Shown in pieces: positions 1 to 64,000 of a stretch of 64,000 nucleotides of DNA. The stretch is from an uncultured Eubacteriales bacterium. Its GTDB lineage: Bacteria > Bacillota > Clostridia > Oscillospirales > CAG-272. The stretch covers positions 7,751-71,750 of the forward strand of contig CAKRTQ010000012.1 of assembly GCA_934402395.1 (NCBI GenBank), read 5' to 3'. The position numbers and the translations under genes were made by a program. The notes beneath the pieces are model-generated. The model was given only the letters and a program-made list of their open reading frames with translations, ran no database searches and was not told the origin of the DNA. The stretch's first letter is position 1; each line of letters begins with the position of its first letter.

Positions 1-2
1 CC

Positions 3-233
3 ATGCTGGCAAACTCCGAGCTTGTGGTCATGCTGAATCAGGCGGCAACCGACCGCGAAGAGCTGGCAAGTCTGATGGGAATTTCGGATTTACAGAGGGG
101 GTATATCACGAATGTAGATGCAGGACACGGGCTTGTCAAGATCGGTGGGGCGTTGGTGCCTTTCGTAAACAAGGTGCCGAAGGATACCAAACGCTATTCC
201 TTGATGACGACCCGATTCAATGAAAACTTGTAA
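3..233 (+). CDS. C-terminal end of a VirB4-like conjugative-transfer ATPase (gene continues upstream of the window)
   Basis: The frame is open to the window edge. The tail ...GALVPFVNKVPKDTKRYSLMTTR resembles C-termini of Firmicutes ICE/Tn916-class VirB4-like ATPases (recognised from memory only). Confidence 0.5.
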   Translation: MLANSELVVMLNQAATDREELASLMGISDLQRGYITNVDAGHGLVKIGGALVPFVNKVPKDTKRYSLMTTRFNENL

Positions 234-375
234 GGTTAATTGATACAGCGATATTTGAGGCAAATAAACGGCTCGTTAAAGGGGTATAATATTGTGAATA
301 AAGAAAATATACCCCGATAACTTGACAAAACGATGCTTTTATGGTATACTGTTATCGGAAACGGAGGGTGTTATT

Positions 376-1626
376 ATGCGTCAAAATTATAGCGAAAACC
401 TGTTTCGCAGAGAAAAATATCTCGGTAAACTGCGCGGCTTTTATCATGAAGGGGAAATTATCAAGGTCATAACCGGTGTCAGAAGATGCGGTAAATCTTC
501 CATCATGAAAATGATTATCGCCGAGATGATTGCGCAGGGCGTTGCCGAAGATCATATTCTTTACTTTCACTTGGATAAGAGACCGTATGCAGGAGTCAAA
601 AAGCCGGAAGAGTTGGATAAGCTGATTGAAGAAAACAGTCATGTAGAAGGCATGAAATACCTGTTCATTGACGAAATTCAGAATGTCAGGGATTTTGAAA
701 CTGTTATCAATTCGTGGAGAGAGGAAGGGGATTTCTCTATATTTCTGACTGGCTCCAATTCTTATCTTCTGAGCGGAGAGCTTGCGACCAAGCTGACCGG
801 ACGGTATCTGGAATTCAACATTCTCCCCTTGACTTTGGACGAATATGTCGGTATCAAGCGCTTTTTCGGGAAGTCTATTCCGACCGACCCACAGACGCTT
901 CTTTCGGAATATATTCTGGAAGGTGGATTTCCGTATGCCGCTAAACTGGATACGCAGGCAGACAGGAGAGCTTATGTAACGGGATTAATTGACGAGATAT
1001 TCCAAAAAGATATCAGCAGAAGGGTGAAAATTAAAAACAGAGCTGTATTTGATGCGGTCATGAAGTATATCATCAATAATTTTGGCTCTACCACGAGTAT
1101 TGATAATATTGTGGAGGAATTCCAAAAGAAACGCGTGTCGGTCAAGCGGGAAACCGTGAGCCGATATATCAAAGCATTGGAAAGTGCTAAAATTATATCG
1201 GAATGTGACAGGTTCGATATGAAATCCAAGAAATCGCTTCGCGGAGAAAAGAAATACTATCTTTCCGATCTGTCTTTCTATTTTGCGATGAATACGGATA
1301 ACAGAATCAACTACGGACCGGCTCTTGAAAATATTGTTTACAACTATGCTTTCGGCAAGGGCTACAGAATCAGTGTCGGAAGAATCGGAAAGCTGGAGTG
1401 TGATTTTATTCTCCGTGATGACCAACTGAATTATGCGTATGTTCAGGTCGCATACACGATATTGGAGAGCAAAGCAACAGAGGACAGAGAGTACAGAAGT
1501 CTTGAAGCGATTACGTGGGATAATTATCCACGATATATCATGACAACCGATAAAATGATACAGCATAGGAACGGAATCCGACACGAGAATATTGTTGACT
1601 TTATCATGAATGACAAAACATTTTGA
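376..1626 (+). CDS. AAA+ ATPase with DUF4143-type C-terminal domain (COG1373-like)
   Basis: GGAGGG SD lies 7 nt before the ATG at 376. Walker A is GVRRCGKSS and Walker B is LFIDEIQ. Length and C-terminal pattern are typical of the family. Confidence 0.8.
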   Translation: MRQNYSENLFRREKYLGKLRGFYHEGEIIKVITGVRRCGKSSIMKMIIAEMIAQGVAEDHILYFHLDKRPYAGVKKPEELDKLIEENSHVEGMKYLFIDEIQNVRDFETVINSWREEGDFSIFLTGSNSYLLSGELATKLTGRYLEFNILPLTLDEYVGIKRFFGKSIPTDPQTLLSEYILEGGFPYAAKLDTQADRRAYVTGLIDEIFQKDISRRVKIKNRAVFDAVMKYIINNFGSTTSIDNIVEEFQKKRVSVKRETVSRYIKALESAKIISECDRFDMKSKKSLRGEKKYYLSDLSFYFAMNTDNRINYGPALENIVYNYAFGKGYRISVGRIGKLECDFILRDDQLNYAYVQVAYTILESKATEDREYRSLEAITWDNYPRYIMTTDKMIQHRNGIRHENIVDFIMNDKTF

Positions 1627-1641
1627 AAATAATGCGACCGG

Positions 1642-1674
1642 AAAAGGGCAGGTGGAAAAGACCTGTCCTTTTTT
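1642..1674 (+). terminator. Rho-independent terminator
   Basis: GGGCAGGT-loop-ACCTGTCC stem followed by TTTTTT, directly after the stop at 1626. Confidence 0.7.
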
Positions 1675-1821
1675 ATGCCTAAAAGGACGAAGAAGAAATG
1701 AAAATAAAGACAAGAGAATCCCTGAGAACCATAAAAACCTTTGACCGGGCGAAAACGCTCGGTCAAAAGGTTAAAAATGGGGCAGGGGAGATAAAAGAGT
1801 ATCGCTGTATATGCCGTCAAG

Positions 1822-1986
1822 ATGAATCGGACAGAAGATGTCGTGACCTTTGACGAAGCGAAAGCTGAGGTTTTGAAAGAGGTTTATCGCAGTCTGAATC
1901 GTATGGACATTCACACGGAGCAAATCACGGTGAAAGAAACGCACCTTGAAACACAGGAAGGCGGAAGCGTTGTTCCGGTTGAGTAG
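1822..1986 (+). CDS. small hypothetical protein (54 aa), conjugative-element-type small ORF
   Basis: ATG-to-TAG ORF MNRTEDVVTFDEAKAEVLKEVYRSLNRMDIHTEQ..., below the ORF-track cutoff. No clear SD. Confidence 0.3.
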   Translation: MNRTEDVVTFDEAKAEVLKEVYRSLNRMDIHTEQITVKETHLETQEGGSVVPVE

Positions 1987-1992
1987 GAGGTT

Positions 1993-2139
1993 TTGAAAAT
2001 CTATTTGTATATTGACACAGTTCCTTTAACCGCTGAAGAAGCGGCGAACCTCTACGACTTTGATACGAAGCAAAGGGAACAGCTTGGAGAATTGCTTTCC
2101 GATAAGAATAAAGAGATGTGGGGTAGTATGCTGTCATAG
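1993..2139 (+). CDS. small hypothetical protein (about 44-48 aa; start uncertain)
   Basis: Open frame ...YIDTVPLTAEEAANLYDFDTKQREQLGELLSDKNKEMW after AGGAGG (1985-1990). Only TTG/ATT starts are available. Confidence 0.25.
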   Translation: MKIYLYIDTVPLTAEEAANLYDFDTKQREQLGELLSDKNKEMWGSMLS

Positions 2140-2250
2140 GTGTTAAGCAGTCCAAACTATGAAATGGATAATGCGATAACAAAAAAGACGACTTTTGAGG
2201 TCGCCCTTTTTTTGAATATAGAATTTGAATTATAGAAAGGTTAAAATGTA

Positions 2251-2721
2251 TCAGGCTATATTGCCGTATATGTTACAGCCGATTGAAACATCTATATCAT
2301 ATGTATTGGTTGTTATGAAAAGAACTTTCCTCTTATATACAGCAGTACCATACGCTATATTGTCTGAATAGCTGTTTTCATGAGCGGACAATGACCAAGA
2401 CTTTTCATAAATAACAGACGAGTAAGTGGAGTTTGTGCAAACAGCAGATACCCCTTCATTTACTTTAAAGGTTCCTGTTAATGTGTATGTCCATTGCAGA
2501 TTATCTTTAGAGTCATAAAGATTGACTATTTTTTCGCCCAACTTTGTATAGGTCGTGGACTTTGTGGATTTTGTGGATTTTGTAATTGGAGACTGCCTAA
2601 TTACGGTTACCATATAGCTGCCATCTTCAAAATGTACCGTAGTGGAACTGGTTTTATAAGTTTCTACTGAAATGTGTTCAGGACTTTCGGCACATATTGT
2701 GTTAAGCGGAGCAAAAGTCAA
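2251..2721 (-). CDS. beta-rich hypothetical protein, probably a 5'-truncated fragment
   Basis: Only a TTG start is present, with an in-frame TGA immediately upstream. No SD and no signal peptide. Contains a KSTKSTKST repeat. Its start abuts head-to-head the truncated start of the Rhs gene. Confidence 0.35.
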   Translation of the reverse strand: MTFAPLNTICAESPEHISVETYKTSSTTVHFEDGSYMVTVIRQSPITKSTKSTKSTTYTKLGEKIVNLYDSKDNLQWTYTLTGTFKVNEGVSAVCTNSTYSSVIYEKSWSLSAHENSYSDNIAYGTAVYKRKVLFITTNTYDIDVSIGCNIYGNIA

Positions 2722-4884
2722 TCATATGTGTATAACACAAACAACGGAAAACTTGACATACTGACGTACGGAAACGGTCACAAATGTAAATACATTTATG
2801 ATGAACTTGACAGAATAAAAGAAATACAGTATAATACAAGTAGCACTTCGACCTCATTTACAACTGCATATACATATGAATATGATGCAAATGGGAATGT
2901 AAGCAAAATAACCGACATGCTGAGCAGTCAGGTGACGGTTTTTTGGTACGACAGTAAGGGAAAGCTACGCAATTACTACGTCAACAAACGTAGCGATGAG
3001 AATGACCAGTCCGCGCTGTATTTTTACTATGACAACGAGGGCAGACCGGTAAAGCGCGAGTATTACAGAGATTACAATGCGTCCGGAGTGACGAATGCAA
3101 TTGCGGAAACCGGTATCGTATATAATGATGACGGCTCGGTCGCGAGTATAGGCACCGAAGTGCAGGGTATGATCGTTTCGGCTGAATATTCATACGACGA
3201 TCTTTGGCGTACATCCGCAACTGTGTGGAAGATAGGCTCCTACGATGCCAATCCCCCTGCAACGATCACGCAAAGCTACACCTACTCAAACTATGAGTAT
3301 GAGTATGATGGGGATGAAGAGAGCGAGATCTGCGATACTCCGCTCATACACTCGGTAACCACATCAAAGCCCGACGGCAGCGAAACACTTTATTATACCT
3401 ACGACGAACGCGGGAACATAATGTTGATCCGCCGCGGGGTGAACGATATAGTGTGCCGTTATGCATACGATTCTCTCGGACAGCTCATCCGCGAAGACAA
3501 CAGCGTACTTGGCAAAACGTACGTATGGACATATGATAAAGCGGGCAATATTCGCAGTCGTGAGACATATGCGTATACTACCGGTAATCTCGATTCGGTC
3601 CAGAATACGGTAATATACGGTTATGATACCGGCAGCTGGGGCGATCTTCTCATATCGTTCAACGGTCAGAGCATAGCATATGACGGCATAGGCAACCCCG
3701 GGACATGGAACGGCAGCGCCCTTACATGGCAGGGCAGACGTCTCATGTCTTACGGTTCGAATACTTATACCTATAATGCAGACGGTATAAGAACGAGCAA
3801 GACCGTAAACGGGGTAGAGCATATATATCATCTCTCCGGAACGCAGATTCTCAGTGAAGAGTGGACAGAGGGCAGTGTTCAGCACATACTGATATATGTC
3901 TACGATGCCTCGGGACAGCCGATAGGGATGTCGCACTATGAAAACGGTGAGCAGCGCGGGACATATGTCTTTGTGAAGAATATTCAGGGCGATATCACCG
4001 GCATATATGACGATGAAGGCACTTGCCTCGTCACGTATACATACGATGCCTGGGGCAATGTTACCGTATCGTATTCTAACGGCGGTGCCTCAACTGCGGC
4101 AAAATATAACCCGTTCCGTTACAGAGGTTATTACTACGATAACGAGACCAGCCTCTATTACCTTAACAGCAGATATTACGATCCCAATGTAGGCAGATTC
4201 CTTAATGCGGATGGTTCTGTAAACGCCAACGGCGACCTTATCGGATTCAATATGTTCGCTTATTGCGGAAATAATCCGGTGATGTGGCGTGACCCGTCCG
4301 GTACGTATTGTGTTAGACTAGCTGACGACATGACGATGAGTCTGATCAACTTGTCGTTTGCGCTTGCTTGCATTGGAACCGGTTATTTGGCATGGACCAG
4401 TGCGACCGGAAAATTATCTCGTTCTTCGACCAGTTTCCCGATTGCTGATATTGATGTAATAGATGTAGTCAAGCCTGTTTGGCGTAGTAAAAATAGGGAA
4501 GTTGCCATAGCTGATGAGGCGGAGAAGGTCGCAACCGATGTTTCGACTGCTCAACATGGGAAATATTACGGAGCACATGCATTGGACAAAAATAGTGCCC
4601 TAATACCATTAACATCGCCAATGACGCTCGAAGAGGCTATTGCTTGGATAGATACGGTGTGTATTATGAGAGGTTATGGCGACGTAAGCATGGATAGTAC
4701 TCATATATGGGGTGTATATACTGTTAATCAGTCTGATGCGCGGATACTTGCGAGTGCTGTCGGGGCTGCTCCGTATGTCGATGGACCGCATAGTGCTGCT
4801 GGCTATATGCATTACCACATTAAAGGAAAAAAACTCAGGGGATTCAAGAGTTTTCATGTATGGTTTTCAATGAGGGGGATATAA
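2674..4884 (+). CDS. Rhs/YD-repeat polymorphic toxin, 5'-truncated, with unique C-terminal toxin domain (CT1)
   Basis: Many YD repeats (YxYDxxGN/R). The Rhs core-end motif is RYYDPNVGRFLNADG...FAYCGNNPVMWRDPSGT, followed by ~190 unique residues. YD-repeat similarity starts abruptly near 2715, and no N-terminal trafficking region is present. Confidence 0.85.
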   Translation: MFRTFGTYCVKRSKSQSYVYNTNNGKLDILTYGNGHKCKYIYDELDRIKEIQYNTSSTSTSFTTAYTYEYDANGNVSKITDMLSSQVTVFWYDSKGKLRNYYVNKRSDENDQSALYFYYDNEGRPVKREYYRDYNASGVTNAIAETGIVYNDDGSVASIGTEVQGMIVSAEYSYDDLWRTSATVWKIGSYDANPPATITQSYTYSNYEYEYDGDEESEICDTPLIHSVTTSKPDGSETLYYTYDERGNIMLIRRGVNDIVCRYAYDSLGQLIREDNSVLGKTYVWTYDKAGNIRSRETYAYTTGNLDSVQNTVIYGYDTGSWGDLLISFNGQSIAYDGIGNPGTWNGSALTWQGRRLMSYGSNTYTYNADGIRTSKTVNGVEHIYHLSGTQILSEEWTEGSVQHILIYVYDASGQPIGMSHYENGEQRGTYVFVKNIQGDITGIYDDEGTCLVTYTYDAWGNVTVSYSNGGASTAAKYNPFRYRGYYYDNETSLYYLNSRYYDPNVGRFLNADGSVNANGDLIGFNMFAYCGNNPVMWRDPSGTYCVRLADDMTMSLINLSFALACIGTGYLAWTSATGKLSRSSTSFPIADIDVIDVVKPVWRSKNREVAIADEAEKVATDVSTAQHGKYYGAHALDKNSALIPLTSPMTLEEAIAWIDTVCIMRGYGDVSMDSTHIWGVYTVNQSDARILASAVGAAPYVDGPHSAAGYMHYHIKGKKLRGFKSFHVWFSMRGI
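3595..4284 (+). repeat. Rhs core repeat, copy 1 (approximate bounds)
   Basis: Direct DNA repeat with 5605-6302. Long identical runs include ggcgatcttctcatatcgttcaacggtcagagcatagcatatgacggcataggcaaccccgggacatggaacgg. Confidence 0.85.
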
Positions 4885-5423
4885 TGAAAGAATATTATTT
4901 TATAACTTACGACTATGTAGATGGTGCACATATTTATTACGATATAAAAGGTGACGATCTGCAAGAGCTTATAAACGTTTGCGTCAAATATTGTACTGTG
5001 CTCAGCTTAACATACTGGCCGGGGCAGGAAAGCGTACGTGAAAAATTTCGCAAGTATGAGCTTAGCGAAGAGGAATCGCGCCCGTTTGCCGCAGTTGCAA
5101 CATGGCGGGCGTACAACGATGACTTTACAACAGTCAATATTTTTTACAGGATATGCCCGGAGCTTATTGATGAATTTCTGAAAATGAGCGATGGTCGCTT
5201 AACCGGGTGGTGCAGGTTTGAAGATGAGAACTATCCTGAGGATCCGTCATTTTTCCGTGAGGATGCAAGTGTATTTTTCAATCCGGTGGTTCATGAAGGA
5301 CTTTACTTTCTTCATCCAAGAGACGATGAGGACGTAAGCAACATAGTTTGTCATCCGGGGTGGTGTGTCAACACACGTGGCAATAAGTTACTCACGATAG
5401 ATTTCGATAAATTGAAACCATGA
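4884..5423 (+). CDS. putative cognate immunity protein for CT1
   Basis: The ATG overlaps the Rhs stop (TAATG at 4882-4886), with a GAGGGGG SD inside the toxin 3' end. It is a 179-aa acidic cytosolic protein. The call is positional. Confidence 0.6.
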   Translation: MKEYYFITYDYVDGAHIYYDIKGDDLQELINVCVKYCTVLSLTYWPGQESVREKFRKYELSEEESRPFAAVATWRAYNDDFTTVNIFYRICPELIDEFLKMSDGRLTGWCRFEDENYPEDPSFFREDASVFFNPVVHEGLYFLHPRDDEDVSNIVCHPGWCVNTRGNKLLTIDFDKLKP

Positions 5424-5554
5424 TCAGCAATATTGTTTGTGCTTGAACAAGCAAAACCGTAAATGGAGTGAAGCAAATGTATCACCTCATAGGTACACGT
5501 ATACCTGAAAAGGGCGAACCGTTGGTGGTTATAAGACTCTAACTTTCATTCCCC

Positions 5555-5581
5555 CCCCGCCGTGCCGACGGCACGGCGGGG
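5555..5581. repeat. GC-rich perfect hairpin at the 5' boundary of orphan Rhs cassette 2
   Basis: CCCCGCCGTGCC-GAC-GGCACGGCGGGG: 12-bp stem, 3-nt loop. Confidence 0.8.
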
Positions 5582-6860
5582 ATGGACAAGGCATCACAAC
5601 ATCGGTTCGGTACAGAATATGGTAATATACGGTTACGATACCGGTAACTGGGGCGATCTTCTCATATCGTTCAACGGTCAGAGCATAGCATATGACGGCA
5701 TAGGCAACCCCGGGACATGGAACGGAAGCGCCCTTACATGGCAGGGCAGACGGCTCATGTCGTACGGCTCTAATACTTATACCTACAATGCCGACGGTAT
5801 AAGAACGAGCAAGACCGTAAACGGAGTAGAGCATATATATCACCTTTCGGGAACGCAGATACTTGACGAGGAATGGACCGAAGGAAACATCCACCATCTC
5901 ATGGTGTATGTTTACGATGCATCCGGTCAGCCGATAGGTATAAGTCATTATACATACAACGGAACGCTCGTATCTGAAAATGACTATCTGCTCGTTTCCA
6001 ACATCCAGGGCGACATAATCGGTATCTACGACTCCACCAGGACCCGCGTTGTAACGTATGTCTATGATGCATGGGGGCGTATACTCTCTACCACCGGGAC
6101 CGGCGCTAATACCATCGGCGTATATAACCCGTTCAGATATCGTGGTTACTACTACGATACCGAAACCAGCCTCTACTACCTCAACAGCAGATACTACGAT
6201 CCCAACGTAGGCAGATTCCTTAATGCAGACGACTACATAAACGCCAACGGCGACCTTATCGGATTCAATATGTTCGCTTATTGCGGCAATAATCCGGTGA
6301 TGCTTACTGATTATTATGGATACAGCGCTTATAAGTGCGGTCACAATAACAATCCGGATAAATGCAGATATTGCAAGAAAGAGCGCGAAATTGCTCAAAT
6401 GGCGGGAGTCCGGTATTCGCAGAGTAGAATTCAAGAAGATGCCCAAGTTGATGATGATACACCTATAAACTATAATGGTGCATATTCACAAGCTCAAACT
6501 ATAACATCATTGACAACTAACGCTTTTGCATTATTGCTTACGGTAACATCTCAAGGTGTTGATACTATAGCATCTATGTATGTGACCGGGTTTGGATATC
6601 TTGTAACAGCACCAATAAATATAGTGCAAACATGGAACAATCCGAATTTAGGTACCAAAGGAAAGGTGCTGCTAACTACATATGATGTGATGGTTGCTGC
6701 GAGCGGTGTTGGCATGGTATTCGGTATGGCGAACTGGTGGAATGTTACAGGTTGGGCGGCGTTGGGGATTTCTGTTGTTTATACAGTAGTCACGTATGCT
6801 GTCGAGTATAAATTACAAGAGTATTTAGAGAGAAGGTACTACAATGAATACGCACGATAA
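5562..6860 (+). pseudogene. orphan Rhs C-terminal cassette 2 (core fragment plus distinct hydrophobic toxin tip CT2), no credible start
   Basis: From ~5605 it is near-identical at DNA level to 3595-4284 of the main gene. The only start is a GTG inside the hairpin. After NNPVM the C-terminus diverges and contains several hydrophobic segments. Confidence 0.7.
5605..6302 (+). repeat. Rhs core repeat, copy 2 (approximate bounds)
   Basis: See copy 1. The central part is more diverged. Confidence 0.85.
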
Positions 6861-7173
6861 GACTGTGGGCTTTTTTGACAAAGTATCACACATTATTGCA
6901 TATTCATACATAGCACATTTTGTATGTGGACTTTTGGCATACGATGGACGAAATTGGTGGACTGAATATAGTGTTACTTGGTATCGTGGCGCGATCAACT
7001 TCTTTCTATCATCGTTTGCGATAGCAATCAATAGCATTTTGGTGTGCATTTTCATGAAAAAAGCAGCACCGCCTGTGAAATCCCCCAAAATCATAGTCAA
7101 CTGGGTCGTTGCAGTTGTACCAATTGTTCTTGCATGGCTGTCGATAATACTTGATTTGGTGCTTATACAGTAG
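6844..7173 (+). CDS. putative membrane immunity protein for CT2
   Basis: Overlaps the cassette 3' end, with AGAAGG SD. It is 109 aa with ~3 predicted TM segments. The call is positional. Confidence 0.5.
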   Translation: MNTHDKTVGFFDKVSHIIAYSYIAHFVCGLLAYDGRNWWTEYSVTWYRGAINFFLSSFAIAINSILVCIFMKKAAPPVKSPKIIVNWVVAVVPIVLAWLSIILDLVLIQ

Positions 7174-7362
7174 TTATACATCAGATAAGTAGCAGTATTC
7201 ATTATGACTTATATGATATTGAATGGTATGGTTGCGAAAATGGCGGGGTCTGTAGAAATAACATATGTTTACCCCAATGCAATCAAAGGTCGATGCAACA
7301 TTCCGTTTTTATGATATGCGATTAAAAAGCAATACCTTCTCTTTCCCTAAAAGAGGTTTGCT

Positions 7363-7395
7363 CCCCGTAGCTGTGCCAATGGCACGGCTACGGGG
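7363..7395. repeat. GC-rich hairpin at the 5' boundary of orphan Rhs cassette 3
   Basis: CCCCGTAGCTGTGCC-AAT-GGCACGGCTACGGGG: 15-bp stem including one G.U. It shares the CCCCG..GTGCC/GGCAC..CGGGGAT frame with the hairpin at 5555-5581. Confidence 0.8.
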
Positions 7396-7484
7396 ATTGG
7401 GGATGGGCAGGGTGTCGCATACGTCAGCGCAGGATCGGTAGAATATGACCGTATCAGCAGTGTAACGAATGCGCTTGTACGTAA

Positions 7485-8372
7485 GGACACATCTCTAATA
7501 CTTATACCTACAATGCCGACGGTATAAGAACGAGCAAGACTGTCTATGGTGTCAAACACATATATCATCTCTCCGGAACGCAGATACTCAGTGAAGAGTG
7601 GACGGAGGACAGAGTTCAGCACATACTGATATTTGTCTATGACGATTCGGGACAGCCGATAGGAATGTCGCACTTTGAAGATGAAGTCAAAAACGGTGAC
7701 TACCTGTTTGCGAAGAACGTCCAGGGTGATATTACCGCTGTTTATGATGCAAATGGTACATGCCTTGTAACGTATACCTACGATGCGTTGGGCAACACCA
7801 GAGTGAGGTACTCAAACGGCGGTGCCTCAACTGCGGCAAGATATAACCCGTTCAGATATCGCGGTTACTATTACGATACCGAAACGAGCCTTTACTACCT
7901 CAACAGCAGGTATTATGATCCTGCAGTCGGCAGATTCCTTAATGCGGATGGTTCTGTAAACGCCAACGGCGACCTTATCGGATTCAATATGTTCGCGTAT
8001 TGCGGAAACAACCCTGTAAACAGAGTTGACCGCACGGGACAATTTTGGAGTGAAATTTGGGAGTTTGCCAAAATAGCCGTTGCCGAAATTGGAAAAGCCA
8101 TGGAAGTTATGTCTCCCGCTTACGCTGGGTGTGGTGGAGTAGCTGTAGCTGATGGGCCTCTTCCTTTCGGAGATATTATTGCAGCAGCAGTCATAGTATT
8201 GTTAACCGCAGGTGCTATAGGATATGGAATTTATCAAGCAGTACAGGCTCCAGCTATTTCTGTTCCAAAAGTTGAAGAAAAAGATGAAGCAATACCTGCA
8301 CCTCCGCCTACTCCAACAGTAATTTATAGATATAGCGGAACGTATGATTTTAATTGCCGCCTCGACATCTGA
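7485..8372 (+). pseudogene. orphan Rhs C-terminal cassette 3 (start-less; degenerate and frameshifted upstream remnant; tip CT3 probably truncated)
   Basis: The frame opens after TAA at 7482-7484 and the first ATG is at 7665. NTYTYNADGIRTSKTV...RYYDPAVGRFLNADG...CGNNPVNRVDRTGQ is homologous to the main gene. A YD-like remnant at 7414-7480 is in another frame. Confidence 0.65.
7497..8017 (+). repeat. Rhs core repeat, copy 3 (shorter, approximate bounds)
   Basis: Homology begins at aatacttatacctacaatgccgacggtataagaacgagcaag. Confidence 0.8.
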
Positions 8373-8650
8373 CAAGTATAATGACAAGTTCTTTATGTTA
8401 GCTAAAGGAATGCTTACTGTTCAGCAGTTTATTGAACAGGAGAATGCGTAATTAGGGCAAAAATAAACACAGCAGGGAGAGTGCTCCGGATGGCATACGC
8501 TATTCTGAACGCTCTCCCGATTTTTTGATTTCAACGTTCCAAATCTAAAAAATGAATTTAACGGTAGGCGTTACATTTAAATGATAAGATGGTGGGTGCC
8601 GTTAGGGGACAAACCGCGGGATACTGAAATTCGTTTTTCAATGTTTTGCT

Positions 8651-8930
8651 GTGTGAAAAAAGTATTGGAGGTAACGCGGTCTGCGCAGACGAACAGAAAA
8701 TAATCAAAAGTCAAAAATCCTGATGTTCGGTGCGAAAAGACGAGCTCCAAAGCGTTTTTGAGTATGACAGCGCTGCGGAAGGAACAAAAATCTAAAAAAG
8801 CAAGTTCCTGTGCGAAAAGACGGGGGTCTGAGCGTTTTTCAATATGACAGCACCGGGAGGAGCAAAAGCCAAAACTAAAGGTTGGTGCAAAAAGAAACCA
8901 CGTATTGTGATATAATACGATCTGACAGAC
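8651..8930 (+). repeat. degenerate tandem repeat, about four copies of a ~75-80-nt unit upstream of rtcB
   Basis: Units start at about 8651, 8730, 8810 and 8885. Each has the form GTG(C/T)(G/A)AAAA(A)GA...(T)CTG/ATGACAG(A/C). Copies 2 and 3 are the most similar: GTGCGAAAAGACG..GCGTTTTT.A.TATGACAGC. Confidence 0.6.
8908..8916 (+). promoter_or_regulatory. extended -10 promoter element (TGATATAAT) for rtcB
   Basis: TGnTATAAT consensus lies ~100 nt upstream of the rtcB ATG. No good -35 was found. Confidence 0.5.
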
Positions 8931-9018
8931 GGGACCTGCCGAAGGCGGGACACCGACTTCGATTTTACGGGTTCAATTCCCGGCGATGCCTTGCTATCAG
9001 AATGAAAGGAGCGGCACA

Positions 9019-10227
9019 ATGATTGAAATCAAAGGAAAGGTAAATACAGCTATCTGTTATGCAGCGGTTGTAGAGGACGAAGCGATCGAACAGATCCGCA
9101 GAATGTGTGACTATGATTTCACAGCAGGATCTCAAATACGGATCATGCCCGATGTACATGCCGGAAAAGGCTGTACGATCGGCACCACTATGACGATCAC
9201 TGATAAAGCGGTTCCCAATATCGTTGGTGTCGATATCGGTTGTGGTATGTATACTGTTGAGCTGGGTAAGGTGGATGTTGATTTTGAAAAAGTCGATGCT
9301 GCCGCTCATTATATTCCCAGCGGAAGAGATGTTTGGGAAGGGCGCATGGAGCGCTTTGACCTGACCGGGCTTCGCTGCTATAGAAACTTGAAACAGGCAA
9401 AGCGCTTGGAGAGGAGCCTGGGGACACTGGGCGGAGGAAACCATTTTATCGAGATTGATACTGCTTCGGATGGCACAAAGTATTTGGTGATCCATTCCGG
9501 CAGTCGTAACCTGGGCAAGCAGGTGGCGGAGTTCTATCAGTCTTTAGCTATCGATTTGAATGCCGGTAAGGCAGATTATTTCGAGCGTCGGGATGAGCTG
9601 ATCCGTACATATAAGGAGCAGGGCCGCAGGGCTGAGATCCAGACCGCATTGAAGGCTATGGAGAAGGAATGGGCGGCAAAAGAGCCGACGATCCCCGCAG
9701 ACCTTTGCTATCTGTACGGAACCTACTTGGATGACTACCTCCACGATGTAGAGATCTGCCAGCAATTTGCAAGGCGCAGCCGTGAAAGAATGGCGGAGAT
9801 CCTTTTGGAAAAGACCGGAATGACTGCGATCTCTTCCTTCCACACCATCCACAATTATATTGATACGAAGGAAATGATCCTCCGCAAAGGCTCTATTGCG
9901 GCTCATTACGGAGAACTTGTCCTGATTCCCATCAATATGCGGGACGGCAGTGTGTTGGCTCGCGGCAAAGGGAATCCGGAATGGAATTATTCAGCCCCGC
10001 ATGGAGCCGGCCGTCTTATGTCTCGTGCAAAGGCACGCGAAACGTTGGATTTAGAGGTGTATAAGAAGACAATGGAGGGTATCTACACAACGTCGGTCAA
10101 TGAAGCCACCATCGATGAAGCACCCATGGCTTACAAGTCGCTTGAAGACATTATCGATGTCATCAGAGAGTCTGTCGATGTGATCGAGTTACTAAAACCT
10201 ATTTACAATTTTAAGGCATCTGAGTGA
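9019..10227 (+). CDS. rtcB: RNA 3'-phosphate/5'-OH ligase RtcB
   Basis: AAAGGAG SD. Family motifs present: IMPDVHAGKGCTIG, GGGNHFIEID, HSGSRNLG, IPINMRDGS, APHGAGR. Length 402 aa. Confidence 0.9.
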   Translation: MIEIKGKVNTAICYAAVVEDEAIEQIRRMCDYDFTAGSQIRIMPDVHAGKGCTIGTTMTITDKAVPNIVGVDIGCGMYTVELGKVDVDFEKVDAAAHYIPSGRDVWEGRMERFDLTGLRCYRNLKQAKRLERSLGTLGGGNHFIEIDTASDGTKYLVIHSGSRNLGKQVAEFYQSLAIDLNAGKADYFERRDELIRTYKEQGRRAEIQTALKAMEKEWAAKEPTIPADLCYLYGTYLDDYLHDVEICQQFARRSRERMAEILLEKTGMTAISSFHTIHNYIDTKEMILRKGSIAAHYGELVLIPINMRDGSVLARGKGNPEWNYSAPHGAGRLMSRAKARETLDLEVYKKTMEGIYTTSVNEATIDEAPMAYKSLEDIIDVIRESVDVIELLKPIYNFKASE

Positions 10228-10264
10228 TAAAACGCTCCTGCGCCGTCTGATTGGAGGAGTTGAA

Positions 10265-10459
10265 ATGTTGAATCGTTTGAAAAATGAGGCGAATATCGCT
10301 TGCACAGAAAATGGCGCAGTTACCAACGCAAGAACACTTAGCATATCTCTGAGTTCGGGCGTTACGATGATCCGGTACAGTCACGCAAGGGAAACCGAGT
10401 GTGGCGGTGTAGGAATAAACGTTTGCATCCTTGGATCCGGTGAGGCTTTATTTATATAA
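10265..10459 (+). pseudogene. short ORF whose first ~25 aa look like the N-terminus of a TROVE/DUF2828-type protein; possible gene remnant
   Basis: Strong GGAGGAG SD lies 5 nt before the ATG. MLNRLKNEANIACTENGAVTNARTLS carries the TENGA-type N-terminal motif, after which similarity is lost in all frames. 64 aa. Confidence 0.3.
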
Positions 10460-10773
10460 ATCCGATGAACGGAAATAATGAAGTCGCACAATATACAGGT
10501 GTGGATCGGCTGATCGGGTTTACATCAATGAAGTATGGACCGGCGGTCGGAGGGAAGTCCCTCTGCGGTCCCGGGCTGAGAAGCTCGGAGGCGGAATGCC
10601 GGTACTGTCAGACGCCCCGATAATTAAATTCACACTGCTTTACACGGTATAGTGTTTGCCGGATGATCCAAAGTCCCGCAATACTATAAATAGAACACGA
10701 TTTGTACGGCTTATTCGCTAATGGGTACTTTAGATTTAAAGAGAATCGGTCTTATGAGTCGTGTTCACTGTAG

Positions 10774-10839
10774 AACGCAGCTAGTAAAGCTTATTTCGCC
10801 GTATGGCTTTTGATCAGATTCAGTTTTACGATCCGCGTT
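10774..10839 (+). ncRNA. candidate structured RNA module 1 (CAGCUAG-helix-CUUAUU type)
   Basis: Outer helix AACGC (10774-78)/GCGTT (10835-39). Conserved AGCTA internal loop. Inner helix GTAAAG (10784-89)/TTTTAC (10824-29). Confidence 0.4.
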
Positions 10840-10845
10840 CGGTAG

Positions 10846-10905
10846 CAGCTAGTGGCGCTTACTGCTTTTAAAGCGTTCTATCAGTTAGAAAAGTGCCGCG
10901 ATTTC
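10846..10905 (+). ncRNA. candidate structured RNA module 2
   Basis: CAGCTAG (10846-52). Inner helix GTGGCG (10852-57)/TGCCGC (10894-99) covaries with modules 1 and 3. The outer helix is not obvious. Confidence 0.35.
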
Positions 10906-10913
10906 GCAAAAAA

Positions 10914-11040
10914 GCAAACAGCTAGCCGGGCTTACTTCTTCAGTAGGATCCGATCGCAGAGGTTCGATTCCTCTCGCTCCAACGGAGTGTAGCTCAGTGG
11001 CAGAGCGTCGGAATGAAATCAGTCCGGCAATTCAGTTTGC
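10914..11040 (+). ncRNA. candidate Y-RNA-like (YrlA-like) RNA: long-range stem enclosing a circularly permuted tRNA-like domain
   Basis: Outer helix GCAAAC/GTTTGC (10914-19/11035-40). Inner helix GCCGGG/TCCGGC (10925-30/11023-28). Cloverleaf core at 10949-11012 has T arm AGAGG-TTCGATT-CCTCT, a loop-closed acceptor CGCTCC-AAC-GGAGTG, TA, D arm GCTC-AGTGGCA-GAGC, and anticodon-stem equivalent TCCGA/TCGGA. Confidence 0.6.
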
Positions 11041-11066
11041 GCATTGTCTTATGGGGAGGAGAAAAA

Positions 11067-13106
11067 ATGTTCGATCAGTATTTCCGGAAATTTTTGTTTT
11101 CCAAGGGGACTTTAGTGAGCAGTGCAACGAGTCCGGATGCATTTGCGGCTCGTTTTGCCCTTGCCAATATGTTCAATATCAGCATTACGCGCGGTCAGCA
11201 GTATGCACATGAGGATATGATCTCTTTTGTTGCTGATATGCTCGGAGAATGCGTTCCGCAGCCTTTTTACCGTAATTTCCCCAAATCCGTAAGAGAACTT
11301 GCCCCCAATCAACTGTTGTTTGATCAGTTGTGCCATTATAGCATTACATACGGACTCGGTAACTTTGCGGAAGCCGGCTACTCTCTCTTTGAGGAAGAGT
11401 TTGAGAGACTTGCTTTTAAGGAAAACGTTGAGATCAAGAAGTTCATAATTCTCACGGAATCGGAGGCGCATGAACGGCTTGCCGAATATGTTGAGGATAT
11501 GCTGAAGGGGACGCGCCCTTTGAGCGATGTGCAGTATGAGCTTGTAAAGACTTATATCGATAAGTGCAGCTACGAGATCAAGAACTGTGCATGCAAGGAT
11601 ACTGCCATACGGCTTTTGCTCGATACCGAAAATGCCAAGTATGCAAGGTTCCTTGCCCTTTCGGATGTTATAAAGCTTGTTGATACCATGAACTACGAGG
11701 GTTATAACAACACGAATATCAAGAAACTGAACCTTCGCAATCAGGACCGCAGATTCATTGCCAGAGTGATCAACGCTATCTTTGATGGCGGTCGCATAAA
11801 TGTCAGAGAGTGTTTTGAAAAGAAAGCGGTCTGGTGCGGGTTGCTTCACCATATTCACTATCACCCCAGGATTCCCGAAGCCGAAAGATTTGTTGCGCTT
11901 ATGCGGGGCAATGAAAACTGGTCGGTGTACTCCGGGTTTGAGCGTGCAATGACGGCTCGTGATATCAGAGCGGCAGTTACCTGCCTTCTTGAAGGCAAGG
12001 GATCCGGTGCGCTTTTCAGACATCTCAACTATATTCTCAGCAGGTGCACGGATGAGGAGGATGTGGCATTTGTTATGGAATCGCTCCATACCAAGAATGC
12101 TGTCGTGCTCATTCAGCTGATCATGCAATATGCGAATTATGTAGCCGATGCCGACCGCAAATTTAAGTTTACACGTTATAATAAGCTCAAGATACATACG
12201 GAAACTGACGAGGAGCAGTCCAAGAGGAAGTCTGCGCTTCCTTCCGAACGGGTGGATGAGCTTTCGGCGGTTATGTTTGCGAATCTCAGGAAGCTTCTCG
12301 CCGGCAGGCTCGGCAAAGTATATGTTGCTTCCGATATGTATAATATTGCGCTTCCTATTCAGGAAAACACCTCTAACGGCGGATATGGCGTTCTTCCCAA
12401 GGGTTCCAGACTCCACATCGAAGAAGGTAAAAAGATCCGCGCATTTACCTATTGGGAAAAGGTAAATGATATTGACCTGAGTGCCATCGGAATTACCGAA
12501 GACGGAAGGCAGGTAGAGTTTTCCTGGAGGAGCATGTTCAAATTGCAGTCCAATGAGATCGCTTTTTCCGGCGATGAAACCGCCGGTTATGGCGGTGGAT
12601 CCGAGTATTTTGACGTTGATGTAGCTCTTTTTAAGAAAAACCACCCCGAAATCAAGTACATGGTTTTCTGCAACAATGTTTTTTCGCGTGCTTACTTTTC
12701 AAAATGCCTGTGCAAAGCCGGTTATATGCTTCGTGATGTTCAGGATTCCGGAGAGGTGTTTGAGCCCAAAACGGTAAAGTCTTCCTTTGTAATCAATTGC
12801 GACAGTACGTTCGCATATCTGTTCGGGATCGATCTTGAAAAGAATGATTTCGTTTGGCTGAATATGTCATTTGGCAACAACGCCACCGTGGCAGGCAGCA
12901 CTTCCATGAAGTTTCTTATTGATTACTTCAAAATCACTTCTGTTATTAACATGGGTATGCTGTTTGAAATGCTTGCGACCGAGATCGTGGAGTCTCCCGC
13001 GAACGCTGACGTAGTGGTGTCCGATGAAGAGCTTGACGGGTGTGAGAATGCCGAGGTGATCAGATCCTGCGATTTTGAGAAGGTAATGGCATTGCTCAGC
13101 CGATGA
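11067..13106 (+). CDS. 679-aa protein: divergent TROVE/Ro60-like helical region fused to a TerD-fold C-terminal domain (tentative)
   Basis: GGGGAGGAG SD. TROVE-like strings: FEKKAVWCGLLHHIHYHP, and GSGALFRHLNYILSR (compare the Ro ALLRNL segment). The C-terminus LPKGSRLHIEEG..WEKVNDIDLSAIGITEDGRQVEFSW...FSGDETAGYGGGSEYFDVDV...IKYMVFCNNVFS matches the TerD pattern (DLDxSA...SGDNxTGEGxGDDE...). The coding call is secure; the function is inferred. Confidence 0.85.
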   Translation: MFDQYFRKFLFSKGTLVSSATSPDAFAARFALANMFNISITRGQQYAHEDMISFVADMLGECVPQPFYRNFPKSVRELAPNQLLFDQLCHYSITYGLGNFAEAGYSLFEEEFERLAFKENVEIKKFIILTESEAHERLAEYVEDMLKGTRPLSDVQYELVKTYIDKCSYEIKNCACKDTAIRLLLDTENAKYARFLALSDVIKLVDTMNYEGYNNTNIKKLNLRNQDRRFIARVINAIFDGGRINVRECFEKKAVWCGLLHHIHYHPRIPEAERFVALMRGNENWSVYSGFERAMTARDIRAAVTCLLEGKGSGALFRHLNYILSRCTDEEDVAFVMESLHTKNAVVLIQLIMQYANYVADADRKFKFTRYNKLKIHTETDEEQSKRKSALPSERVDELSAVMFANLRKLLAGRLGKVYVASDMYNIALPIQENTSNGGYGVLPKGSRLHIEEGKKIRAFTYWEKVNDIDLSAIGITEDGRQVEFSWRSMFKLQSNEIAFSGDETAGYGGGSEYFDVDVALFKKNHPEIKYMVFCNNVFSRAYFSKCLCKAGYMLRDVQDSGEVFEPKTVKSSFVINCDSTFAYLFGIDLEKNDFVWLNMSFGNNATVAGSTSMKFLIDYFKITSVINMGMLFEMLATEIVESPANADVVVSDEELDGCENAEVIRSCDFEKVMALLSR

Positions 13107-13207
13107 AAGCCTTCTGCTTGACGAAAAGCAGGTGCGACTGCATCCGGGGAATAAACAGGGCTTGGGTTCAGAACATACCCGGTAGCTGAAAAAACAAATA
13201 TGCATCT

Positions 13208-13248
13208 GCGGGGTACTAAAAACTCAAAATGAGTTTTTAGTACCCCGC
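13208..13248. terminator. long perfect hairpin (19-bp stem) of the AAAAACTCA/TGAGTTTTT-apex family
   Basis: GCGGGGTACTAAAAACTCA-AAA-TGAGTTTTTAGTACCCCGC. Confidence 0.6.
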
Positions 13249-13254
13249 AAAAAT

Positions 13255-13295
13255 AGCGGCTGTAAAAAAACTCATTTGAGTTTTTTACGGCCGCT
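13255..13295 (+). terminator. second hairpin of the same family, followed by a T-tract; terminator of the rtcB-TROVE unit
   Basis: AGCGGCTGTAAAAAAACTC-ATTT-GAGTTTTTTACGGCCGCT followed by ATTTTTTG. Confidence 0.65.
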
Positions 13296-13471
13296 ATTTT
13301 TTGACTGTGATCCGAAAAGCCCGGAGCTTATGGACTGTTCGGTTTTTCTGTGAAATGATCGTTTTTTCCGATCTTTACCCAACCGCGCGATGCTTTTGCG
13401 TGTCATAAAAACAGAACGGCACGCTGTAAAGTGCCGCATATCAACCTTGCCGGGCAGGTCAACGTTCAACA

Positions 13472-13834
13472 ATGAAAGATTTAAAATTATACAGCTCAGA
13501 CTTTTATTCATACACAAAAATGCTTTTGAGCGGGAACACATTCCGTATCATGATATCCAAGCGTCTGCTGATGCGTCCGCTGATCCCCGCGTGGGTATTC
13601 CTCTTTTTCATTATGATGATCCCCGGCAAGGTGTTTTTCTGGATAGCCGGATTTCCGTGTTTAGGGCTGTATGCCGTTTTTTTGCTCGGTAACTACCCGT
13701 ATTGGGAAGCTTGCAGCGTAAAGAAGCTGCCTTTTGTTTTGTGGAATGCGATCTGGGTCCTGTTTTTGAAGCTGATGACGATACCGGTGCTGAATTTGTT
13801 GGAGGTGATCATAAAGTGGACTTTTTATATATGA
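13472..13834 (+). CDS. small hydrophobic membrane protein (hypothetical)
   Basis: 120 aa with 3 hydrophobic segments. The 3' end overlaps the start of the next gene. SD is weak. Confidence 0.4.
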   Translation: MKDLKLYSSDFYSYTKMLLSGNTFRIMISKRLLMRPLIPAWVFLFFIMMIPGKVFFWIAGFPCLGLYAVFLLGNYPYWEACSVKKLPFVLWNAIWVLFLKLMTIPVLNLLEVIIKWTFYI

Positions 13835-15315
13835 ATTCACGTGAGCCTGCCGTTGAGCTGGACGTTCAAAAAGAGATCGTCTCCGGGGATGCTTTTTTCG
13901 GTAAGGCAAAGGAGTATGTCACTGGCGACCGTGAGACTTTGCTTTACCGGCAGGAATTTTTCCGCGATGTGCTTCAAATAAGTGAATTGCCGGAATTTCT
14001 GACGGCACTTCATGCGAAGCTCAACGAAATTTCACCCTTGATGCGGGGAGGGCAGGGCGCGGCGGGACGCGAGGAGAAGCTGCGCGATCTGCTTTATCCG
14101 GTCGTTTATATCGAGCTTGTGGAGCTAATTTGCAGATATCTGGAGCCGATCGCCGACAGATTGACCGCGCGGTCCTTGCTGGCGCTTTATCACATGGCGG
14201 ACAACGAAAAGCGGTCCGCGGAGTACGGCAGGATCGGCGAATATTATATGAAAAACAGCGCCCGGTTGCGTTCCGTACACAGCGTTACCGTGGGCATAAA
14301 TCTGACACCCATGTTTGAGCCTAAAGAGGCGGGGATCGTTGCGCTCAATTCGGAAGAATTCAGCTCGGGCGACTTTTGGGATCGGGTGATACGGATGGAT
14401 CTCGCCAAGGACGATTTTCATTGTATTGCGCCTCTGACGGTCATTGACAAAAAGCTCGGATATCAGGACAGTCAGCGCATGAATCATGCGCTGCTGAAGG
14501 GACTGGATGCCGTTGTCGGTGATGGTCTGCGGCATTGCAGCAAGAGCATAGAAAAATATCTGAAGGATGCATTGAAAAAATTCTATGAGTGGTCCGGGTC
14601 TCTCGGCTTTGTGACAGAAGCGGTCAAACGCATCACGGAGCTGAAGGAGAAGAGAATACCGCTTGCCTTTCCGACCGTCAGCGACCGCTTCTTGTTTGAT
14701 GTGGATTCCCTGTATGACGATTCATTGTGCCGTAAAAAGGACAAAAAAGACATCGTGCCGAATACTGTGCGTCTGGAACCGGATGTATGCTGTTATATTT
14801 TGACGGGACCGAACAGCGGCGGAAAATCGGTATTTCTGAACTCGCTTGCAGCCGCTCAGTATTATTTTCAACTGGGGATGCCGATCCCCGCGAAGGCGGC
14901 GTCGCTCCCGATATGCGATGCCGTTTTCAAAATCTCGGTCGAGGAGCAGGCAAATGCGGATCAGGTCGGCAGATTCGAGAAGGAGTGCATAACTCTTTCC
15001 GGCGTGCTGAAAAAATTCACTCCCCGCAGTCTGGCACTGATAGACGAAGCATTCACCTCCACCTCGGCAGAGGAAGCTGTGCCGATCGCCGCGAATTTTA
15101 TACGTGAGATATGCCGCATTGGGGGAAAATGCCTGTTTGTGACACATTATCATGAATTGGACGGATCGCAGCCGTCGGTGCGGCAATGCGGAGGGGCGGT
15201 AGACTATCTGCACACGGAAAGCGGCGGAGAACGCAGGACGTACACAGTTCTGCCCGGCAGCTCCGATCCGCACAGCGATGCGCATAACATTGCAAAAAAA
15301 TACGGTTTGCTGTGA
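13816..15315 (+). CDS. MutS-family ATPase domain protein (MutS domain V; no Smr or mismatch-binding domain seen)
   Basis: GGAGGTG SD lies 8 nt before the GTG at 13816. Walker A is LTGPNSGGKS, Walker B is LALIDEAFTSTS, and THYHEL is present. Confidence 0.8.
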   Translation: MDFLYMNSREPAVELDVQKEIVSGDAFFGKAKEYVTGDRETLLYRQEFFRDVLQISELPEFLTALHAKLNEISPLMRGGQGAAGREEKLRDLLYPVVYIELVELICRYLEPIADRLTARSLLALYHMADNEKRSAEYGRIGEYYMKNSARLRSVHSVTVGINLTPMFEPKEAGIVALNSEEFSSGDFWDRVIRMDLAKDDFHCIAPLTVIDKKLGYQDSQRMNHALLKGLDAVVGDGLRHCSKSIEKYLKDALKKFYEWSGSLGFVTEAVKRITELKEKRIPLAFPTVSDRFLFDVDSLYDDSLCRKKDKKDIVPNTVRLEPDVCCYILTGPNSGGKSVFLNSLAAAQYYFQLGMPIPAKAASLPICDAVFKISVEEQANADQVGRFEKECITLSGVLKKFTPRSLALIDEAFTSTSAEEAVPIAANFIREICRIGGKCLFVTHYHELDGSQPSVRQCGGAVDYLHTESGGERRTYTVLPGSSDPHSDAHNIAKKYGLL

Positions 15316-15368
15316 TGCCGCAGCCCGGCGCCGGTCATCGGGAATTAAAAAATTTTATCAAAAAACAC

Positions 15369-15421
15369 TTGACAAGTGACCGTTCGGTAACTATAATATG
15401 GGTTACCGAACGGTCACTTGT
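15369..15421 (+). promoter_or_regulatory. consensus sigma-A promoter embedded in a 20-bp perfect inverted repeat (TetR operator pair)
   Basis: TTGACA (15369-74), 17-nt spacer, TATAAT (15392-97). ACAAGTGACCGTTCGGTAAC (15372-91) is the exact reverse complement of 15402-21. Each arm contains ACCG-NN-CGGT. Confidence 0.8.
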
Positions 15422-15436
15422 TTTGCGGAGGAGATA

Positions 15437-16057
15437 ATGAGCGGAGAAACCAAAAACAAAATTGCGGCGGTCGCCCTGCGGTTGTTTTCGCAAAACGGAT
15501 ACCCCGGCACGTCAATGAGCGATATTGCGGTACAGCTCGGGATAACAAAGCCGGCTTTATACAAGCACTACACAAGCAAGCATGAGATTCTCGAAGGTAT
15601 TGTAAAGCGCATGAGCGACATGGACTGCGAGCGCGCCGGGGAATACGGAATGCCCGGAGACGTGACGGATGAAGCGGCAGACGCCTACATGAATACGCCG
15701 ACGGAAAAAATACGCGCGTACAGTATTGCGCAGTTCCGTCATTGGACGGAAGATGAATTTTCCGCTCGGTTTCGCAGAATGCTCACGGTAGAGCAGTACC
15801 GTGATGCGGAGATGGCGCGGCTGTATCAGAAATATCTTGCCGCCGGTCCCGCAGAATATATGGCGGCGATCTTCCGCCAAATGACCGAAAACGATGACGA
15901 AGCAACGCAGCTTGCGCTTGATTTTTACGGTCCGATGTTTCTATTGTACAGCGTTTACGACGGAGCGGAGGATAAAAAAGCGGTCATAGGAATGCTCGGC
16001 AGTCACATTGACCGTTTTATTTCACGTATGAATGATATGAAGGAAACAACGAAATGA
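15437..16057 (+). CDS. TetR/AcrR family transcriptional regulator
   Basis: GGAGGAG SD. The N-terminal HTH is AAVALRLFSQNGYPGTSMSDIAVQLGITKPALYKHY. Confidence 0.9.
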   Translation: MSGETKNKIAAVALRLFSQNGYPGTSMSDIAVQLGITKPALYKHYTSKHEILEGIVKRMSDMDCERAGEYGMPGDVTDEAADAYMNTPTEKIRAYSIAQFRHWTEDEFSARFRRMLTVEQYRDAEMARLYQKYLAAGPAEYMAAIFRQMTENDDEATQLALDFYGPMFLLYSVYDGAEDKKAVIGMLGSHIDRFISRMNDMKETTK

Positions 16058-16959
16058 TAAGTGCGATCGTTTATACTACCAATATCGGCAGCGCCGGGCA
16101 ATATGCGGGGCTCATGTCGAAAGAAACGGGGCTCCCGGCATATTCGTCAAAAGATGCGGCAAGGGTATTGCCGCACGGGGCGGAGATAATCTATATCGGG
16201 TGGATCATGGCGGGCTGCGTCAAGGGATATTCCGCCGCCGCAAAGAGATACGCGGTGTCCGCCGTATGCGGTGTCGGAATTGGAAAAACCGGTACGGGGA
16301 CGGATAATGTTCGTGAGAAAACGCATATTCCGGGGACAGTCCAGCTGTTTACTTTGCGGGGGAATTTCAATGTGGAAAAACTGCGCGGCATCTACCGTTT
16401 AACGATGAAGCTGATGGTAAAAACAGCGGGCAAGGAGCTTTCAGCCAAGGCGGACCGCACGCCGGAAGAGGATGATACCGAAGAGCTGTTCCGCTATTCC
16501 GTGATACTTGGGACGGTAGATGAGCTTGGGGCGGAGAGCGTCTGTATCAATGATATTCTTGAGCAGAGTCTTGCGGGATTTTACGGAACACTGTCCGAAC
16601 GCGGGATCGTTCCCGACATCGTAATGCCGGAGAGGGCGGTAGTTCGTACGCTCGACCGGAATGCTTTGCGCCGTGTATTCGACAACATTCTTTCAAACGC
16701 CGCAAAGTATTCCGATGGGGACCTGACTGTAAGGCTTTCGCCCGATGGTGCGGTCATGTTTGAAAACGGCGCGGCGGGACTGGATACCGTGCAGACGGCA
16801 CACCTTTTTGACCGCTTTTTTACGGTCGATACCGCGCGCGGAGGAACGGGACCCGGGTTGTCCATTGCCATGCTGCTCACCGAAAAGATGGGGGGCAGCG
16901 TAACTGCGGAGTATTGCCGGGGCAGACTGAGATTGCGTGTTCTGTTTCCGGAAAAATGA
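16054..16959 (+). CDS. chimeric ORF: flavodoxin-like N-terminal part fused in frame to an orphan histidine-kinase HATPase_c domain
   Basis: The N-terminal ~150 aa resemble small flavodoxin-like proteins often paired with TetR. The C-terminus carries N box NILSNAAKY, DRFF, and G2 GTGPGLSI, but no DHp/phospho-His region. ATGA overlap with tetR. Confidence 0.6.
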   Translation: MISAIVYTTNIGSAGQYAGLMSKETGLPAYSSKDAARVLPHGAEIIYIGWIMAGCVKGYSAAAKRYAVSAVCGVGIGKTGTGTDNVREKTHIPGTVQLFTLRGNFNVEKLRGIYRLTMKLMVKTAGKELSAKADRTPEEDDTEELFRYSVILGTVDELGAESVCINDILEQSLAGFYGTLSERGIVPDIVMPERAVVRTLDRNALRRVFDNILSNAAKYSDGDLTVRLSPDGAVMFENGAAGLDTVQTAHLFDRFFTVDTARGGTGPGLSIAMLLTEKMGGSVTAEYCRGRLRLRVLFPEK

Positions 16960-17084
16960 ATCCCGGCGCATACGCAGCTCCGGGGAAATTGAGAAAAATT
17001 CAAAAAGGGGCTTGACTCTCACACTGTGGCAGGTGTTATTATATATGCGAGCTCAAAAAATAACAGCAAACAGGAGGTACCGCC

Positions 17085-17516
17085 GTGCTGAAAATAGGAG
17101 AATTTTCGAAATTGTCCGGAGTAAGCGTCAGAATGCTGCGCCACTATGATGAGATAGGACTTCTGAAGCCTGCCGAAACCGACCGGTTCACCGATTACCG
17201 GTATTACAGAGAAGATCAGCTCCCGACAGTCTGCCGCATTACGGCACTGAAGGATATGGGCTTTTCTCTTGCGGATATCATACGGATCCTTGAAATATAT
17301 GATGACAAGGATAAACTTGAAGGATACTTTTCCGACAGGCAGAGGGAGCTTCGACAGCTCTCTCAGGATATTCTGGAAGCGTGTGCTGCCGGTTTACAAA
17401 AGATCGTTTTCGGAGTAGCTTTCGGCAATACTAATCGGAATCCAGCTGCCAGAACAGCAAGGAAAGTCGAGAAAAGCTCCGGTGTGTGCGGTATAATATT
17501 GTCCGTAAGGAGTTGA
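17085..17516 (+). CDS. MerR family transcriptional regulator (C-terminus atypical)
   Basis: AGGAGG SD with GTG start. IGEFSKLSGVSVRMLRHYDEIGLLKP HTH plus coiled coil. Confidence 0.75.
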   Translation: MLKIGEFSKLSGVSVRMLRHYDEIGLLKPAETDRFTDYRYYREDQLPTVCRITALKDMGFSLADIIRILEIYDDKDKLEGYFSDRQRELRQLSQDILEACAAGLQKIVFGVAFGNTNRNPAARTARKVEKSSGVCGIILSVRS

Positions 17517-17520
17517 GGAT

Positions 17521-18405
17521 ATGAAAGAACAGGTGCTTGCCGTCCAGCGTATGCAGGACTACATAGAAAAAAACAAAACGGAGGAGATCAGTCTGTCCGA
17601 TCTTGCGCGGGCATCGCTGTTTTCTCCGTGGTATTCTTATCGGCTTTTTCGTGACTGCCTTGGGCTTACGCCGACCGAGTACATCCGCAAATACCGGCTC
17701 ACACAGGCGGCAAAACAGCTTCATAGCGGCGATGTCAAAGTAATCGACGCGGCGATGGATGCCGGATTTTCCAATGTGGACACCTTCACGCGGGCATTTT
17801 ACCGGGAGTTCGGTCTGAATCCGAGCGACTATGTGAAAAATCCCGTTCCGATAACCTTCTTTATTCCTTACGGTGCAAAATATCGTGAATTACGAAAGGA
17901 GAACATCGACGTGTCAAACATTCAACCGATCTTTATACAGGTCATCCGCAAGCCGGAACGCCTGTGTATCATCAAACGCGGCAGACAGGCGGCAGACTAT
18001 TTCCCTTACTGCGAGGAAGTCAGCTGTGATGTCTGGGGCATACTCATGAGCATGAAATCACTCTGCGGAGAGCCGGTTTCCATATGGCTGCCCGAAAAGT
18101 ACAAAAAGCCGAACACCTCCACCTATGTGCAGGGTGTGGAGGTCGAAACCGATTATATGGGAATGATCCCGGAAGGCTTCGATACCATTCATCTGCCGGA
18201 GGCGGAATATCTGATGTTCCAAGGTCCGGCTTTCCGCGAGGAAGATTACTGCGAGGCGATCCGCACCGTGCAGACGGCGATGGACAGCTATGATCCGTCC
18301 GTCATCGGCTACCGCTGGGACGATGATAACCCACGCATCCAACTGGAACCAAGAGGTCAGCGCGGCTATATCGAACTGCGGGCAGTCAGGAGAGTTCAGA
18401 AATGA
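17521..18405 (+). CDS. AraC family regulator with GyrI-like effector-binding domain
   Basis: N-terminal HTH_18 pattern (LSDLARASLFSPWYSYRLFRD...DAGFSNVDTFTRAFYREFG). C-terminal GyrI-like length. Confidence 0.8.
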   Translation: MKEQVLAVQRMQDYIEKNKTEEISLSDLARASLFSPWYSYRLFRDCLGLTPTEYIRKYRLTQAAKQLHSGDVKVIDAAMDAGFSNVDTFTRAFYREFGLNPSDYVKNPVPITFFIPYGAKYRELRKENIDVSNIQPIFIQVIRKPERLCIIKRGRQAADYFPYCEEVSCDVWGILMSMKSLCGEPVSIWLPEKYKKPNTSTYVQGVEVETDYMGMIPEGFDTIHLPEAEYLMFQGPAFREEDYCEAIRTVQTAMDSYDPSVIGYRWDDDNPRIQLEPRGQRGYIELRAVRRVQK

Positions 18406-19124
18406 GCGAAGCTGTTTTGGCAGAAGGACTGACCAAAGCCTATAACGGAAAAACGGTGGTCAATAATCTGAACCTGTCGGTAAAGAGCGGTACGGTATTC
18501 GGACTGCTTGGTGCAAACGGTGCGGGGAAAAGCACCACGATCGAGTGTATGCTCGGCACAAAACAGGCAGACAGCGGAACTGTTCGCTTGCTGGGGCAAG
18601 ACCCGAAGAAGAAACGCCGCGCGCTTTTTCAGCGCATCGGCGTGCAGTTTCAGGAGGGTGACTATCAGAAAGAAATCAGAGTTTCCGAGCTTTGTGAGGA
18701 AACCGCAAGCCTTTACCGCGATCCCGCCGATTGGCACGCACTTTGCGAGCAGTTTGAAATTGGCGACAAAGCAAAAGTCGCGGTAAAAAGTCTTTCGGGC
18801 GGCGAACGCCAGCGGCTTTTTATCGTACTGGCGCTGATCCCACAGCCGGAGCTGGTGTTTTTGGACGAGCTGACCACCGGGCTTGACGCAAAAGCCCGCC
18901 GCGGCGTGTGGAAAACGCTTGAAGCCCTCAAAGAACATGGACTGACGATCTTTTTGACCTCGCATTTTATGGATGAGGTCGAGGCGTTGTGCGATGAGAT
19001 ATGCATTCTGAAAAAGGGTACTCCCGTTTTCCAAGGAACCGTGGAACAGGCAAAGAAACAATGCGGGTGCGAGCGTTTTGAAGATGCGTATCTGCAACTT
19101 TCGGATGAGGAGGTAGACGCATGA
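18402..19124 (+). CDS. ABC transporter ATP-binding protein
   Basis: GANGAGKST Walker A, LSGGERQRL signature, LDELTTGLD Walker B. ATGA coupling. Confidence 0.9.
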   Translation: MSEAVLAEGLTKAYNGKTVVNNLNLSVKSGTVFGLLGANGAGKSTTIECMLGTKQADSGTVRLLGQDPKKKRRALFQRIGVQFQEGDYQKEIRVSELCEETASLYRDPADWHALCEQFEIGDKAKVAVKSLSGGERQRLFIVLALIPQPELVFLDELTTGLDAKARRGVWKTLEALKEHGLTIFLTSHFMDEVEALCDEICILKKGTPVFQGTVEQAKKQCGCERFEDAYLQLSDEEVDA

Positions 19125-19861
19125 AACGCTTTTTTACTTTTCTGAAAACCGAGCTGCGGCTCAGTCTGCGGGATATGAATATGCCGATCTTCGCCGTTAT
19201 TATGCCACTGATCGTCTTTGTCATTCTCGGTATGGTCAACGGTGCAAACCCGGCGTATGACGGCGCGGATTATACATTTCTTGAGCAGTCCTTCGGCGCG
19301 GTCGGCGCAATTGCGATCTGTGCGAGCGGACTCATGGGTCTGCCGCTGGCAGTATCGGGCTTGCGGGAACTGAAAATTCTCAAGAGACTGCGCGTTACGC
19401 CGGTCAGTCCCGTGTTCATTCTCGGGATAGAGCTTTTGATGTATGTCATCTACTGTGCGGTGTCCCTTGCAACGCTGGCAGTTGCGGCGCTTTTGTTCGG
19501 AGTAAAACTGCACGGCTCGCTTCTCGCTTTCCTCGGAAGCTGGGTGCTTACCATGCTCTCGACCCTGTCGGTCGGTATGCTGGTAGGCGGTATTGCAAAG
19601 AACACAAAGCAGGCAAGCATCATTGCGGGTGTTCTTTATTTCCCGATGCTTGTTTTCTCTGGCACGACACTGCCCATCGAGGTTATGCCGAAGGCAATGC
19701 AGAAAGTCGTCAGTTTCTTCCCATTAACACAAGGACTTACGATGATGAAGAACGCGTTTCTCGGCATCGGCATGGACAGTATTCTAATTCCGGTCTGTGT
19801 CATGCTCGGAGTTACCGCGCTCTGCATCGTTCTCTCTGTACGCTTCTTCCGGTGGGAATGA
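19121..19861 (+). CDS. ABC-2 type transporter permease
   Basis: Six hydrophobic segments. ATGA coupling to the ATPase. Confidence 0.85.
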   Translation: MKRFFTFLKTELRLSLRDMNMPIFAVIMPLIVFVILGMVNGANPAYDGADYTFLEQSFGAVGAIAICASGLMGLPLAVSGLRELKILKRLRVTPVSPVFILGIELLMYVIYCAVSLATLAVAALLFGVKLHGSLLAFLGSWVLTMLSTLSVGMLVGGIAKNTKQASIIAGVLYFPMLVFSGTTLPIEVMPKAMQKVVSFFPLTQGLTMMKNAFLGIGMDSILIPVCVMLGVTALCIVLSVRFFRWE

Positions 19862-19888
19862 CCCGATACACCGTTGAAACGGACGATC

Positions 19889-19920
19889 AAAAGGAGCCGC
19901 CGGGCTCCTTTTGATTTTTT
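19889..19920 (+). terminator. Rho-independent terminator
   Basis: AAGGAGCC-GCCG-GGCTCCTT followed by TTGATTTTTT. Confidence 0.75.
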
Positions 19921-20020
19921 GCGCCGCCGGGCGGTCCTCCTGCGAAAAATACTGTGTGCCCGCGTTATATATTTTGGAGAGAACTCCGCAATACAACAAC
20001 GATGCCGAGGTGGATGAAGA

Positions 20021-20905
20021 ATGGTCAACGGGATCACAAGAGTCATATTGATTATTATACTGTGCGCTGTTTGCATGGCAGTTCCTGCGCGGCTTGCGCC
20101 GCCTGAGTCGGGCGACTATTGCCGCATTGACGGAAAAAACATATATTTTGTGGCTGACAGTGAAAAGGAAAAATGGCGCGAGCCGCTCAAAAAACTGATA
20201 CTCAGGAGCGAGGCGGCGTTCGAGGCAGAAGGCAGGTCAACCGACTACACATCAGACGATGATGTGCTTATTGCCGCGAGTTGGGGCGGCGGTCTTTTTG
20301 ACGTGAACCGCGACGGAGTGCCCGAGCTTTTTATATTCGGGCATGATGCCACCGGGTCATCCGGCGTTATAGGATACAGCGTCTTTGACATCTGCACCGG
20401 CAGGGAGATCGGAAATATCGACTCGGGCTGGGACAGGTCGCTGTGCTGGTACTATGAGCGTTCCACCGGTGCGGCGGTCCCTCTCGGCAAATATACCGAG
20501 AGAAACGGGTGGGATTCGGACTATTTCAGGATAACCGGATTCAGGCAGGGGCAAAATGGGCGATACCGCGAATACGACATTTTTACCGAGTTTTACATTG
20601 AACACAGGTTTGACGTCACACTGCCCGATCTGAGATGCAACGATTCGGTGACATTTTGCATTGACGGAGGAATTGTGGACTCAAATACATACAGAATTGA
20701 GTTTGAGGAATATTTTAATGATCATGTGCGCATGCCCGAAACCGAATTCAGGCTGGTCGAATGGTGGGGTATGTGGGAAAATGAAACCGAGCGTGCGGAC
20801 GGAAAAAAGATAAGCGAGATCATTGCGGAAAAGAAGGTCGAGGCATTGCTCGGTACATCGCAAAAGTTTTTAATGCCTGTGCGCGGCGGGGAGGAAATAT
20901 CATGA
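20021..20905 (+). CDS. hypothetical membrane-anchored/secreted protein
   Basis: GAGGTGG SD and an N-terminal hydrophobic anchor. No recognisable domain. Confidence 0.6.
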   Translation: MVNGITRVILIIILCAVCMAVPARLAPPESGDYCRIDGKNIYFVADSEKEKWREPLKKLILRSEAAFEAEGRSTDYTSDDDVLIAASWGGGLFDVNRDGVPELFIFGHDATGSSGVIGYSVFDICTGREIGNIDSGWDRSLCWYYERSTGAAVPLGKYTERNGWDSDYFRITGFRQGQNGRYREYDIFTEFYIEHRFDVTLPDLRCNDSVTFCIDGGIVDSNTYRIEFEEYFNDHVRMPETEFRLVEWWGMWENETERADGKKISEIIAEKKVEALLGTSQKFLMPVRGGEEIS

Positions 20906-21624
20906 ACGAAACAGAAGAACTCAAAAGCATCATATACGGTGCGCGGAACGCGGTGTTTTTCGGCGGCGCGGGAGTGTCTACCGGCAGCGGCATCCCAGAT
21001 TTTCGCGGCAGCGGCGGACTTTACACCTCGGCAGACGAAGAAGAACGCCCCGAGACCATTCTTTCGGGAACTTATCTCTGCCGGTATCCCGAAAAATTCT
21101 TCAAATACTATAAGACACATATGATCTATCCGGATGCGCACCCGAACATGGCGCATATCGCACTTGCGGAGCTTGAGCGCGCGGGGCATCTTTCTGCGGT
21201 CGTGACCCAGAATATAGACGGTCTGCACACGGCGGCAGGCAGCGGCAATGTGCTTGAGCTGCACGGCTCGGTTGGGCGCAACTTTTGCACATGCTGCGGC
21301 AAGGAATATCCGCTTTCGTATATTACGGGGGCAGACGGAGTTCCGCGCTGCGAAAAATGCGGGGGAATGGTCCGCCCCGACGTTGTGCTGTACGGAGAGG
21401 GGCTTGATTCGCGCGTATGGAATATGGCAGAGGAGGCGATCTCGAATGCCGATGTGCTGATCGTTGGCGGAACGTCGCTGACAGTTTATCCTGCCGCAGG
21501 GCTTGTGAGCGGTTTTTCCGGCGAGCACCTTGTCATAATAAACCGCACACCGACTCCGTACGACGGATTGGCGGAGCTTGTCATACGCGACCCGATCGAA
21601 GATGTGCTTGGCTGTATGATCTGA
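20902..21624 (+). CDS. cobB: NAD-dependent protein deacylase, Sir2/CobB type
   Basis: [22 protein letters not shown], and a Zn ribbon CTCCG...CEKCGG. 240 aa. Confidence 0.85.
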
Positions 21625-21678
21625 ATCGGAGCGTATTGCGGAATTTATTTCGGATATTCTTCGTGCGTAATGACAAAA

Positions 21679-21726
21679 AATGAAGCTGTTAAAAAACTCA
21701 TTTTTGAGTTTTTTAACAGCTTCATT
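21679..21726 (-). terminator. 22-bp-stem hairpin of the AAAAACTCA/TGAGTTTTT-apex family between convergent genes
   Basis: AATGAAGCTGTTAAAAAACTCA-TTTT-TGAGTTTTTTAACAGCTTCATT. On the minus strand it is followed by TTTTG. Confidence 0.6.
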
Positions 21727-21778
21727 AAAAGCTCTGTAAAAAAAATCACGCGTGTCGGCGAGCTTACAATGCACGCGT

Positions 21779-22051
21779 TCACCGTTCGCCGTCGTAGTCC
21801 TCGCTGTGTGCGGGCTTTTTGTCGGCATCTGCCTTGTTTTTTTGATACAAGGCAATATAGCTGCGAAATTCTGCTTCAAGGTTCATGAGATGAAACTCAT
21901 CATATATGTCCTGGAATGCCTGAACGAGCTTCAGGCATTCCGGGCATTGGCAGATATGTTTGTTAACGGTTGTTACCAGTTCGTCGGAGTCCTCAGTTGC
22001 CTCCGTCAATGATACGAAATCAATGATCTCGTCAACTGTTAAGTGGTCCAT
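21779..22051 (-). CDS. putative zinc-finger anti-sigma factor
   Basis: 90 aa with H..C.C..C-type motif (HICQCPECLKL). Overlaps the 3' end of the sigma gene. Confidence 0.55.
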   Translation of the reverse strand: MDHLTVDEIIDFVSLTEATEDSDELVTTVNKHICQCPECLKLVQAFQDIYDEFHLMNLEAEFRSYIALYQKNKADADKKPAHSEDYDGER

Positions 22052-22919
22052 TTCCGCCCCTCCTTGAAATCGGATTTCCCTTGGGTTTGTTGTCGTCGTC
22101 GGACATATCGCTGCCGGCGGCGCTTTTTCTGATAAGTGTGTTCATGCGGTTTGTCCAGTCACTTACTGATTTTTTGGGTGAGACCTCACCGTTGTATTTC
22201 ATAAAGAAATCGCGGTATAGGGTTTCACTATATGTAACGTTTCCGGAGTGCGTTTTTCGCAGCTTGCGGAGAATTTTTTCATTTTCTTCGGGAGAAATTT
22301 CAAGCCAGTCGATGCTTTTCGATGCTTCAACGATCATAGCGTACATCTCGCCGAGCGTTTTGTCTGCAAATTTTTCCGCAACGTAGCCGGTGGCTTGTGA
22401 GGAATTTTTGTTGCATTGGACGGTAAGAATGCAATATGCCATCCATGTGAGCGTTTTGTAGACCGCGCTGTCGCAGGAGAGAACGGTGGCAACACATTGC
22501 TTCAGCCTTTCGCAATGCATCTCGCGTTCGCGGTGTATTTCATCGGCGCTGTCCTTTATCTCACGCATCCCCTCATCATCTATATCCGCGCTCTGCGTTG
22601 CCTCGCGCGTGCGTTTGCTCAGTGCATCGAGGAATGTATTGTGTGCGATCCTGCACATCCAGCTTTGCAGGTCAGCCGGTTTTTTTTCTTTGGGCTCTCT
22701 GAGTATGAATCCGGAAAGGATGAAACGCGTAAGCTTATACACGGTATCCTGGAGTATATCGTCTTCCGATCCGCTCCCGCGCATAATGGGACTGCCGTAG
22801 CATAGCTGTGCAATGTACGGGGGCAGGGTGCGGTAGGCCGTTTTGCACAGAACATCGTAGGGCTTGTTTTTGGTTACTTCGAGGATGATCATTTCAAGTT
22901 CTTGCTGCGTAGGTAACAT
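22032..22919 (-). CDS. sigma-70 family (ECF-like) RNA polymerase sigma factor, divergent, extended C-terminus
   Basis: GGAGGAAGG SD. Region-2-like DILQDTVYKL...WMCRIAHNTFLDALSKR. Confidence 0.6.
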   Translation of the reverse strand: MLPTQQELEMIILEVTKNKPYDVLCKTAYRTLPPYIAQLCYGSPIMRGSGSEDDILQDTVYKLTRFILSGFILREPKEKKPADLQSWMCRIAHNTFLDALSKRTREATQSADIDDEGMREIKDSADEIHREREMHCERLKQCVATVLSCDSAVYKTLTWMAYCILTVQCNKNSSQATGYVAEKFADKTLGEMYAMIVEASKSIDWLEISPEENEKILRKLRKTHSGNVTYSETLYRDFFMKYNGEVSPKKSVSDWTNRMNTLIRKSAAGSDMSDDDNKPKGNPISRRGGNGPLNS

Positions 22920-22984
22920 TGCTTTTTCCTTCCTCCGCACCGTGTGTGCGGACATTGTATTTTGGGGCTCTTATGACAATTTAT

Positions 22985-23013
22985 ATTATAGCGCGAAAAT
23001 TGTCAAGTGTCAA
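22985..23013 (-). promoter_or_regulatory. consensus promoter for the sigma/anti-sigma operon
   Basis: On the minus strand: TTGACA (23013-23008), 17-nt spacer, TATAAT (22990-22985). The -35 is duplicated (TGTCAAGTGTCAAG on plus). Confidence 0.6.
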
Positions 23014-23391
23014 GTGCTTCTGCGCAATTAAATGATTTTTGTGACATTTTACCCAACTGAATCGCGAAAAAGTTTTTTTATTCATCATGAAATGGATTTT
23101 TATTCACTTCGGGACGAAGATGACGCGATATATGGAAAGCAATAGGTGGTTTTTTCCGAAAAACGGCGCACAAAAATGCATATGAAGTGCCGAAATTTAT
23201 CTCGCAAAAAAATAAGTCGATGCGAAAAAACGGTTTTTTACGTGTTTTTGTATATGTCGGCATGCCGGACGAAGCGAAAAGCCTGTAATGAACGGAACTT
23301 TTTGTGAAAATGCGTGTTCCGCGCGAAATTCCGTGCCGCGTGCCGTTAAAGTATATTGCGGACGCAATGAACCGCGAAAGGAGATCATAAA

Positions 23392-24201
23392 ATGCTTGGT
23401 GCAATAATAGGAGATATAGTAGGTTCGGTATACGAATTGGGGGCTGACAAAACAAAACGCTTCCCGCTGTTTTCACCCGGCTGTTCACCCACAGATGACA
23501 GTCTGATGACAATGGCGGTTGGCGTTACCTGTGTGTCGGCTGATATCCGCATGGAGAGCGAATTCAAAAGAATGCTCTCCGAGATGATGCGCGAGATCGG
23601 AAGACAATATCCCGATGCAGGTTACGGCAGCCGCTTTTTTGATTGGCTCACCGACGACGATGCCGGCGCATACGGAAGCTACGGCAACGGCGCCGCCATG
23701 CGCGTTTCGCCTGTGGCATATGCTGCCGGAAGCCTTGAAGAGGCAGAGAGGCTTGCGCGGTGGAGTGCCGAGATCACGCACGATCATCCGGAAGGGATAA
23801 AGGGCGCCATGGCGACCGCAGCGGCGATATTTCTTGCGCTTGATGGACACGACAAGGATGAGATACGTGCGTATATCGAAAACAGGTATTATGATCTGGA
23901 CTTTACACTTGATGAAATACGCCCGACGTACGAATTCGATGTGAGCTGCGAGGGCAGCGTGCCGCAGGCAATAGAGTGCTTTCTTGAGGCGGACAGCTTT
24001 GAGGATGCCCTGCGCAACGCGGTATCGCTTGGCGGCGACTGCGACACGATGGCGGCGATCGCGGGTGCGATAGCAGAGGCATTCTACGGCATTCCCGACG
24101 ATATCGCAGAGCGCGCGTTCGGATATATGGATGATACCGAAAAAGAATTATATTATGAATACGCAGACTGGCTTTACGGTCTGCACGGGGAGAAGAAATG
24201 A
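23392..24201 (+). CDS. ADP-ribosylglycohydrolase family protein
   Basis: The N-terminal MLGAIIGDIVGSVYE and C-terminal GGDCDTMAAIAGAIAEAFYG metal-site motifs are typical of the ARH/DraG family. Confidence 0.8.
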   Translation: MLGAIIGDIVGSVYELGADKTKRFPLFSPGCSPTDDSLMTMAVGVTCVSADIRMESEFKRMLSEMMREIGRQYPDAGYGSRFFDWLTDDDAGAYGSYGNGAAMRVSPVAYAAGSLEEAERLARWSAEITHDHPEGIKGAMATAAAIFLALDGHDKDEIRAYIENRYYDLDFTLDEIRPTYEFDVSCEGSVPQAIECFLEADSFEDALRNAVSLGGDCDTMAAIAGAIAEAFYGIPDDIAERAFGYMDDTEKELYYEYADWLYGLHGEKK

Positions 24202-24884
24202 TACATATTACCGGTGACACACACGGAGACAGAGGACGGTTCGATAAGGGCGTGATGCACGGTGAACCGCAGTGGGGAACGGATGATATTCTGATGATAT
24301 GCGGCGATTTCGGATACATTTTTTCCGGCAGCGACTATGAGCGCACATTTCTTGACCGGTTGGCGGAAAAACCGTACACAGTATGCTTTTGCGACGGAAA
24401 TCACGAAAATTTCCCTGCGTTAAATGCTTTTCCCGAAGAGTGGTGGAACGGCGGCAGAGTACACAGGATACGCCGCAACATCCTGCATCTTGAACGCGGA
24501 CAGGTGTTCGGCATAGAAGACAAAAGCTTTTTCGTGATGGGAGGCGCGTACAGTCCCGACAGGGCGATGCGCCGCGAGGGCATCTCGTGGTGGCGCGAAG
24601 AGCTGCCGGACGCGCAGGCATACAGCGAGGCATGGCGTAATCTCGACGCAGTGGGAAACTCGGTGGATTACATTGTGACACACACTGCGCCCGCCGCTGT
24701 TGTGCGTGCTTTTGCGTGTGTATCGCCGGATCTGGATGCGCCGGGGGCGGAGCTTGGCGGCTTTCTGGATGATGTCATGCGCCGTGTCCGCTTCAGACGC
24801 TGGTATTTCGGGCACTGGCATACAGACAGGGAGGTGCGCGGCAGGTTCCGTGCACTTTGGTATGATGTTGAAGATATAGAATGA
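24198..24884 (+). CDS. metallophosphoesterase (calcineurin-like)
   Basis: ITGDTHGD, GDFG, DGNHEN, and GHWH motifs. ATGA overlap with the upstream gene. Confidence 0.8.
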   Translation: MIHITGDTHGDRGRFDKGVMHGEPQWGTDDILMICGDFGYIFSGSDYERTFLDRLAEKPYTVCFCDGNHENFPALNAFPEEWWNGGRVHRIRRNILHLERGQVFGIEDKSFFVMGGAYSPDRAMRREGISWWREELPDAQAYSEAWRNLDAVGNSVDYIVTHTAPAAVVRAFACVSPDLDAPGAELGGFLDDVMRRVRFRRWYFGHWHTDREVRGRFRALWYDVEDIE

Positions 24885-24906
24885 CTTCTGCAAGGAGGAA
24901 GGAAAA

Positions 24907-25737
24907 ATGAACGAAACGGTCAAAAGGCAGATCCTGCTTGAGTATTTTGACACGGTGTCCTACATCATGAGCTACGAGTGGAATGACGAATTCAAAAAGA
25001 TCGCGGTCGGTATCATCGGCTTGCTTGCCGATATTTACGGCGTGCCCGATGCAGCGGAAGAATGCACGGAGATGACGGAGAAAGTGGCAAATCTACAGAC
25101 CGTGCAGGACATTGCCCTCATGGCAGGCGACGAAATTGCGTCGTCGGTCGCGTTTACCGTCAAGGCGTCATATATTACCGCAAATGATATCAGGATGCAA
25201 AGGATATTCGATCACGGCATAGCGGTGATGGCGGTAAAGAGGGCAGCCGAGGAAGGGGAGAGAAGCGCGTGCCGTCTCTGGGCGTGCATGAACTGGCTGG
25301 GCAGCTTCCCCGAAGCCGACCGCAGGCGCGCGGTCGAGGTGTGGAAAACGCTTGCGGCATCATGCGAAATATCCGCGGTAAAAGCGCTTGTGTATGCGTA
25401 CGGTGTTATGGGTGACACGGCGGAAAGAGATATGTGGGCTGCCGTGGGAGAGGCGCTTGAGAACGCATCGCGGAATTTTCTTCCGCTCGTGCTTCCGGAC
25501 GGCAATGACAGGTGCGGCGGGCGCGCTGTAATGCTGGCGGATCTGATACTTGCCGCAGCAGGCAGAAGGAACACGTCTGCCGAAGCATCGCGCAATATTG
25601 ACCGCGCAATGGCGTATTATATTCTTTACTGCGACGGACTTTTTGAAGAAAAGCTTGCGCGTGTATCATCGCAGGGGAGCTTTTACCCGCTCGTGTGGGA
25701 ATGCCGCAGATTTGAAAACTCAAAATTCGGCTTTTGA
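24907..25737 (+). CDS. hypothetical alpha-helical protein
   Basis: AGGAGGAAGG SD. No recognisable motif; weak Sel1/TPR-like periodicity. Confidence 0.6.
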   Translation: MNETVKRQILLEYFDTVSYIMSYEWNDEFKKIAVGIIGLLADIYGVPDAAEECTEMTEKVANLQTVQDIALMAGDEIASSVAFTVKASYITANDIRMQRIFDHGIAVMAVKRAAEEGERSACRLWACMNWLGSFPEADRRRAVEVWKTLAASCEISAVKALVYAYGVMGDTAERDMWAAVGEALENASRNFLPLVLPDGNDRCGGRAVMLADLILAAAGRRNTSAEASRNIDRAMAYYILYCDGLFEEKLARVSSQGSFYPLVWECRRFENSKFGF

Positions 25738-25759
25738 ATCATAAAGGAGAGAGATAGCC

Positions 25760-26089
25760 ATGTCTGAAAAAAATAAGCTCCCGCCGGTGTCGGCGGCGGA
25801 AGGACATAAACCGAGCGGACGGCGTGCGGCGGGATCGCTCTACGGACGCGTGCTGTTCGATATAAAAAAAGTGCCGGCGGCAAAGACGGGGATCAATATT
25901 ATATTTGTCGGAGGAGCGCATAAAAAAGCGCGTGCGGTAATGCTTCGCGCAATGCGCCGCATGGCACGGAACGGGACCGGGGGAAGACTGAAAGCAAAGC
26001 TGCTTCGGGCATGGTTTTATGCCGGCGGAAGCAGACCGCAAGCAAGGACAAACGGCACAAATGCAAAGAAATGGGAGGGTGCAAAATGA
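25760..26089 (+). CDS. small very basic hypothetical protein (109 aa)
   Basis: AGGAGAG SD. The stop overlaps the ClpP-like ATG (ATGA at 26086-89), which suggests translational coupling. Confidence 0.4.
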   Translation: MSEKNKLPPVSAAEGHKPSGRRAAGSLYGRVLFDIKKVPAAKTGINIIFVGGAHKKARAVMLRAMRRMARNGTGGRLKAKLLRAWFYAGGSRPQARTNGTNAKKWEGAK

Positions 26090-26658
26090 AGGCAACAGGT
26101 ACATACGGCTGGGACGGCGAAGAATTCCTTATAAAAACAAGAACGGTTTTCCTGTACGGGGAAATAAATGCGGCGGCGGCATATGAGGTTGGGTGCAGGC
26201 TGAAATATCTTGATTTTATTGACCCGCATGAGCCGATAACGCTTGAAATCAATTCTCCCGGCGGCGAGGTGTCATCCGGGCTTGCCATTATCGACACCAT
26301 GAACTGCATCGGCGCGCCCGTGCGGGTCGTGGTATGCGGAATGGCGGCAAGCATGGCGGCTCTGATCGTGGCTTCGGGCTCAAAGGGAATGCGCGGCGCG
26401 CTGCCGAACAGTAATATTATGATCCACCAGCCGCTCGGCGGTCTGGGCATATCGCAGGCATCGGACATTGACATTTACGCAAAAAACATTGTCAGGACAA
26501 AAAGACTTCTGAACGGCATACTGGCGGATGCCTGCGGAAAGGACATTTCCGAGATCGAAAACGATACCGACAGAGATTACTATCTTAATGCCCGCGAGGC
26601 ACTTGAATACGGAATAATCGACTTTATAGTCGGTCCCGGAAAGACCGTGAGGACTTGA
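26086..26658 (+). CDS. ClpP-family serine protease paralogue
   Basis: GGGAGGG SD. Triad context GMAASMAA (Ser), IMIHQP (His), and TDRDYYL (Asp). 190 aa. Confidence 0.85.
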   Translation: MKATGTYGWDGEEFLIKTRTVFLYGEINAAAAYEVGCRLKYLDFIDPHEPITLEINSPGGEVSSGLAIIDTMNCIGAPVRVVVCGMAASMAALIVASGSKGMRGALPNSNIMIHQPLGGLGISQASDIDIYAKNIVRTKRLLNGILADACGKDISEIENDTDRDYYLNAREALEYGIIDFIVGPGKTVRT

Positions 26659-26677
26659 ACGCGAAAAGGAGATAAAT

Positions 26678-29062
26678 ATGAGCACAAACAGAAACCGTGT
26701 GATAAAAGAATACATTAACGATAACTATCCGAACGCAAAAATAGTCAGCTATGATGAGGGCAGCAGCGAGTGCGACCTTGTGTTTTACGATGACGAGGAG
26801 ATCAAAAAACTGCGGGGCGACTGGTTCCCGCTCTGCTGCTACCGCGACAAAAAAACCGGAAAGCTCACTTACGGGGGCAGGGGCAAGGTGTATCATACTT
26901 ATACCGAAGGCGAGACCGGCGCAGGCAAGACAACGCGCTTTGTGATGCAGAGCATCCGCGCGCTTTCAATGACCGCCGAAAAGCCGAGCTTTGTCATTGT
27001 GGACATACACGGGGAAATAATCGAGAATCTTTACATCCACCTCAAAAAGATGGGCTATGATATAAAGATACTCAACTGCGACGACCCCGCGCGGTCGGAT
27101 ACGTACAATCCGCTTGAAAAGATAGCCGTTGAGTGTTACGAGAGCGGCGAGATCGAAAACGATGCGCTCAACAGCATCAGGCGTATGTCGGAAATAATCC
27201 AGCCTGTGGAGTCGCGCAGCGACCCCGTCTGGGACCGCGGTGCGCGGTCATATACCAACGGAAGCATTCTTGACAAGTTTGAAGATCTCATCGCGGGCGA
27301 CATTCCGCTTTCCTGCATGACGATCTACAATATAATCCAGAACCATCATTGGCTGAGGCAGATAATAGACAACGGCTATAATTCGGACGGCATAAGCCGC
27401 GTGTCCCATTACCGCAAAAAGCGGGATGCACTGTCGGTTCAGAAGCTGATAGCCGTCACGAACGCCGCCGAAAAAACACGCGCATCGTATTACGGGGTCG
27501 TGGAAAATCACTATGATACATTCGGTCAGCCTGCATTTTACCGGCTGTCGTCAAACAGCACGATAAGTATAGACGGGTTTATCGACAGACCCACCGCCAT
27601 TGTCATACAGTCGGGCAGCACCAGAATAGGCGATGATCTTATATCGCTTCTTATGAACGACATATACACCGCCGCTGTCAGAACGGGAAAGTCCAGCCCC
27701 TGCAAAATGCTGCCGCGCAAGATACACTGCTTTCTTGATGAATTTGCAAACTGCAACATTGCCGATGGTCCCGAGTATATAAAAATGCTCACCACATCGA
27801 GAAAGTTCGGTATGTACTGGCATATGATACTGCAATGCGACGCGCAGCTTGACCGCAAATATGACGCCAACATAGCACGCATCATACGCGCCAACAGTAC
27901 CGAAATATTCATGGGTTCGCAGGACTATTCGACTCAGCTGCGTTTTGCAAAATCATGCGGGCAAAAAACGGTCGAGCAGCTCGGCTCGGAAATGAGACAG
28001 CAGGAGCCGGCGTTTGCAACGCTTGATCTTATGACTACGGACAAGCTTGACAGCACCGGGGAAGGATATATTTATGTAAAATCACCGCGTCACCCCATAC
28101 TCAGGTCGTTTATCGAAGCATTTTACAACTGCCTTGAATTCGAGACCGACGGTAACATTGACGCGGTATATCCGCACAATGATTTTGACTACCGCAGCAC
28201 CTGCTTTTATGTTGACGAGATCCCCGCAGCCATTTCGTCCGAGGCGTATGAGCTGGTGAAATATATCGGTCCCGAAAAGATGAAAAAAAGGGATATCATA
28301 AGGAAGTACGGCGCGCCGAATACTGCCGAATTACTGGCAAGGCTGGAAGCTAAGAATATTATCAGCCGCGATGCGAACGATGTTGTGAGCGTTGAACTCA
28401 ATATGCGCCAGCTTGAGCTGCTGGAGTTCAGGTATGAGCACGGACTCATGAAAAAAACAGGACCGCACAGGACCGGCAGAGGTCCGCGCTCATCCCGCGA
28501 GATCCGAGACATTCTGTTCGGTGCCGAGGTGGATGAGAATGACGAAGAAGACGACGATGAGGTGTTTGGCTCCGATGATGCGGATGTCGATTATATAGAC
28601 TTCAGCGATATCATCGGAGCGGCGAGCCGTGAGAGAGTAGTGACGTGCTGCGAGGACGACACGGACGATATGGAACATGAGCTTCGCTGCTATCTTGCCG
28701 ACAACGAGATCGACGTCACCGCATCGGACTTCGCCGGTATCACCTGCATTCCAGATGATATGAACGAATTTTTCTGCGCCTGCGAAGCATCCCGCGACCC
28801 CGCGCACTGCCCATGGCCGTCCGAGCTGCCCACTACAGGTTCGCTTTTGAAATGCGCTATCATAGAGGCATATCTGCGCCGAAACGATTATGCCGATATT
28901 GACAAATGGTCGGAGGGTATCAGCGCCGAGGTGGAGAAAATAAGCAACAGCGGATATTTTCCGCAGACAATGATCGATATTTTCAACAGCGCCGCGAAAG
29001 CTGTCGGTACCGAGCTGGATATTGAAAATATACGCGAGCTGAAAAAAATGCTGAATGCCTGA
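26678..29062 (+). CDS. soluble VirD4/TraG-like (FtsK-HerA superfamily) ATPase with acidic C-terminal extension
   Basis: Walker A is GETGAGKTT and Walker B-like is HCFLDEFANC, as in type IV coupling proteins. No N-terminal TM helices. Contains a DENDEEDDDE acidic tract. Confidence 0.7.
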   Translation: MSTNRNRVIKEYINDNYPNAKIVSYDEGSSECDLVFYDDEEIKKLRGDWFPLCCYRDKKTGKLTYGGRGKVYHTYTEGETGAGKTTRFVMQSIRALSMTAEKPSFVIVDIHGEIIENLYIHLKKMGYDIKILNCDDPARSDTYNPLEKIAVECYESGEIENDALNSIRRMSEIIQPVESRSDPVWDRGARSYTNGSILDKFEDLIAGDIPLSCMTIYNIIQNHHWLRQIIDNGYNSDGISRVSHYRKKRDALSVQKLIAVTNAAEKTRASYYGVVENHYDTFGQPAFYRLSSNSTISIDGFIDRPTAIVIQSGSTRIGDDLISLLMNDIYTAAVRTGKSSPCKMLPRKIHCFLDEFANCNIADGPEYIKMLTTSRKFGMYWHMILQCDAQLDRKYDANIARIIRANSTEIFMGSQDYSTQLRFAKSCGQKTVEQLGSEMRQQEPAFATLDLMTTDKLDSTGEGYIYVKSPRHPILRSFIEAFYNCLEFETDGNIDAVYPHNDFDYRSTCFYVDEIPAAISSEAYELVKYIGPEKMKKRDIIRKYGAPNTAELLARLEAKNIISRDANDVVSVELNMRQLELLEFRYEHGLMKKTGPHRTGRGPRSSREIRDILFGAEVDENDEEDDDEVFGSDDADVDYIDFSDIIGAASRERVVTCCEDDTDDMEHELRCYLADNEIDVTASDFAGITCIPDDMNEFFCACEASRDPAHCPWPSELPTTGSLLKCAIIEAYLRRNDYADIDKWSEGISAEVEKISNSGYFPQTMIDIFNSAAKAVGTELDIENIRELKKMLNA

Positions 29063-29079
29063 TTTGATGTCCGGGATTA

Positions 29080-29108
29080 TTGACACGGTTCTGTTTTTGG
29101 GATATAAT
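29080..29108 (+). promoter_or_regulatory. consensus sigma-A promoter
   Basis: TTGACA, 17-nt spacer, TATAAT, ~40 nt upstream of the ATG at 29147. Confidence 0.7.
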
Positions 29109-29146
29109 TAAAGCGTAGGAATAATTGAAAGGTCGGTTTATTTGAT

Positions 29147-30427
29147 ATGAAATATATCCTCAAAAACGGAAAGATCCTTGACGGGAGCCGCGATATGCAG
29201 CCGCGCGAGGGTTGCGGAATCCTCGTTGACGGCGAAAAAATAATCGGTATTCTGCCGGACGGTGCGGAGGTCTGCGACTGCTGCACGGTCGATCTCGGCG
29301 GAAAATACATTATGCCGGGTCTTATCAATATGCACGTTCATCTTGCCGGAAACGGCAAGCCTCAAAAGAAGCAGCGCGATAACGAAAAGCTCGTGCGTAC
29401 AATAATGTCTACCGGTCTTACACGCGCCGTGGCGTACCGCATGGTGTGCGGTTTTGCCGCCGACGAGCTTTACAGCGGCGTAACGACCATACGAACTGTC
29501 GGCGGGCTCGGTGATTTCGATACCCGCTTGCGCGATGAAATAGCCGCCGGGCGGCGTGACGGTCCGCGCATTCTTGCCGCCAACCGCGGCATATCGGTGC
29601 CCGGCGGACACATGGCAGGATCGGTGGCAATAGCGGCGCATGACATTCCCGAGGCTTTGCGCCACTATGAGGAATCCAAAAAAGAAGGCGTTGACCTTAT
29701 CAAGCTGATGATAACGGGCGGCGTGCTTGACGCCAAGGAAAAGGGCGTGCCGGGAGAACTGAAAATGGATCCCGCAATGGTGCGCGCCGTATGCGAGCGC
29801 GCACACGCGGACGGATATACCGTTGCCGCGCATGTCGAGTCGCCCGAGGGCGTGCGCGTTGCGCTTGAAAACGGTGTTGATTCGATAGAACACGGCGCCG
29901 CGCCGGACGATGGGATAATAAAGCTGTTCATCGAGCGTGGGGCGTACCTCTGCACCACGCTGTCCCCCGCGCTTCCGTACGCGCTGTTTGACCGCTCGGT
30001 CACGAATGCGAGCGAGGTGGAGCAGTACAACGGCAACGTGGTGTTCCGCGGTATCATCGACTGTGCCAAAGCCGCGATAGCAAATGACATTCCGGTGGTG
30101 CTCGGCAACGATGTGGGCTGTCCGTGGATCACACAGTACGACTTCTGGCGTGAGCTTTACTACTTCTGCAAATATGTCGGCGTTTCAAATTCCTTTGCGC
30201 TCTGGACGGCGACCGCCCGCAGCGCGGAGCTGGCAGGCATCGGCGACATAACGGGAAGCATAACCGAGGGCAAATGCGCGGATATGATAGTCACGGCGGA
30301 AAATCCGCTTGACGATATACGCGCGCTCGCCAATGTCGATATTGTTATCGCACGCGGCAGAATATATGAGCATCCGCACATAAAGGTCAACCCGCGTGTG
30401 CGCGCCGAACTTGATAAATTCCTTTGA
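29147..30427 (+). CDS. amidohydrolase family metal-dependent hydrolase
   Basis: GLINMHVHL metal motif, AAHV, and a C-terminal DADM-type pattern (CADMIV). Confidence 0.8.
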   Translation: MKYILKNGKILDGSRDMQPREGCGILVDGEKIIGILPDGAEVCDCCTVDLGGKYIMPGLINMHVHLAGNGKPQKKQRDNEKLVRTIMSTGLTRAVAYRMVCGFAADELYSGVTTIRTVGGLGDFDTRLRDEIAAGRRDGPRILAANRGISVPGGHMAGSVAIAAHDIPEALRHYEESKKEGVDLIKLMITGGVLDAKEKGVPGELKMDPAMVRAVCERAHADGYTVAAHVESPEGVRVALENGVDSIEHGAAPDDGIIKLFIERGAYLCTTLSPALPYALFDRSVTNASEVEQYNGNVVFRGIIDCAKAAIANDIPVVLGNDVGCPWITQYDFWRELYYFCKYVGVSNSFALWTATARSAELAGIGDITGSITEGKCADMIVTAENPLDDIRALANVDIVIARGRIYEHPHIKVNPRVRAELDKFL

Positions 30428-30486
30428 TACAGAACAGAACAGCAGAATGGTCTGCCACGCGGGCGCGGCAGACCATTCTGCTGTAT

Positions 30487-32688
30487 TTACGGTGTCAGAA
30501 CGCTTATTGCGGAATCCGGCAGGCAGAGCTCCGATCCGACCTTTGCGGCGGCATAGGCAATGTTCATATCCTTTGATGCGTGCAGTACCACCCTGATCTT
30601 ATCTGTCGGAATGCTGTATGCTTCAAGTATCTGCCCCATATCGCAGACCGAAACCGGTCCGCTGCCACCGTCCGGGACAGCTCCGTCTGCGGCTGTGAGC
30701 GTGCAAAGGAAGTCGGACCCGTTCTGCGTCACGTGCACCCACAGCCCGTCGTTTGTCGGGATCCCGAAGTAGTCGGGATGAGCCCTTTTGAGCTCCTCAA
30801 ACGGCGTTTCAAATATAGACGACCGCAAAAAGTAATTTACGAATACGGATGAAGCTTCGGTGGGATGAAGCCATTTGCTCTGACCGTCCGATGCGATATA
30901 GTTGCCCAATATCTGCATGGGAAGATCGAGGTAGTTGCATATCCCCTGAAGCTGTTGCACGTTCAGAAGAGAACTGGACACGACAGAGCCTTTGTAGAAT
31001 ACTTTGATCTTTTCGGGAGCTATGCGGTAAGAGGCGAGTATGGCTCTCATCTCGGAAAGCGGTATACCGGGGGTATTTTTGTCACCTTCGAAAATAAATT
31101 TGTTGCTGTCGGGCGGTGTGTTGAGTAGCCGGCATATGTGTTCACTGACATATACATAAAGCCCGTCCGAGGCATCGAGCCCGAAGTACATCGGATATTC
31201 CCCGCGCAAAACAGTGAGCGTTACCGGCGTTGCAAAAATGCAGGAATACACCCCGTCATCCGGAGCGGCGAGGGTATCGCCGTTTATCAGCATCTCGCTG
31301 CCCCGACCCTTCAGCATATCAATTAAGCTGTCGGCGCTTTCTTTATTGATTATACGGTACACATCGGTAAAGCTTCCGCCGTCACGCGCCCAGCAGACCT
31401 CGCTTTTGTCTTTGCTGAAGTGCAGCGTGAGCAGTGATATCCCGTTTTTGTTTTCAAAACGCACCTCGTACCCGCGCTCGCTCATCCCGCCCACGGCAGC
31501 CGGTGCAACGGCTGTGCTGTCAAGGCGCATATCACGGAGAGCGGCGAGCACGGCTTTAAGCGATGCGGCGTCATTCTTCTTTTGCGAGCATATCAACATA
31601 TCACCGTCGGAATATGTTATCTGCGTGGATGAAATATTGCCGGAGATCCCATCAAGACCCGCGGCGTTCATGATGCCGAACGTTTTTTTCGATGGTCTTT
31701 GTGTGAGAAGACAAACGGCAGCCGCGCAGCATACGGCAAGAGCGGCTATCACTATATACAGTGTGGGTTTTTTGTAGTTCAGCACGTGCTTTATCCTTTC
31801 TCGGACTCCGATCTCGCCGAAGGCGAGTGGACAGACGGCAGCCACTCCGCGCGGAGCACTGCAATTTATCAGGGCATTTGAATACGGTCTTTTGACGTCC
31901 GTACCCATTTTGCTCAGCACCTTCTCGTCACAGGCGGTCTCTATATCGCGGCAGAACAGGATGTATGATACCCAGATGAGCGGATTGAACCAGTATACCG
32001 ACAAAAGTGCAAAGCCTACCGGCTTCCATATGTGGTCAAGCCGCGCAATGTGCGCGCGCTCGTGCGCTACTACGTACTGCGCGTCATTCTCCGAAATATC
32101 GGAGGGCAGGTAGATGCGCGGACGGAACAGACCGAATATGAACGGCGTGCTTATGCGGTCGCCCGTGAAAATGTTTTTTTCGCGCAGTATCGCCTCGCGC
32201 GTGCAGCGGCGCACGCGGACACAACTGGCGGCAGCCCACACCCACATTGCGCACATCCCGGCGATCCATATCTGCGCTGCAATGTGAACGGGAGACGTGT
32301 GCGGCGGTTCCGTGATGGGGTCATCGGCAGGCGATCCCGGCGGCGACACGGTAACGTTCCCATCGCCGGTGATGACGGTCACGTTTTCCGTATTGTCGGT
32401 GGGAAGCGCCGGTGCGGCGCCGGCTGTGGTCGGTACGGTATCCGCCGGAGGGGCTTCCCGCGTTGACGTGTCCGCCGGTGCGTAGAGCAGCTGTTCCGCA
32501 TTTGGCACGATGCTTACCGGACTTTCCGGAGAGTACGGACACACGAGCCGCACCGCGACCAACGTCCAAAGCAGCACGGTGATGTGTTTCGGCGATCTTT
32601 TCAGTATGAGCCGTATCAGCATGACCACTGCGGCAATAAATCCCGCCGTCAGACTCATGTTAAGAATTTTAAGAAACAGAGAGATCAT
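30487..32688 (-). CDS. BlaR1/MecR1-family M56 peptidase signal transducer with non-PBP C-terminal domain
   Basis: HERAHIARLDH (HExxH) in a TM context. The C-terminal ~430 aa lack SxxK and contain an internal duplication. Confidence 0.8.
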   Translation of the reverse strand: MISLFLKILNMSLTAGFIAAVVMLIRLILKRSPKHITVLLWTLVAVRLVCPYSPESPVSIVPNAEQLLYAPADTSTREAPPADTVPTTAGAAPALPTDNTENVTVITGDGNVTVSPPGSPADDPITEPPHTSPVHIAAQIWIAGMCAMWVWAAASCVRVRRCTREAILREKNIFTGDRISTPFIFGLFRPRIYLPSDISENDAQYVVAHERAHIARLDHIWKPVGFALLSVYWFNPLIWVSYILFCRDIETACDEKVLSKMGTDVKRPYSNALINCSAPRGVAAVCPLAFGEIGVRERIKHVLNYKKPTLYIVIAALAVCCAAAVCLLTQRPSKKTFGIMNAAGLDGISGNISSTQITYSDGDMLICSQKKNDAASLKAVLAALRDMRLDSTAVAPAAVGGMSERGYEVRFENKNGISLLTLHFSKDKSEVCWARDGGSFTDVYRIINKESADSLIDMLKGRGSEMLINGDTLAAPDDGVYSCIFATPVTLTVLRGEYPMYFGLDASDGLYVYVSEHICRLLNTPPDSNKFIFEGDKNTPGIPLSEMRAILASYRIAPEKIKVFYKGSVVSSSLLNVQQLQGICNYLDLPMQILGNYIASDGQSKWLHPTEASSVFVNYFLRSSIFETPFEELKRAHPDYFGIPTNDGLWVHVTQNGSDFLCTLTAADGAVPDGGSGPVSVCDMGQILEAYSIPTDKIRVVLHASKDMNIAYAAAKVGSELCLPDSAISVLTP

Positions 32689-33072
32689 TCAGTCCTCCTT
32701 GTATTCGTCGATCATGCGCCGGATATCGGCGACTTCCTCCCGTGTGAGCTGCTTGCGCGCGGTAAATGCCGCAAGAAAAGCGGGCAGTGAACCTTCAAAT
32801 GTTTCGTCAACGAATTTTTCACTTTGCGCGGCATAAAAATCGCTGCGCGAGATCAGTGAGGTTATTGTGCCGCCGTCATTTTTAAACAGCCCCTTGTCAC
32901 ACAGCCGCTTGAGGACTGTGTAGCAGGTGGATTTTTTCCACCCGAATTTTTCGGCGCTCATGTGTGAAAGCGCGGTCGAGGACATGGGCTCGTTTGCCCA
33001 GATCATATCTGCAAAGCGCGCTTCCACCGTTCCGAGCTGCATTTCCTTCATGTCTGATACCTCCTTGGACAT
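32689..33072 (-). CDS. BlaI/MecI/CopY family transcriptional repressor
   Basis: Winged-helix pattern, 127 aa, directly abutting blaR1-like (TGA/ATG adjacent). Confidence 0.85.
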   Translation of the reverse strand: MSKEVSDMKEMQLGTVEARFADMIWANEPMSSTALSHMSAEKFGWKKSTCYTVLKRLCDKGLFKNDGGTITSLISRSDFYAAQSEKFVDETFEGSLPAFLAAFTARKQLTREEVADIRRMIDEYKED

Positions 33073-33111
33073 TTTTTGAGGTCTACATGTTGTAGACTAT
33101 ATATATTCTAC
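33071..33111. promoter_or_regulatory. two TACA/TGTA palindromes (BlaI-type operators)
   Basis: GTCTACATGTTGTAGAC (33071-87) and TCTACACCATGTAGA (33097-111), immediately upstream of the repressor gene. Confidence 0.7.
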
Positions 33112-33192
33112 ACCATGTAGACCGATTTGTCAATACCTTTTTTGAAAAAAGCAGGATGTCACGCCAACGCGCAACATCCTGCGGATATTATT

Positions 33193-34941
33193 TTAAGCAA
33201 TTATTTTATCGCTGTCGCGGAATTGCAGGCGGTAAAGCCCCGCATACACGCCGTCGAGTGCCATAAGCTCATCATGGGTGCCTTCTTCGGCAACGCTGCC
33301 GCCGGATATGACTGCTATCATGTCCGCGCTGCGTATCGTTGAAAGACGGTGCGCCACGACGATGGTCGTGCGTCCGCGGCAGAGCTCGTCAAGAGCCTGC
33401 TGAATAAGTATTTCCGTTGTATTGTCAAGAGCGGAGGTCGCTTCGTCAAGTATAAGTATCGCGGGGTCCTTGAGGAATACGCGCGCTATGCTGAGACGCT
33501 GTTTCTGCCCGCCGGAAAGTCTGACGCCGCGTTCACCTATCTCGGTGTCGTAGCCGTGCTCAAGCGACATTACCCAGTCGTGTATATTGGCCCGGCGCGC
33601 CGCCTCAATGACTTCTTCATCGGTGGCGTCAAGTTTGCCGTAAAGGATATTGTCGCGTATCGAACCGTTGAAAAGAAAAACGTCCTGCTGCACGATACCT
33701 ATGTTTTTGCGCAGCGAATCAAGCGTTACATCATTTATATCCTTACCGTCAATGCGTATCGAGCCGCTGTTTACCGGATAAAAATGCGGTATGAGGTGGC
33801 ATATGGTGGTCTTTCCGCCGCCCGACGGACCGACAAGCGCCAGCGTGCTGCCGTGCGGAATGTGCAGATTTATTCCGTGAAGCACCTCAGACGAATGCGC
33901 CTCGGGGTCGGACGATGTATATGAAAACTCAACATTTTCAATGTCGATATCGCCCCGCACACGTCCGAGGACCTCGGCGTCCGTTTTTTCCTTTTCCGGC
34001 TCAACGTCCATTATCTCGCAAAAGCGTTCAAAACCGCTCACGCCGTTCTGGTATTGCTCCATGAAGTTTATCAGCGTGGTAATGGGAGAAATAAAGAGGT
34101 TTACCGAAACGATAAAGGCGGAGTAATCCGCAAAGTCGATTCTGCCGGCATACAGGAATATGCCGCCCGCGATGAGGATGATCACATTGAAAACATCTGT
34201 GATGAAGGACGATGAGGAATGGAACGCCGCCATTGCGCGGTAAGCGCGGCGGCAGGCATCGACGAACTGGCTGTTGCCCACCTCAAATTTTTCAAGCTCT
34301 TTTTCGGCGTTTGTATAGGCTTTTGTAACACGTATGCCGGAAATACTGCTTTCTATCGCGGCATTTATAACGGCATTGCTGCGCCGGCGGTCGGTAAACG
34401 CCTCGCGCATTCTGCGGCGCAGGCGCATTGAAACTATGATCAGTATCGGAACACAAACGAAGATTATAAGGGTGAGCCAGACATTTATCATACAGAGATA
34501 AATGAAGGAGCCTATTATCATTACGGTGCTGATTATGAGGTTTTCGGGACCGTGGTGCGCCAGCTCGCAGACATCAAAGAGGTCGCTTGTGAGGCGTGTC
34601 ATGATCTTGCCCGTTTCATGGTCGTCAAAGAATGAGAAAGGCAGCCGCTCAAGGTGAGCAAACATATCGCGCCGCATCTGTGCCTGCATCGCAGTGCCTA
34701 TCATGTGACCGTCATACTGGACAAAATAGCGCAGAAGAAGGCGCAGAACGTAAAGCCCGAGCACTATGAGTCCGGCAAATATCACGCCGCGGAAGTTTTT
34801 GTTCGGAATAAGGTCGTTCAGCATCCGCCGTGTGACAATGGGATATACCATGCCAATCACGGATATGAGCAGGGAGGCGGTCATATCCATGGCAAACATG
34901 AATCTGTGCGGTTTGTAATAGGCTATAAAGCGTTTTAACAT
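33193..34941 (-). CDS. ABC exporter, fused permease/ATPase (MsbA-like)
   Basis: Six TM segments plus GPSGGGKTT, LSGGQKQRL, and ILILDEATSALD. Confidence 0.9.
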   Translation of the reverse strand: MLKRFIAYYKPHRFMFAMDMTASLLISVIGMVYPIVTRRMLNDLIPNKNFRGVIFAGLIVLGLYVLRLLLRYFVQYDGHMIGTAMQAQMRRDMFAHLERLPFSFFDDHETGKIMTRLTSDLFDVCELAHHGPENLIISTVMIIGSFIYLCMINVWLTLIIFVCVPILIIVSMRLRRRMREAFTDRRRSNAVINAAIESSISGIRVTKAYTNAEKELEKFEVGNSQFVDACRRAYRAMAAFHSSSSFITDVFNVIILIAGGIFLYAGRIDFADYSAFIVSVNLFISPITTLINFMEQYQNGVSGFERFCEIMDVEPEKEKTDAEVLGRVRGDIDIENVEFSYTSSDPEAHSSEVLHGINLHIPHGSTLALVGPSGGGKTTICHLIPHFYPVNSGSIRIDGKDINDVTLDSLRKNIGIVQQDVFLFNGSIRDNILYGKLDATDEEVIEAARRANIHDWVMSLEHGYDTEIGERGVRLSGGQKQRLSIARVFLKDPAILILDEATSALDNTTEILIQQALDELCRGRTTIVVAHRLSTIRSADMIAVISGGSVAEEGTHDELMALDGVYAGLYRLQFRDSDKIIA

Positions 34942-34959
34942 GATGTTTTTCCTTCCGAT

Positions 34960-36204
34960 TCAATGCCCGGCGGCTTCCTGCTCGCGGTGCTGCTTCACAA
35001 GAGCCACGTTGCGTTCGTGTCCCGCTCTTGTTTCGGCATAAAGCATGAATCTGTTGGTGTCTGTGACAAAGAAATAGTTGGAGCTTTCGGAATCCGGCGA
35101 TATCGCGCAGGTAAGAGCCTGATAAGACGGGTTGCATATCGCTCCGGGCGGCAGACCGTTGGCAACATAGGTGTTGTAGGGACTGTCAAAGTTGAGCTGC
35201 TCGGCTTTTATCTCGGCGGGCTTTTCGCCCTTGGCAACGAGCCATGCGTAAACGGTGGTCGCATCGCATTCAAGGTGCGGATAATCGGATGGCTTGGCGA
35301 GGCGGTTGTGTATGACTGCCGAAACCTTGTCAAAGTCCGAGGCATAATAGGCTTCCTTTTCGATTATCGAGGCTATCGTGACTATCTGGTCAACGGTAAA
35401 GCCGCTTTTTTCGGTGTATTCGCGGAGCTGGCGGTTGTATACCTCGTCAAAACGGCCAAGCAGCTTGTTTATATAGTAGCTTTCGGAGTTGTCGGTGTAA
35501 AAATCGTAGGTGTCGGGGTAGAGATAACCCTCAAGCCGGTAATGCCTGCCGCCTGTCATGTCTATATCGGCAATAAAGTCGTAATTGTATTCTCCGTTGT
35601 TTATTGCGTCGATAAAGCCCTCGCGCGTTCCTATTCCGTTTGAGGTGAAAAGCCCGATTATATCCTCAACGTTATAGCCCTCGGGAATAGTCAGGCGTAT
35701 GGTAGAGCGCGTGCTGCTGGGACGCAGACTTATCAGCAGCTCATCATAGTTCATCATGCCGTTTACAGTGTGTACGCCCGCGACAAAGGCGTATTTGTCG
35801 GGATTTTCGGCGATGTATCTGTCAACGTGCTTCAGTTTTGAGTAGAGTCTGAAGAGCCACGGGTATTTTATTACGCCGTCCTCTGCCAGTATTTCCGAAA
35901 TATCTGAGGCGGAGGCATACTCGGGAACTTCGATCTCCACCTCCTCGCTGTTTTTTACAAAGGCGTACATATCGTTGGCGCAGCTTATGGCAAAAAAGGC
36001 GAGCGCGGCGGAAACTATGATTATGAAGCTGATGTAGAGCACGGTTTTGAGCACTGCCATTATCGTACTCGAGGTCTCGGTATATCCGGGCTTTTTGGTG
36101 GGGTCCTCGGTCATCCACGCCGGCGGAGTCACCTGACGGCGGCGCGGCGGGTTCCCACGGACGCTTTTTTTGTTGCTCCTGTCATTTTTGTTAAGCATTT
36201 TCAT
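34960..36204 (-). CDS. mltG: endolytic murein transglycosylase MltG (YceG-like)
   Basis: Single TM. ASIIEKEA...VIHNRL...DSPYNTYVANGLPPGAICNP motifs. Confidence 0.85.
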   Translation of the reverse strand: MKMLNKNDRSNKKSVRGNPPRRRQVTPPAWMTEDPTKKPGYTETSSTIMAVLKTVLYISFIIIVSAALAFFAISCANDMYAFVKNSEEVEIEVPEYASASDISEILAEDGVIKYPWLFRLYSKLKHVDRYIAENPDKYAFVAGVHTVNGMMNYDELLISLRPSSTRSTIRLTIPEGYNVEDIIGLFTSNGIGTREGFIDAINNGEYNYDFIADIDMTGGRHYRLEGYLYPDTYDFYTDNSESYYINKLLGRFDEVYNRQLREYTEKSGFTVDQIVTIASIIEKEAYYASDFDKVSAVIHNRLAKPSDYPHLECDATTVYAWLVAKGEKPAEIKAEQLNFDSPYNTYVANGLPPGAICNPSYQALTCAISPDSESSNYFFVTDTNRFMLYAETRAGHERNVALVKQHREQEAAGH

Positions 36205-36221
36205 ATACCTTGTTTTGTGTT

Positions 36222-37295
36222 TTATTTAATAAACAGCATTACGGCAATATAGATAAGATAGCAAAGCAGTGCCGACGGTGCGAGAAACGCCCGCAGATTG
36301 CCGGCAAGCGCACGCTTTAACGCGCCGCCGCGCGGGGCATCGTCCGTACCCCGGTCAGACATGATCTGCCTGCGGTAATCGGGTTTTATGTCGTTATCCG
36401 AATACCACCCGTAAAGTCTGGCAGCTTCGCCGCAAAAGACGACCATCGAAAGCAGAAAAAGAAGCCCGACGATCAGAAAGTAAAGAGTCTTGCCGCCCGC
36501 ATCGTATACCGTCCGCCAGAGCGGCGGCGCAAACAGTGAGATCAGATTGTATCCGAGATGTACGCAGAATGCGGCAAAGAATGACCGCGCCGAATAAAGC
36601 GTGAGCGCTAGCAGTATGCCGGAGAAAAAATAAACGGGAAAGGACTGCAGGTCAAAATGCAGCATGGCAAACCAGACCGCCGTCAGTACCACGGCGCTGA
36701 AGCTTCCGCTGTCGGATTCATATTCCGCACACATGACCGAGCGGAACACAAATTCCTCGCAAAAGGCTGGCAGGGCGGCGTAAACCGTCGCCAGGTACAG
36801 TATGCTGACCGCACCTCCGCCGGACGGTGCCGAAAATGCGCCGTAAAGCGTGTAGGTCTTTGAAAAATCATCGTAGCCCGATGCCGCAAAGCCAAGCAGC
36901 AGCGATCCCGCAGATGCGGCGACCACAGCCGATATAACAAGCAGCAGTGAATTCAGTCCGAACGGAACAAAGCGCAGCCGCCGGAAGCTCACGCGGCAGG
37001 TGCGTATATATATAACTGCCGGTACCATGAATATGAGGACCTGAACGACTGTCAGCAGTATGACCTCATTGTCGCGGTCAAATATTCCGGGAGAAATCAG
37101 CCTTACGAGCAGCAAAAGCACAAATACGCCAAGCACGAGAAGCGGAGCGGTAAGCGATGGAGCAAACCGGCGTTTTTTCTCTGTCTGCTCCGGCGCGTTC
37201 TCCGGCGCGGGTCCGGCGCGTTCGGCGCTTTGCGGTGTGCCGGCGCCGTATGGCGGCGGTGCATCCGCTGCTGTATGTTTTTTGCGATCCTGCAT
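36222..37295 (-). CDS. CPBP family intramembrane glutamic endopeptidase
   Basis: EEFVFRS and FAMLH motifs in a polytopic membrane protein. Confidence 0.8.
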   Translation of the reverse strand: MQDRKKHTAADAPPPYGAGTPQSAERAGPAPENAPEQTEKKRRFAPSLTAPLLVLGVFVLLLLVRLISPGIFDRDNEVILLTVVQVLIFMVPAVIYIRTCRVSFRRLRFVPFGLNSLLLVISAVVAASAGSLLLGFAASGYDDFSKTYTLYGAFSAPSGGGAVSILYLATVYAALPAFCEEFVFRSVMCAEYESDSGSFSAVVLTAVWFAMLHFDLQSFPVYFFSGILLALTLYSARSFFAAFCVHLGYNLISLFAPPLWRTVYDAGGKTLYFLIVGLLFLLSMVVFCGEAARLYGWYSDNDIKPDYRRQIMSDRGTDDAPRGGALKRALAGNLRAFLAPSALLCYLIYIAVMLFIK

Positions 37296-37319
37296 CGGAT
37301 CACCGCCTTTCTGCTGTTT

Positions 37320-37859
37320 TCAGTCTGCGATTATGCCGTGACGTATCGCGCGTGCGGTATCGTCTCCGCAAAGTGCGGCTGCAATGGCGAGCCCGAAATC
37401 GACCGCCGCGCCCATTCCCGCAGCCGTGATGCGGCGTCGGTCGCTCACCACGTGCGCTTCTGCGTGTGTTGCGCCGATGAGGTCTTTCTCAAAGCCGGGG
37501 TAGCAGGTCGCGCGGTGACCTTTGAGGTATCCGCGGTGTCCGAGCACCATCGGCGCGGCGCATATGGCGCAGAGATACGCTCCGCAGCTGTCGGCGGCGG
37601 CAAGCGCCGCATCTACCGCGGGCGAGGCGTCAAGATTTTTGGCGCCGGGCATACCGCCGGGAAGTATAACGGCTTCAATGTCGTGCAGCGTAAGGTCGCT
37701 GTCCGGAATGTCCGCTTTTACGGTTATACCGTGTGCGCCGCTTATCACAGTGCCGCCGATCCCGACGGTGGTGACTTCCTTGCCCGCGCGGCGCAGAATA
37801 TCAAGAGGCGCCAGCGCCTCGACCTCTTCAAATCCGTTTGCGAGAAAAAGATATACCAT
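37320..37859 (-). CDS. DJ-1/PfpI family protein
   Basis: AAGGAAG SD. Starts MVYLFLANGFEEVE. Nucleophile-elbow ICAAP. Confidence 0.85.
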   Translation of the reverse strand: MVYLFLANGFEEVEALAPLDILRRAGKEVTTVGIGGTVISGAHGITVKADIPDSDLTLHDIEAVILPGGMPGAKNLDASPAVDAALAAADSCGAYLCAICAAPMVLGHRGYLKGHRATCYPGFEKDLIGATHAEAHVVSDRRRITAAGMGAAVDFGLAIAAALCGDDTARAIRHGIIAD

Positions 37860-37914
37860 AATGTTTTCTTCCTTAATAGAGTAAATAAGATGTATTGATA
37901 TATGCGCGGGGCGT

Positions 37915-38643
37915 TCAGTCCTCGCCCATCGAGCAATAAAATGACGCTCCGTCAAGCCTGTGCGCAATGCCGCCGGAAAGCGGAAGTATCATTCCGTAAC
38001 TGCCTGCCGGGGCGGGAGCGGGAATGATGCCTGCGCGTCCCGGAATGTACTCGTATACGGGGCGCACACCGTCTTTTGCCGCGCCGCAGAGCAGAAATGA
38101 ATCACCGAGGCGGAAGTCTTCATACGATGCGCGGATGTATGATATGAACCCGCGCGAAGGCATGACCGTATTCCCGTTGCACGCGGGCGTCGGCATAGCC
38201 GACCGCACAAGTTTTGCCGATGCGGGAACGGTATAGCGCGGTATCCGCAGCTGCCCGGTATATCCGAAACGGCGGTATGTGTCGGCAAGGATCGTGTCGG
38301 CAGGTACGAGCGCGGTAAAACCGTATCCCTCGCGCGCGGCAAGCGCGCGCGCCGTTTCGCAAAGCAGGCGGAATCCGCCTTTGCCGCGGTATCCGGGAAG
38401 CACGCCGACGGCAAAAAGGTATATCCCGCGCAGGCTGCCGAAGGTCAGCGGAACGAGATTGCACATTCCCGCCGTCTGCCCGTCCGACGTGATAAAAACC
38501 GTTCGCGCATCGGATACACCGGCAAAAAGTGCGGCATCCTGCGCCGCATCGCGCGATGGGAAGCAGGCGCACCAGATCCTTGCCACATCGTCCGCAGTTG
38601 AAGCCGTGTTTTTTACGGTGATATCAAACTCCGGCATTGTCAC
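37915..38643 (-). CDS. GNAT family N-acetyltransferase
   Basis: VLPGYRGKGG acetyl-CoA-binding pattern. Confidence 0.7.
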   Translation of the reverse strand: MTMPEFDITVKNTASTADDVARIWCACFPSRDAAQDAALFAGVSDARTVFITSDGQTAGMCNLVPLTFGSLRGIYLFAVGVLPGYRGKGGFRLLCETARALAAREGYGFTALVPADTILADTYRRFGYTGQLRIPRYTVPASAKLVRSAMPTPACNGNTVMPSRGFISYIRASYEDFRLGDSFLLCGAAKDGVRPVYEYIPGRAGIIPAPAPAGSYGMILPLSGGIAHRLDGASFYCSMGED

Positions 38644-38843
38644 AGCACTACCTTTCAGAGTTTTATCTTAAACATACAATATTATATCATATTTTTCCCG
38701 CAGTTTCCATACCTATATTTTAATATTTCCTCAAAGAACGCGAAAATACTTGACTTTCGCACTCAAAACGCTATAATTATAATGGCGGTTCGGCGCGACT
38801 TTTTGCCTTGACGCCAATAACGTTTTTTGAAAAGGAAAAATCA

Positions 38844-40265
38844 ATGTCGGATGTAAAAAAACGCGGGGGCAGGGAGATAGATTTTCTCGAAGGTCCGCTT
38901 ACGCGCAATATTCTTCTGTTTACGCTTCCGGTAATGGCGACCGGTGTCCTGCAGTTTCTCTACAACGCGTCGGACTCGGCGGTCGTCGGCTGGCTCATCG
39001 GCAGAGATGCACTCGGCGCTGTCAGCTCCACCGGATCGCTCTCAAACCTGATAACGGGACTTTTTATCGGTCTTTCGGTCGGCGCATCGGTCACGGTCTC
39101 GCACGCAATTGGCTCGCGCCGCTTTGATGATGCCCGAGATACCGTGCAGACATCGATAACGCTCAGCTGTATTCTCGGCATTGTCGTTGCCTTTTTCGGC
39201 TTTTTTGCCTGCAAGCCGCTGCTTGAGCTTATGGGAACGGTCGATGAGTGTATCGAACAGTCAACGAGATATATGAAAATAGTGTTTCTCGGCATTCCTG
39301 CGCAGATGGTGTATAACTACGGCACATCGATATTGCGTGCAAACGGCGACACAAAAAATCCGCTCATATTCCTTGTTATATCGGGTGCTGTCAATGTTGT
39401 TCTCAACATCACGCTTGTGTTCTTTTTCAGAGATGTGTGGGGAGTCGCCGCGGCTACCATCGCATCGCAGTATCTTTCCGCCTTTCTTACCGTTCGTCTG
39501 CTTTGCAGAATTGACGGGTGCTGCCGTCTTGACCTTGCGCATCTTTATATAAAGAAGGAAAAACTGCTCAAAATACTGCGCATAGGTCTGCCGGCGGGCA
39601 TTCAGAGCGTACTGTTCTCGTTTTCAAACGTTATCATTCAGTCGTCAATAAATTCATTCGGCAATGCCGCGGTAGTTGCCGGCAACGGCGCCGGAGCAAA
39701 TGTGGACGGTCTTATATACATAGCCCAGAACTCATTCTATCACGCCGCGCTGACGTTTACCGGTCAGAACCTCGGCGGTCATAAGCTCGGACGCATACGC
39801 AAATCCTGCCGCGACTGCATGATACTTGTCAGCATTGTGGGACTTATCATAGGGCTGGGGTGCTATGCTGCGGGTCCGGAGCTGCTTTCGATATTTGCGC
39901 GCAATGATGCCGATGTTATAAAATACGGCATGACCCGTCTGCTTTATATGGGCGTTCCGTATTTTCTGTGCGGCACCATGGAGGTAATGTCAGGTACACT
40001 GCGCGGACTCGGTGCTTCAATGACATCAATGATAGTGTCTCTTATCGGTGCGTGCGTTTTCCGCGTCGTTTGGATAGGCACGGTGTTCAAGGCGGTCGGT
40101 ACGCTTGAATCGATATACATTTCATTCCCCATCTCGTGGTTCCTCACCACGCTCGCGGCATATATCTGCTACCGCGTTATATTCAGCCGTGTCGAACGCC
40201 GCATGGAGGCTTCCGATGGCGCCGCTGCGGTCGAATCCGAACTGCACTCCGGCGGCGATGTCTGA
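38844..40265 (+). CDS. MATE family efflux transporter
   Basis: 12 TM pattern and the N-terminal LLFTLPVMATGVLQFLYNASD signature. Confidence 0.9.
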   Translation: MSDVKKRGGREIDFLEGPLTRNILLFTLPVMATGVLQFLYNASDSAVVGWLIGRDALGAVSSTGSLSNLITGLFIGLSVGASVTVSHAIGSRRFDDARDTVQTSITLSCILGIVVAFFGFFACKPLLELMGTVDECIEQSTRYMKIVFLGIPAQMVYNYGTSILRANGDTKNPLIFLVISGAVNVVLNITLVFFFRDVWGVAAATIASQYLSAFLTVRLLCRIDGCCRLDLAHLYIKKEKLLKILRIGLPAGIQSVLFSFSNVIIQSSINSFGNAAVVAGNGAGANVDGLIYIAQNSFYHAALTFTGQNLGGHKLGRIRKSCRDCMILVSIVGLIIGLGCYAAGPELLSIFARNDADVIKYGMTRLLYMGVPYFLCGTMEVMSGTLRGLGASMTSMIVSLIGACVFRVVWIGTVFKAVGTLESIYISFPISWFLTTLAAYICYRVIFSRVERRMEASDGAAAVESELHSGGDV

Positions 40266-40295
40266 TCTGTAAAAAAACAAAAAGGAGCGGAGCGT

Positions 40296-41180
40296 ATGCG
40301 AAAGACTATATTCCTCCCGCTTGCGGGAGAGCGTGCGGTAAAATTCAGATATGCCCGCGAAAACGTTTCTCCCGAGACATATTATGACCATATGCATGAC
40401 CACCCGTTTTTTGAGATATGCATTCCGATCTCCGGGTCAATGGTGCACATAGCGGGAGGCAGAACGCACAGTCTATCGTATGGCGATGTATATTTCTGCC
40501 GTCCGGGAGAGCTGCATTACGCGCTTGCCGCCGAGGTATCGGTGTATGAAAGATACGCATTCTGGATACCTGCCGATGCGTACTCATGGACCGGCGGCGA
40601 AGCCGGCGATCCGCTTGCCCTGTTCTCGGATCCGAGGCTTGACGGAGCAAACGTTGTGCGCATCGACTCATCGCGCATGGGGGAATTTGCGCAGCTGCTC
40701 GACGCCGTACGCGGCGAAATGAGATCGCAGTCTCCGGGCGCACCGCTTGCGATATTCTGCCGGTTTACGGAACTGATGCTTTTTATATGTGATGTGGCGG
40801 TGCTCAACGCAGGCGACAGCGACGGCATAAACGGGCGCGAGCATTCACCTGCTATTATCCATAACGTGATAAGGTACGTGCGCGACAATTACCGCACGGT
40901 AACGGGGATCGATGAGGTGGCTGATCATTTTTATCTTAACAAGGATTACCTCACGCGTGTTTTCAAAAAATTCACCGGCTTTACCGTGCACGACTATATA
41001 AGAAGCGTAAGAATAAGCAAAAGCCGTATGATGCTTGACGGCGGCGCGGGCGTGACCGAGGTGGCGTTTGCCTGCGGATTCAACAGCACCTCGTACTTTA
41101 TACGCGTGTTCACGCGTGCGGTCGGGGTCTCGCCCGGAGAGTACCGCAGAACCGGAAAGAACGGCACAATAAACGAATAG
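40296..41180 (+). CDS. AraC family transcriptional regulator (cupin plus HTH)
   Basis: AAAGGAG SD. C-terminal HTH pattern GFNSTSYFIRVFTRAVGVSPGEYR. Confidence 0.85.
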   Translation: MRKTIFLPLAGERAVKFRYARENVSPETYYDHMHDHPFFEICIPISGSMVHIAGGRTHSLSYGDVYFCRPGELHYALAAEVSVYERYAFWIPADAYSWTGGEAGDPLALFSDPRLDGANVVRIDSSRMGEFAQLLDAVRGEMRSQSPGAPLAIFCRFTELMLFICDVAVLNAGDSDGINGREHSPAIIHNVIRYVRDNYRTVTGIDEVADHFYLNKDYLTRVFKKFTGFTVHDYIRSVRISKSRMMLDGGAGVTEVAFACGFNSTSYFIRVFTRAVGVSPGEYRRTGKNGTINE

Positions 41181-41233
41181 TCCGCGGTAGTCGCTTTTTT
41201 GCATCCGTGATCGGACAGCAGGTGTTAATCGAA

Positions 41234-41263
41234 TAAAAAAACGACCGCAAAGGTCGTTTTTTT
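41234..41263 (+). terminator. Rho-independent terminator
   Basis: AAAAAAACGACC-GCAAA-GGTCGTTTTTTT. Confidence 0.8.
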
Positions 41264-41350
41264 ATTATTTTTGGTAGTTATATTTATATTATTGCGTCAC
41301 CTGATGCGCTATAATGGTGATAAAGTACAATTGAAAAAGAAGGTTCTGTG

Positions 41351-42658
41351 ATGTCCTGCATTGTTTACGAAAAAAAGATTCCCGTTTACGGTGAATTTGA
41401 TGTCTGTGTGCTCGGCGGCGGTCCCGCAGGCGCGGCTGCTGCTGCCGAAGCGGCAAGATGCGGCAGCCGTGTGCTGCTCTGCGAGGCGTCGGGAATGCTC
41501 GGCGGCATGGCGACAACGGCTCTGGTCGGTCCCTTTATGACCTCATACGACCGCGACGGTAATAAATGCGTGGTCGGCGGAATATTTGAAGAGACCGTGC
41601 GGCGCATGGCGGAGATCGGCGGAGCAATAACGCCCGACAAGACCGACGCACCGAGCGTATACACCTCGTTCCTCAAAAAATATCACCGTCATGTCACCCC
41701 GTTCGATTCGTTTGCCCTTCAGCTTACATTTGACCGGATGACACGCGAGGCGGGCGTTCATGTGCTGCTCTACACGAGGTTTGCCGACAGTGTGACCGAG
41801 GAGGGGCGCATCCGCGAGGTCATTCTTGATGCGCCGCAGGGTCTTATCGCGGTGCGCGCCGGAATTTTCATCGACGCGACAGGAAACGCCGATGTTGCCG
41901 CAGCTTCGGGTGTCCCCGTTTGGTTCGGCGGTGAGGATGGAAGCAACCCGCAGCCCGGAACACTGTTTTTTGAGGTTGACGGAGCTGACGACGCGGCGTT
42001 TGCCGGTTATGCCAAGCGTCCGGAAATGCCGGTAAAGGCGTACCGTATGCCCGAGGCGGGATGCTACAAGGTCAATCACGAGCGTGTTTACGGCGTAAAT
42101 GCCAATGATGCCGACAGCATGACCGCCGCACATATGCGCGGCAGGGAACAGGTACTTGAATCGTATGAAAAGCTGCGCCGCGCACCGGGATTTGAAAACT
42201 GTCGGATAGCACAGGTGGCTTCCGTGTTCGGAATACGCGAGAGCCGCCATATAAAGGGCAGATATATGCTCACGGTGAGTGACCTCGCCGACGGCGTGGT
42301 GTTCCCGGATGCGATAGCCTGTCTCGGCTACGGTATGGATGTACACAGCCGTGACGGTATGGTCAAGGGCGGCTTTCACGATGAGGTAGCACCCGTCTAC
42401 ACTGTGCCGTACCGCAGTATGCTTCCGCTCGGATGCGATAATCTGCTGGTCGCAGGCAGATCGATCTCCGCAGAGTCACAGGCGGCGGGGGCGGTGCGCA
42501 TCATGCCCTGCTGCATGGCTATGGGGCAGGCTGCGGGCTGTGCCGCGTCAATGGCGTCGGCTGGCGGCACAGCGCCTGCCGATATAGATGTCGGCGCTCT
42601 CAAAAAAACTCTTTCCGCTCACGGTGCGATACTTCCCGGTGATGCCGGCGACAAATAA
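41351..42658 (+). CDS. FAD-dependent oxidoreductase
   Basis: VCVLGGGPAGAAAA dinucleotide-binding motif. A GTG at 41348 is an alternative start. Confidence 0.8.
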   Translation: MSCIVYEKKIPVYGEFDVCVLGGGPAGAAAAAEAARCGSRVLLCEASGMLGGMATTALVGPFMTSYDRDGNKCVVGGIFEETVRRMAEIGGAITPDKTDAPSVYTSFLKKYHRHVTPFDSFALQLTFDRMTREAGVHVLLYTRFADSVTEEGRIREVILDAPQGLIAVRAGIFIDATGNADVAAASGVPVWFGGEDGSNPQPGTLFFEVDGADDAAFAGYAKRPEMPVKAYRMPEAGCYKVNHERVYGVNANDADSMTAAHMRGREQVLESYEKLRRAPGFENCRIAQVASVFGIRESRHIKGRYMLTVSDLADGVVFPDAIACLGYGMDVHSRDGMVKGGFHDEVAPVYTVPYRSMLPLGCDNLLVAGRSISAESQAAGAVRIMPCCMAMGQAAGCAASMASAGGTAPADIDVGALKKTLSAHGAILPGDAGDK

Positions 42659-42684
42659 TTATGACGAAAGGAAAACGTATTATC

Positions 42685-44142
42685 ATGAAAGCAACAAAAA
42701 ATATGACGGTCTGCCGCGTGTTTGCGGTCGTATTTGCCGTAGTCATGCTGCTTCCGCTTATTTCCGCCTGCGGAAAGGGCAATGATGATGTGCCGGAGAC
42801 CACGGCGGTGCCGTCCGTAAGCGGAACGACCGGTGAGGAGACCCGGTTCGGTACTCTCCCCGAGGGGCTCGATCTCGGCAAGGCAAGCGTGAGCATCCTC
42901 TATTGGAGCGATGTCAACAATCCGGAGTTTGAGGTCGAGGAGACCGACCGTATAACAAGCGCCATACACGCCAAGGACAGCCGTATTCAGGATATGCTCA
43001 ATGTCAGCATAAACTGGGTGGGCGAGCCCGGCAGCAAGGCTAAGCTTGAAGGGTTCAAAAAGCGTGTCGAAGCCGGACTGAGTGTCAACGAGACCGAGAT
43101 AATTGCCGCGCACAGCATGGTGATGGGCGCGCTTGCGTCGTCCGGATATATGCAGGACCTGCTTTCCACGCGTTATCTCAATTTCAGCAATCCGTGGTGG
43201 CCGCGTGATCTCATTGACTTTTCCACTATAGGCGGCAAGCTCTATTTTGCGTCGGGCGACATTTCCAACAACACTCTGCTCGGTATGCAGGGAATGTTCT
43301 TCAACAAGGGCATGGTCACAGCCGATCTTTACAGCGTTGTAGATTCGGGCAAGTGGACGGTAGACCGTATGATCGCGGAGACGAAGGGCATCTACCGTGA
43401 TGTCAATTCAAACGGCAAGGATGCCGAGGACATTTACGGATATGTGACCTATTCCGGAATGGTTAATCCGCTGTTTGTCGGCATGGGCGTTCGCTTTACC
43501 GATAAATCCGAGGACGGCGCGCTGAAGATATCTGATACATATATCTCCGAAAAAACGCAGGGACTGCTTGAAAAAGTGAACAACTGTCTCTTTACCGATA
43601 CAGATTGGTTCTATTCGGGCGGATTTGACGCATCGGCAAAGGTGTTTGTTGACGGCAGATCGGCATTTTACATGGCGTCTGTCAGACTTACGATAAACAA
43701 GCTCACCGATTCGAGCATCACCTACGGAGTGCTTCCCGCTCCCAAGTACAATGAGGACCAGGAGGGCTATCACACCCTCATGGCAAACACCTACACGATG
43801 TACGGTATCACAAAGAATATCACCGACACCGACAACGCAAGTGCCGTTATCGAGGCATTGGCGCAGGAGGGATACCGCACTGTTACCCCGGAGGTGTTTG
43901 AGGTCGCGCTCAAGGCGAGATATTCCGATAAGCCCGCCGATGCGGTCATGTTCGATATTCTCCGCAACAGTACGGTGTTTGAGATGGGACTTGTATTCAG
44001 CGATCAGCTTGACGGCATCCCCAGCAAGGCGCTCTTTACACTTGTAAACAACAAAAACTCCGACTGGATGTCATACATGGCAAAGAAAAAATCGTCGCTT
44101 GAAAGCAGCCTCAAAAAGCTCAATGAGGTCTTCGGCGACTGA
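42685..44142 (+). CDS. extracellular solute-binding lipoprotein (ABC-type, carbohydrate class)
   Basis: Signal peptide with lipobox LISAC. Paralogous to 49284-50759. Confidence 0.75.
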   Translation: MKATKNMTVCRVFAVVFAVVMLLPLISACGKGNDDVPETTAVPSVSGTTGEETRFGTLPEGLDLGKASVSILYWSDVNNPEFEVEETDRITSAIHAKDSRIQDMLNVSINWVGEPGSKAKLEGFKKRVEAGLSVNETEIIAAHSMVMGALASSGYMQDLLSTRYLNFSNPWWPRDLIDFSTIGGKLYFASGDISNNTLLGMQGMFFNKGMVTADLYSVVDSGKWTVDRMIAETKGIYRDVNSNGKDAEDIYGYVTYSGMVNPLFVGMGVRFTDKSEDGALKISDTYISEKTQGLLEKVNNCLFTDTDWFYSGGFDASAKVFVDGRSAFYMASVRLTINKLTDSSITYGVLPAPKYNEDQEGYHTLMANTYTMYGITKNITDTDNASAVIEALAQEGYRTVTPEVFEVALKARYSDKPADAVMFDILRNSTVFEMGLVFSDQLDGIPSKALFTLVNNKNSDWMSYMAKKKSSLESSLKKLNEVFGD

Positions 44143-44173
44143 ATAAACAAAAATCGGAAAGGAATTTTCTATC

Positions 44174-45607
44174 ATGAAAGCAAAAAAAATTTTATCACTG
44201 ATGACAGTTGCGGCTATGCTTACCGCACTCATGCTTACAGCCGTTCCCTCCGCTTTTGCCGATGCATCGGTATGGAACGGCGTTTCCGGCACCTCGATAG
44301 CTGCGGGCTCGGGTACATCCGAGGATCCGTATATAATCCGTGATCCCGCAGAGCTTGATTTTATTGCCGCATCGACCGTCGGCGGCGAAAAGTTTGAGGG
44401 CAAGTACTTCCGCCTTGACATTGATGTTGACTGGGGCGGACGAGAGTGGACTCCCATAGGCACCAAGGCGGCTCCGTTCGGCGGTGTTTTTGACGGCAAC
44501 GGAAAGACTGTCTGCAACTTTACCTGTTCGGACAGCGTTGCGGGGCTTTTCGGCTATGCCACGGGTGCCGAAATAAAGAACCTCAAGGTCGACTATGCCA
44601 CATTCACTACCGATACGCGCTATGCCGGCGCTTTTGTGGGGCTTCTGCGTGAGTGCCGCGTATCATCCTGCGTTGCCGGTGAAAATGTTGTCGTCACCAC
44701 CGAGACTATGATGTCAAATACCGCGCAGATGGGCGGTATTTTCGGACTTGTCAACAACGGCACTGTCGAGGCGTGCGCATTCTACGGTAAAGTGGTGGCG
44801 CTCAATGTTTCCGGAACATCATTTGTCGGCGGTATCGCCGGTGTCGTGGGCAACGAAAGTACCCTCAAAAACTGCATAAACTACGGGGAGGTCTCTTCTC
44901 CCAATGCAAACGTTACGGCCGATGCAAGTGCTTTTGTCGGCGGGATAGTCGGCGGTCTCGGTTCCAGCAGCAAGACGGGAACGCTTGAGGGCTGCATCAA
45001 TATGGGCAGCGTTTCATGTGTTGAATTTGCCGGCGGCGTTATCGGAAGATTCCATGTGGCAAAAAGCATCATGAATAACTGTGCCAACCTCGGCGCCGTT
45101 AGGGGCGGCGAGGGCAAGACGGGCAATATCGTCGGTCAGGCAAACAAGGAATTTGTCGCGGCGGGAAATATGGGTCTTGCGGATGCGCTTTGCGCCGCTG
45201 CAGCCGAGGGCGTCAGCACCCCGGATGGAGCATGGAGAGTCGCTTCCGAGGCTGAGATAAAGGCATCGGATGCATATATGGCTGCCGAGTCGGCAATACT
45301 GGCACTCCCTGCGTTTTCGGTTATAGTTCCTTCGGCTCCCGTCACAGAACCGGTCACCGAGCCTGTTACCGAACCCGCGACATCACCGACGACCGAACCG
45401 GAGACTAAGCCGGAGACTAAGCCGGAAACTAAACCCGAAACAAAGCCCGAGACTAAACCCGAAACAAAGCCTGCGGCAACGAGTGCGGCTCCGTCTGTTA
45501 CTGAACCTGCCGGTAAGACCGGCTGCGGAAGCTCGGTCGCAGCAGGTGTGGCGGTCGTCGCTGCAATATGCGGTTCGTCACTTGTGATGCGACGCAAAAA
45601 AGACTGA
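44174..45607 (+). CDS. cell-surface protein with GLUG-type repeats, PT/ETKP-rich stalk and C-terminal membrane anchor
   Basis: Signal peptide. Repeated FVGGIAG/FVGGIVG/FAGGVIG...NC.N.G motifs. (ETKP)x6. C-terminal hydrophobic segment followed by RRKKD. Confidence 0.75.
   Translation: MKAKKILSLMTVAAMLTALMLTAVPSAFADASVWNGVSGTSIAAGSGTSEDPYIIRDPAELDFIAASTVGGEKFEGKYFRLDIDVDWGGREWTPIGTKAAPFGGVFDGNGKTVCNFTCSDSVAGLFGYATGAEIKNLKVDYATFTTDTRYAGAFVGLLRECRVSSCVAGENVVVTTETMMSNTAQMGGIFGLVNNGTVEACAFYGKVVALNVSGTSFVGGIAGVVGNESTLKNCINYGEVSSPNANVTADASAFVGGIVGGLGSSSKTGTLEGCINMGSVSCVEFAGGVIGRFHVAKSIMNNCANLGAVRGGEGKTGNIVGQANKEFVAAGNMGLADALCAAAAEGVSTPDGAWRVASEAEIKASDAYMAAESAILALPAFSVIVPSAPVTEPVTEPVTEPATSPTTEPETKPETKPETKPETKPETKPETKPAATSAAPSVTEPAGKTGCGSSVAAGVAVVAAICGSSLVMRRKKD
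45401..45472 (+). repeat. 6 x 12-nt tandem repeat encoding (ETKP)n
   Basis: Tandem gagactaagccg-like units. Preceded by 3 x 12 nt encoding VTEP. Confidence 0.9.
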
Positions 45608-45614
45608 TCGCAGC

Positions 45615-47732
45615 ATGAACAAAAAGAGGATCGTTCCATGCCGCATCGCGCGGCAAATGATTGCATTTCTTCTTGCACTGCTTTTATTGCCCGGAATGCT
45701 TTCCTGCCGTCCGCATGTCAACGGCGGCGGTACTTCGGATGTCACATCGACGCCCGATACGCCGCCTGCGGAGTTTGACCTTGAGCTTTCGCAGTACAGG
45801 ATAATTTATCCCGAAAAGGCGTCATCGGCATGCCGCGGTGCGGCGCGGGAACTCAAATCCGCGCTCGAAGCGGTCTGCGGCGGTAGCATCGCAATGGAGG
45901 ACGACTGGTCGAAGGACGGCACCGTGTCCGATGCGGATGCAAACGAGATACTCGTAGGCGCCACAAATCGCCCTCAGTCAGCGGCAGTTGCCGGTGCGTT
46001 CGATTCGCAGACGGGATGGAGCGTCCGCATTGAAGGGAAACGTATAGTCGTTGCCGCTACCGACGATTCGCTGCTTTATTATGCCGTCAGTGCTCTTGCT
46101 TCGTCGGTGAGGGCGAACGGTACGGGAATCGCAATGCTTCCGCTCGGGCTTTCGCTCGCCGAGGACAGCTTTACCGCAATAAAAATAGCTGAGGACGGCG
46201 TTCCGAACTATCCTACGGTTTATTCCAGATTCGCCAATCCCGATACCGTTGCGGCGTTTTCAAGGCTGAAGGCAAAGATCGACTCGCTGCTCGGCAACGA
46301 AAAGCAGACCATGCGTACCGATGCGCTTTCAAAGGCGGGCAGCTACAACAGTGAAACGACCGAGATACTTATCGGCGACACCGGATATACCGAAAGCGGA
46401 GAGGGAATGTCACGCTTCGGCGGAGCCGAGTACGGTTTTACCGTGGTCGGAAACAAGCTTACGGTCGGCGGCAGGACCCCCGTTACCACCGTCATGGCGG
46501 TGGAGCGGCTTGCCGAAATGCTTGATTTTGCCGTTGTAAACGAAGCAGACGGCAAAAGATCGATCGTCCTGCAATGTCCGGCGGTGGCGCGGTTCTCATG
46601 CTATGGCTATCGCACAAATGTTCCCGATGTAACTGGGCTGACGCTTTCCCGCGCGGTCGATACCGGTGAGGGCGGTCTTATGCTTTGTTATGACGGCGCA
46701 ACGTCAGATGCATATGCAGCCTACTGCGCGTCGGCTGAGAGTGCGGGATACGTGTGTATTGCCGCGAATGTGATAGGGGAAAACAGCTATTCCACATATG
46801 AAAAAGAGGGATCGGGAACGCGGCTTTACGTGTCCTGCACATCGGGCACGCTGAGGATCACTACCGAACCCGACAGCGTGGGGCATTATCTCGGTGATGA
46901 CGATACGGGCAGCGGCAGTGTCGTTTTTACGCAGATGGCGCTTAGCTATACCGCCGACAGCACTAACGGAATGGGATATGTGCTGAAGCTCGGCGACGGC
47001 AGCTTTGTCATCTGGGACGGCGGTTTTACAGGAGATGCCGCGCGCCTTTGCGAATATCTGAAAAAGAATACCGCTCAGGGCGAAAAGCCGCGTGTGCGGC
47101 TGTGGATACTTACGCATATGCACATTGATCATATTCAGTGCTTTCAGGAATTTGCCGATAAGTTTGCCGGTGAGATAAAGCTTGAAAACGTCATGGCTTC
47201 GGTGCCCGAGGCGTATTGCGACCCCGAGGGAGCTTGCCCGGCGTGGGATAAGGTACAGCGTTCGGTGCGTCTTTTTGGCGGCGCACGCATCGTAAAGCCG
47301 ATGGAGGGTGACCGCATAAAGCTTCCGGGTGCGTATATTGAAGTGCTCGGTACCTATTCGCTGGTCGTGGCGCACGGTCTGCGCTCGGAGGCAAGGAATG
47401 ATACTTCCGTCGTTACCCGCATCATCTGCGCAAACACAGAGATATTGCTGCCGGGAGACGCGCAGATACCGTTGGGCGAAGCGCTTGTCGCGGAGTATGG
47501 CGCGGCACTTGCATCGAAATATGTGCAGGTGGCGCATCACGGTTCGATAAAATGGCCGACAACGCGCGCTTTTTATGAGGCTGCAAAGCCTGAGTACGTG
47601 TTTTTTCCCGGTTCCGCATCGCGGTATGCCGAAAACCGGAAGACCGATATCAACACATATCTTATAAACCTCGTCGGTAAAGACCACGTGTATGTTGCCG
47701 ACGGTGCATACTTCGAGCTTACGCTCGGATAA
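45615..47732 (+). CDS. lipoprotein with C-terminal MBL-fold metallo-hydrolase domain
   Basis: Lipobox GMLSC. THMHIDH (HxHxDH) plus downstream His/Asp ligands. Confidence 0.75.
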   Translation: MNKKRIVPCRIARQMIAFLLALLLLPGMLSCRPHVNGGGTSDVTSTPDTPPAEFDLELSQYRIIYPEKASSACRGAARELKSALEAVCGGSIAMEDDWSKDGTVSDADANEILVGATNRPQSAAVAGAFDSQTGWSVRIEGKRIVVAATDDSLLYYAVSALASSVRANGTGIAMLPLGLSLAEDSFTAIKIAEDGVPNYPTVYSRFANPDTVAAFSRLKAKIDSLLGNEKQTMRTDALSKAGSYNSETTEILIGDTGYTESGEGMSRFGGAEYGFTVVGNKLTVGGRTPVTTVMAVERLAEMLDFAVVNEADGKRSIVLQCPAVARFSCYGYRTNVPDVTGLTLSRAVDTGEGGLMLCYDGATSDAYAAYCASAESAGYVCIAANVIGENSYSTYEKEGSGTRLYVSCTSGTLRITTEPDSVGHYLGDDDTGSGSVVFTQMALSYTADSTNGMGYVLKLGDGSFVIWDGGFTGDAARLCEYLKKNTAQGEKPRVRLWILTHMHIDHIQCFQEFADKFAGEIKLENVMASVPEAYCDPEGACPAWDKVQRSVRLFGGARIVKPMEGDRIKLPGAYIEVLGTYSLVVAHGLRSEARNDTSVVTRIICANTEILLPGDAQIPLGEALVAEYGAALASKYVQVAHHGSIKWPTTRAFYEAAKPEYVFFPGSASRYAENRKTDINTYLINLVGKDHVYVADGAYFELTLG

Positions 47733-47781
47733 AAACCGGGGCGATAAAAACTCATTTTGAGTTTTTATCGCCCCGGTTTTT
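47731..47781. terminator. bidirectional terminator hairpin of the AAAAACTCA/TGAGTTTTT-apex family
   Basis: AAAAACCGGGGCGATAAAAACTCA-TTT-TGAGTTTTTATCGCCCCGGTTTTT between convergent genes. Confidence 0.8.
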
Positions 47782-47876
47782 CATTTTGCGCCGTGTTATC
47801 AAAGAAAGACGGTCAAAAAATTTTGAATTCCGCTATGGCACGTATTCGGTCCGCGACCGATTCCGCAGGCTGCGGA

Positions 47877-49208
47877 TCATTTCTTTTTCTTCTGCTTTAT
47901 CACTTCGTTGCCGTACATATCGTAGACCGGTTCAAACGGCGATACCGCATCGGTGCGGTTTGCGACCTGCCCGGCGCCGAGCGGTATCTGACCGCAAAGC
48001 AGTGGGTCGTTGGTTTCACGCATCCAGCTCTCAAGCCTTTCCGAAAGCGTGCGCAGCTCATCGGCGTACTCGGGACGGTGGGCAAGATTCTGTCTCTCCT
48101 CCGGGTCGGCTACGAGATCGTAAAGATATACCGGTTCGCGCGGTATATACGGCAATTTCGATGTGAGGAAGATATCCTTGGCGGCATGATCTCCGATATT
48201 GACGAGCGGACGGCGCAACTCGCCGAAGTGACGTATCAGCTTCATGCGGTCGGTCCTTATAGCGCGCATCGGGTCATAGGCGGCGTGATATGTCACCTCG
48301 GAGAAAATGCAGTCGTGAACGCGGTCGGTCTCACCGCGCATGAGCGGGAGAAGAGAGACGCCTTCAAGCCAGTCGGGAGCTTCAAGCCCGAGCATTTCGC
48401 ACAATGTAGGGAACACATCTATGTGCGATACCATGGCATCGGTCGCGCCGCGCCCTATCGCCGGATGACGTATGAACATGGCTACCCCGGTCCCGGCATC
48501 GCGCAGGGTGCATTTCATATCCGGAAATGATATGCCGTGATCGGTGGTGAAAAGCACCACGGTGTCGTCGCGCAGCCCCTGCGCATCTATTTCATCAAGC
48601 ACTGCGCCCACGCATTTGTCGGCGTTGCGCAGGCTTGTGAGATAGCCGGCAAAATCGTGGCGGGTCTCCTTTGTGTTCACTATCGGCGAGGGAGTGGCTA
48701 TGAAGTCTTCTTCGATATCTGTCGCCTCCGGATATGCGAGATGTGTGGCTGACATTCCGAAGGAAAGGAAAAAGGGCTTGCCGCCGCGTCGGTCGCTGCG
48801 CAGGAAGTCAAGCGCATGTTCAAGCGCGCGGGCATCGCGTACCCGCGTGTCGTGCTCAAATGAGGAATACCTTTCATCATAACCGAGCATTGCGGGGTCC
48901 TTTGCCTCATGCTGAACACCTGCAAGCACGGTGTAATAGCCGTTTTTGTGCAGAAAATTAGAAAGATGCCGGCTGAAATCGTTTGTTACAAAGCCGCGGT
49001 GAGAAAGCCCGTACATTCCGGAGCAGTGAGGGTACATCCCCGTCAGCAATGCCGTGCGGCTCGGCGAGCAGATGGGCGCTGCGCTGTGCGCCTGATGAAA
49101 CATAAAGCTTTCCCGTGCCAGCCGCATAAGGTTCGGGTTGTCGGCGACAATGCCGTAGGGCTGAATGTACCGCCCGCTGTCGTGTGTGTGTATGTATACA
49201 AAATTCAT
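47877..49208 (-). CDS. Cys-type sulfatase
   Basis: ICSPSRTALLTGMYPH (C-x-P-x-R) sulfatase signature. Confidence 0.9.
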   Translation of the reverse strand: MNFVYIHTHDSGRYIQPYGIVADNPNLMRLARESFMFHQAHSAAPICSPSRTALLTGMYPHCSGMYGLSHRGFVTNDFSRHLSNFLHKNGYYTVLAGVQHEAKDPAMLGYDERYSSFEHDTRVRDARALEHALDFLRSDRRGGKPFFLSFGMSATHLAYPEATDIEEDFIATPSPIVNTKETRHDFAGYLTSLRNADKCVGAVLDEIDAQGLRDDTVVLFTTDHGISFPDMKCTLRDAGTGVAMFIRHPAIGRGATDAMVSHIDVFPTLCEMLGLEAPDWLEGVSLLPLMRGETDRVHDCIFSEVTYHAAYDPMRAIRTDRMKLIRHFGELRRPLVNIGDHAAKDIFLTSKLPYIPREPVYLYDLVADPEERQNLAHRPEYADELRTLSERLESWMRETNDPLLCGQIPLGAGQVANRTDAVSPFEPVYDMYGNEVIKQKKKK

Positions 49209-49283
49209 TTTGTGTGTTCCTTCTTATAAAAAATACGTGCGGCGGAGTGTCATGACACCCCGTCGCACGGTTGCAATGTCTGT

Positions 49284-50759
49284 TTATTTGCCGAATGCCG
49301 CCATCATTTCGTCAAGTTTTGTATTGATGGTATCGCGGCTGGCGTTGAATGTACGTGAGAAGTTGGGGTTGTTCTTGCATATGCAGTTGCGGAAGATCGA
49401 ATATGTAAGATTGCCGAGCGCGTCACTGTATATTCTGCCAAGGTCAAAGCTGACGCCGGCACGTGCCATATCGAATGTTTTTGCGGCTGTGGGGTCGGTG
49501 GTGTAACGGGTCTTCATCGTGACCTCAAACAGGATCGGCGTGATGATGCGGTAACCCTCTGAGGAGAGGCATTCGAGAGTCATGGCAGCTTCCGTGGGGT
49601 GCTGAGCGGCAGCGGATACGGCGTAGAAGGTGCAGGGGAAGCCGAGGCAGGTCGAGTAGCCGTCCTGATCGACGGTGTATTTCGGTATCGGAGCAATGCC
49701 GTAGCTGAAGGCGGCGTCTCCGAGGTCACGGCTGGCATATCTTGCACGGCTCATGAGGAACATTACTCTGCCTTCCTGGAAGGTCCTGTTGCAGGCTGCG
49801 CCGAGGAGGCTTATCGGGTCGGCGAGATACGCGGCTATAAGTGTTACAACATTCTGTGTGCGCTCACTGCCGAATTTTTCCGAGATAATTGGAGTACCGT
49901 CGGAGTCACGGTCTATCGTGCGTAGTCCCGCGCCGTAGAAGAAGGGGTCGGTGTGCATCGTGTTGGCAGTAAAGCCGTATATGGGCGTTTCGGTGCCCTG
50001 AAGTCCGTCGACCTTGTGCGACATTTCGATCATTTTTTCGTATGTCCACGTGTCCTTGTCAACGCATTCATAAGGATCGCCCGCATTGTACTGAGTCATT
50101 AAGTCTTTGTTGAAGTACATAACATACATCATGTAGAGCAGGTTGGTCGAAAGATCGCCCGTGGCAAAGAAAAGCTTGTTGTTGATCGTGGCTTCACTGA
50201 TCAGCTTCTGCGGCCACCAGGGAGCGGTGAAATCAAGCGAATCGTGATCGAGCAGGTTGGCGCAGAAGCCGTTTGTGGCGGCGGTTGCCATTGCCATGGT
50301 GTAACCCGCATATATATCATAGGGATTGCCCGAATCGAAGGCGGTGCGGATTTTGTTTATGTATCCTGCGCGGTTTTTGGCGTTGCCGGGCGTGCCGGTG
50401 TATTCTATCTCAACGCCGAGACGGGATGTTACCTTGGCGTTGCGGCGGTTTATTGCCGCCTCAACGATACCGCCCGTGCCTTCTTCGACAAAGAATTCGG
50501 GGTTCTCAACATCGGACCAATAGAGCATTCCGAGCTTTACGCCGAGGCTCGCCGCCTCGGGCAGAGAATCTTTAAGATAACCATCGGAATCGTATTTTCC
50601 GGCATCGGGATCAACGGTTGTGACAGGAGTGCCGGTCGTGCCCGGCTTGTCGGGATTATCGGGAGTGCTGCAGGCGACTGTCATACACATGAGCGAGGCG
50701 ATAACCAGAACAAGTGCTGTAATTGACAGTAAAAATTGTGCGGTCGAGCGTTTTTTCAT
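49284..50759 (-). CDS. extracellular solute-binding lipoprotein
   Basis: Signal peptide with lipobox TVAC. Paralogue of 42685-44142. Confidence 0.75.
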   Translation of the reverse strand: MKKRSTAQFLLSITALVLVIASLMCMTVACSTPDNPDKPGTTGTPVTTVDPDAGKYDSDGYLKDSLPEAASLGVKLGMLYWSDVENPEFFVEEGTGGIVEAAINRRNAKVTSRLGVEIEYTGTPGNAKNRAGYINKIRTAFDSGNPYDIYAGYTMAMATAATNGFCANLLDHDSLDFTAPWWPQKLISEATINNKLFFATGDLSTNLLYMMYVMYFNKDLMTQYNAGDPYECVDKDTWTYEKMIEMSHKVDGLQGTETPIYGFTANTMHTDPFFYGAGLRTIDRDSDGTPIISEKFGSERTQNVVTLIAAYLADPISLLGAACNRTFQEGRVMFLMSRARYASRDLGDAAFSYGIAPIPKYTVDQDGYSTCLGFPCTFYAVSAAAQHPTEAAMTLECLSSEGYRIITPILFEVTMKTRYTTDPTAAKTFDMARAGVSFDLGRIYSDALGNLTYSIFRNCICKNNPNFSRTFNASRDTINTKLDEMMAAFGK

Positions 50760-51146
50760 GCTATCGTTACCTTTCTTTTTTTGCTTGCGCCGCATCGCGG
50801 CGCTGCCTTTTATGTTCTTATTTTATCATTTCGGCACACCGGTGTAAATAAGAATAATATTATTTTTATAAGAATCTTATTACGTTTTCCGTGCGGATAC
50901 ACTTTGTCGGCGGCTGATACATGTCATATTCGGCTGCACAAAGTGCTTTTGTGCGAAAAAAACGGCTTTTTAAGTGATAAATATACTTGACGCCGGGTAT
51001 TTTTGCTGTTATAATATAAAAATGATGCGAGGATCCGCGAAAATGAGCGGAAATAAAACGTCGCAATCTTATTTTTATATAAATATCTTACGAAATAAGT
51101 TGCGTTTTCTTATAAAAACGCAGCGTCTGAAAGGTGGAAAAACATC

Positions 51147-51809
51147 ATGTCTGTACTTGACGGAAAAACACTGGTCGCGCTCGGCGGTTCGCTTATTCAC
51201 GGCAACAAGCTGGGCCCCGACGCAACATGGGTCGCGCTCCTTGCGGAGCGTCACGGAATGAAAGCCTACAACTACGGTATCAACGGCAACCCCGTGGCTT
51301 TTTCGACCGAGGAGCCTACGCACAAGCACCCGCCGATGTGCGTGCGCTATGCCGATATGGCTGACGGCGCCGATTATGTGGTCCTGCTTGGCGGAGCGAA
51401 CGACAAGCGCCTTCATGTGCCGCTCGGAGACGAGGCGCTCCGCTGCGACCGTTCATACCGCGATACTACCACATTCTACGGCGCGCTCAACACTCTTATC
51501 GCCGGGCTTACCGAAAAATATCCTAAGGCAAAGATCCTGCTTATGACCAACTATAATCGCTGGCCGAGCAAAAACCGTTTCGGGCTTACCGACATAGACT
51601 ATGTTGACGCAATGCTTGAGGTCGCGGCAATGTGGTCGCTGCCCTGCTTTGACAATTACCGCGCAAGCGGCATATCATTCCAGAATCCCGCTCAGCTTCC
51701 GTGGATAGACGAGGGGATCGAACTCGGCATCGGCGCCAACCACCATTTCTCGCACGAGGCATATGAGTGGCTGACAAATAAATACGAAAAACTGCTCGAA
51801 GCTCTTTAA
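51147..51809 (+). CDS. SGNH/GDSL hydrolase family protein
   Basis: GGSLIHG block I-like motif, GGANDK block III. 220 aa. Confidence 0.65.
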   Translation: MSVLDGKTLVALGGSLIHGNKLGPDATWVALLAERHGMKAYNYGINGNPVAFSTEEPTHKHPPMCVRYADMADGADYVVLLGGANDKRLHVPLGDEALRCDRSYRDTTTFYGALNTLIAGLTEKYPKAKILLMTNYNRWPSKNRFGLTDIDYVDAMLEVAAMWSLPCFDNYRASGISFQNPAQLPWIDEGIELGIGANHHFSHEAYEWLTNKYEKLLEAL

Positions 51810-51817
51810 GATCCGGT

Positions 51818-51853
51818 GGACTGCCGCGCGTCATCGCGGCAGTCCTGTTTTTT
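51818..51853 (+). terminator. Rho-independent terminator
   Basis: GGACTGCCGCG-loop-CGCGGCAGTCC followed by TGTTTTTT. Confidence 0.8.
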
Positions 51854-51956
51854 ATAGTGGTCTTAATTATAAAAGAGACCGGGCGGCATCAAAGACGCCG
51901 TTGGCGGTCAGTGTTTCGGGCTGCCGGAAGCACAGTGCTTCCGGCAGCCCGAAAAA

Positions 51957-52817
51957 TTATTTGCGGTATCTCTTTCCGCTTTCGCCCAGGTACTTTGCCA
52001 TTGCAAGCACCCAGTCGGTCTGAATGATATCGTATCCGCGATCGGCGAGCCAGCCCCAGCCGAGAGCGGGATCCTTTACCAGAGACACATCGTCGGAGTG
52101 TCCGCCGGCAAGCGGCACCTTGTAGTTGTAAAGAATGGCGTTTGCCCAGACGAGCTTGCCGTCTCCGTGCAGTTTGTCGATGAACTCACGGCTTGCGATG
52201 TATGAGTTTTCATCCGCGAAGACTACCTCGGCGCCCACGTATCTGATATTGCGGTGCATAAGCTCCTCATGTACGCCCTCGTCCTTTTTGAGTATGGGCA
52301 GGTACTGAATGCCGTGTCCGTACTCTTCGATGATATCGAACAGCTCGGGCTTCGGAGAGGTCTTGGCGATTATCTGCTCCTCCATGCCGTGTGCGCGGAT
52401 AGCATCGGATATCTCGCGGGGGTTCTCCCAGAACTTGTCGATGTTTATGTAGCACACGCCCTTGAAGCGGTCAAACACCTCGTCAAGCGTGCAGAGCGGC
52501 CATTCGGTGTATGCGCGGTCGGCACTTACATAGCGCAGGCGGCGTATCTCGTCGTCGTGCATATCGGGCAGACGCTGAGCAAATTCGGTTCCGAGGTAGT
52601 TGAGATGGACGTATTCCATCTTGGGGTGGAGGATCCAGAGCGTGCCGTCGGCACTCTTGCTGACGTCCACCTCTATCATGTCGGCGCCGTGTTTTACGGC
52701 TATCTCGTATGCCGCCATGGTGTTGCAGGGAATATTTCCGCCGCAGGAGCCGCGATGAGCTACGATGATTATACGCTCGGCGGCATCTTTTTTAATGTCG
52801 AAGGTTGTCATTTTCAA
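51957..52817 (-). CDS. glycerophosphodiester phosphodiesterase family protein
   Basis: IVAHRG...N..AAYE.A...GADMIEVDV motif. Confidence 0.8.
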   Translation of the reverse strand: MKMTTFDIKKDAAERIIIVAHRGSCGGNIPCNTMAAYEIAVKHGADMIEVDVSKSADGTLWILHPKMEYVHLNYLGTEFAQRLPDMHDDEIRRLRYVSADRAYTEWPLCTLDEVFDRFKGVCYINIDKFWENPREISDAIRAHGMEEQIIAKTSPKPELFDIIEEYGHGIQYLPILKKDEGVHEELMHRNIRYVGAEVVFADENSYIASREFIDKLHGDGKLVWANAILYNYKVPLAGGHSDDVSLVKDPALGWGWLADRGYDIIQTDWVLAMAKYLGESGKRYRK

Positions 52818-52838
52818 TTGCCTTTCTGATTTTATATT

Positions 52839-54611
52839 TTAATTTTTGATTTGTTGTTTTGTAAATGAGAGGAACGAAAGAGCTGCCATAAGTACGCTGA
52901 GCGCAGCCATCCATGCTATTCCGACATACAGATGATATATCGAACGCCCTGCCGCAAATGCCGATGCAATGGTCGATACCACCGAATAGCTGCCGCCCGA
53001 TATAAAGCTCGAAGTCGCATTTGTGAGAAATGCGGTAAGATCAAGGTAGGGCAGCGGCGAATATTCGAGATGCGCCAACGGAAATGTTTCGTTTATCAGC
53101 AGCGCAACGGATGTTGCCGCCGTCGATGAGAACCGCGCCATCATTGAAAGCGCTATCGGCAGTGCCGAGCGTTTTACGAGCGTTGAGATAAGAAGCGCGA
53201 AAAGTACGATCGGGGATGCCGAAAGTATTGAAAGCAGTATGCGTACCACAGCCATGATCGGCGCCGGTATCACAGCCACGCTGCCGCTTATGACGAACAG
53301 CGATGGGGTGAAGATATCCTTTACGCCGTAAAGTATCATACATTCCGCAGCGAGCATCACTGCGGCGACCGCCGCAGCGCAGAGCCACCATATGTACATT
53401 GACAGCATCTTTGACGCAAGTATTTTTGCGCGGCTGCGCGGACGGATAAGGAGCAGGCGTACGGTGCCCGATGAATATTCGTTGGAAAGGATCGTTCCGC
53501 TGACTATTATCACGAAAATAATCAGCATACCCAGAGTCATTGAAAGAAATGACGTGAAGGCTGTCTTTGCCGATCTTTTCACCGTGCCGGTAAGGGGGAT
53601 GTCGTTCTCAAGGCTGTACCGTGCGAGAAGCATCGAATCCGTCCACATTTTTTCGCCGTTGGCAGCGAGATAATGTTCGTAGCTTCCGTACCGGTACTGG
53701 CCTGCGGGGTATAACTTGCCCGACTCAAACAGTATCCTCGGTATTGAAACGTATATTTCGCTGTATGTCATAAGGTCGGAAGATATAAGTTCTGTGACCG
53801 TAACATACTGCCAGCCGCCGTAGGGAAGTTCCCGGTCGCGCAGCAGCTGCCAGCCGTAAACGTTTAGCTCGGCAGCTTCGACGCTGCGCGCGGCACGCGT
53901 CAGCATCATATCGCGGTATGCCGCCGCCTCCTCAACGGTCGTTATTTCCGGCGGAAGCTCCGCGGGGGTTGCGGTCAGGGCGTCGAGCGCCCGGCGGTTC
54001 TGTTCAAGCTTTTCGTTGGCAGAGTCGAGTTTTTCCTGATAAAAGCTTCGGAGCGTGTAGCTTTTGATGTCGTTCTCAAGCGCGGTCACTTCGGCGTTGA
54101 TGTGTTTTACTGTCTCTCCGATCACTTCCGGCATGAAGAAGTAGGAAGGCTCATGCTCGTCCGTTTTGCAGAAATCGGGACGGTCGCTGTTGTAAAAAAT
54201 GTTGCCAAGGGAGGAATTTTCAATATTCTCATACGTAAATTCACCGCTTTGCACGTGCCGTGAGGCATAAAGCCAGCCGAGCATCGTGACATATTCATCA
54301 TAAAAAACATCAGCTTTCCATGATATATCATCGGCATCGATGTCATTGGAGAAAAATGAATTGGCTTTTTCAAATCTGCGCCAGTATGATTCCTCCAGCG
54401 CGTCTCCGTGGCTGCGGGCGCGTTCTATTCCCTCCGATACTGAGGTGTCATTGCGAAGCCGTGAGCCTGAGTCGCTGACTTTTGAGAACAAAGCCACGGG
54501 GATGGGAAGCAGGACGGTCAGCAACGCAATGACTATAAGCAGTACGCGCAGCCCGGTTTGCTTCGCAAGCTTTTTGTTTTCGTTTCCGATAAGACGTAAA
54601 AGTCCGTTCAT
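52839..54611 (-). CDS. ABC-2 family permease with large extracytoplasmic loop (paralogue B)
   Basis: N-terminus MNGLLRLIGNENKKL. One TM, a ~330-aa loop, then 5 TM. Paralogous to the next gene. Confidence 0.75.
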   Translation of the reverse strand: MNGLLRLIGNENKKLAKQTGLRVLLIVIALLTVLLPIPVALFSKVSDSGSRLRNDTSVSEGIERARSHGDALEESYWRRFEKANSFFSNDIDADDISWKADVFYDEYVTMLGWLYASRHVQSGEFTYENIENSSLGNIFYNSDRPDFCKTDEHEPSYFFMPEVIGETVKHINAEVTALENDIKSYTLRSFYQEKLDSANEKLEQNRRALDALTATPAELPPEITTVEEAAAYRDMMLTRAARSVEAAELNVYGWQLLRDRELPYGGWQYVTVTELISSDLMTYSEIYVSIPRILFESGKLYPAGQYRYGSYEHYLAANGEKMWTDSMLLARYSLENDIPLTGTVKRSAKTAFTSFLSMTLGMLIIFVIIVSGTILSNEYSSGTVRLLLIRPRSRAKILASKMLSMYIWWLCAAAVAAVMLAAECMILYGVKDIFTPSLFVISGSVAVIPAPIMAVVRILLSILSASPIVLFALLISTLVKRSALPIALSMMARFSSTAATSVALLINETFPLAHLEYSPLPYLDLTAFLTNATSSFISGGSYSVVSTIASAFAAGRSIYHLYVGIAWMAALSVLMAALSFLSFTKQQIKN

Positions 54612-54628
54612 GCGCAGTGACCTCCCTG

Positions 54629-56410
54629 TCAGTTCTTTATCTGCTGGCGGTTGAAGGACACGAAGGAAAGCACGGTAAAGACCGCCGCAGCCACTGCGAG
54701 CCATGCGATACCGATAAATACATTGTATCTGCTGTCGGCAAGCGGTGAATATGAGTTTATGCCGATAAACGCTCCGAGTATACCGCCGCCGTTTATCTCT
54801 GCGTATGCCTCGGCAGTATTTCCGATATACATCGTGAGGTCAAGGTAGGGGAGGGGGGTGTATTCGAGATGCAGCTTCCCGATGGAATTCATTGCAAGAG
54901 ACAGCGTTACTACAACGGATGTGCTGAATCTGCAGATCATAGAAAGCGCTATCGGGAGCGCCGGTTTCTTTATCAGAGTAGAAATAAGAAAAGTGAACAG
55001 CACAAGGGGAGAGGTCGAGAGCAGGGAAAGCAGTGCGCGCCACATAAGAGAGAACACCGCAGGAACCGCTACTACTTTTGTGCCATGGTTGAAAAGGGCT
55101 GTGCAGAAAAGGTCATTTACGCCGAAAAACAGGCTGCATTCCGCCACAAGGATCACCGCTGCTGCTGCGGTGGCAGCGATCCACCATATATAAATGGAAA
55201 TTATCTTTGAGGCAAGTATGATTCCGCGACGGCGCGGACGTATAAGAAGCAGACGTATCGACCCGGAGGTGTATTCGTTTGAAAGTGTAGTGCCGGCGAG
55301 TATTGCAATGAATATCACGAGCATTCCGAAGGATGATGAAAATTCGGAAAGAAAGAGGGTCTTTGTGGAGTCGTTCACCGTTCCGCGTATCGGAACGCCG
55401 CGCTCCATGCTTGCGCGTATGAGTGCTGTTGTTTCATTAAAACGGCGGGCGTTTCCCTCGGTTTCGGCAACGTATTCCAGATATTCGGAATAGCCCGATG
55501 AAATACTATCGGCTGCTTCAAACAATTCGCGTGATGCCGTTACCGATGAGAAGCTGATACTTTGCAGCGGCTGCAGGGGACCGTTATACAGATTGACCGT
55601 ATTGAACTGCCACCCGCCGTATTCGAACACGTTGTCGGTGAGCCACTGCCATGCCACGACGTTCAGCTCGTGCCACTCGGCTCTGCGCTCCCCGATCGCG
55701 ATCTCATAAGCTATGAATTCTGCGGAAAGCTCGGGTGTGAGCCGTGGGTCTTCGGGAGCATTGCCGCTTTTCAGATATTCTATGCTTTGGTGTTCGGTTT
55801 CAAGCGCAGCTTTGGCTTTTTCGAGCATGCTTGCATAGTAGTCCTTGAGCGTGTATGTGAGGATGCGTTCCTCAAGCTCCGCAAGCGCGTCTTTTTGCGT
55901 CTTGTATGTTGCCTCTATGTTTTCGGGCAGGAGAACGGTCTGATAAGGATCTATCCCGTTGGGGTCTATCTCGTAAAGAAAACCTGCCATCATGGATTTG
56001 CTGATGTCGTCTCTGCCAACGCCGTTCTCTTTTATCAGCTTTACAAGACCAACGGTGCCGCGCAGGGTGGTGTACTCCCGGCGGAATGCGGCTATGCGCC
56101 AGTCTTCCTGTATATTGTTTTTTTCAAAAAATTCCGTTGTGTCAAGGTATGTGCGGTAGTATTCGGCATCGCATATTCTGCCGTCTTCCTCCGCTCCCGC
56201 CAGCTGCTTTCTCAGGCGTTCGGCATTGTAACTCCAGTAATTGGAATCATGACCGCTGTAAGAGGGCGATTCGACTATTTTCTTGAGTGCGAAGTCAAGC
56301 AGCGGAGAAAGGGCTGTCAGCGCGGCGATTATTATCAGCAGCACGCGAAGCCCGGTCTGCTTAAGTACCTTTTTGTTTTCATTGCCTATGAGGCGTGCGA
56401 GTTTTTTCAC
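54629..56410 (-). CDS. ABC-2 family permease with large extracytoplasmic loop (paralogue A)
   Basis: N-terminus MKKLARLIGNENKKV. Same architecture as paralogue B. Confidence 0.75.
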   Translation of the reverse strand: MKKLARLIGNENKKVLKQTGLRVLLIIIAALTALSPLLDFALKKIVESPSYSGHDSNYWSYNAERLRKQLAGAEEDGRICDAEYYRTYLDTTEFFEKNNIQEDWRIAAFRREYTTLRGTVGLVKLIKENGVGRDDISKSMMAGFLYEIDPNGIDPYQTVLLPENIEATYKTQKDALAELEERILTYTLKDYYASMLEKAKAALETEHQSIEYLKSGNAPEDPRLTPELSAEFIAYEIAIGERRAEWHELNVVAWQWLTDNVFEYGGWQFNTVNLYNGPLQPLQSISFSSVTASRELFEAADSISSGYSEYLEYVAETEGNARRFNETTALIRASMERGVPIRGTVNDSTKTLFLSEFSSSFGMLVIFIAILAGTTLSNEYTSGSIRLLLIRPRRRGIILASKIISIYIWWIAATAAAAVILVAECSLFFGVNDLFCTALFNHGTKVVAVPAVFSLMWRALLSLLSTSPLVLFTFLISTLIKKPALPIALSMICRFSTSVVVTLSLAMNSIGKLHLEYTPLPYLDLTMYIGNTAEAYAEINGGGILGAFIGINSYSPLADSRYNVFIGIAWLAVAAAVFTVLSFVSFNRQQIKN

Positions 56411-57432
56411 AGACTGCCGCCCCCTTCCTCGCCGCTGTCCTTTTCAGACTGACCGGGCGCGGCGGCTTCCGCTTCAACGCCTGTATCGGGGGTGTATTCG
56501 CGGGTGGTGGCAAGGTATACATCCTCAAGCGAATGAGTTACCGGAGTGAGCGCCGATACATCGCAACCGGCTATGACAAGCGCGCGCATAAGCTCGCTCT
56601 CTCTGCCGGCGGGCAGAGTGACGCGCAGCTTTCCGCCGACCACTGCTGTGCGCACGCCGTCGCCGAGCCCGAGAGCCGCGGCTGTGGCGGTCTCGCGCTG
56701 CGAATCGGGAACGGACACTTCGACCACTGCGTTGTCGCGGGCACCCGCGCTGCGGACTTCTTCTATCGACATTGTGCGCAGAAGCACGCCGTGGTCGAGA
56801 ATGCCCACGCGGTCGCACATGAGGTCAAGCTCTGCCAGCTGATGACTTGAAACGAATACCGAAACATTTTCGTTGTGTGAAAGCTCCTTGAGTATATCGC
56901 GCAGCTCCTTTATGCCCGCAGGGTCAAGACCGTTTGTAGGCTCGTCAAGCACGATGAGACGCGGACGGTTGAGAAGCGCTTGCGCCAGTCCGAGCCGCTG
57001 ACGCATACCGAGCGAATACTTTGATATCTTATCCTTGGCGCGCGCATCGAGATGCACGAGCGCAAGCAGCTCGTCTATCCTCTCGCGCGGAACATCGTCA
57101 TACATACGCCGGTAAAGCTCAAGGTTCTCGCGTCCCGAAAGGTACTTATACATTTCCGGATTTTCGATTATGCCGCCGACGCATGACATTGCCGCTTCAA
57201 AATCGGTTTTTACATTGTGACCGCAGATCGCTATTTCGCCGCTGTCGATACGTAAAAGACCGAGAACGAGCTTTATCGTGGTGGTCTTGCCCGATCCGTT
57301 GGGACCGAGAAAGCCGAATATCTCTCCGGGCATAACGTCGAGACTGATATCTGACAGTATGCGGCGGTTCCCGAGTTGTTTTGAAAGGTGCTTTATCGAA
57401 AGCACCGGGGTCGTGGGAGTTGAGTTGTTCAT
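56407..57432 (-). CDS. ABC transporter ATP-binding protein with C-terminal extension
   Basis: GPNGSGKTT, LSLGMRQRL-type signature (YSLGMRQRLG), and VLDEPTNGLD. Confidence 0.85.
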   Translation of the reverse strand: MNNSTPTTPVLSIKHLSKQLGNRRILSDISLDVMPGEIFGFLGPNGSGKTTTIKLVLGLLRIDSGEIAICGHNVKTDFEAAMSCVGGIIENPEMYKYLSGRENLELYRRMYDDVPRERIDELLALVHLDARAKDKISKYSLGMRQRLGLAQALLNRPRLIVLDEPTNGLDPAGIKELRDILKELSHNENVSVFVSSHQLAELDLMCDRVGILDHGVLLRTMSIEEVRSAGARDNAVVEVSVPDSQRETATAAALGLGDGVRTAVVGGKLRVTLPAGRESELMRALVIAGCDVSALTPVTHSLEDVYLATTREYTPDTGVEAEAAAPGQSEKDSGEEGGGSL

Positions 57433-57640
57433 GGCGGTACCGTACCTTTCGTTGATCTTCAAATTAAATTATAGCATATTTTTGCCGCTTGTCAATGAAA
57501 ATAATAGATTCTTTAATATTTCGGATGCGTGTGCTCCGCCATTATTATACGCGAGTGGGTCAATTTGTTTGGCATAACACCGCCGCGCCTGTGAATATTA
57601 TTTATATACGACAGTATGAAAAAACGTGGGGGCGATCGGG

Positions 57641-58237
57641 ATGAATGAGATCGACATTGTTGAACTGTTCGGCGGTGTGCCGCGCGAATATGAAATACAG
57701 CGCGAGCGCCGTATTTTCGGCAACGGAACGCCGCTTGTCTCCGCCGAGCTGGCAATACCGATGCTTGAGGGCGAGAATGCCGAAGCGGTCAATTCATTTT
57801 ATTGCGATATGGCAGCGAAATTCATAGGTTGGCTTTCCGTGGACGGACTTGCGGCTGCAAACGCCGTATTTGAGATCGATCCCGACCCGCATCGGCGTTT
57901 TCGTTTCCGCAGGTTCTGCTTTTCGCTCGCCGCAACTCCCGGGTTCGTCTCCGGGGAATTCGTATCGGTCGGCGTCACCTGCACCGCAACGCGCGGCGGC
58001 TCCTGCCTCGGCGCATGGGTCGGAGCTCAGCAATGGCGTATGAAAGACGGGAAAATGCTTCTTTTGCGACATAAAAACGTTGACAAAAACGGGCGCGAGG
58101 CGGTTTTTTTTACACGCGACGGGCAGCTGGCGGTCCTTGAGGCTACATCTGCGGGCGTAAGCGAGCGCCGTTCTAAGATTGATAATTCTTTGACGGAATT
58201 CAAAATGATTTCGAAATTATTTGCAACAATAAGGTGA
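57641..58237 (+). CDS. hypothetical protein
   Basis: ORF with plausible codon usage. No recognisable domain. Confidence 0.5.
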   Translation: MNEIDIVELFGGVPREYEIQRERRIFGNGTPLVSAELAIPMLEGENAEAVNSFYCDMAAKFIGWLSVDGLAAANAVFEIDPDPHRRFRFRRFCFSLAATPGFVSGEFVSVGVTCTATRGGSCLGAWVGAQQWRMKDGKMLLLRHKNVDKNGREAVFFTRDGQLAVLEATSAGVSERRSKIDNSLTEFKMISKLFATIR

Positions 58238-58443
58238 AAACGGTCGACATTCGGAGCTTTTTGTGGTATAATTATGCACGTAAGCCTGTCGCGGCGCGTT
58301 CGGTCCCTCCTTGCGGGGACACCGGTTATTATGTGCGCGGCGGGTGCCGTATATTATCATATTTTAAATAGGAAGAAAGCAGTTACATTCAGAATCTGAC
58401 ACTGTGCCGCGGTGCGGCACGGCGTGAAAGGAGTTGACGCAAA

Positions 58444-58770
58444 ATGACGATGGATTCGCTGAGAGAGATACGTATTGCCGAGGAAAAAGCGGAAGCGATA
58501 CGCAAAAATGCCGCCGATGAAGCAAAGGCGCGGATATCGCGCGCGCACGCCGAAGCGGAAAAAATAATTGCCTCGGCGGATGCGGAGGCGCATCGCGAGG
58601 CTTCCGATGCGGTTGCCGAAATAACGCGGAAGGCGGACAGCCTTGTTGCCGCAGGCGCTGAAAAGGCGCAGAAGGATGCGGCGGCAGTGGAGTCCGGTGC
58701 TATGCGCAACACGGACGAGGCGGTCAAAATGATTTACTGGGAGATTGTAGAGAAATGTCTACGTGCGTAA
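58444..58770 (+). CDS. ntpF: V-type ATPase peripheral-stalk coiled-coil subunit (NtpF/G-H like)
   Basis: AAAGGAG SD. A/E/K-rich coiled coil. First gene in an ntpFIKECGA-ordered operon. Confidence 0.6.
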   Translation: MTMDSLREIRIAEEKAEAIRKNAADEAKARISRAHAEAEKIIASADAEAHREASDAVAEITRKADSLVAAGAEKAQKDAAAVESGAMRNTDEAVKMIYWEIVEKCLRA

Positions 58771-60698
58771 TGAAAAGGCTGACGGTCTGGGCATACGCCT
58801 CCGATGCCGACACGGTAGCCGCTCGGCTGATAAAGCTTCGCTGCGTCGATGTTGACATGGCAGATGCCTCAGCCGACAGCTATCTTGTGCGGTATGATCC
58901 GTCCGAGCATATACGTGAATGCGAAAATGAGCTTGCGCGCATCGAGTCGGCAATGGAACCGCTCTATCCGTACAGCAAAAAGCGCGGCGGACTCGGCGCA
59001 GCTCCGTCGGTAAGTGCGGACCGCGAGGCATTTGCCGCCGACCGCGGCGGCGTGCGCCGCGATGCCGCGTCGGTCGTTGAACGCATAAACGGTATGCGCG
59101 AGCGGCTTGCCTATATTGAACGCGAGCTTGCCGATGCGGCGTCAAAGGCAGAGGCGGCAAAGCCGTGGCTCGGCTGCGGGTTTTCACTTGATATGAAGGG
59201 GACCGACAGTACGCGTCTGGTCTTCGGCAGTCTGCCCCCATCTTTGGATGACAGCGCGATCGAAGCGAGGCTCGACGGCATTGCGGCGGCGTGGCGTACA
59301 GTCATGCGCGATCCGATTGCCATGTATGCCGTGTTCATTGCGGAAAAAAGCGATGCGGACGAGCTTTTGCGCCGTCTCAACACGATGGGTTTCGTGCGCG
59401 CGGTGTTCCCGGACGGATGCGGCTGCGCCGAGGAGATATCTGCGGCGGCAAACGAAAAGACCGATGATCTTACCGCCGAAAGAGAAAACATTAAACAGAC
59501 CTTCTGCGGTCTGGCGGGTCGGCTTGACGATCTGCGCGTCCTTTGGGACACAGTTTCGACCGAGCTTGTCGGTGAACGGCTGAAGGAAAAGCTGCTGGCT
59601 ACCGGAAGCTGCATTCTGCTTCGCGGCTGGGTGCCGGCAAAAAGGACCGAAAAGGTCACGGCTGTTCTTGATGCCGTGGGCTGCGCATATGAGCTGACCG
59701 ATCCCGAACCCGGCGACGACGTTCCCGTAAAGCTTGAAAACAATCGCTTTGCATCCTGCTTTGAGTGGGTAGTGGCGATGTATTCGCTTCCCGCTTACGG
59801 AACGTTTGACCCGACCTTCATCATGAGCTTTTTCTATGTTCTGTTCTTTGCAATGATGTTTGCCGATGTCGGCTACGGACTCCTGCTTGCCGTTGGCGGC
59901 TTCCTTGTGCCGCGTCTGCTCCGCATGAAGCCCGAAAAAGCCGCGCCTTTCCGGATGTTCGCTTTCTGCGGTATCGGAAGCATTATCACCGGCGTGCTCT
60001 TCGGCGGTTACTTCGGCGATCTGCCGCTCGCGCTTATCAGAGCTTTCGATCCCGGAGCGGAGCTGCCGTCAACGCTCGCCATTGTGGTCGATCCGGTGGC
60101 TGAACCCACGACCTTCCTCCTTATTGCGCTTGCGCTCGGATTTGTCCACCTCGTGGCGGGGCAGGCGATAAAGTTTTCGATAGTCTGGAAGGATTCGCCT
60201 GTTGACGCCATATGCGATTATGCGCTTTTCTGGGCGCTTTACGGCGGACTTATAATGCTTATCATCGTTCCGTCGGTAGGTAAGTGGGTAGCGATCGGCG
60301 CGGCTGCGGCGATAGTCCTCACGGGCGGACGCAAAGAGAAGAACATCCTCATGCGTATCCCAAAAGGCTTTCTGGCGCTTTACGGTGTCGTCAGCTTCGG
60401 CTCGGATATCCTGTCTTATTCAAGAATACTCGCACTTGCGCTGTCGGGCAGCGTTCTGGCGCAGGTCATGAACATTCTCGGCACGATGGGCTCAAGCCCG
60501 GTTGCGGTAGTGATAGGGATGATACTGGTGTTCCTTGTCGGCCATACGATCAACCTTGCCCTCAGCACGCTCGGCTCATTCGTTCACACGAGCCGGCTTC
60601 AGTATATCGAATTCTTCGGAAAATTCTACGAGGACGGCGGCAGACCTTACGCGCCTGCCGAACCGTCGGAGAGATATTCCGATTATGATGCCGCCTGA
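58770..60698 (+). CDS. ntpI: V-type ATPase subunit I (a)
   Basis: TAATG coupling. Soluble N-terminal half plus a polytopic C-terminal half containing SYSRILALAL (essential Arg motif). Confidence 0.85.
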   Translation: MKRLTVWAYASDADTVAARLIKLRCVDVDMADASADSYLVRYDPSEHIRECENELARIESAMEPLYPYSKKRGGLGAAPSVSADREAFAADRGGVRRDAASVVERINGMRERLAYIERELADAASKAEAAKPWLGCGFSLDMKGTDSTRLVFGSLPPSLDDSAIEARLDGIAAAWRTVMRDPIAMYAVFIAEKSDADELLRRLNTMGFVRAVFPDGCGCAEEISAAANEKTDDLTAERENIKQTFCGLAGRLDDLRVLWDTVSTELVGERLKEKLLATGSCILLRGWVPAKRTEKVTAVLDAVGCAYELTDPEPGDDVPVKLENNRFASCFEWVVAMYSLPAYGTFDPTFIMSFFYVLFFAMMFADVGYGLLLAVGGFLVPRLLRMKPEKAAPFRMFAFCGIGSIITGVLFGGYFGDLPLALIRAFDPGAELPSTLAIVVDPVAEPTTFLLIALALGFVHLVAGQAIKFSIVWKDSPVDAICDYALFWALYGGLIMLIIVPSVGKWVAIGAAAAIVLTGGRKEKNILMRIPKGFLALYGVVSFGSDILSYSRILALALSGSVLAQVMNILGTMGSSPVAVVIGMILVFLVGHTINLALSTLGSFVHTSRLQYIEFFGKFYEDGGRPYAPAEPSERYSDYDAA

Positions 60699-60753
60699 GC
60701 GGTAAAAATGAACCCGAAAAAATATCACATACATTCAAGGAGAAACAAAAATC

Positions 60754-61257
60754 ATGAATTTCGCTCAATTTTTCAGCAATCTGACAACAGGTGAGGGACT
60801 TGCCCTCATCGGCGCGGCTCTTGCCGTTATTCTTCCCGGCATGGGAAGCGCAAAAGCGGTCGGTTCGGTCGGCGAATCTCTTAACGGACTGCTCTCCGAG
60901 GATCCCTCCAAGTTCGGTAAGGCGTTTCTGCTCCAGGCTCTTCCCGCAACTCAGGGTATTTACGGCTTCATCGTCGCCTTCATGGTTATGATGAACATCG
61001 GTATTCTCGGCGGCGACCGCGTAACGACCTTAGGCGGCGGTCTTTACTACCTGTTTGCCTGCCTTCCCATTGCATTCTGCGGTTATCACTCTGCGATCCG
61101 TCAGGGTCGTGTTGCATCTGCCGGTATCGCAATGGTCGCAAAGCGTCCCGAGGCGTCCGGTAAGGCTGTGACCGCAACCGCGATGGTCGAGCTTTACGCT
61201 CTGCTGTCTCTTATCGCTTCCTTTCTGCTCGTTGTTTCCTATCCCGGCAACCTTTGA
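60754..61257 (+). CDS. ntpK: V-type ATPase proteolipid subunit K (c), duplicated hairpin
   Basis: 167 aa, four TM, glycine-rich helices. Confidence 0.85.
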   Translation: MNFAQFFSNLTTGEGLALIGAALAVILPGMGSAKAVGSVGESLNGLLSEDPSKFGKAFLLQALPATQGIYGFIVAFMVMMNIGILGGDRVTTLGGGLYYLFACLPIAFCGYHSAIRQGRVASAGIAMVAKRPEASGKAVTATAMVELYALLSLIASFLLVVSYPGNL

Positions 61258-61300
61258 TCTGCGGGCTTTCCCGATATTACCGTGAAAGGCAGCAAAACCG

Positions 61301-61918
61301 ATGGTGGGACTTGAAAAGGTAACAAACAAAATAATCGCCTCTGCCGAGGCTGATGCCGCACGGATACTTGCCGAGGCTGATGCCGAATGCGCGGCAATTC
61401 TTGCCGCTGCCGAAGAAAACGCGGCAAAGCTGCGGACTGACGCAGAGGACGCCGCCGACGCCGAGGGCGCGAGCGTGGTATCACGTGCGCGTGCCACTGC
61501 GGAGACGGAAAGGCGCGGAATACTGCTTGCGGGCAGATGCCGTGCGATAGATGCCGCCTTCAGCGCGGCTGAAAAGAAAATTTGCGGAATGCCGAGCGAA
61601 AATTATCTCGGTTTTCTGGTGGCTCTGGCGCGTGAAGCGTCCGCAGGTCAGAGCGGTGAATGCACTGTAACGCTCAACCGTTCCGACCGTGTAAGCTTCG
61701 GGCGCGCCCTTATCGAACAGATGAAGTCGCGCGGCGACGGCATAGAGTGGCGTCTTTCTGACGGCGAGGCGCGGATCAGCGGAGGTCTTTTGCTTGACTT
61801 CGGCAAGACCCGCATAGACTGTTCCGTGGCATCGCTGATAGCGGAGGCGCGTCCGGCGCTTGAGGCGGATGTCTGCCGCCTGCTGTTCGGTTCCGGAGAG
61901 GAACGTAAAAATGGCTGA
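61301..61918 (+). CDS. ntpE: V-type ATPase subunit E
   Basis: N-terminal A/E-rich helix followed by a globular C-terminus. Operon position. Confidence 0.75.
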   Translation: MVGLEKVTNKIIASAEADAARILAEADAECAAILAAAEENAAKLRTDAEDAADAEGASVVSRARATAETERRGILLAGRCRAIDAAFSAAEKKICGMPSENYLGFLVALAREASAGQSGECTVTLNRSDRVSFGRALIEQMKSRGDGIEWRLSDGEARISGGLLLDFGKTRIDCSVASLIAEARPALEADVCRLLFGSGEERKNG

Positions 61919-62933
61919 GCGTACGGCACGGGCGGCAAAATACCGCGAGGAGGACTACCGCTACGCTGCCGCAAAGGTCGCGGCTATGTCGTGCGAGCTT
62001 ATTCCGGATCAGAGAATGACCGATCTTGTGCGTGCGCGTGACGCGGCTGATGTCATGTCCCGCATTGCCGAGTACGGCTTTGACTCGCACGATGCGGGAT
62101 ACGAGGCATCGCTTACCGCCTATCTTGCCGCAAGGTACGAGCTTTTGCTTTCGTTCTGCCCGAGCACGCCGCTGGCGCGTCTTTGCAGAATGAGATACGA
62201 CTGCAACAACCTCAAATCGGCAATAAAATGCCGCGCGGGCGGCAGAGATGCTGCGCCTCTGATGATAAGATGCGGTATTATTCCCGCCGATGATATTATT
62301 GCGGCGGCTGAAAAAAATGATTTTTCCGTTTTTTCGGATGTTCTGCCGAACATGGCGCGCGCTGCGGCAATGGCGTCCGATGCTATAGGAAAAAGCGGAA
62401 ATTCGCGTACGGTCGATTCACTGATAGACCGCGCCTGTTTTGCCGATATGCGCGCCGCAGCAAGGGAAACGGGAATACGCGAGGTTATGATGTTGCTTGA
62501 GCGCAAAACGGATGAGACCAATCTGCTCACCGCCGCGCGTGTGCTTCGTCTGCGCGATGCGGGCATGCGGCGCGCTGTGTTTGATGATTCCGTCATATCC
62601 GGCGGAAAGATAGACATGGCAAAGCTCCGCGATGCCGACTCCATGGGCGCGCTTGCGGATCTTGCAGCCGGGGCGGGATACTCCGACGCAGCGGCAGCAC
62701 TGCGCGGCGCGGGCAGCGATGCCGCGTCTCTTGAGCACGTGGCACACGCTTTTGACAATGATTTCCTTGCAGCGGTCGGAAGCGTCACCGATATGCGGCT
62801 TCTCGGGGCATACCCGGTAATAGGGTATATCGTTTCGCTTGAATACGAGATCAAAAACCTGCGCATTATTCTGTCCGGCATCGCTGCCGGCGATGACCGC
62901 GCGCGTATAGAAGAAAGACTTCGGCTTGCCTGA
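61911..62933 (+). CDS. ntpC: V-type ATPase subunit C (d)
   Basis: ATGGCTGA overlap with ntpE. ~340-aa helical protein in the expected position. Confidence 0.75.
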   Translation: MAERTARAAKYREEDYRYAAAKVAAMSCELIPDQRMTDLVRARDAADVMSRIAEYGFDSHDAGYEASLTAYLAARYELLLSFCPSTPLARLCRMRYDCNNLKSAIKCRAGGRDAAPLMIRCGIIPADDIIAAAEKNDFSVFSDVLPNMARAAAMASDAIGKSGNSRTVDSLIDRACFADMRAAARETGIREVMMLLERKTDETNLLTAARVLRLRDAGMRRAVFDDSVISGGKIDMAKLRDADSMGALADLAAGAGYSDAAAALRGAGSDAASLEHVAHAFDNDFLAAVGSVTDMRLLGAYPVIGYIVSLEYEIKNLRIILSGIAAGDDRARIEERLRLA

Positions 62934-62957
62934 CGGCGGCGGGAAGGGTTATTTGAA

Positions 62958-63293
62958 ATGTATAAAGTAGCAGTCATAGGTGCAAGGCAGGATATATTGG
63001 GCTTTTCGGCTCTCGGCTTCACCGTGCTTGAGGCGCAGGACGCCGATGCGGCGCGCAGTGCGCTCAGACTGGCAACTGCCGGCGTAGGCGCGGAAGGTGC
63101 TCAGGACGGCGGGTATGCGGTGATATTCATAACCGAGATCTACGCCGCGGCGCTTGCCGAGGATATTGCGGACTTTGACGATGTTCCAACGCCCGCGATA
63201 CTGCCGATCCCGTCTGCGGGAAGCGACGGCGGATTCGGCATGAAGGCACTGCACGACCGCGTAAAGCGCGCCGTGGGCAGTGATATTCTCTGA
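62958..63293 (+). CDS. ntpG: V-type ATPase subunit F
   Basis: 111 aa starting MYKVAVIGARQDILGFSALG, a typical subunit F N-terminus. Confidence 0.8.
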   Translation: MYKVAVIGARQDILGFSALGFTVLEAQDADAARSALRLATAGVGAEGAQDGGYAVIFITEIYAAALAEDIADFDDVPTPAILPIPSAGSDGGFGMKALHDRVKRAVGSDIL

Positions 63294-63380
63294 TCTCCCG
63301 AAAATACCGCAGGACCTGCGCCGTCCGGCGGCATAGTCTGACCAATCGGGCGCAAATAGCCGAGAAAGGCATGAATTGAA

Positions 63381-64000
63381 ATGGAATTGATCGAAGGTAA
63401 GATCTTAAAGGTATCCGGTCCGCTTGTTGTTGCCGAGGGCATGCGACGCGCTGATATGTTCGACGTTGTTCATGTGGGCAAAGACAAGCTGATCGGTGAA
63501 ATAATCGAAATGCACGGCGACCGCGCATCGGTCCAGGTCTATGAGGAGACCGCGGGACTCGGACGCGGCGACGTCGTTACATCGACCGGCGCACCTCTGT
63601 CGGTCGAGCTGGGACCGGGGCTTATAGGAAACATATACGACGGTATCCAGCGTCCGCTTGAAAAGCTGCGTGAAATGGCAGGCTCAAACCTCACGCGCGG
63701 CATAGTTTCTCCCGCTCTTGACCGTGAAAAGGTGTGGCATTTTGACGCTACTGCGCAACGCGGCGCACGCGTCACCGGCGGGGACATCCTCGGCACGGTG
63801 AATGAAAGCGCAGCTCTGACACATAAGGTCATGGTGCCTCCCGGTATCAGCGGCACGCTTATTTCGATACGCACGGGCGATTACCGTGTGACGGATAAAA
63901 TCGGTGTTGTTGAGGATTCAAACGGGAACACACACGAGCTGACCCTTATGCAGAAGTGGCCGGTTCGTGTGGCGCGCCCGCACGCGGGCAAGCTCCCGCC
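63381..64000 (+). CDS. ntpA: V-type ATPase catalytic subunit A (5' part; runs off the window)
   Basis: MELIEGKILKVSGPLVVAEGM...EETAGLGRGDVV...LSVELGPGLIGNIYDGIQRPL. No stop before the window end. Confidence 0.9.
   Translation, partial: MELIEGKILKVSGPLVVAEGMRRADMFDVVHVGKDKLIGEIIEMHGDRASVQVYEETAGLGRGDVVTSTGAPLSVELGPGLIGNIYDGIQRPLEKLREMAGSNLTRGIVSPALDREKVWHFDATAQRGARVTGGDILGTVNESAALTHKVMVPPGISGTLISIRTGDYRVTDKIGVVEDSNGNTHELTLMQKWPVRVARPHAGKLP

Follow-up and report, generated by a model that had tools for sequence, protein, structure and literature searches.

An RtcB gene, tandem structured RNAs, and a 679-residue protein

The window (the whole stretch of 64,000 nucleotides analyzed here) carries an RtcB RNA ligase gene that is separated by an 840-nt spacer from an open reading frame (ORF) on the plus strand, and this spacer contains three tandem structured RNAs (Table 1). 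The ORF spans 11013 to 13106, and we assign to it a gene of 679 amino acids at 11067 to 13106. The start at 11067 (MFDQYF...) was chosen because homologues, public gene calls, the ribosome-binding site, and the overlap with an RNA agree. Alignments with homologues of 677 to 685 amino acids begin at this methionine with a coverage of 99 to 100%, and public gene calls on the same contigs are exactly 679 amino acids long. A ribosome-binding site precedes the start, 12 nt separate it from the end of the long-form RNA, and the part of the ORF before the chosen start includes a segment of that structured RNA (11013 to 11042). Three other ORFs were rejected as genes: ORF 10265-10459 in the RNA region and a 510-aa antisense ORF (11112-12644), for both of which conserved counterparts are absent, and ORF 10997-11212, which overlaps the long-form RNA and the true gene start. 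Across loci, antisense ORFs cluster solely as shadows of the gene.

Table 1. Features of the cassette in the window (R1, covariance model of the RNA; AF2, AlphaFold2)
Feature	Coordinates	Strand	Evidence
RtcB RNA ligase gene, upstream neighbor	8986..10227	+	Pfam PF01139, E 1e-53
Possible fourth, degenerate RNA copy	10499..10635	+	R1 14.1 bits, E 0.046, filters off
Short-form RNA copy 1	10771..10842	+	R1 29.5 bits, E 1.8e-5
Short-form RNA copy 2 (GCAGCUAGUGGCGCUUACUGC ... CGAUUUCGC)	10843..10909	+	R1 23.8 bits, E 3.2e-4
Long-form RNA	10912..11042	+	R1 91.4 bits, E 3e-19
Permuted tRNA-like module in long-form RNA	10951..11012	+	Rfam YrlA RF02553
Ribosome-binding site GGGGAGGAG	11054..11062	+	Read from sequence; 5-13 nt before start 11067
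N-terminal domain, predicted mostly helical, residues 1-440	11067..12386	+	AF2 models, conservation
TerD-like beta-sandwich (predicted), residues 445-612	12399..12902	+	hhalign; AF2 strands 448-601
Small C-terminal alpha/beta region (predicted), residues 613-679 and stop	12903..13106	+	AF2 secondary structure

The C-terminal domain is a remote relative of TerD

An initial annotation of this DNA had read the protein as a possible TROVE-like helical domain fused to a TerD fold. The ORF and all of the motifs that it quoted are present in the translation: SKGTLVSSATSPDAF (residues 12-26), LPKGSRLHI (443-451), YWEKVNDIDLSA (462-473), GRQVEF (480-485), SGDETAGYGGGSEYFDVD (501-518), KYMVFCNNVF (530-539), GYMLRD (552-557), and FVWLN (595-599). 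Most of the quoted motif positions are invariant across 32 homologues, namely W463, D468, D470, S501, G502, D503, G510, S512, E513, D516, N537, G552, R556, W597, and N599. The proposed layout, mostly helical over the N-terminal ~440 amino acids and followed by an all-beta domain at ~448-601, was seen in the AlphaFold2 model of the full protein (mean pLDDT 81.6; pTM 0.78). The small region behind it (residues 613-679) has conserved residues at D669 and A647 and no match in any library.

Profile-profile comparison with hhalign aligned the beta-rich domain family to a TerZ/TerA/TerD/TerE/TerF alignment over 103 columns (Prob 92.3%; E 5.6e-7), and a superfamily profile with more divergent members aligned to TerD proteins more strongly (Prob 96.6%; E 5.4e-10). 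By this measure the TerD-like pattern is beyond chance, and the domain is a remote TerD homologue that is visible at the profile-profile level only. The TerD half of the initial annotation is therefore retained as remote homology (Prob 92-97%). The Pfam TerD model (PF02342) did not match the window protein even at E<=1, and across the family it matched just 1 of the 22 full-length sequences (E 0.097) and 2 of the 21 domains taken alone (E 0.019). A Foldseek search of the PDB with the full-length model placed no TerD structure among its best 50 matches.

The likeness to TerD extends over ~105-135 columns and takes in the LSKG strand, the GLGWD...DLDAS strands, and the GDNxTGEGDGDDE loop; the window domain is predicted to be all beta. 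In the alignment, SGDETAGYGGGSEYFDVD is paired with the TerD calcium loop GDN(R/L)TGEGDGDDE and NDIDLS with FDLDAS. Judged by this pairing, the acidic loop is partly retained: D468, D470, D503, E513, and D516 are invariant, whereas the loop is otherwise remodeled to SGDETxGYxGGSEYFDxD. Unlike in the TerD family, the domain is too divergent for Pfam, stands behind a 440-aa helical domain, and lacks the partners of a ter operon, since no other ter genes (terB, terC, terZ, terA) were seen near family loci. Some family members are nevertheless named "TerD family protein" by NCBI, and one BFVD entry is labeled "putative tellurium resistant like protein."

The helical domain gives a suggestive but nonsignificant match to TROVE

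The most conserved motifs of the helical domain are PFYRxFPxSVRxL..DQLxHYxxTYG (residues 64-96; low pLDDT), CFEKKxxWCGLLHHIHY (249-265), and KGSGALLRxLNYIxSRC (311-327). Sequence searches with the protein in Pfam, NCBIfam, and the PDB brought up neither TROVE nor Ro60. Pfam and PDB sequence searches, with single sequences and with profiles, returned nothing useful, and the sole NCBIfam match was a partial one to the RING family NF041916. As a comparison, PF05731 and PF25045 were found in 120/120 retrieved Ro60 orthologues, and any Pfam domain in 0/120 family members.

We compared the helical domain to 125 TROVE proteins with hhalign, using three query depths and reversed and block-shuffled controls. 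Probabilities were 1-8% (P 0.004-0.065). The alignment is collinear over up to 205 columns (residues 191-419 versus Ro60 108-371) and pairs W256..LLHHIH264..P and GALLRNL with Ro60 W177..LLRLSH187LKP and TALLRNL. Reversed controls scored ~15 versus 32.1 observed, and block-shuffled controls reached the observed score in 1 of 40 cases. The invariant H264 is set against Ro60 H187, and the H187S substitution in Ro60 abolishes Y RNA binding (PMC11277228). Because this sole weak alignment is collinear and falls on the main TROVE motifs and the most conserved motifs of the family, TROVE homology is still possible, and we regard the match as suggestive, not significant. No alignment extended to the "ENGA-type" N-terminal motif of the initial annotation.

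Structure comparison was likewise negative. Foldseek searches of the PDB with the full-length and N-domain models gave best E values of 0.06-0.2 with TM<=0.2; the matches were generic helical repeats, TPR, 14-3-3, and designed repeat proteins, and Ro60 was absent from the best 50. Therefore, a TROVE fold is not claimed, and these searches recovered no likeness of the models to the HEAT-repeat toroid of solved Ro60 (1YVP, 2NVO, 9NEN). The C-domain was also negative against the Ro60 vWA region (hhalign Prob 0.3%). Of the proposed TROVE-TerD fusion, the TerD part thus holds as remote homology, whereas the TROVE part, with no Pfam match, an hhalign Prob of <=8%, and no Ro60 among the Foldseek matches, is not demonstrated.

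Relatives in Clostridia, phages, and the RING family

Clustering at 50% identity divides the family of this protein into 2,300 clusters or more. Its members abound in Lachnospiraceae of the rumen and gut and in phages as large as about 230 kb. Full-length phage homologues were found on 18 IMG/VR contigs of 18-233 kb and in Rhodococcus phage Weasels2, LpeD, Campylobacter phages, and WXIN. PHROG 33734 matches residues 65-609 (E 9e-23), and its proteins are homologous along the full length and keep the order of domains; models of BFVD A0A8S5LVH0, Campylobacter virus IBB35 H6SUA9, and a Lactobacillus phage LpeD "cytoplasmic protein" matched by Foldseek with TM 0.52-0.78. For these PHROG and BFVD phage proteins, neither a function nor an RNA partner is annotated.

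The MXAN_6230/SCO0854 RING family (NF041916; Prok-RING_4) has the distal helical region and the TerD-like domain in common with the window protein. Residues 286-605 align to profile positions 388-710 with an E value of 2.8e-26 and 92 bits (cut-off 600), and on this profile match the RING proteins are true relatives. They differ in having a RING finger inserted near residues 130-180; the window protein has no RING by Pfam, and the Variovorax and Streptomyces relatives carry Prok-RING_4. They differ also in that R1 found no partner RNAs beside their genes.

The upstream RNAs share a covarying module, and one contains a tRNA-like domain

The RNAs share a covarying stem/internal loop/stem module (cAGCUAg...UUUACUUC // AAU...RAUAUCg) with near-invariant sides, 5' cAGCUAg-N5-uUUACUUC and 3' AAU-N5-c(R)AUAUCg; the 5' side is present in 100/100 RNAs. 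Short-form copy 1 is laid out as P1, an AGCUAG loop, P2, UUAUUUC, and a short hairpin; it lacks a tRNA-like domain, and its module is that of 52 short-form RNAs in other loci. A weak candidate for a possible fourth copy lies farther upstream, with a stem, a GGCUGA loop, a second stem, UUUACAUC, and a T-arm-like hairpin. The long-form RNA begins with P1 (GCAAAC/GUUUGC), an internal loop (5'-AGCUA / 3'-AAUUCA), and P2 (GCCGGGCUU/AGUCCGGC), and continues with a conserved ACUUC and a tRNA-like domain closed by P3. The tRNA-like module is permuted, with a T arm (AGAGGUUCGAUUCCUCU), an acceptor-like hairpin, and a D arm (GUAGCUCAGUGGCAGAGC). Across loci, an array usually has one RNA with such a YrlA-type module. 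Pairing is strongly conserved: among 33 orthologous RNAs, 96.9% of cells are paired and 26/33 pairs are compensatory (slid controls, ~40%), and 96.3% of cells are paired among 100 RNAs.

With cmscan, positions 10951-11012 matched positions 23-87 of the 114 positions of Rfam YrlA (RF02553) at 35 bits (E 1e-5 to 2.6e-6). This score is below the gathering threshold of 69 bits because the Rsr-binding stem of YrlA is unmatched; no YrlA was found at that threshold in the window or in those 15 loci whose RNAs scored best, and the Rsr-binding motif GNCGAA(N0-1)G is absent from window positions 10912-10950. ARAGORN found no tRNA and no tmRNA in the window, and the tRNA-like module is therefore not a tRNA gene. 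A promoter and terminator scan, otherwise uninformative, found no terminator-like site between the RNAs and the gene.

The RNAs are linked to the gene from Lachnospiraceae to phages

R1 gave 118 matches at E<0.01 in 83 sources, 117 of which lie on the gene strand. At least one RNA stands directly upstream of the gene in 69/79 loci, at a median of 36 nt from the ATG, and 40 of these 69 loci have the tRNA-like form; in three further loci (L043, L052, L059) the RNA is just downstream. There are 143 occurrences of the motif AGCUA-N6-9-UYAYUKY on the strand of the gene and 4 on the other. The arrays comprise 1 to 6 tandem, independently folding copies, each with covarying stems.

Two further sets were independent of R1 building. 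Of 18 IMG/VR viral contigs encoding proteins of 35-51% identity, 16 have 2-6 tandem RNAs upstream, and 47/47 matches are on the gene strand. In Weasels2, where the homologue is 25.7% identical, a full-length RNA of 69 bits is found just downstream of the gene, together with weaker short-form candidates of 12-19 bits. From Lachnospiraceae through large phages to an actinophage, the linkage persists even where protein identity has fallen to ~26%. R1 found no RNA near the Variovorax, Streptomyces, and Vibrio homologues; for B. mycoides and phage LpeD it returned nothing beyond weak tandem matches. We therefore consider the RNA partner established in the Clostridia/phage clade and in Weasels2, but not across the whole superfamily.

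RtcB is the sole recurrent protein-coding neighbor of the family. It adjoins the gene in 6 of ~81 loci (the window, L004, L010, L013, L019, and L062), and at this frequency we rejected its adjacency as the key conserved context. Other neighbors include rtcR, divergent from the Variovorax homologue gene, an RNB ribonuclease gene adjoining the Streptomyces homologue, and tRNA arrays or tmRNA, which flank several cassettes. The window cassette itself is embedded in DNA of low GC content that also contains Rhs fragments and a candidate ATPase (PADLOC PDC-S01); PADLOC gave no match for the window protein.

A cassette resembling Ro60 and Y RNAs

The family gene is almost always beside tandem structured RNAs, one of them a tRNA mimic, and gene and RNAs therefore probably form a Ro60/Y-RNA-type ribonucleoprotein (RNP). 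Our main reading, to which we assign a probability of roughly 0.6, is that the gene and its three (perhaps four) upstream RNAs would constitute one RNP cassette like that of bacterial Ro60 (Rsr) and its Y RNAs; its basis is gene linkage and analogy. The comparators are the Salmonella rsr-yrlBA-rtcBA operon and the D. radiodurans Rsr/Yrn1/PNPase particle. Rsr, YrlA/YrlB, and RtcB occur in one operon, with YrlA on the strand of Rsr and no more than 4 kb from it, and with GNCGAA(N)G as its Rsr-binding motif near the 5' end (PMC4201824). Similarly, the window protein gene and its one to several small structured RNAs lie on the same strand within a few hundred nucleotides. One RNA has a permuted tRNA-like T/AS/D domain and the others do not, as in YrlA and YrlB, and each has a long closing stem with a conserved asymmetric loop, as in Y RNAs. 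RtcB is linked in both systems (rtcR in one relative), both occur in phages, and the window protein is predicted to place a metal-binding-type domain after a helical domain, as Ro60 does. The initial annotation's idea of a Ro60-like function with vWA exchanged for TerD accordingly gains strong and independent support from the YrlA-type RNAs upstream and the adjoining RtcB gene.

The differences are also clear. The window protein is not called TROVE by Pfam, hhalign, or Foldseek, and the vWA/MIDAS domain (DxSxS) of Ro60 is replaced by a TerD-like beta-sandwich with a small extra C-terminal domain; TerF combines TerD with vWA, whereas here TerD would take Ro60's vWA position. The RNA module (AGCUAG...UUUACUUC // RAUAUCG) differs from GNCGAA(N)G, the RNAs score below the Rfam YrlA threshold, and their arrays reach 6 copies. 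The host range centers on Clostridia and their large phages.

In the proposed particle, the protein would bind the conserved stem-loop module, which may correspond to the stem by which Y RNAs bind Ro60. The distal part, which varies between tRNA mimic and short loop, could act as effector or tether, by analogy with YrlA versus YrlB, and the TerD-like domain, standing in for the vWA/MIDAS of Ro60, might partner the helical domain by binding a metal or ligand. Such a particle may survey, repair, or protect structured RNAs that have been damaged, tRNAs in particular, which would fit its presence in phage tRNA islands and beside RtcB. The RNAs are probably cotranscribed with the gene and then processed. 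With no terminator in between and a gap of 12 nt from the last RNA to the ribosome-binding site, autoregulation is possible.

The same arrangement could also be read as regulation in cis, with the RNAs as leader elements that control a TerD-family stress protein, perhaps by sensing tRNA status or through autoregulatory binding of the protein, rather than as trans-acting partners. The position of the RNAs in the 5' untranslated region at most loci, with the last copy a median of 36 nt before the ATG, and the lack of a terminator-like site are consistent with this explanation. However, the RNAs are downstream of the gene in Weasels2, L043, L052, and L059, they occur as 1-6 independently folding units whose stems covary individually, and a tRNA mimic of YrlA design has a precedent in trans-acting RNPs. 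Autoregulation and RNP formation are, moreover, mutually compatible. We consider a purely cis-acting role unlikely.

An RNP could alternatively serve in phage/host conflict, the tRNA-like RNAs acting as decoys for, or sensors of, anticodon nucleases or other defense effectors that attack tRNAs. The protein would then stabilize or present the RNAs, or be an effector regulated via a TerD-bound ligand, and the cassette would not be an RNA quality-control particle in the Ro60 sense. This possibility draws on the full-length homologues in large phages, often inside tRNA or tmRNA islands, on the Rhs fragments and PDC-S01 candidate ATPase in the low-GC segment around the window cassette, and on proposals that TerD domains sense nucleotide-derived signals (PMC7159879, PMC7824862). 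Nevertheless, PADLOC does not match the protein, which has no recognizable enzymatic effector domain, and there is no conserved neighbor besides RtcB. We judge it improbable; it shares the RNP part with the Ro60/Y-RNA-like reading and differs in biological role alone. Finally, that this is an ordinary TerD-family tellurite or stress protein whose functionally uncoupled RNAs hitchhike in mobile tRNA-rich islands, as the NCBI and BFVD names and the cassettes within tRNA arrays might suggest, is very hard to credit given a linkage of ~90% that is strand-specific, fixed in position by the gene amid otherwise unrelated neighborhoods, and kept to 26% protein identity across phyla and phages, and given that terB, terC, terZ, and terA are not nearby and the RNAs are not tRNA genes by ARAGORN.

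A possible second class of Y-RNA-type RNP

Returning to the Ro60/Y-RNA-like cassette, bacterial Y RNAs have been sought only beside annotated TROVE proteins (PMC4201824), and because the search was so confined, their known range follows that of Ro60. We put at about even odds that the cassette represents a second class of Y-RNA-type RNP, widespread in gut Clostridia and large phages, with AGCUAG/UUUACUUC//RAUAUCG as a new module and a protein that is either a diverged TROVE or a convergent fold. In the first case, the divergence would be beyond current detection and vWA would have been swapped for TerD; in the second, an unrelated fold would have converged on tRNA-mimic Y-like RNAs. Neither the RNA nor the protein family is recognized by Rfam and Pfam at curated thresholds. 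In the literature, which was covered in part, we found no earlier description, and the protein architecture may already be described.

The tRNA-mimic Y RNA design is tied here to a protein unrecognized as TROVE by any curated profile. Cultured hosts exist for the RNA motif and the protein family, both of them absent from Rfam and Pfam at the curated cut-offs. If the particle is real, it would offer a natural experiment on the protein handle versus the effector part of Y RNAs, and TerD-like domains, whose biochemical role is unclear, would gain a concrete RNP context. The links to RtcB, rtcR, RNB exoribonuclease, and phage tRNA islands make a role in tRNA damage and repair during phage-host conflict testable, and a real particle would extend the Ro60/Y-RNA paradigm to Firmicutes and their phages.

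Target gene and predicted protein

The open frame of the target gene spans 11013-13106 on the + strand. The start chosen in the initial annotation, 11067, is correct because alignments of 677-685-aa homologues begin at that Met and reach 99-100% coverage, because genes called in public records of identical contigs encode 679 aa, because a GGGGAGGAG site sits immediately 5' of it, and because 11013-11042 belongs to a structured RNA. All motifs quoted in that annotation were found in the translation, most of them as invariant columns of a 32-sequence alignment. The AlphaFold2 model has four parts (pLDDT 81.6; pTM 0.78): it is mostly helical up to approximately residue 440, as predicted, with a low-confidence segment at residues 62-120, an all-beta domain at residues 448-601, and a small alpha/beta tail at the C-terminal end. 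Residues 62-120 (nt 11250-11426; PFYRGFPxSVRELxxDQLLFDQLxHYxxTYG) are among the most conserved stretches, with many invariant residues, and form the lowest-confidence part of both AlphaFold2 models (pLDDT 33-50); they may become ordered only upon binding of a partner, possibly RNA.

Close homologues number >1,080, and at E ≤ 0.001 the family comprises 2,333 representative clusters; Pfam has no profile for it. Relatives are encoded by 228 stretches of GTDB species genomes, the best 80 of which are mostly from Lachnospiraceae, Oscillospiraceae, and other Clostridia of rumen and gut. Campylobacter, Lactobacillus, and uncultured phages encode full-length structural homologues (TM 0.52-0.78), and full-length homologues are also found in PHROG 33734. 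The RING-finger family NF041916/Prok-RING_4 has its distal helical region and TerD-like domain in common with the window protein.

Structured RNAs upstream of the gene

The gene upstream of the RNA array encodes RtcB (Pfam). In the 840-nt spacer that separates it from the target ORF, Rfam gives a sub-threshold match to YrlA, a bacterial tRNA-mimicking Y RNA, covering exactly the T-arm/hairpin/D-arm module (10951-11012). Searching 78 related loci with a strict permuted-module pattern gave matches in 36, on the gene strand at ~60-550 nt (mostly 95-300 nt) 5' of the gene. In an alignment of 33 RNAs from these loci, 96.9% of cells were paired, compared to ~40% in slid controls, and 26 of 33 pairs showed compensatory change (architecture in the table). 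The window carries three tandem copies. About half of the matches to R1, a covariance model of the RNA, are a short form (~60-90 nt) in which a short loop or hairpin stands in for the tRNA-like domain, P1, the loop, P2, and UUACUUC being retained; long and short forms parallel YrlA and YrlB. In a set of 100 RNAs, the stems covary around a nearly invariant module, cAGCUAg-N5-uUUACUUC ... AAU-N5-c(R)AUAUCg. These RNAs stay below the gathering threshold in Rfam 15.

Features of the window and of related loci (L numbers)
Feature	Coordinates	Description and basis
AAA_14/DUF4143 ATPase	322-1626 (+)	PADLOC candidate defence family PDC-S01, E 1.8e-131
RHS-repeat ORFs	2674-4884 (+); 7665-8372 (+)	Likely pieces or cassettes from a polymorphic toxin locus of Rhs type
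ORFs	4860-5423; 5562-6860	No match in Pfam search
64-aa ORF	10265-10459 (+)	Between RtcB and RNA array; a gene in public assemblies; no conserved counterpart seen; probably not a gene, or may be part of a transcribed leader
Possible fourth RNA copy, degenerate	10499-10635	Weak R1 match
RNA copy 1	10771-10842	R1 match
RNA copy 2	10843-10909	R1 match
RNA copy 3	10912-11042	R1 match
MutS domain V gene	13702-15315 (+)	Directly 3' of target gene; 537 aa, domain V (ATPase) only, E 1.6e-21; downstream in same-species contigs, missing from other loci
P1		6-bp closing stem; 33-RNA alignment
Internal loop		5'-AGCUA / 3'-(A/G)AUAUC; 33-RNA alignment
P2		8-bp stem, U-A pairs at end; 33-RNA alignment
ACUUC		Invariant; 33-RNA alignment
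P3		Short, closes tRNA-like domain; 33-RNA alignment
tRNA arrays, or tmRNA plus tRNAs, at cassette	L041 1071-3195 and 6243-6955; L042 3127-3836; L048 2694-3176; L090 126-2477; L092 710-1610	
c-di-GMP-I riboswitches	L042 6485-6560; L022 6530-6625; L030 7904-7998	A few kb 3' of cassette; probably unrelated neighbours

Linkage of the RNAs to the gene

A survey of the window and 82 loci with R1 (E < 0.01) yielded 118 matches, 117 of them on the gene strand. At least one match lay directly upstream in 69 of 79 loci (last RNA to ATG, 36 nt median), and the long, tRNA-like form was present in 40 of those 69. In three further loci an RNA lies just downstream of the gene. Such downstream placement and the varying copy number argue against a pure cis-regulatory leader of the target gene, a role we consider unlikely for these RNAs.

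IMG/VR viral contigs and Rhodococcus phage Weasels2 independently confirm this linkage. Homologues with 35-51% identity were encoded on 18 IMG/VR contigs (18-233 kb, most >60 kb), and 16 of these loci had R1 matches, 47 in total, all on the gene strand and ≤600 nt upstream, with up to six tandem copies. The Weasels2 homologue (25.7% identical) lies within a tRNA cluster; just downstream are a full-length RNA (69 bits; E 2e-13), with AUUAAG as its loop and UUUACUUC retained, and weaker short-form candidates (12-19 bits). That the cassette is a decoy or sensor in phage-host conflict seems no more probable than the leader, and coincidental hitch-hiking of the RNAs is very improbable.

Weak tandem R1 matches also lie upstream of homologues in phage LpeD and on Bacillus mycoides plasmid p210 (L094; three matches, 1878-2111). 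In the plasmid RNAs, a CUAUGA/ACUAUA loop and UUCCUUC/UUUCUUC replace AGCUAG and UUACUUC; they probably represent a divergent form of the partner RNA, which would need a separate model. R1 gave no match beside Variovorax, Streptomyces, and Vibrio relatives.

Relationship of the two domains to TerD and TROVE

Pfam gave zero matches to the window protein at E ≤ 1, PF02342 touched just 2 of 21 isolated C-terminal domains (E ~0.02), a profile search of PDB sequences did not find TerD, and Foldseek of the full-length model against the PDB did not confirm a match to solved TerD structures, none of which was in its top 50 hits. Profile-profile comparison (hhalign) used TerZ, TerA, TerD, TerE, and TerF of a Klebsiella plasmid as reference, the TerD lead sequence being 100% identical to the plasmid gene. 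The C-domain family aligned to this reference with Prob 92.3% (E 5.6e-7), rising to 96.6% (E 5.4e-10) with distant relatives added, and hhalign paired the same motifs that had led the initial annotation to propose a TerD fold. The proposal thus stands at the level of sequence profiles, as remote homology.

The accompanying proposal, that the helical region is TROVE-like, gained no significant support, and the window protein falls outside TROVE on profile, fold, and vWA. None of the sequence libraries (Pfam, NCBIfam, PDB sequences) reported TROVE for it, and Foldseek with the whole model and a separately predicted N-domain gave only generic helical repeats (TM ≤ 0.2), and never Ro60, among the top 50 hits. 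The human Ro60 query matched 9NEN chain A (1224 bits), and the comparison set held five bacterial TROVE proteins, then 120 more. By hhalign, the family profile reached Prob 1-2% (P 0.03-0.065) and the superfamily profile, which includes distant relatives, 5-8% (P 0.004-0.008; 150-205 collinear columns; residues 191-419 against Ro60 108-371). Reversed profiles scored ~15 versus 32.1 observed, a score attained by 1 of 40 block-shuffled profiles. The weak alignment places W256..LLHHIH264..P opposite Ro60 W177..LLRLSH187LKP and GALLRNL opposite TALLRNL; the Ro60 substitution H187S reportedly eliminates binding of Y RNA (PMC11277228). Homology of the helical domain to TROVE is possible from these alignments. 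Neither the window nor any locus examined carries a canonical TROVE gene.

A putative RNP cassette and its neighbourhood

The best-supported reading of the cassette is a Ro60/Y-RNA-like RNP (probability roughly 0.6), whose binding, processing, and biological role we infer. The conserved stem-loop module would be the handle for the protein, the tRNA mimic or short loop would be the effector part, and the TerD-like domain would occupy the place of vWA in Ro60. The original YrlA survey covered only genomes with annotated TROVE proteins (PMC4201824). The literature searched, with some comparative-genomics papers outside its coverage, contained no mention of YrlA outside Ro60 systems, no co-mention of TerD with tRNA-like or Y RNAs, and no trace of an RNA partnership of this family; the protein architecture may already have been described.

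Window G+C is 0.43-0.47 in 1-14000, which contains the Rhs fragments, RtcB, the RNA array, and the target gene, and 0.48-0.58 in 14001-64000; the cassette may lie within a horizontally acquired island. In several genomes and phages it sits inside extensive arrays of tRNA genes (~30 tRNAs in L041), and fecal phage scaffold MT835874 has a tmRNA and tRNAs beside it. When all flanking ORFs of ~81 loci were clustered, RtcB was the only recurrent protein neighbour (6 loci, twice in two of them). Among RING-containing homologues, rtcR is divergent from that of a Variovorax plasmid (L096 1-521), and an RNB-domain exoribonuclease adjoins that of a Streptomyces plasmid (L097 5389-6978). These neighbours of distant homologues suggest a link of the superfamily as a whole to RNA repair or decay, even where no partner RNA is detected.
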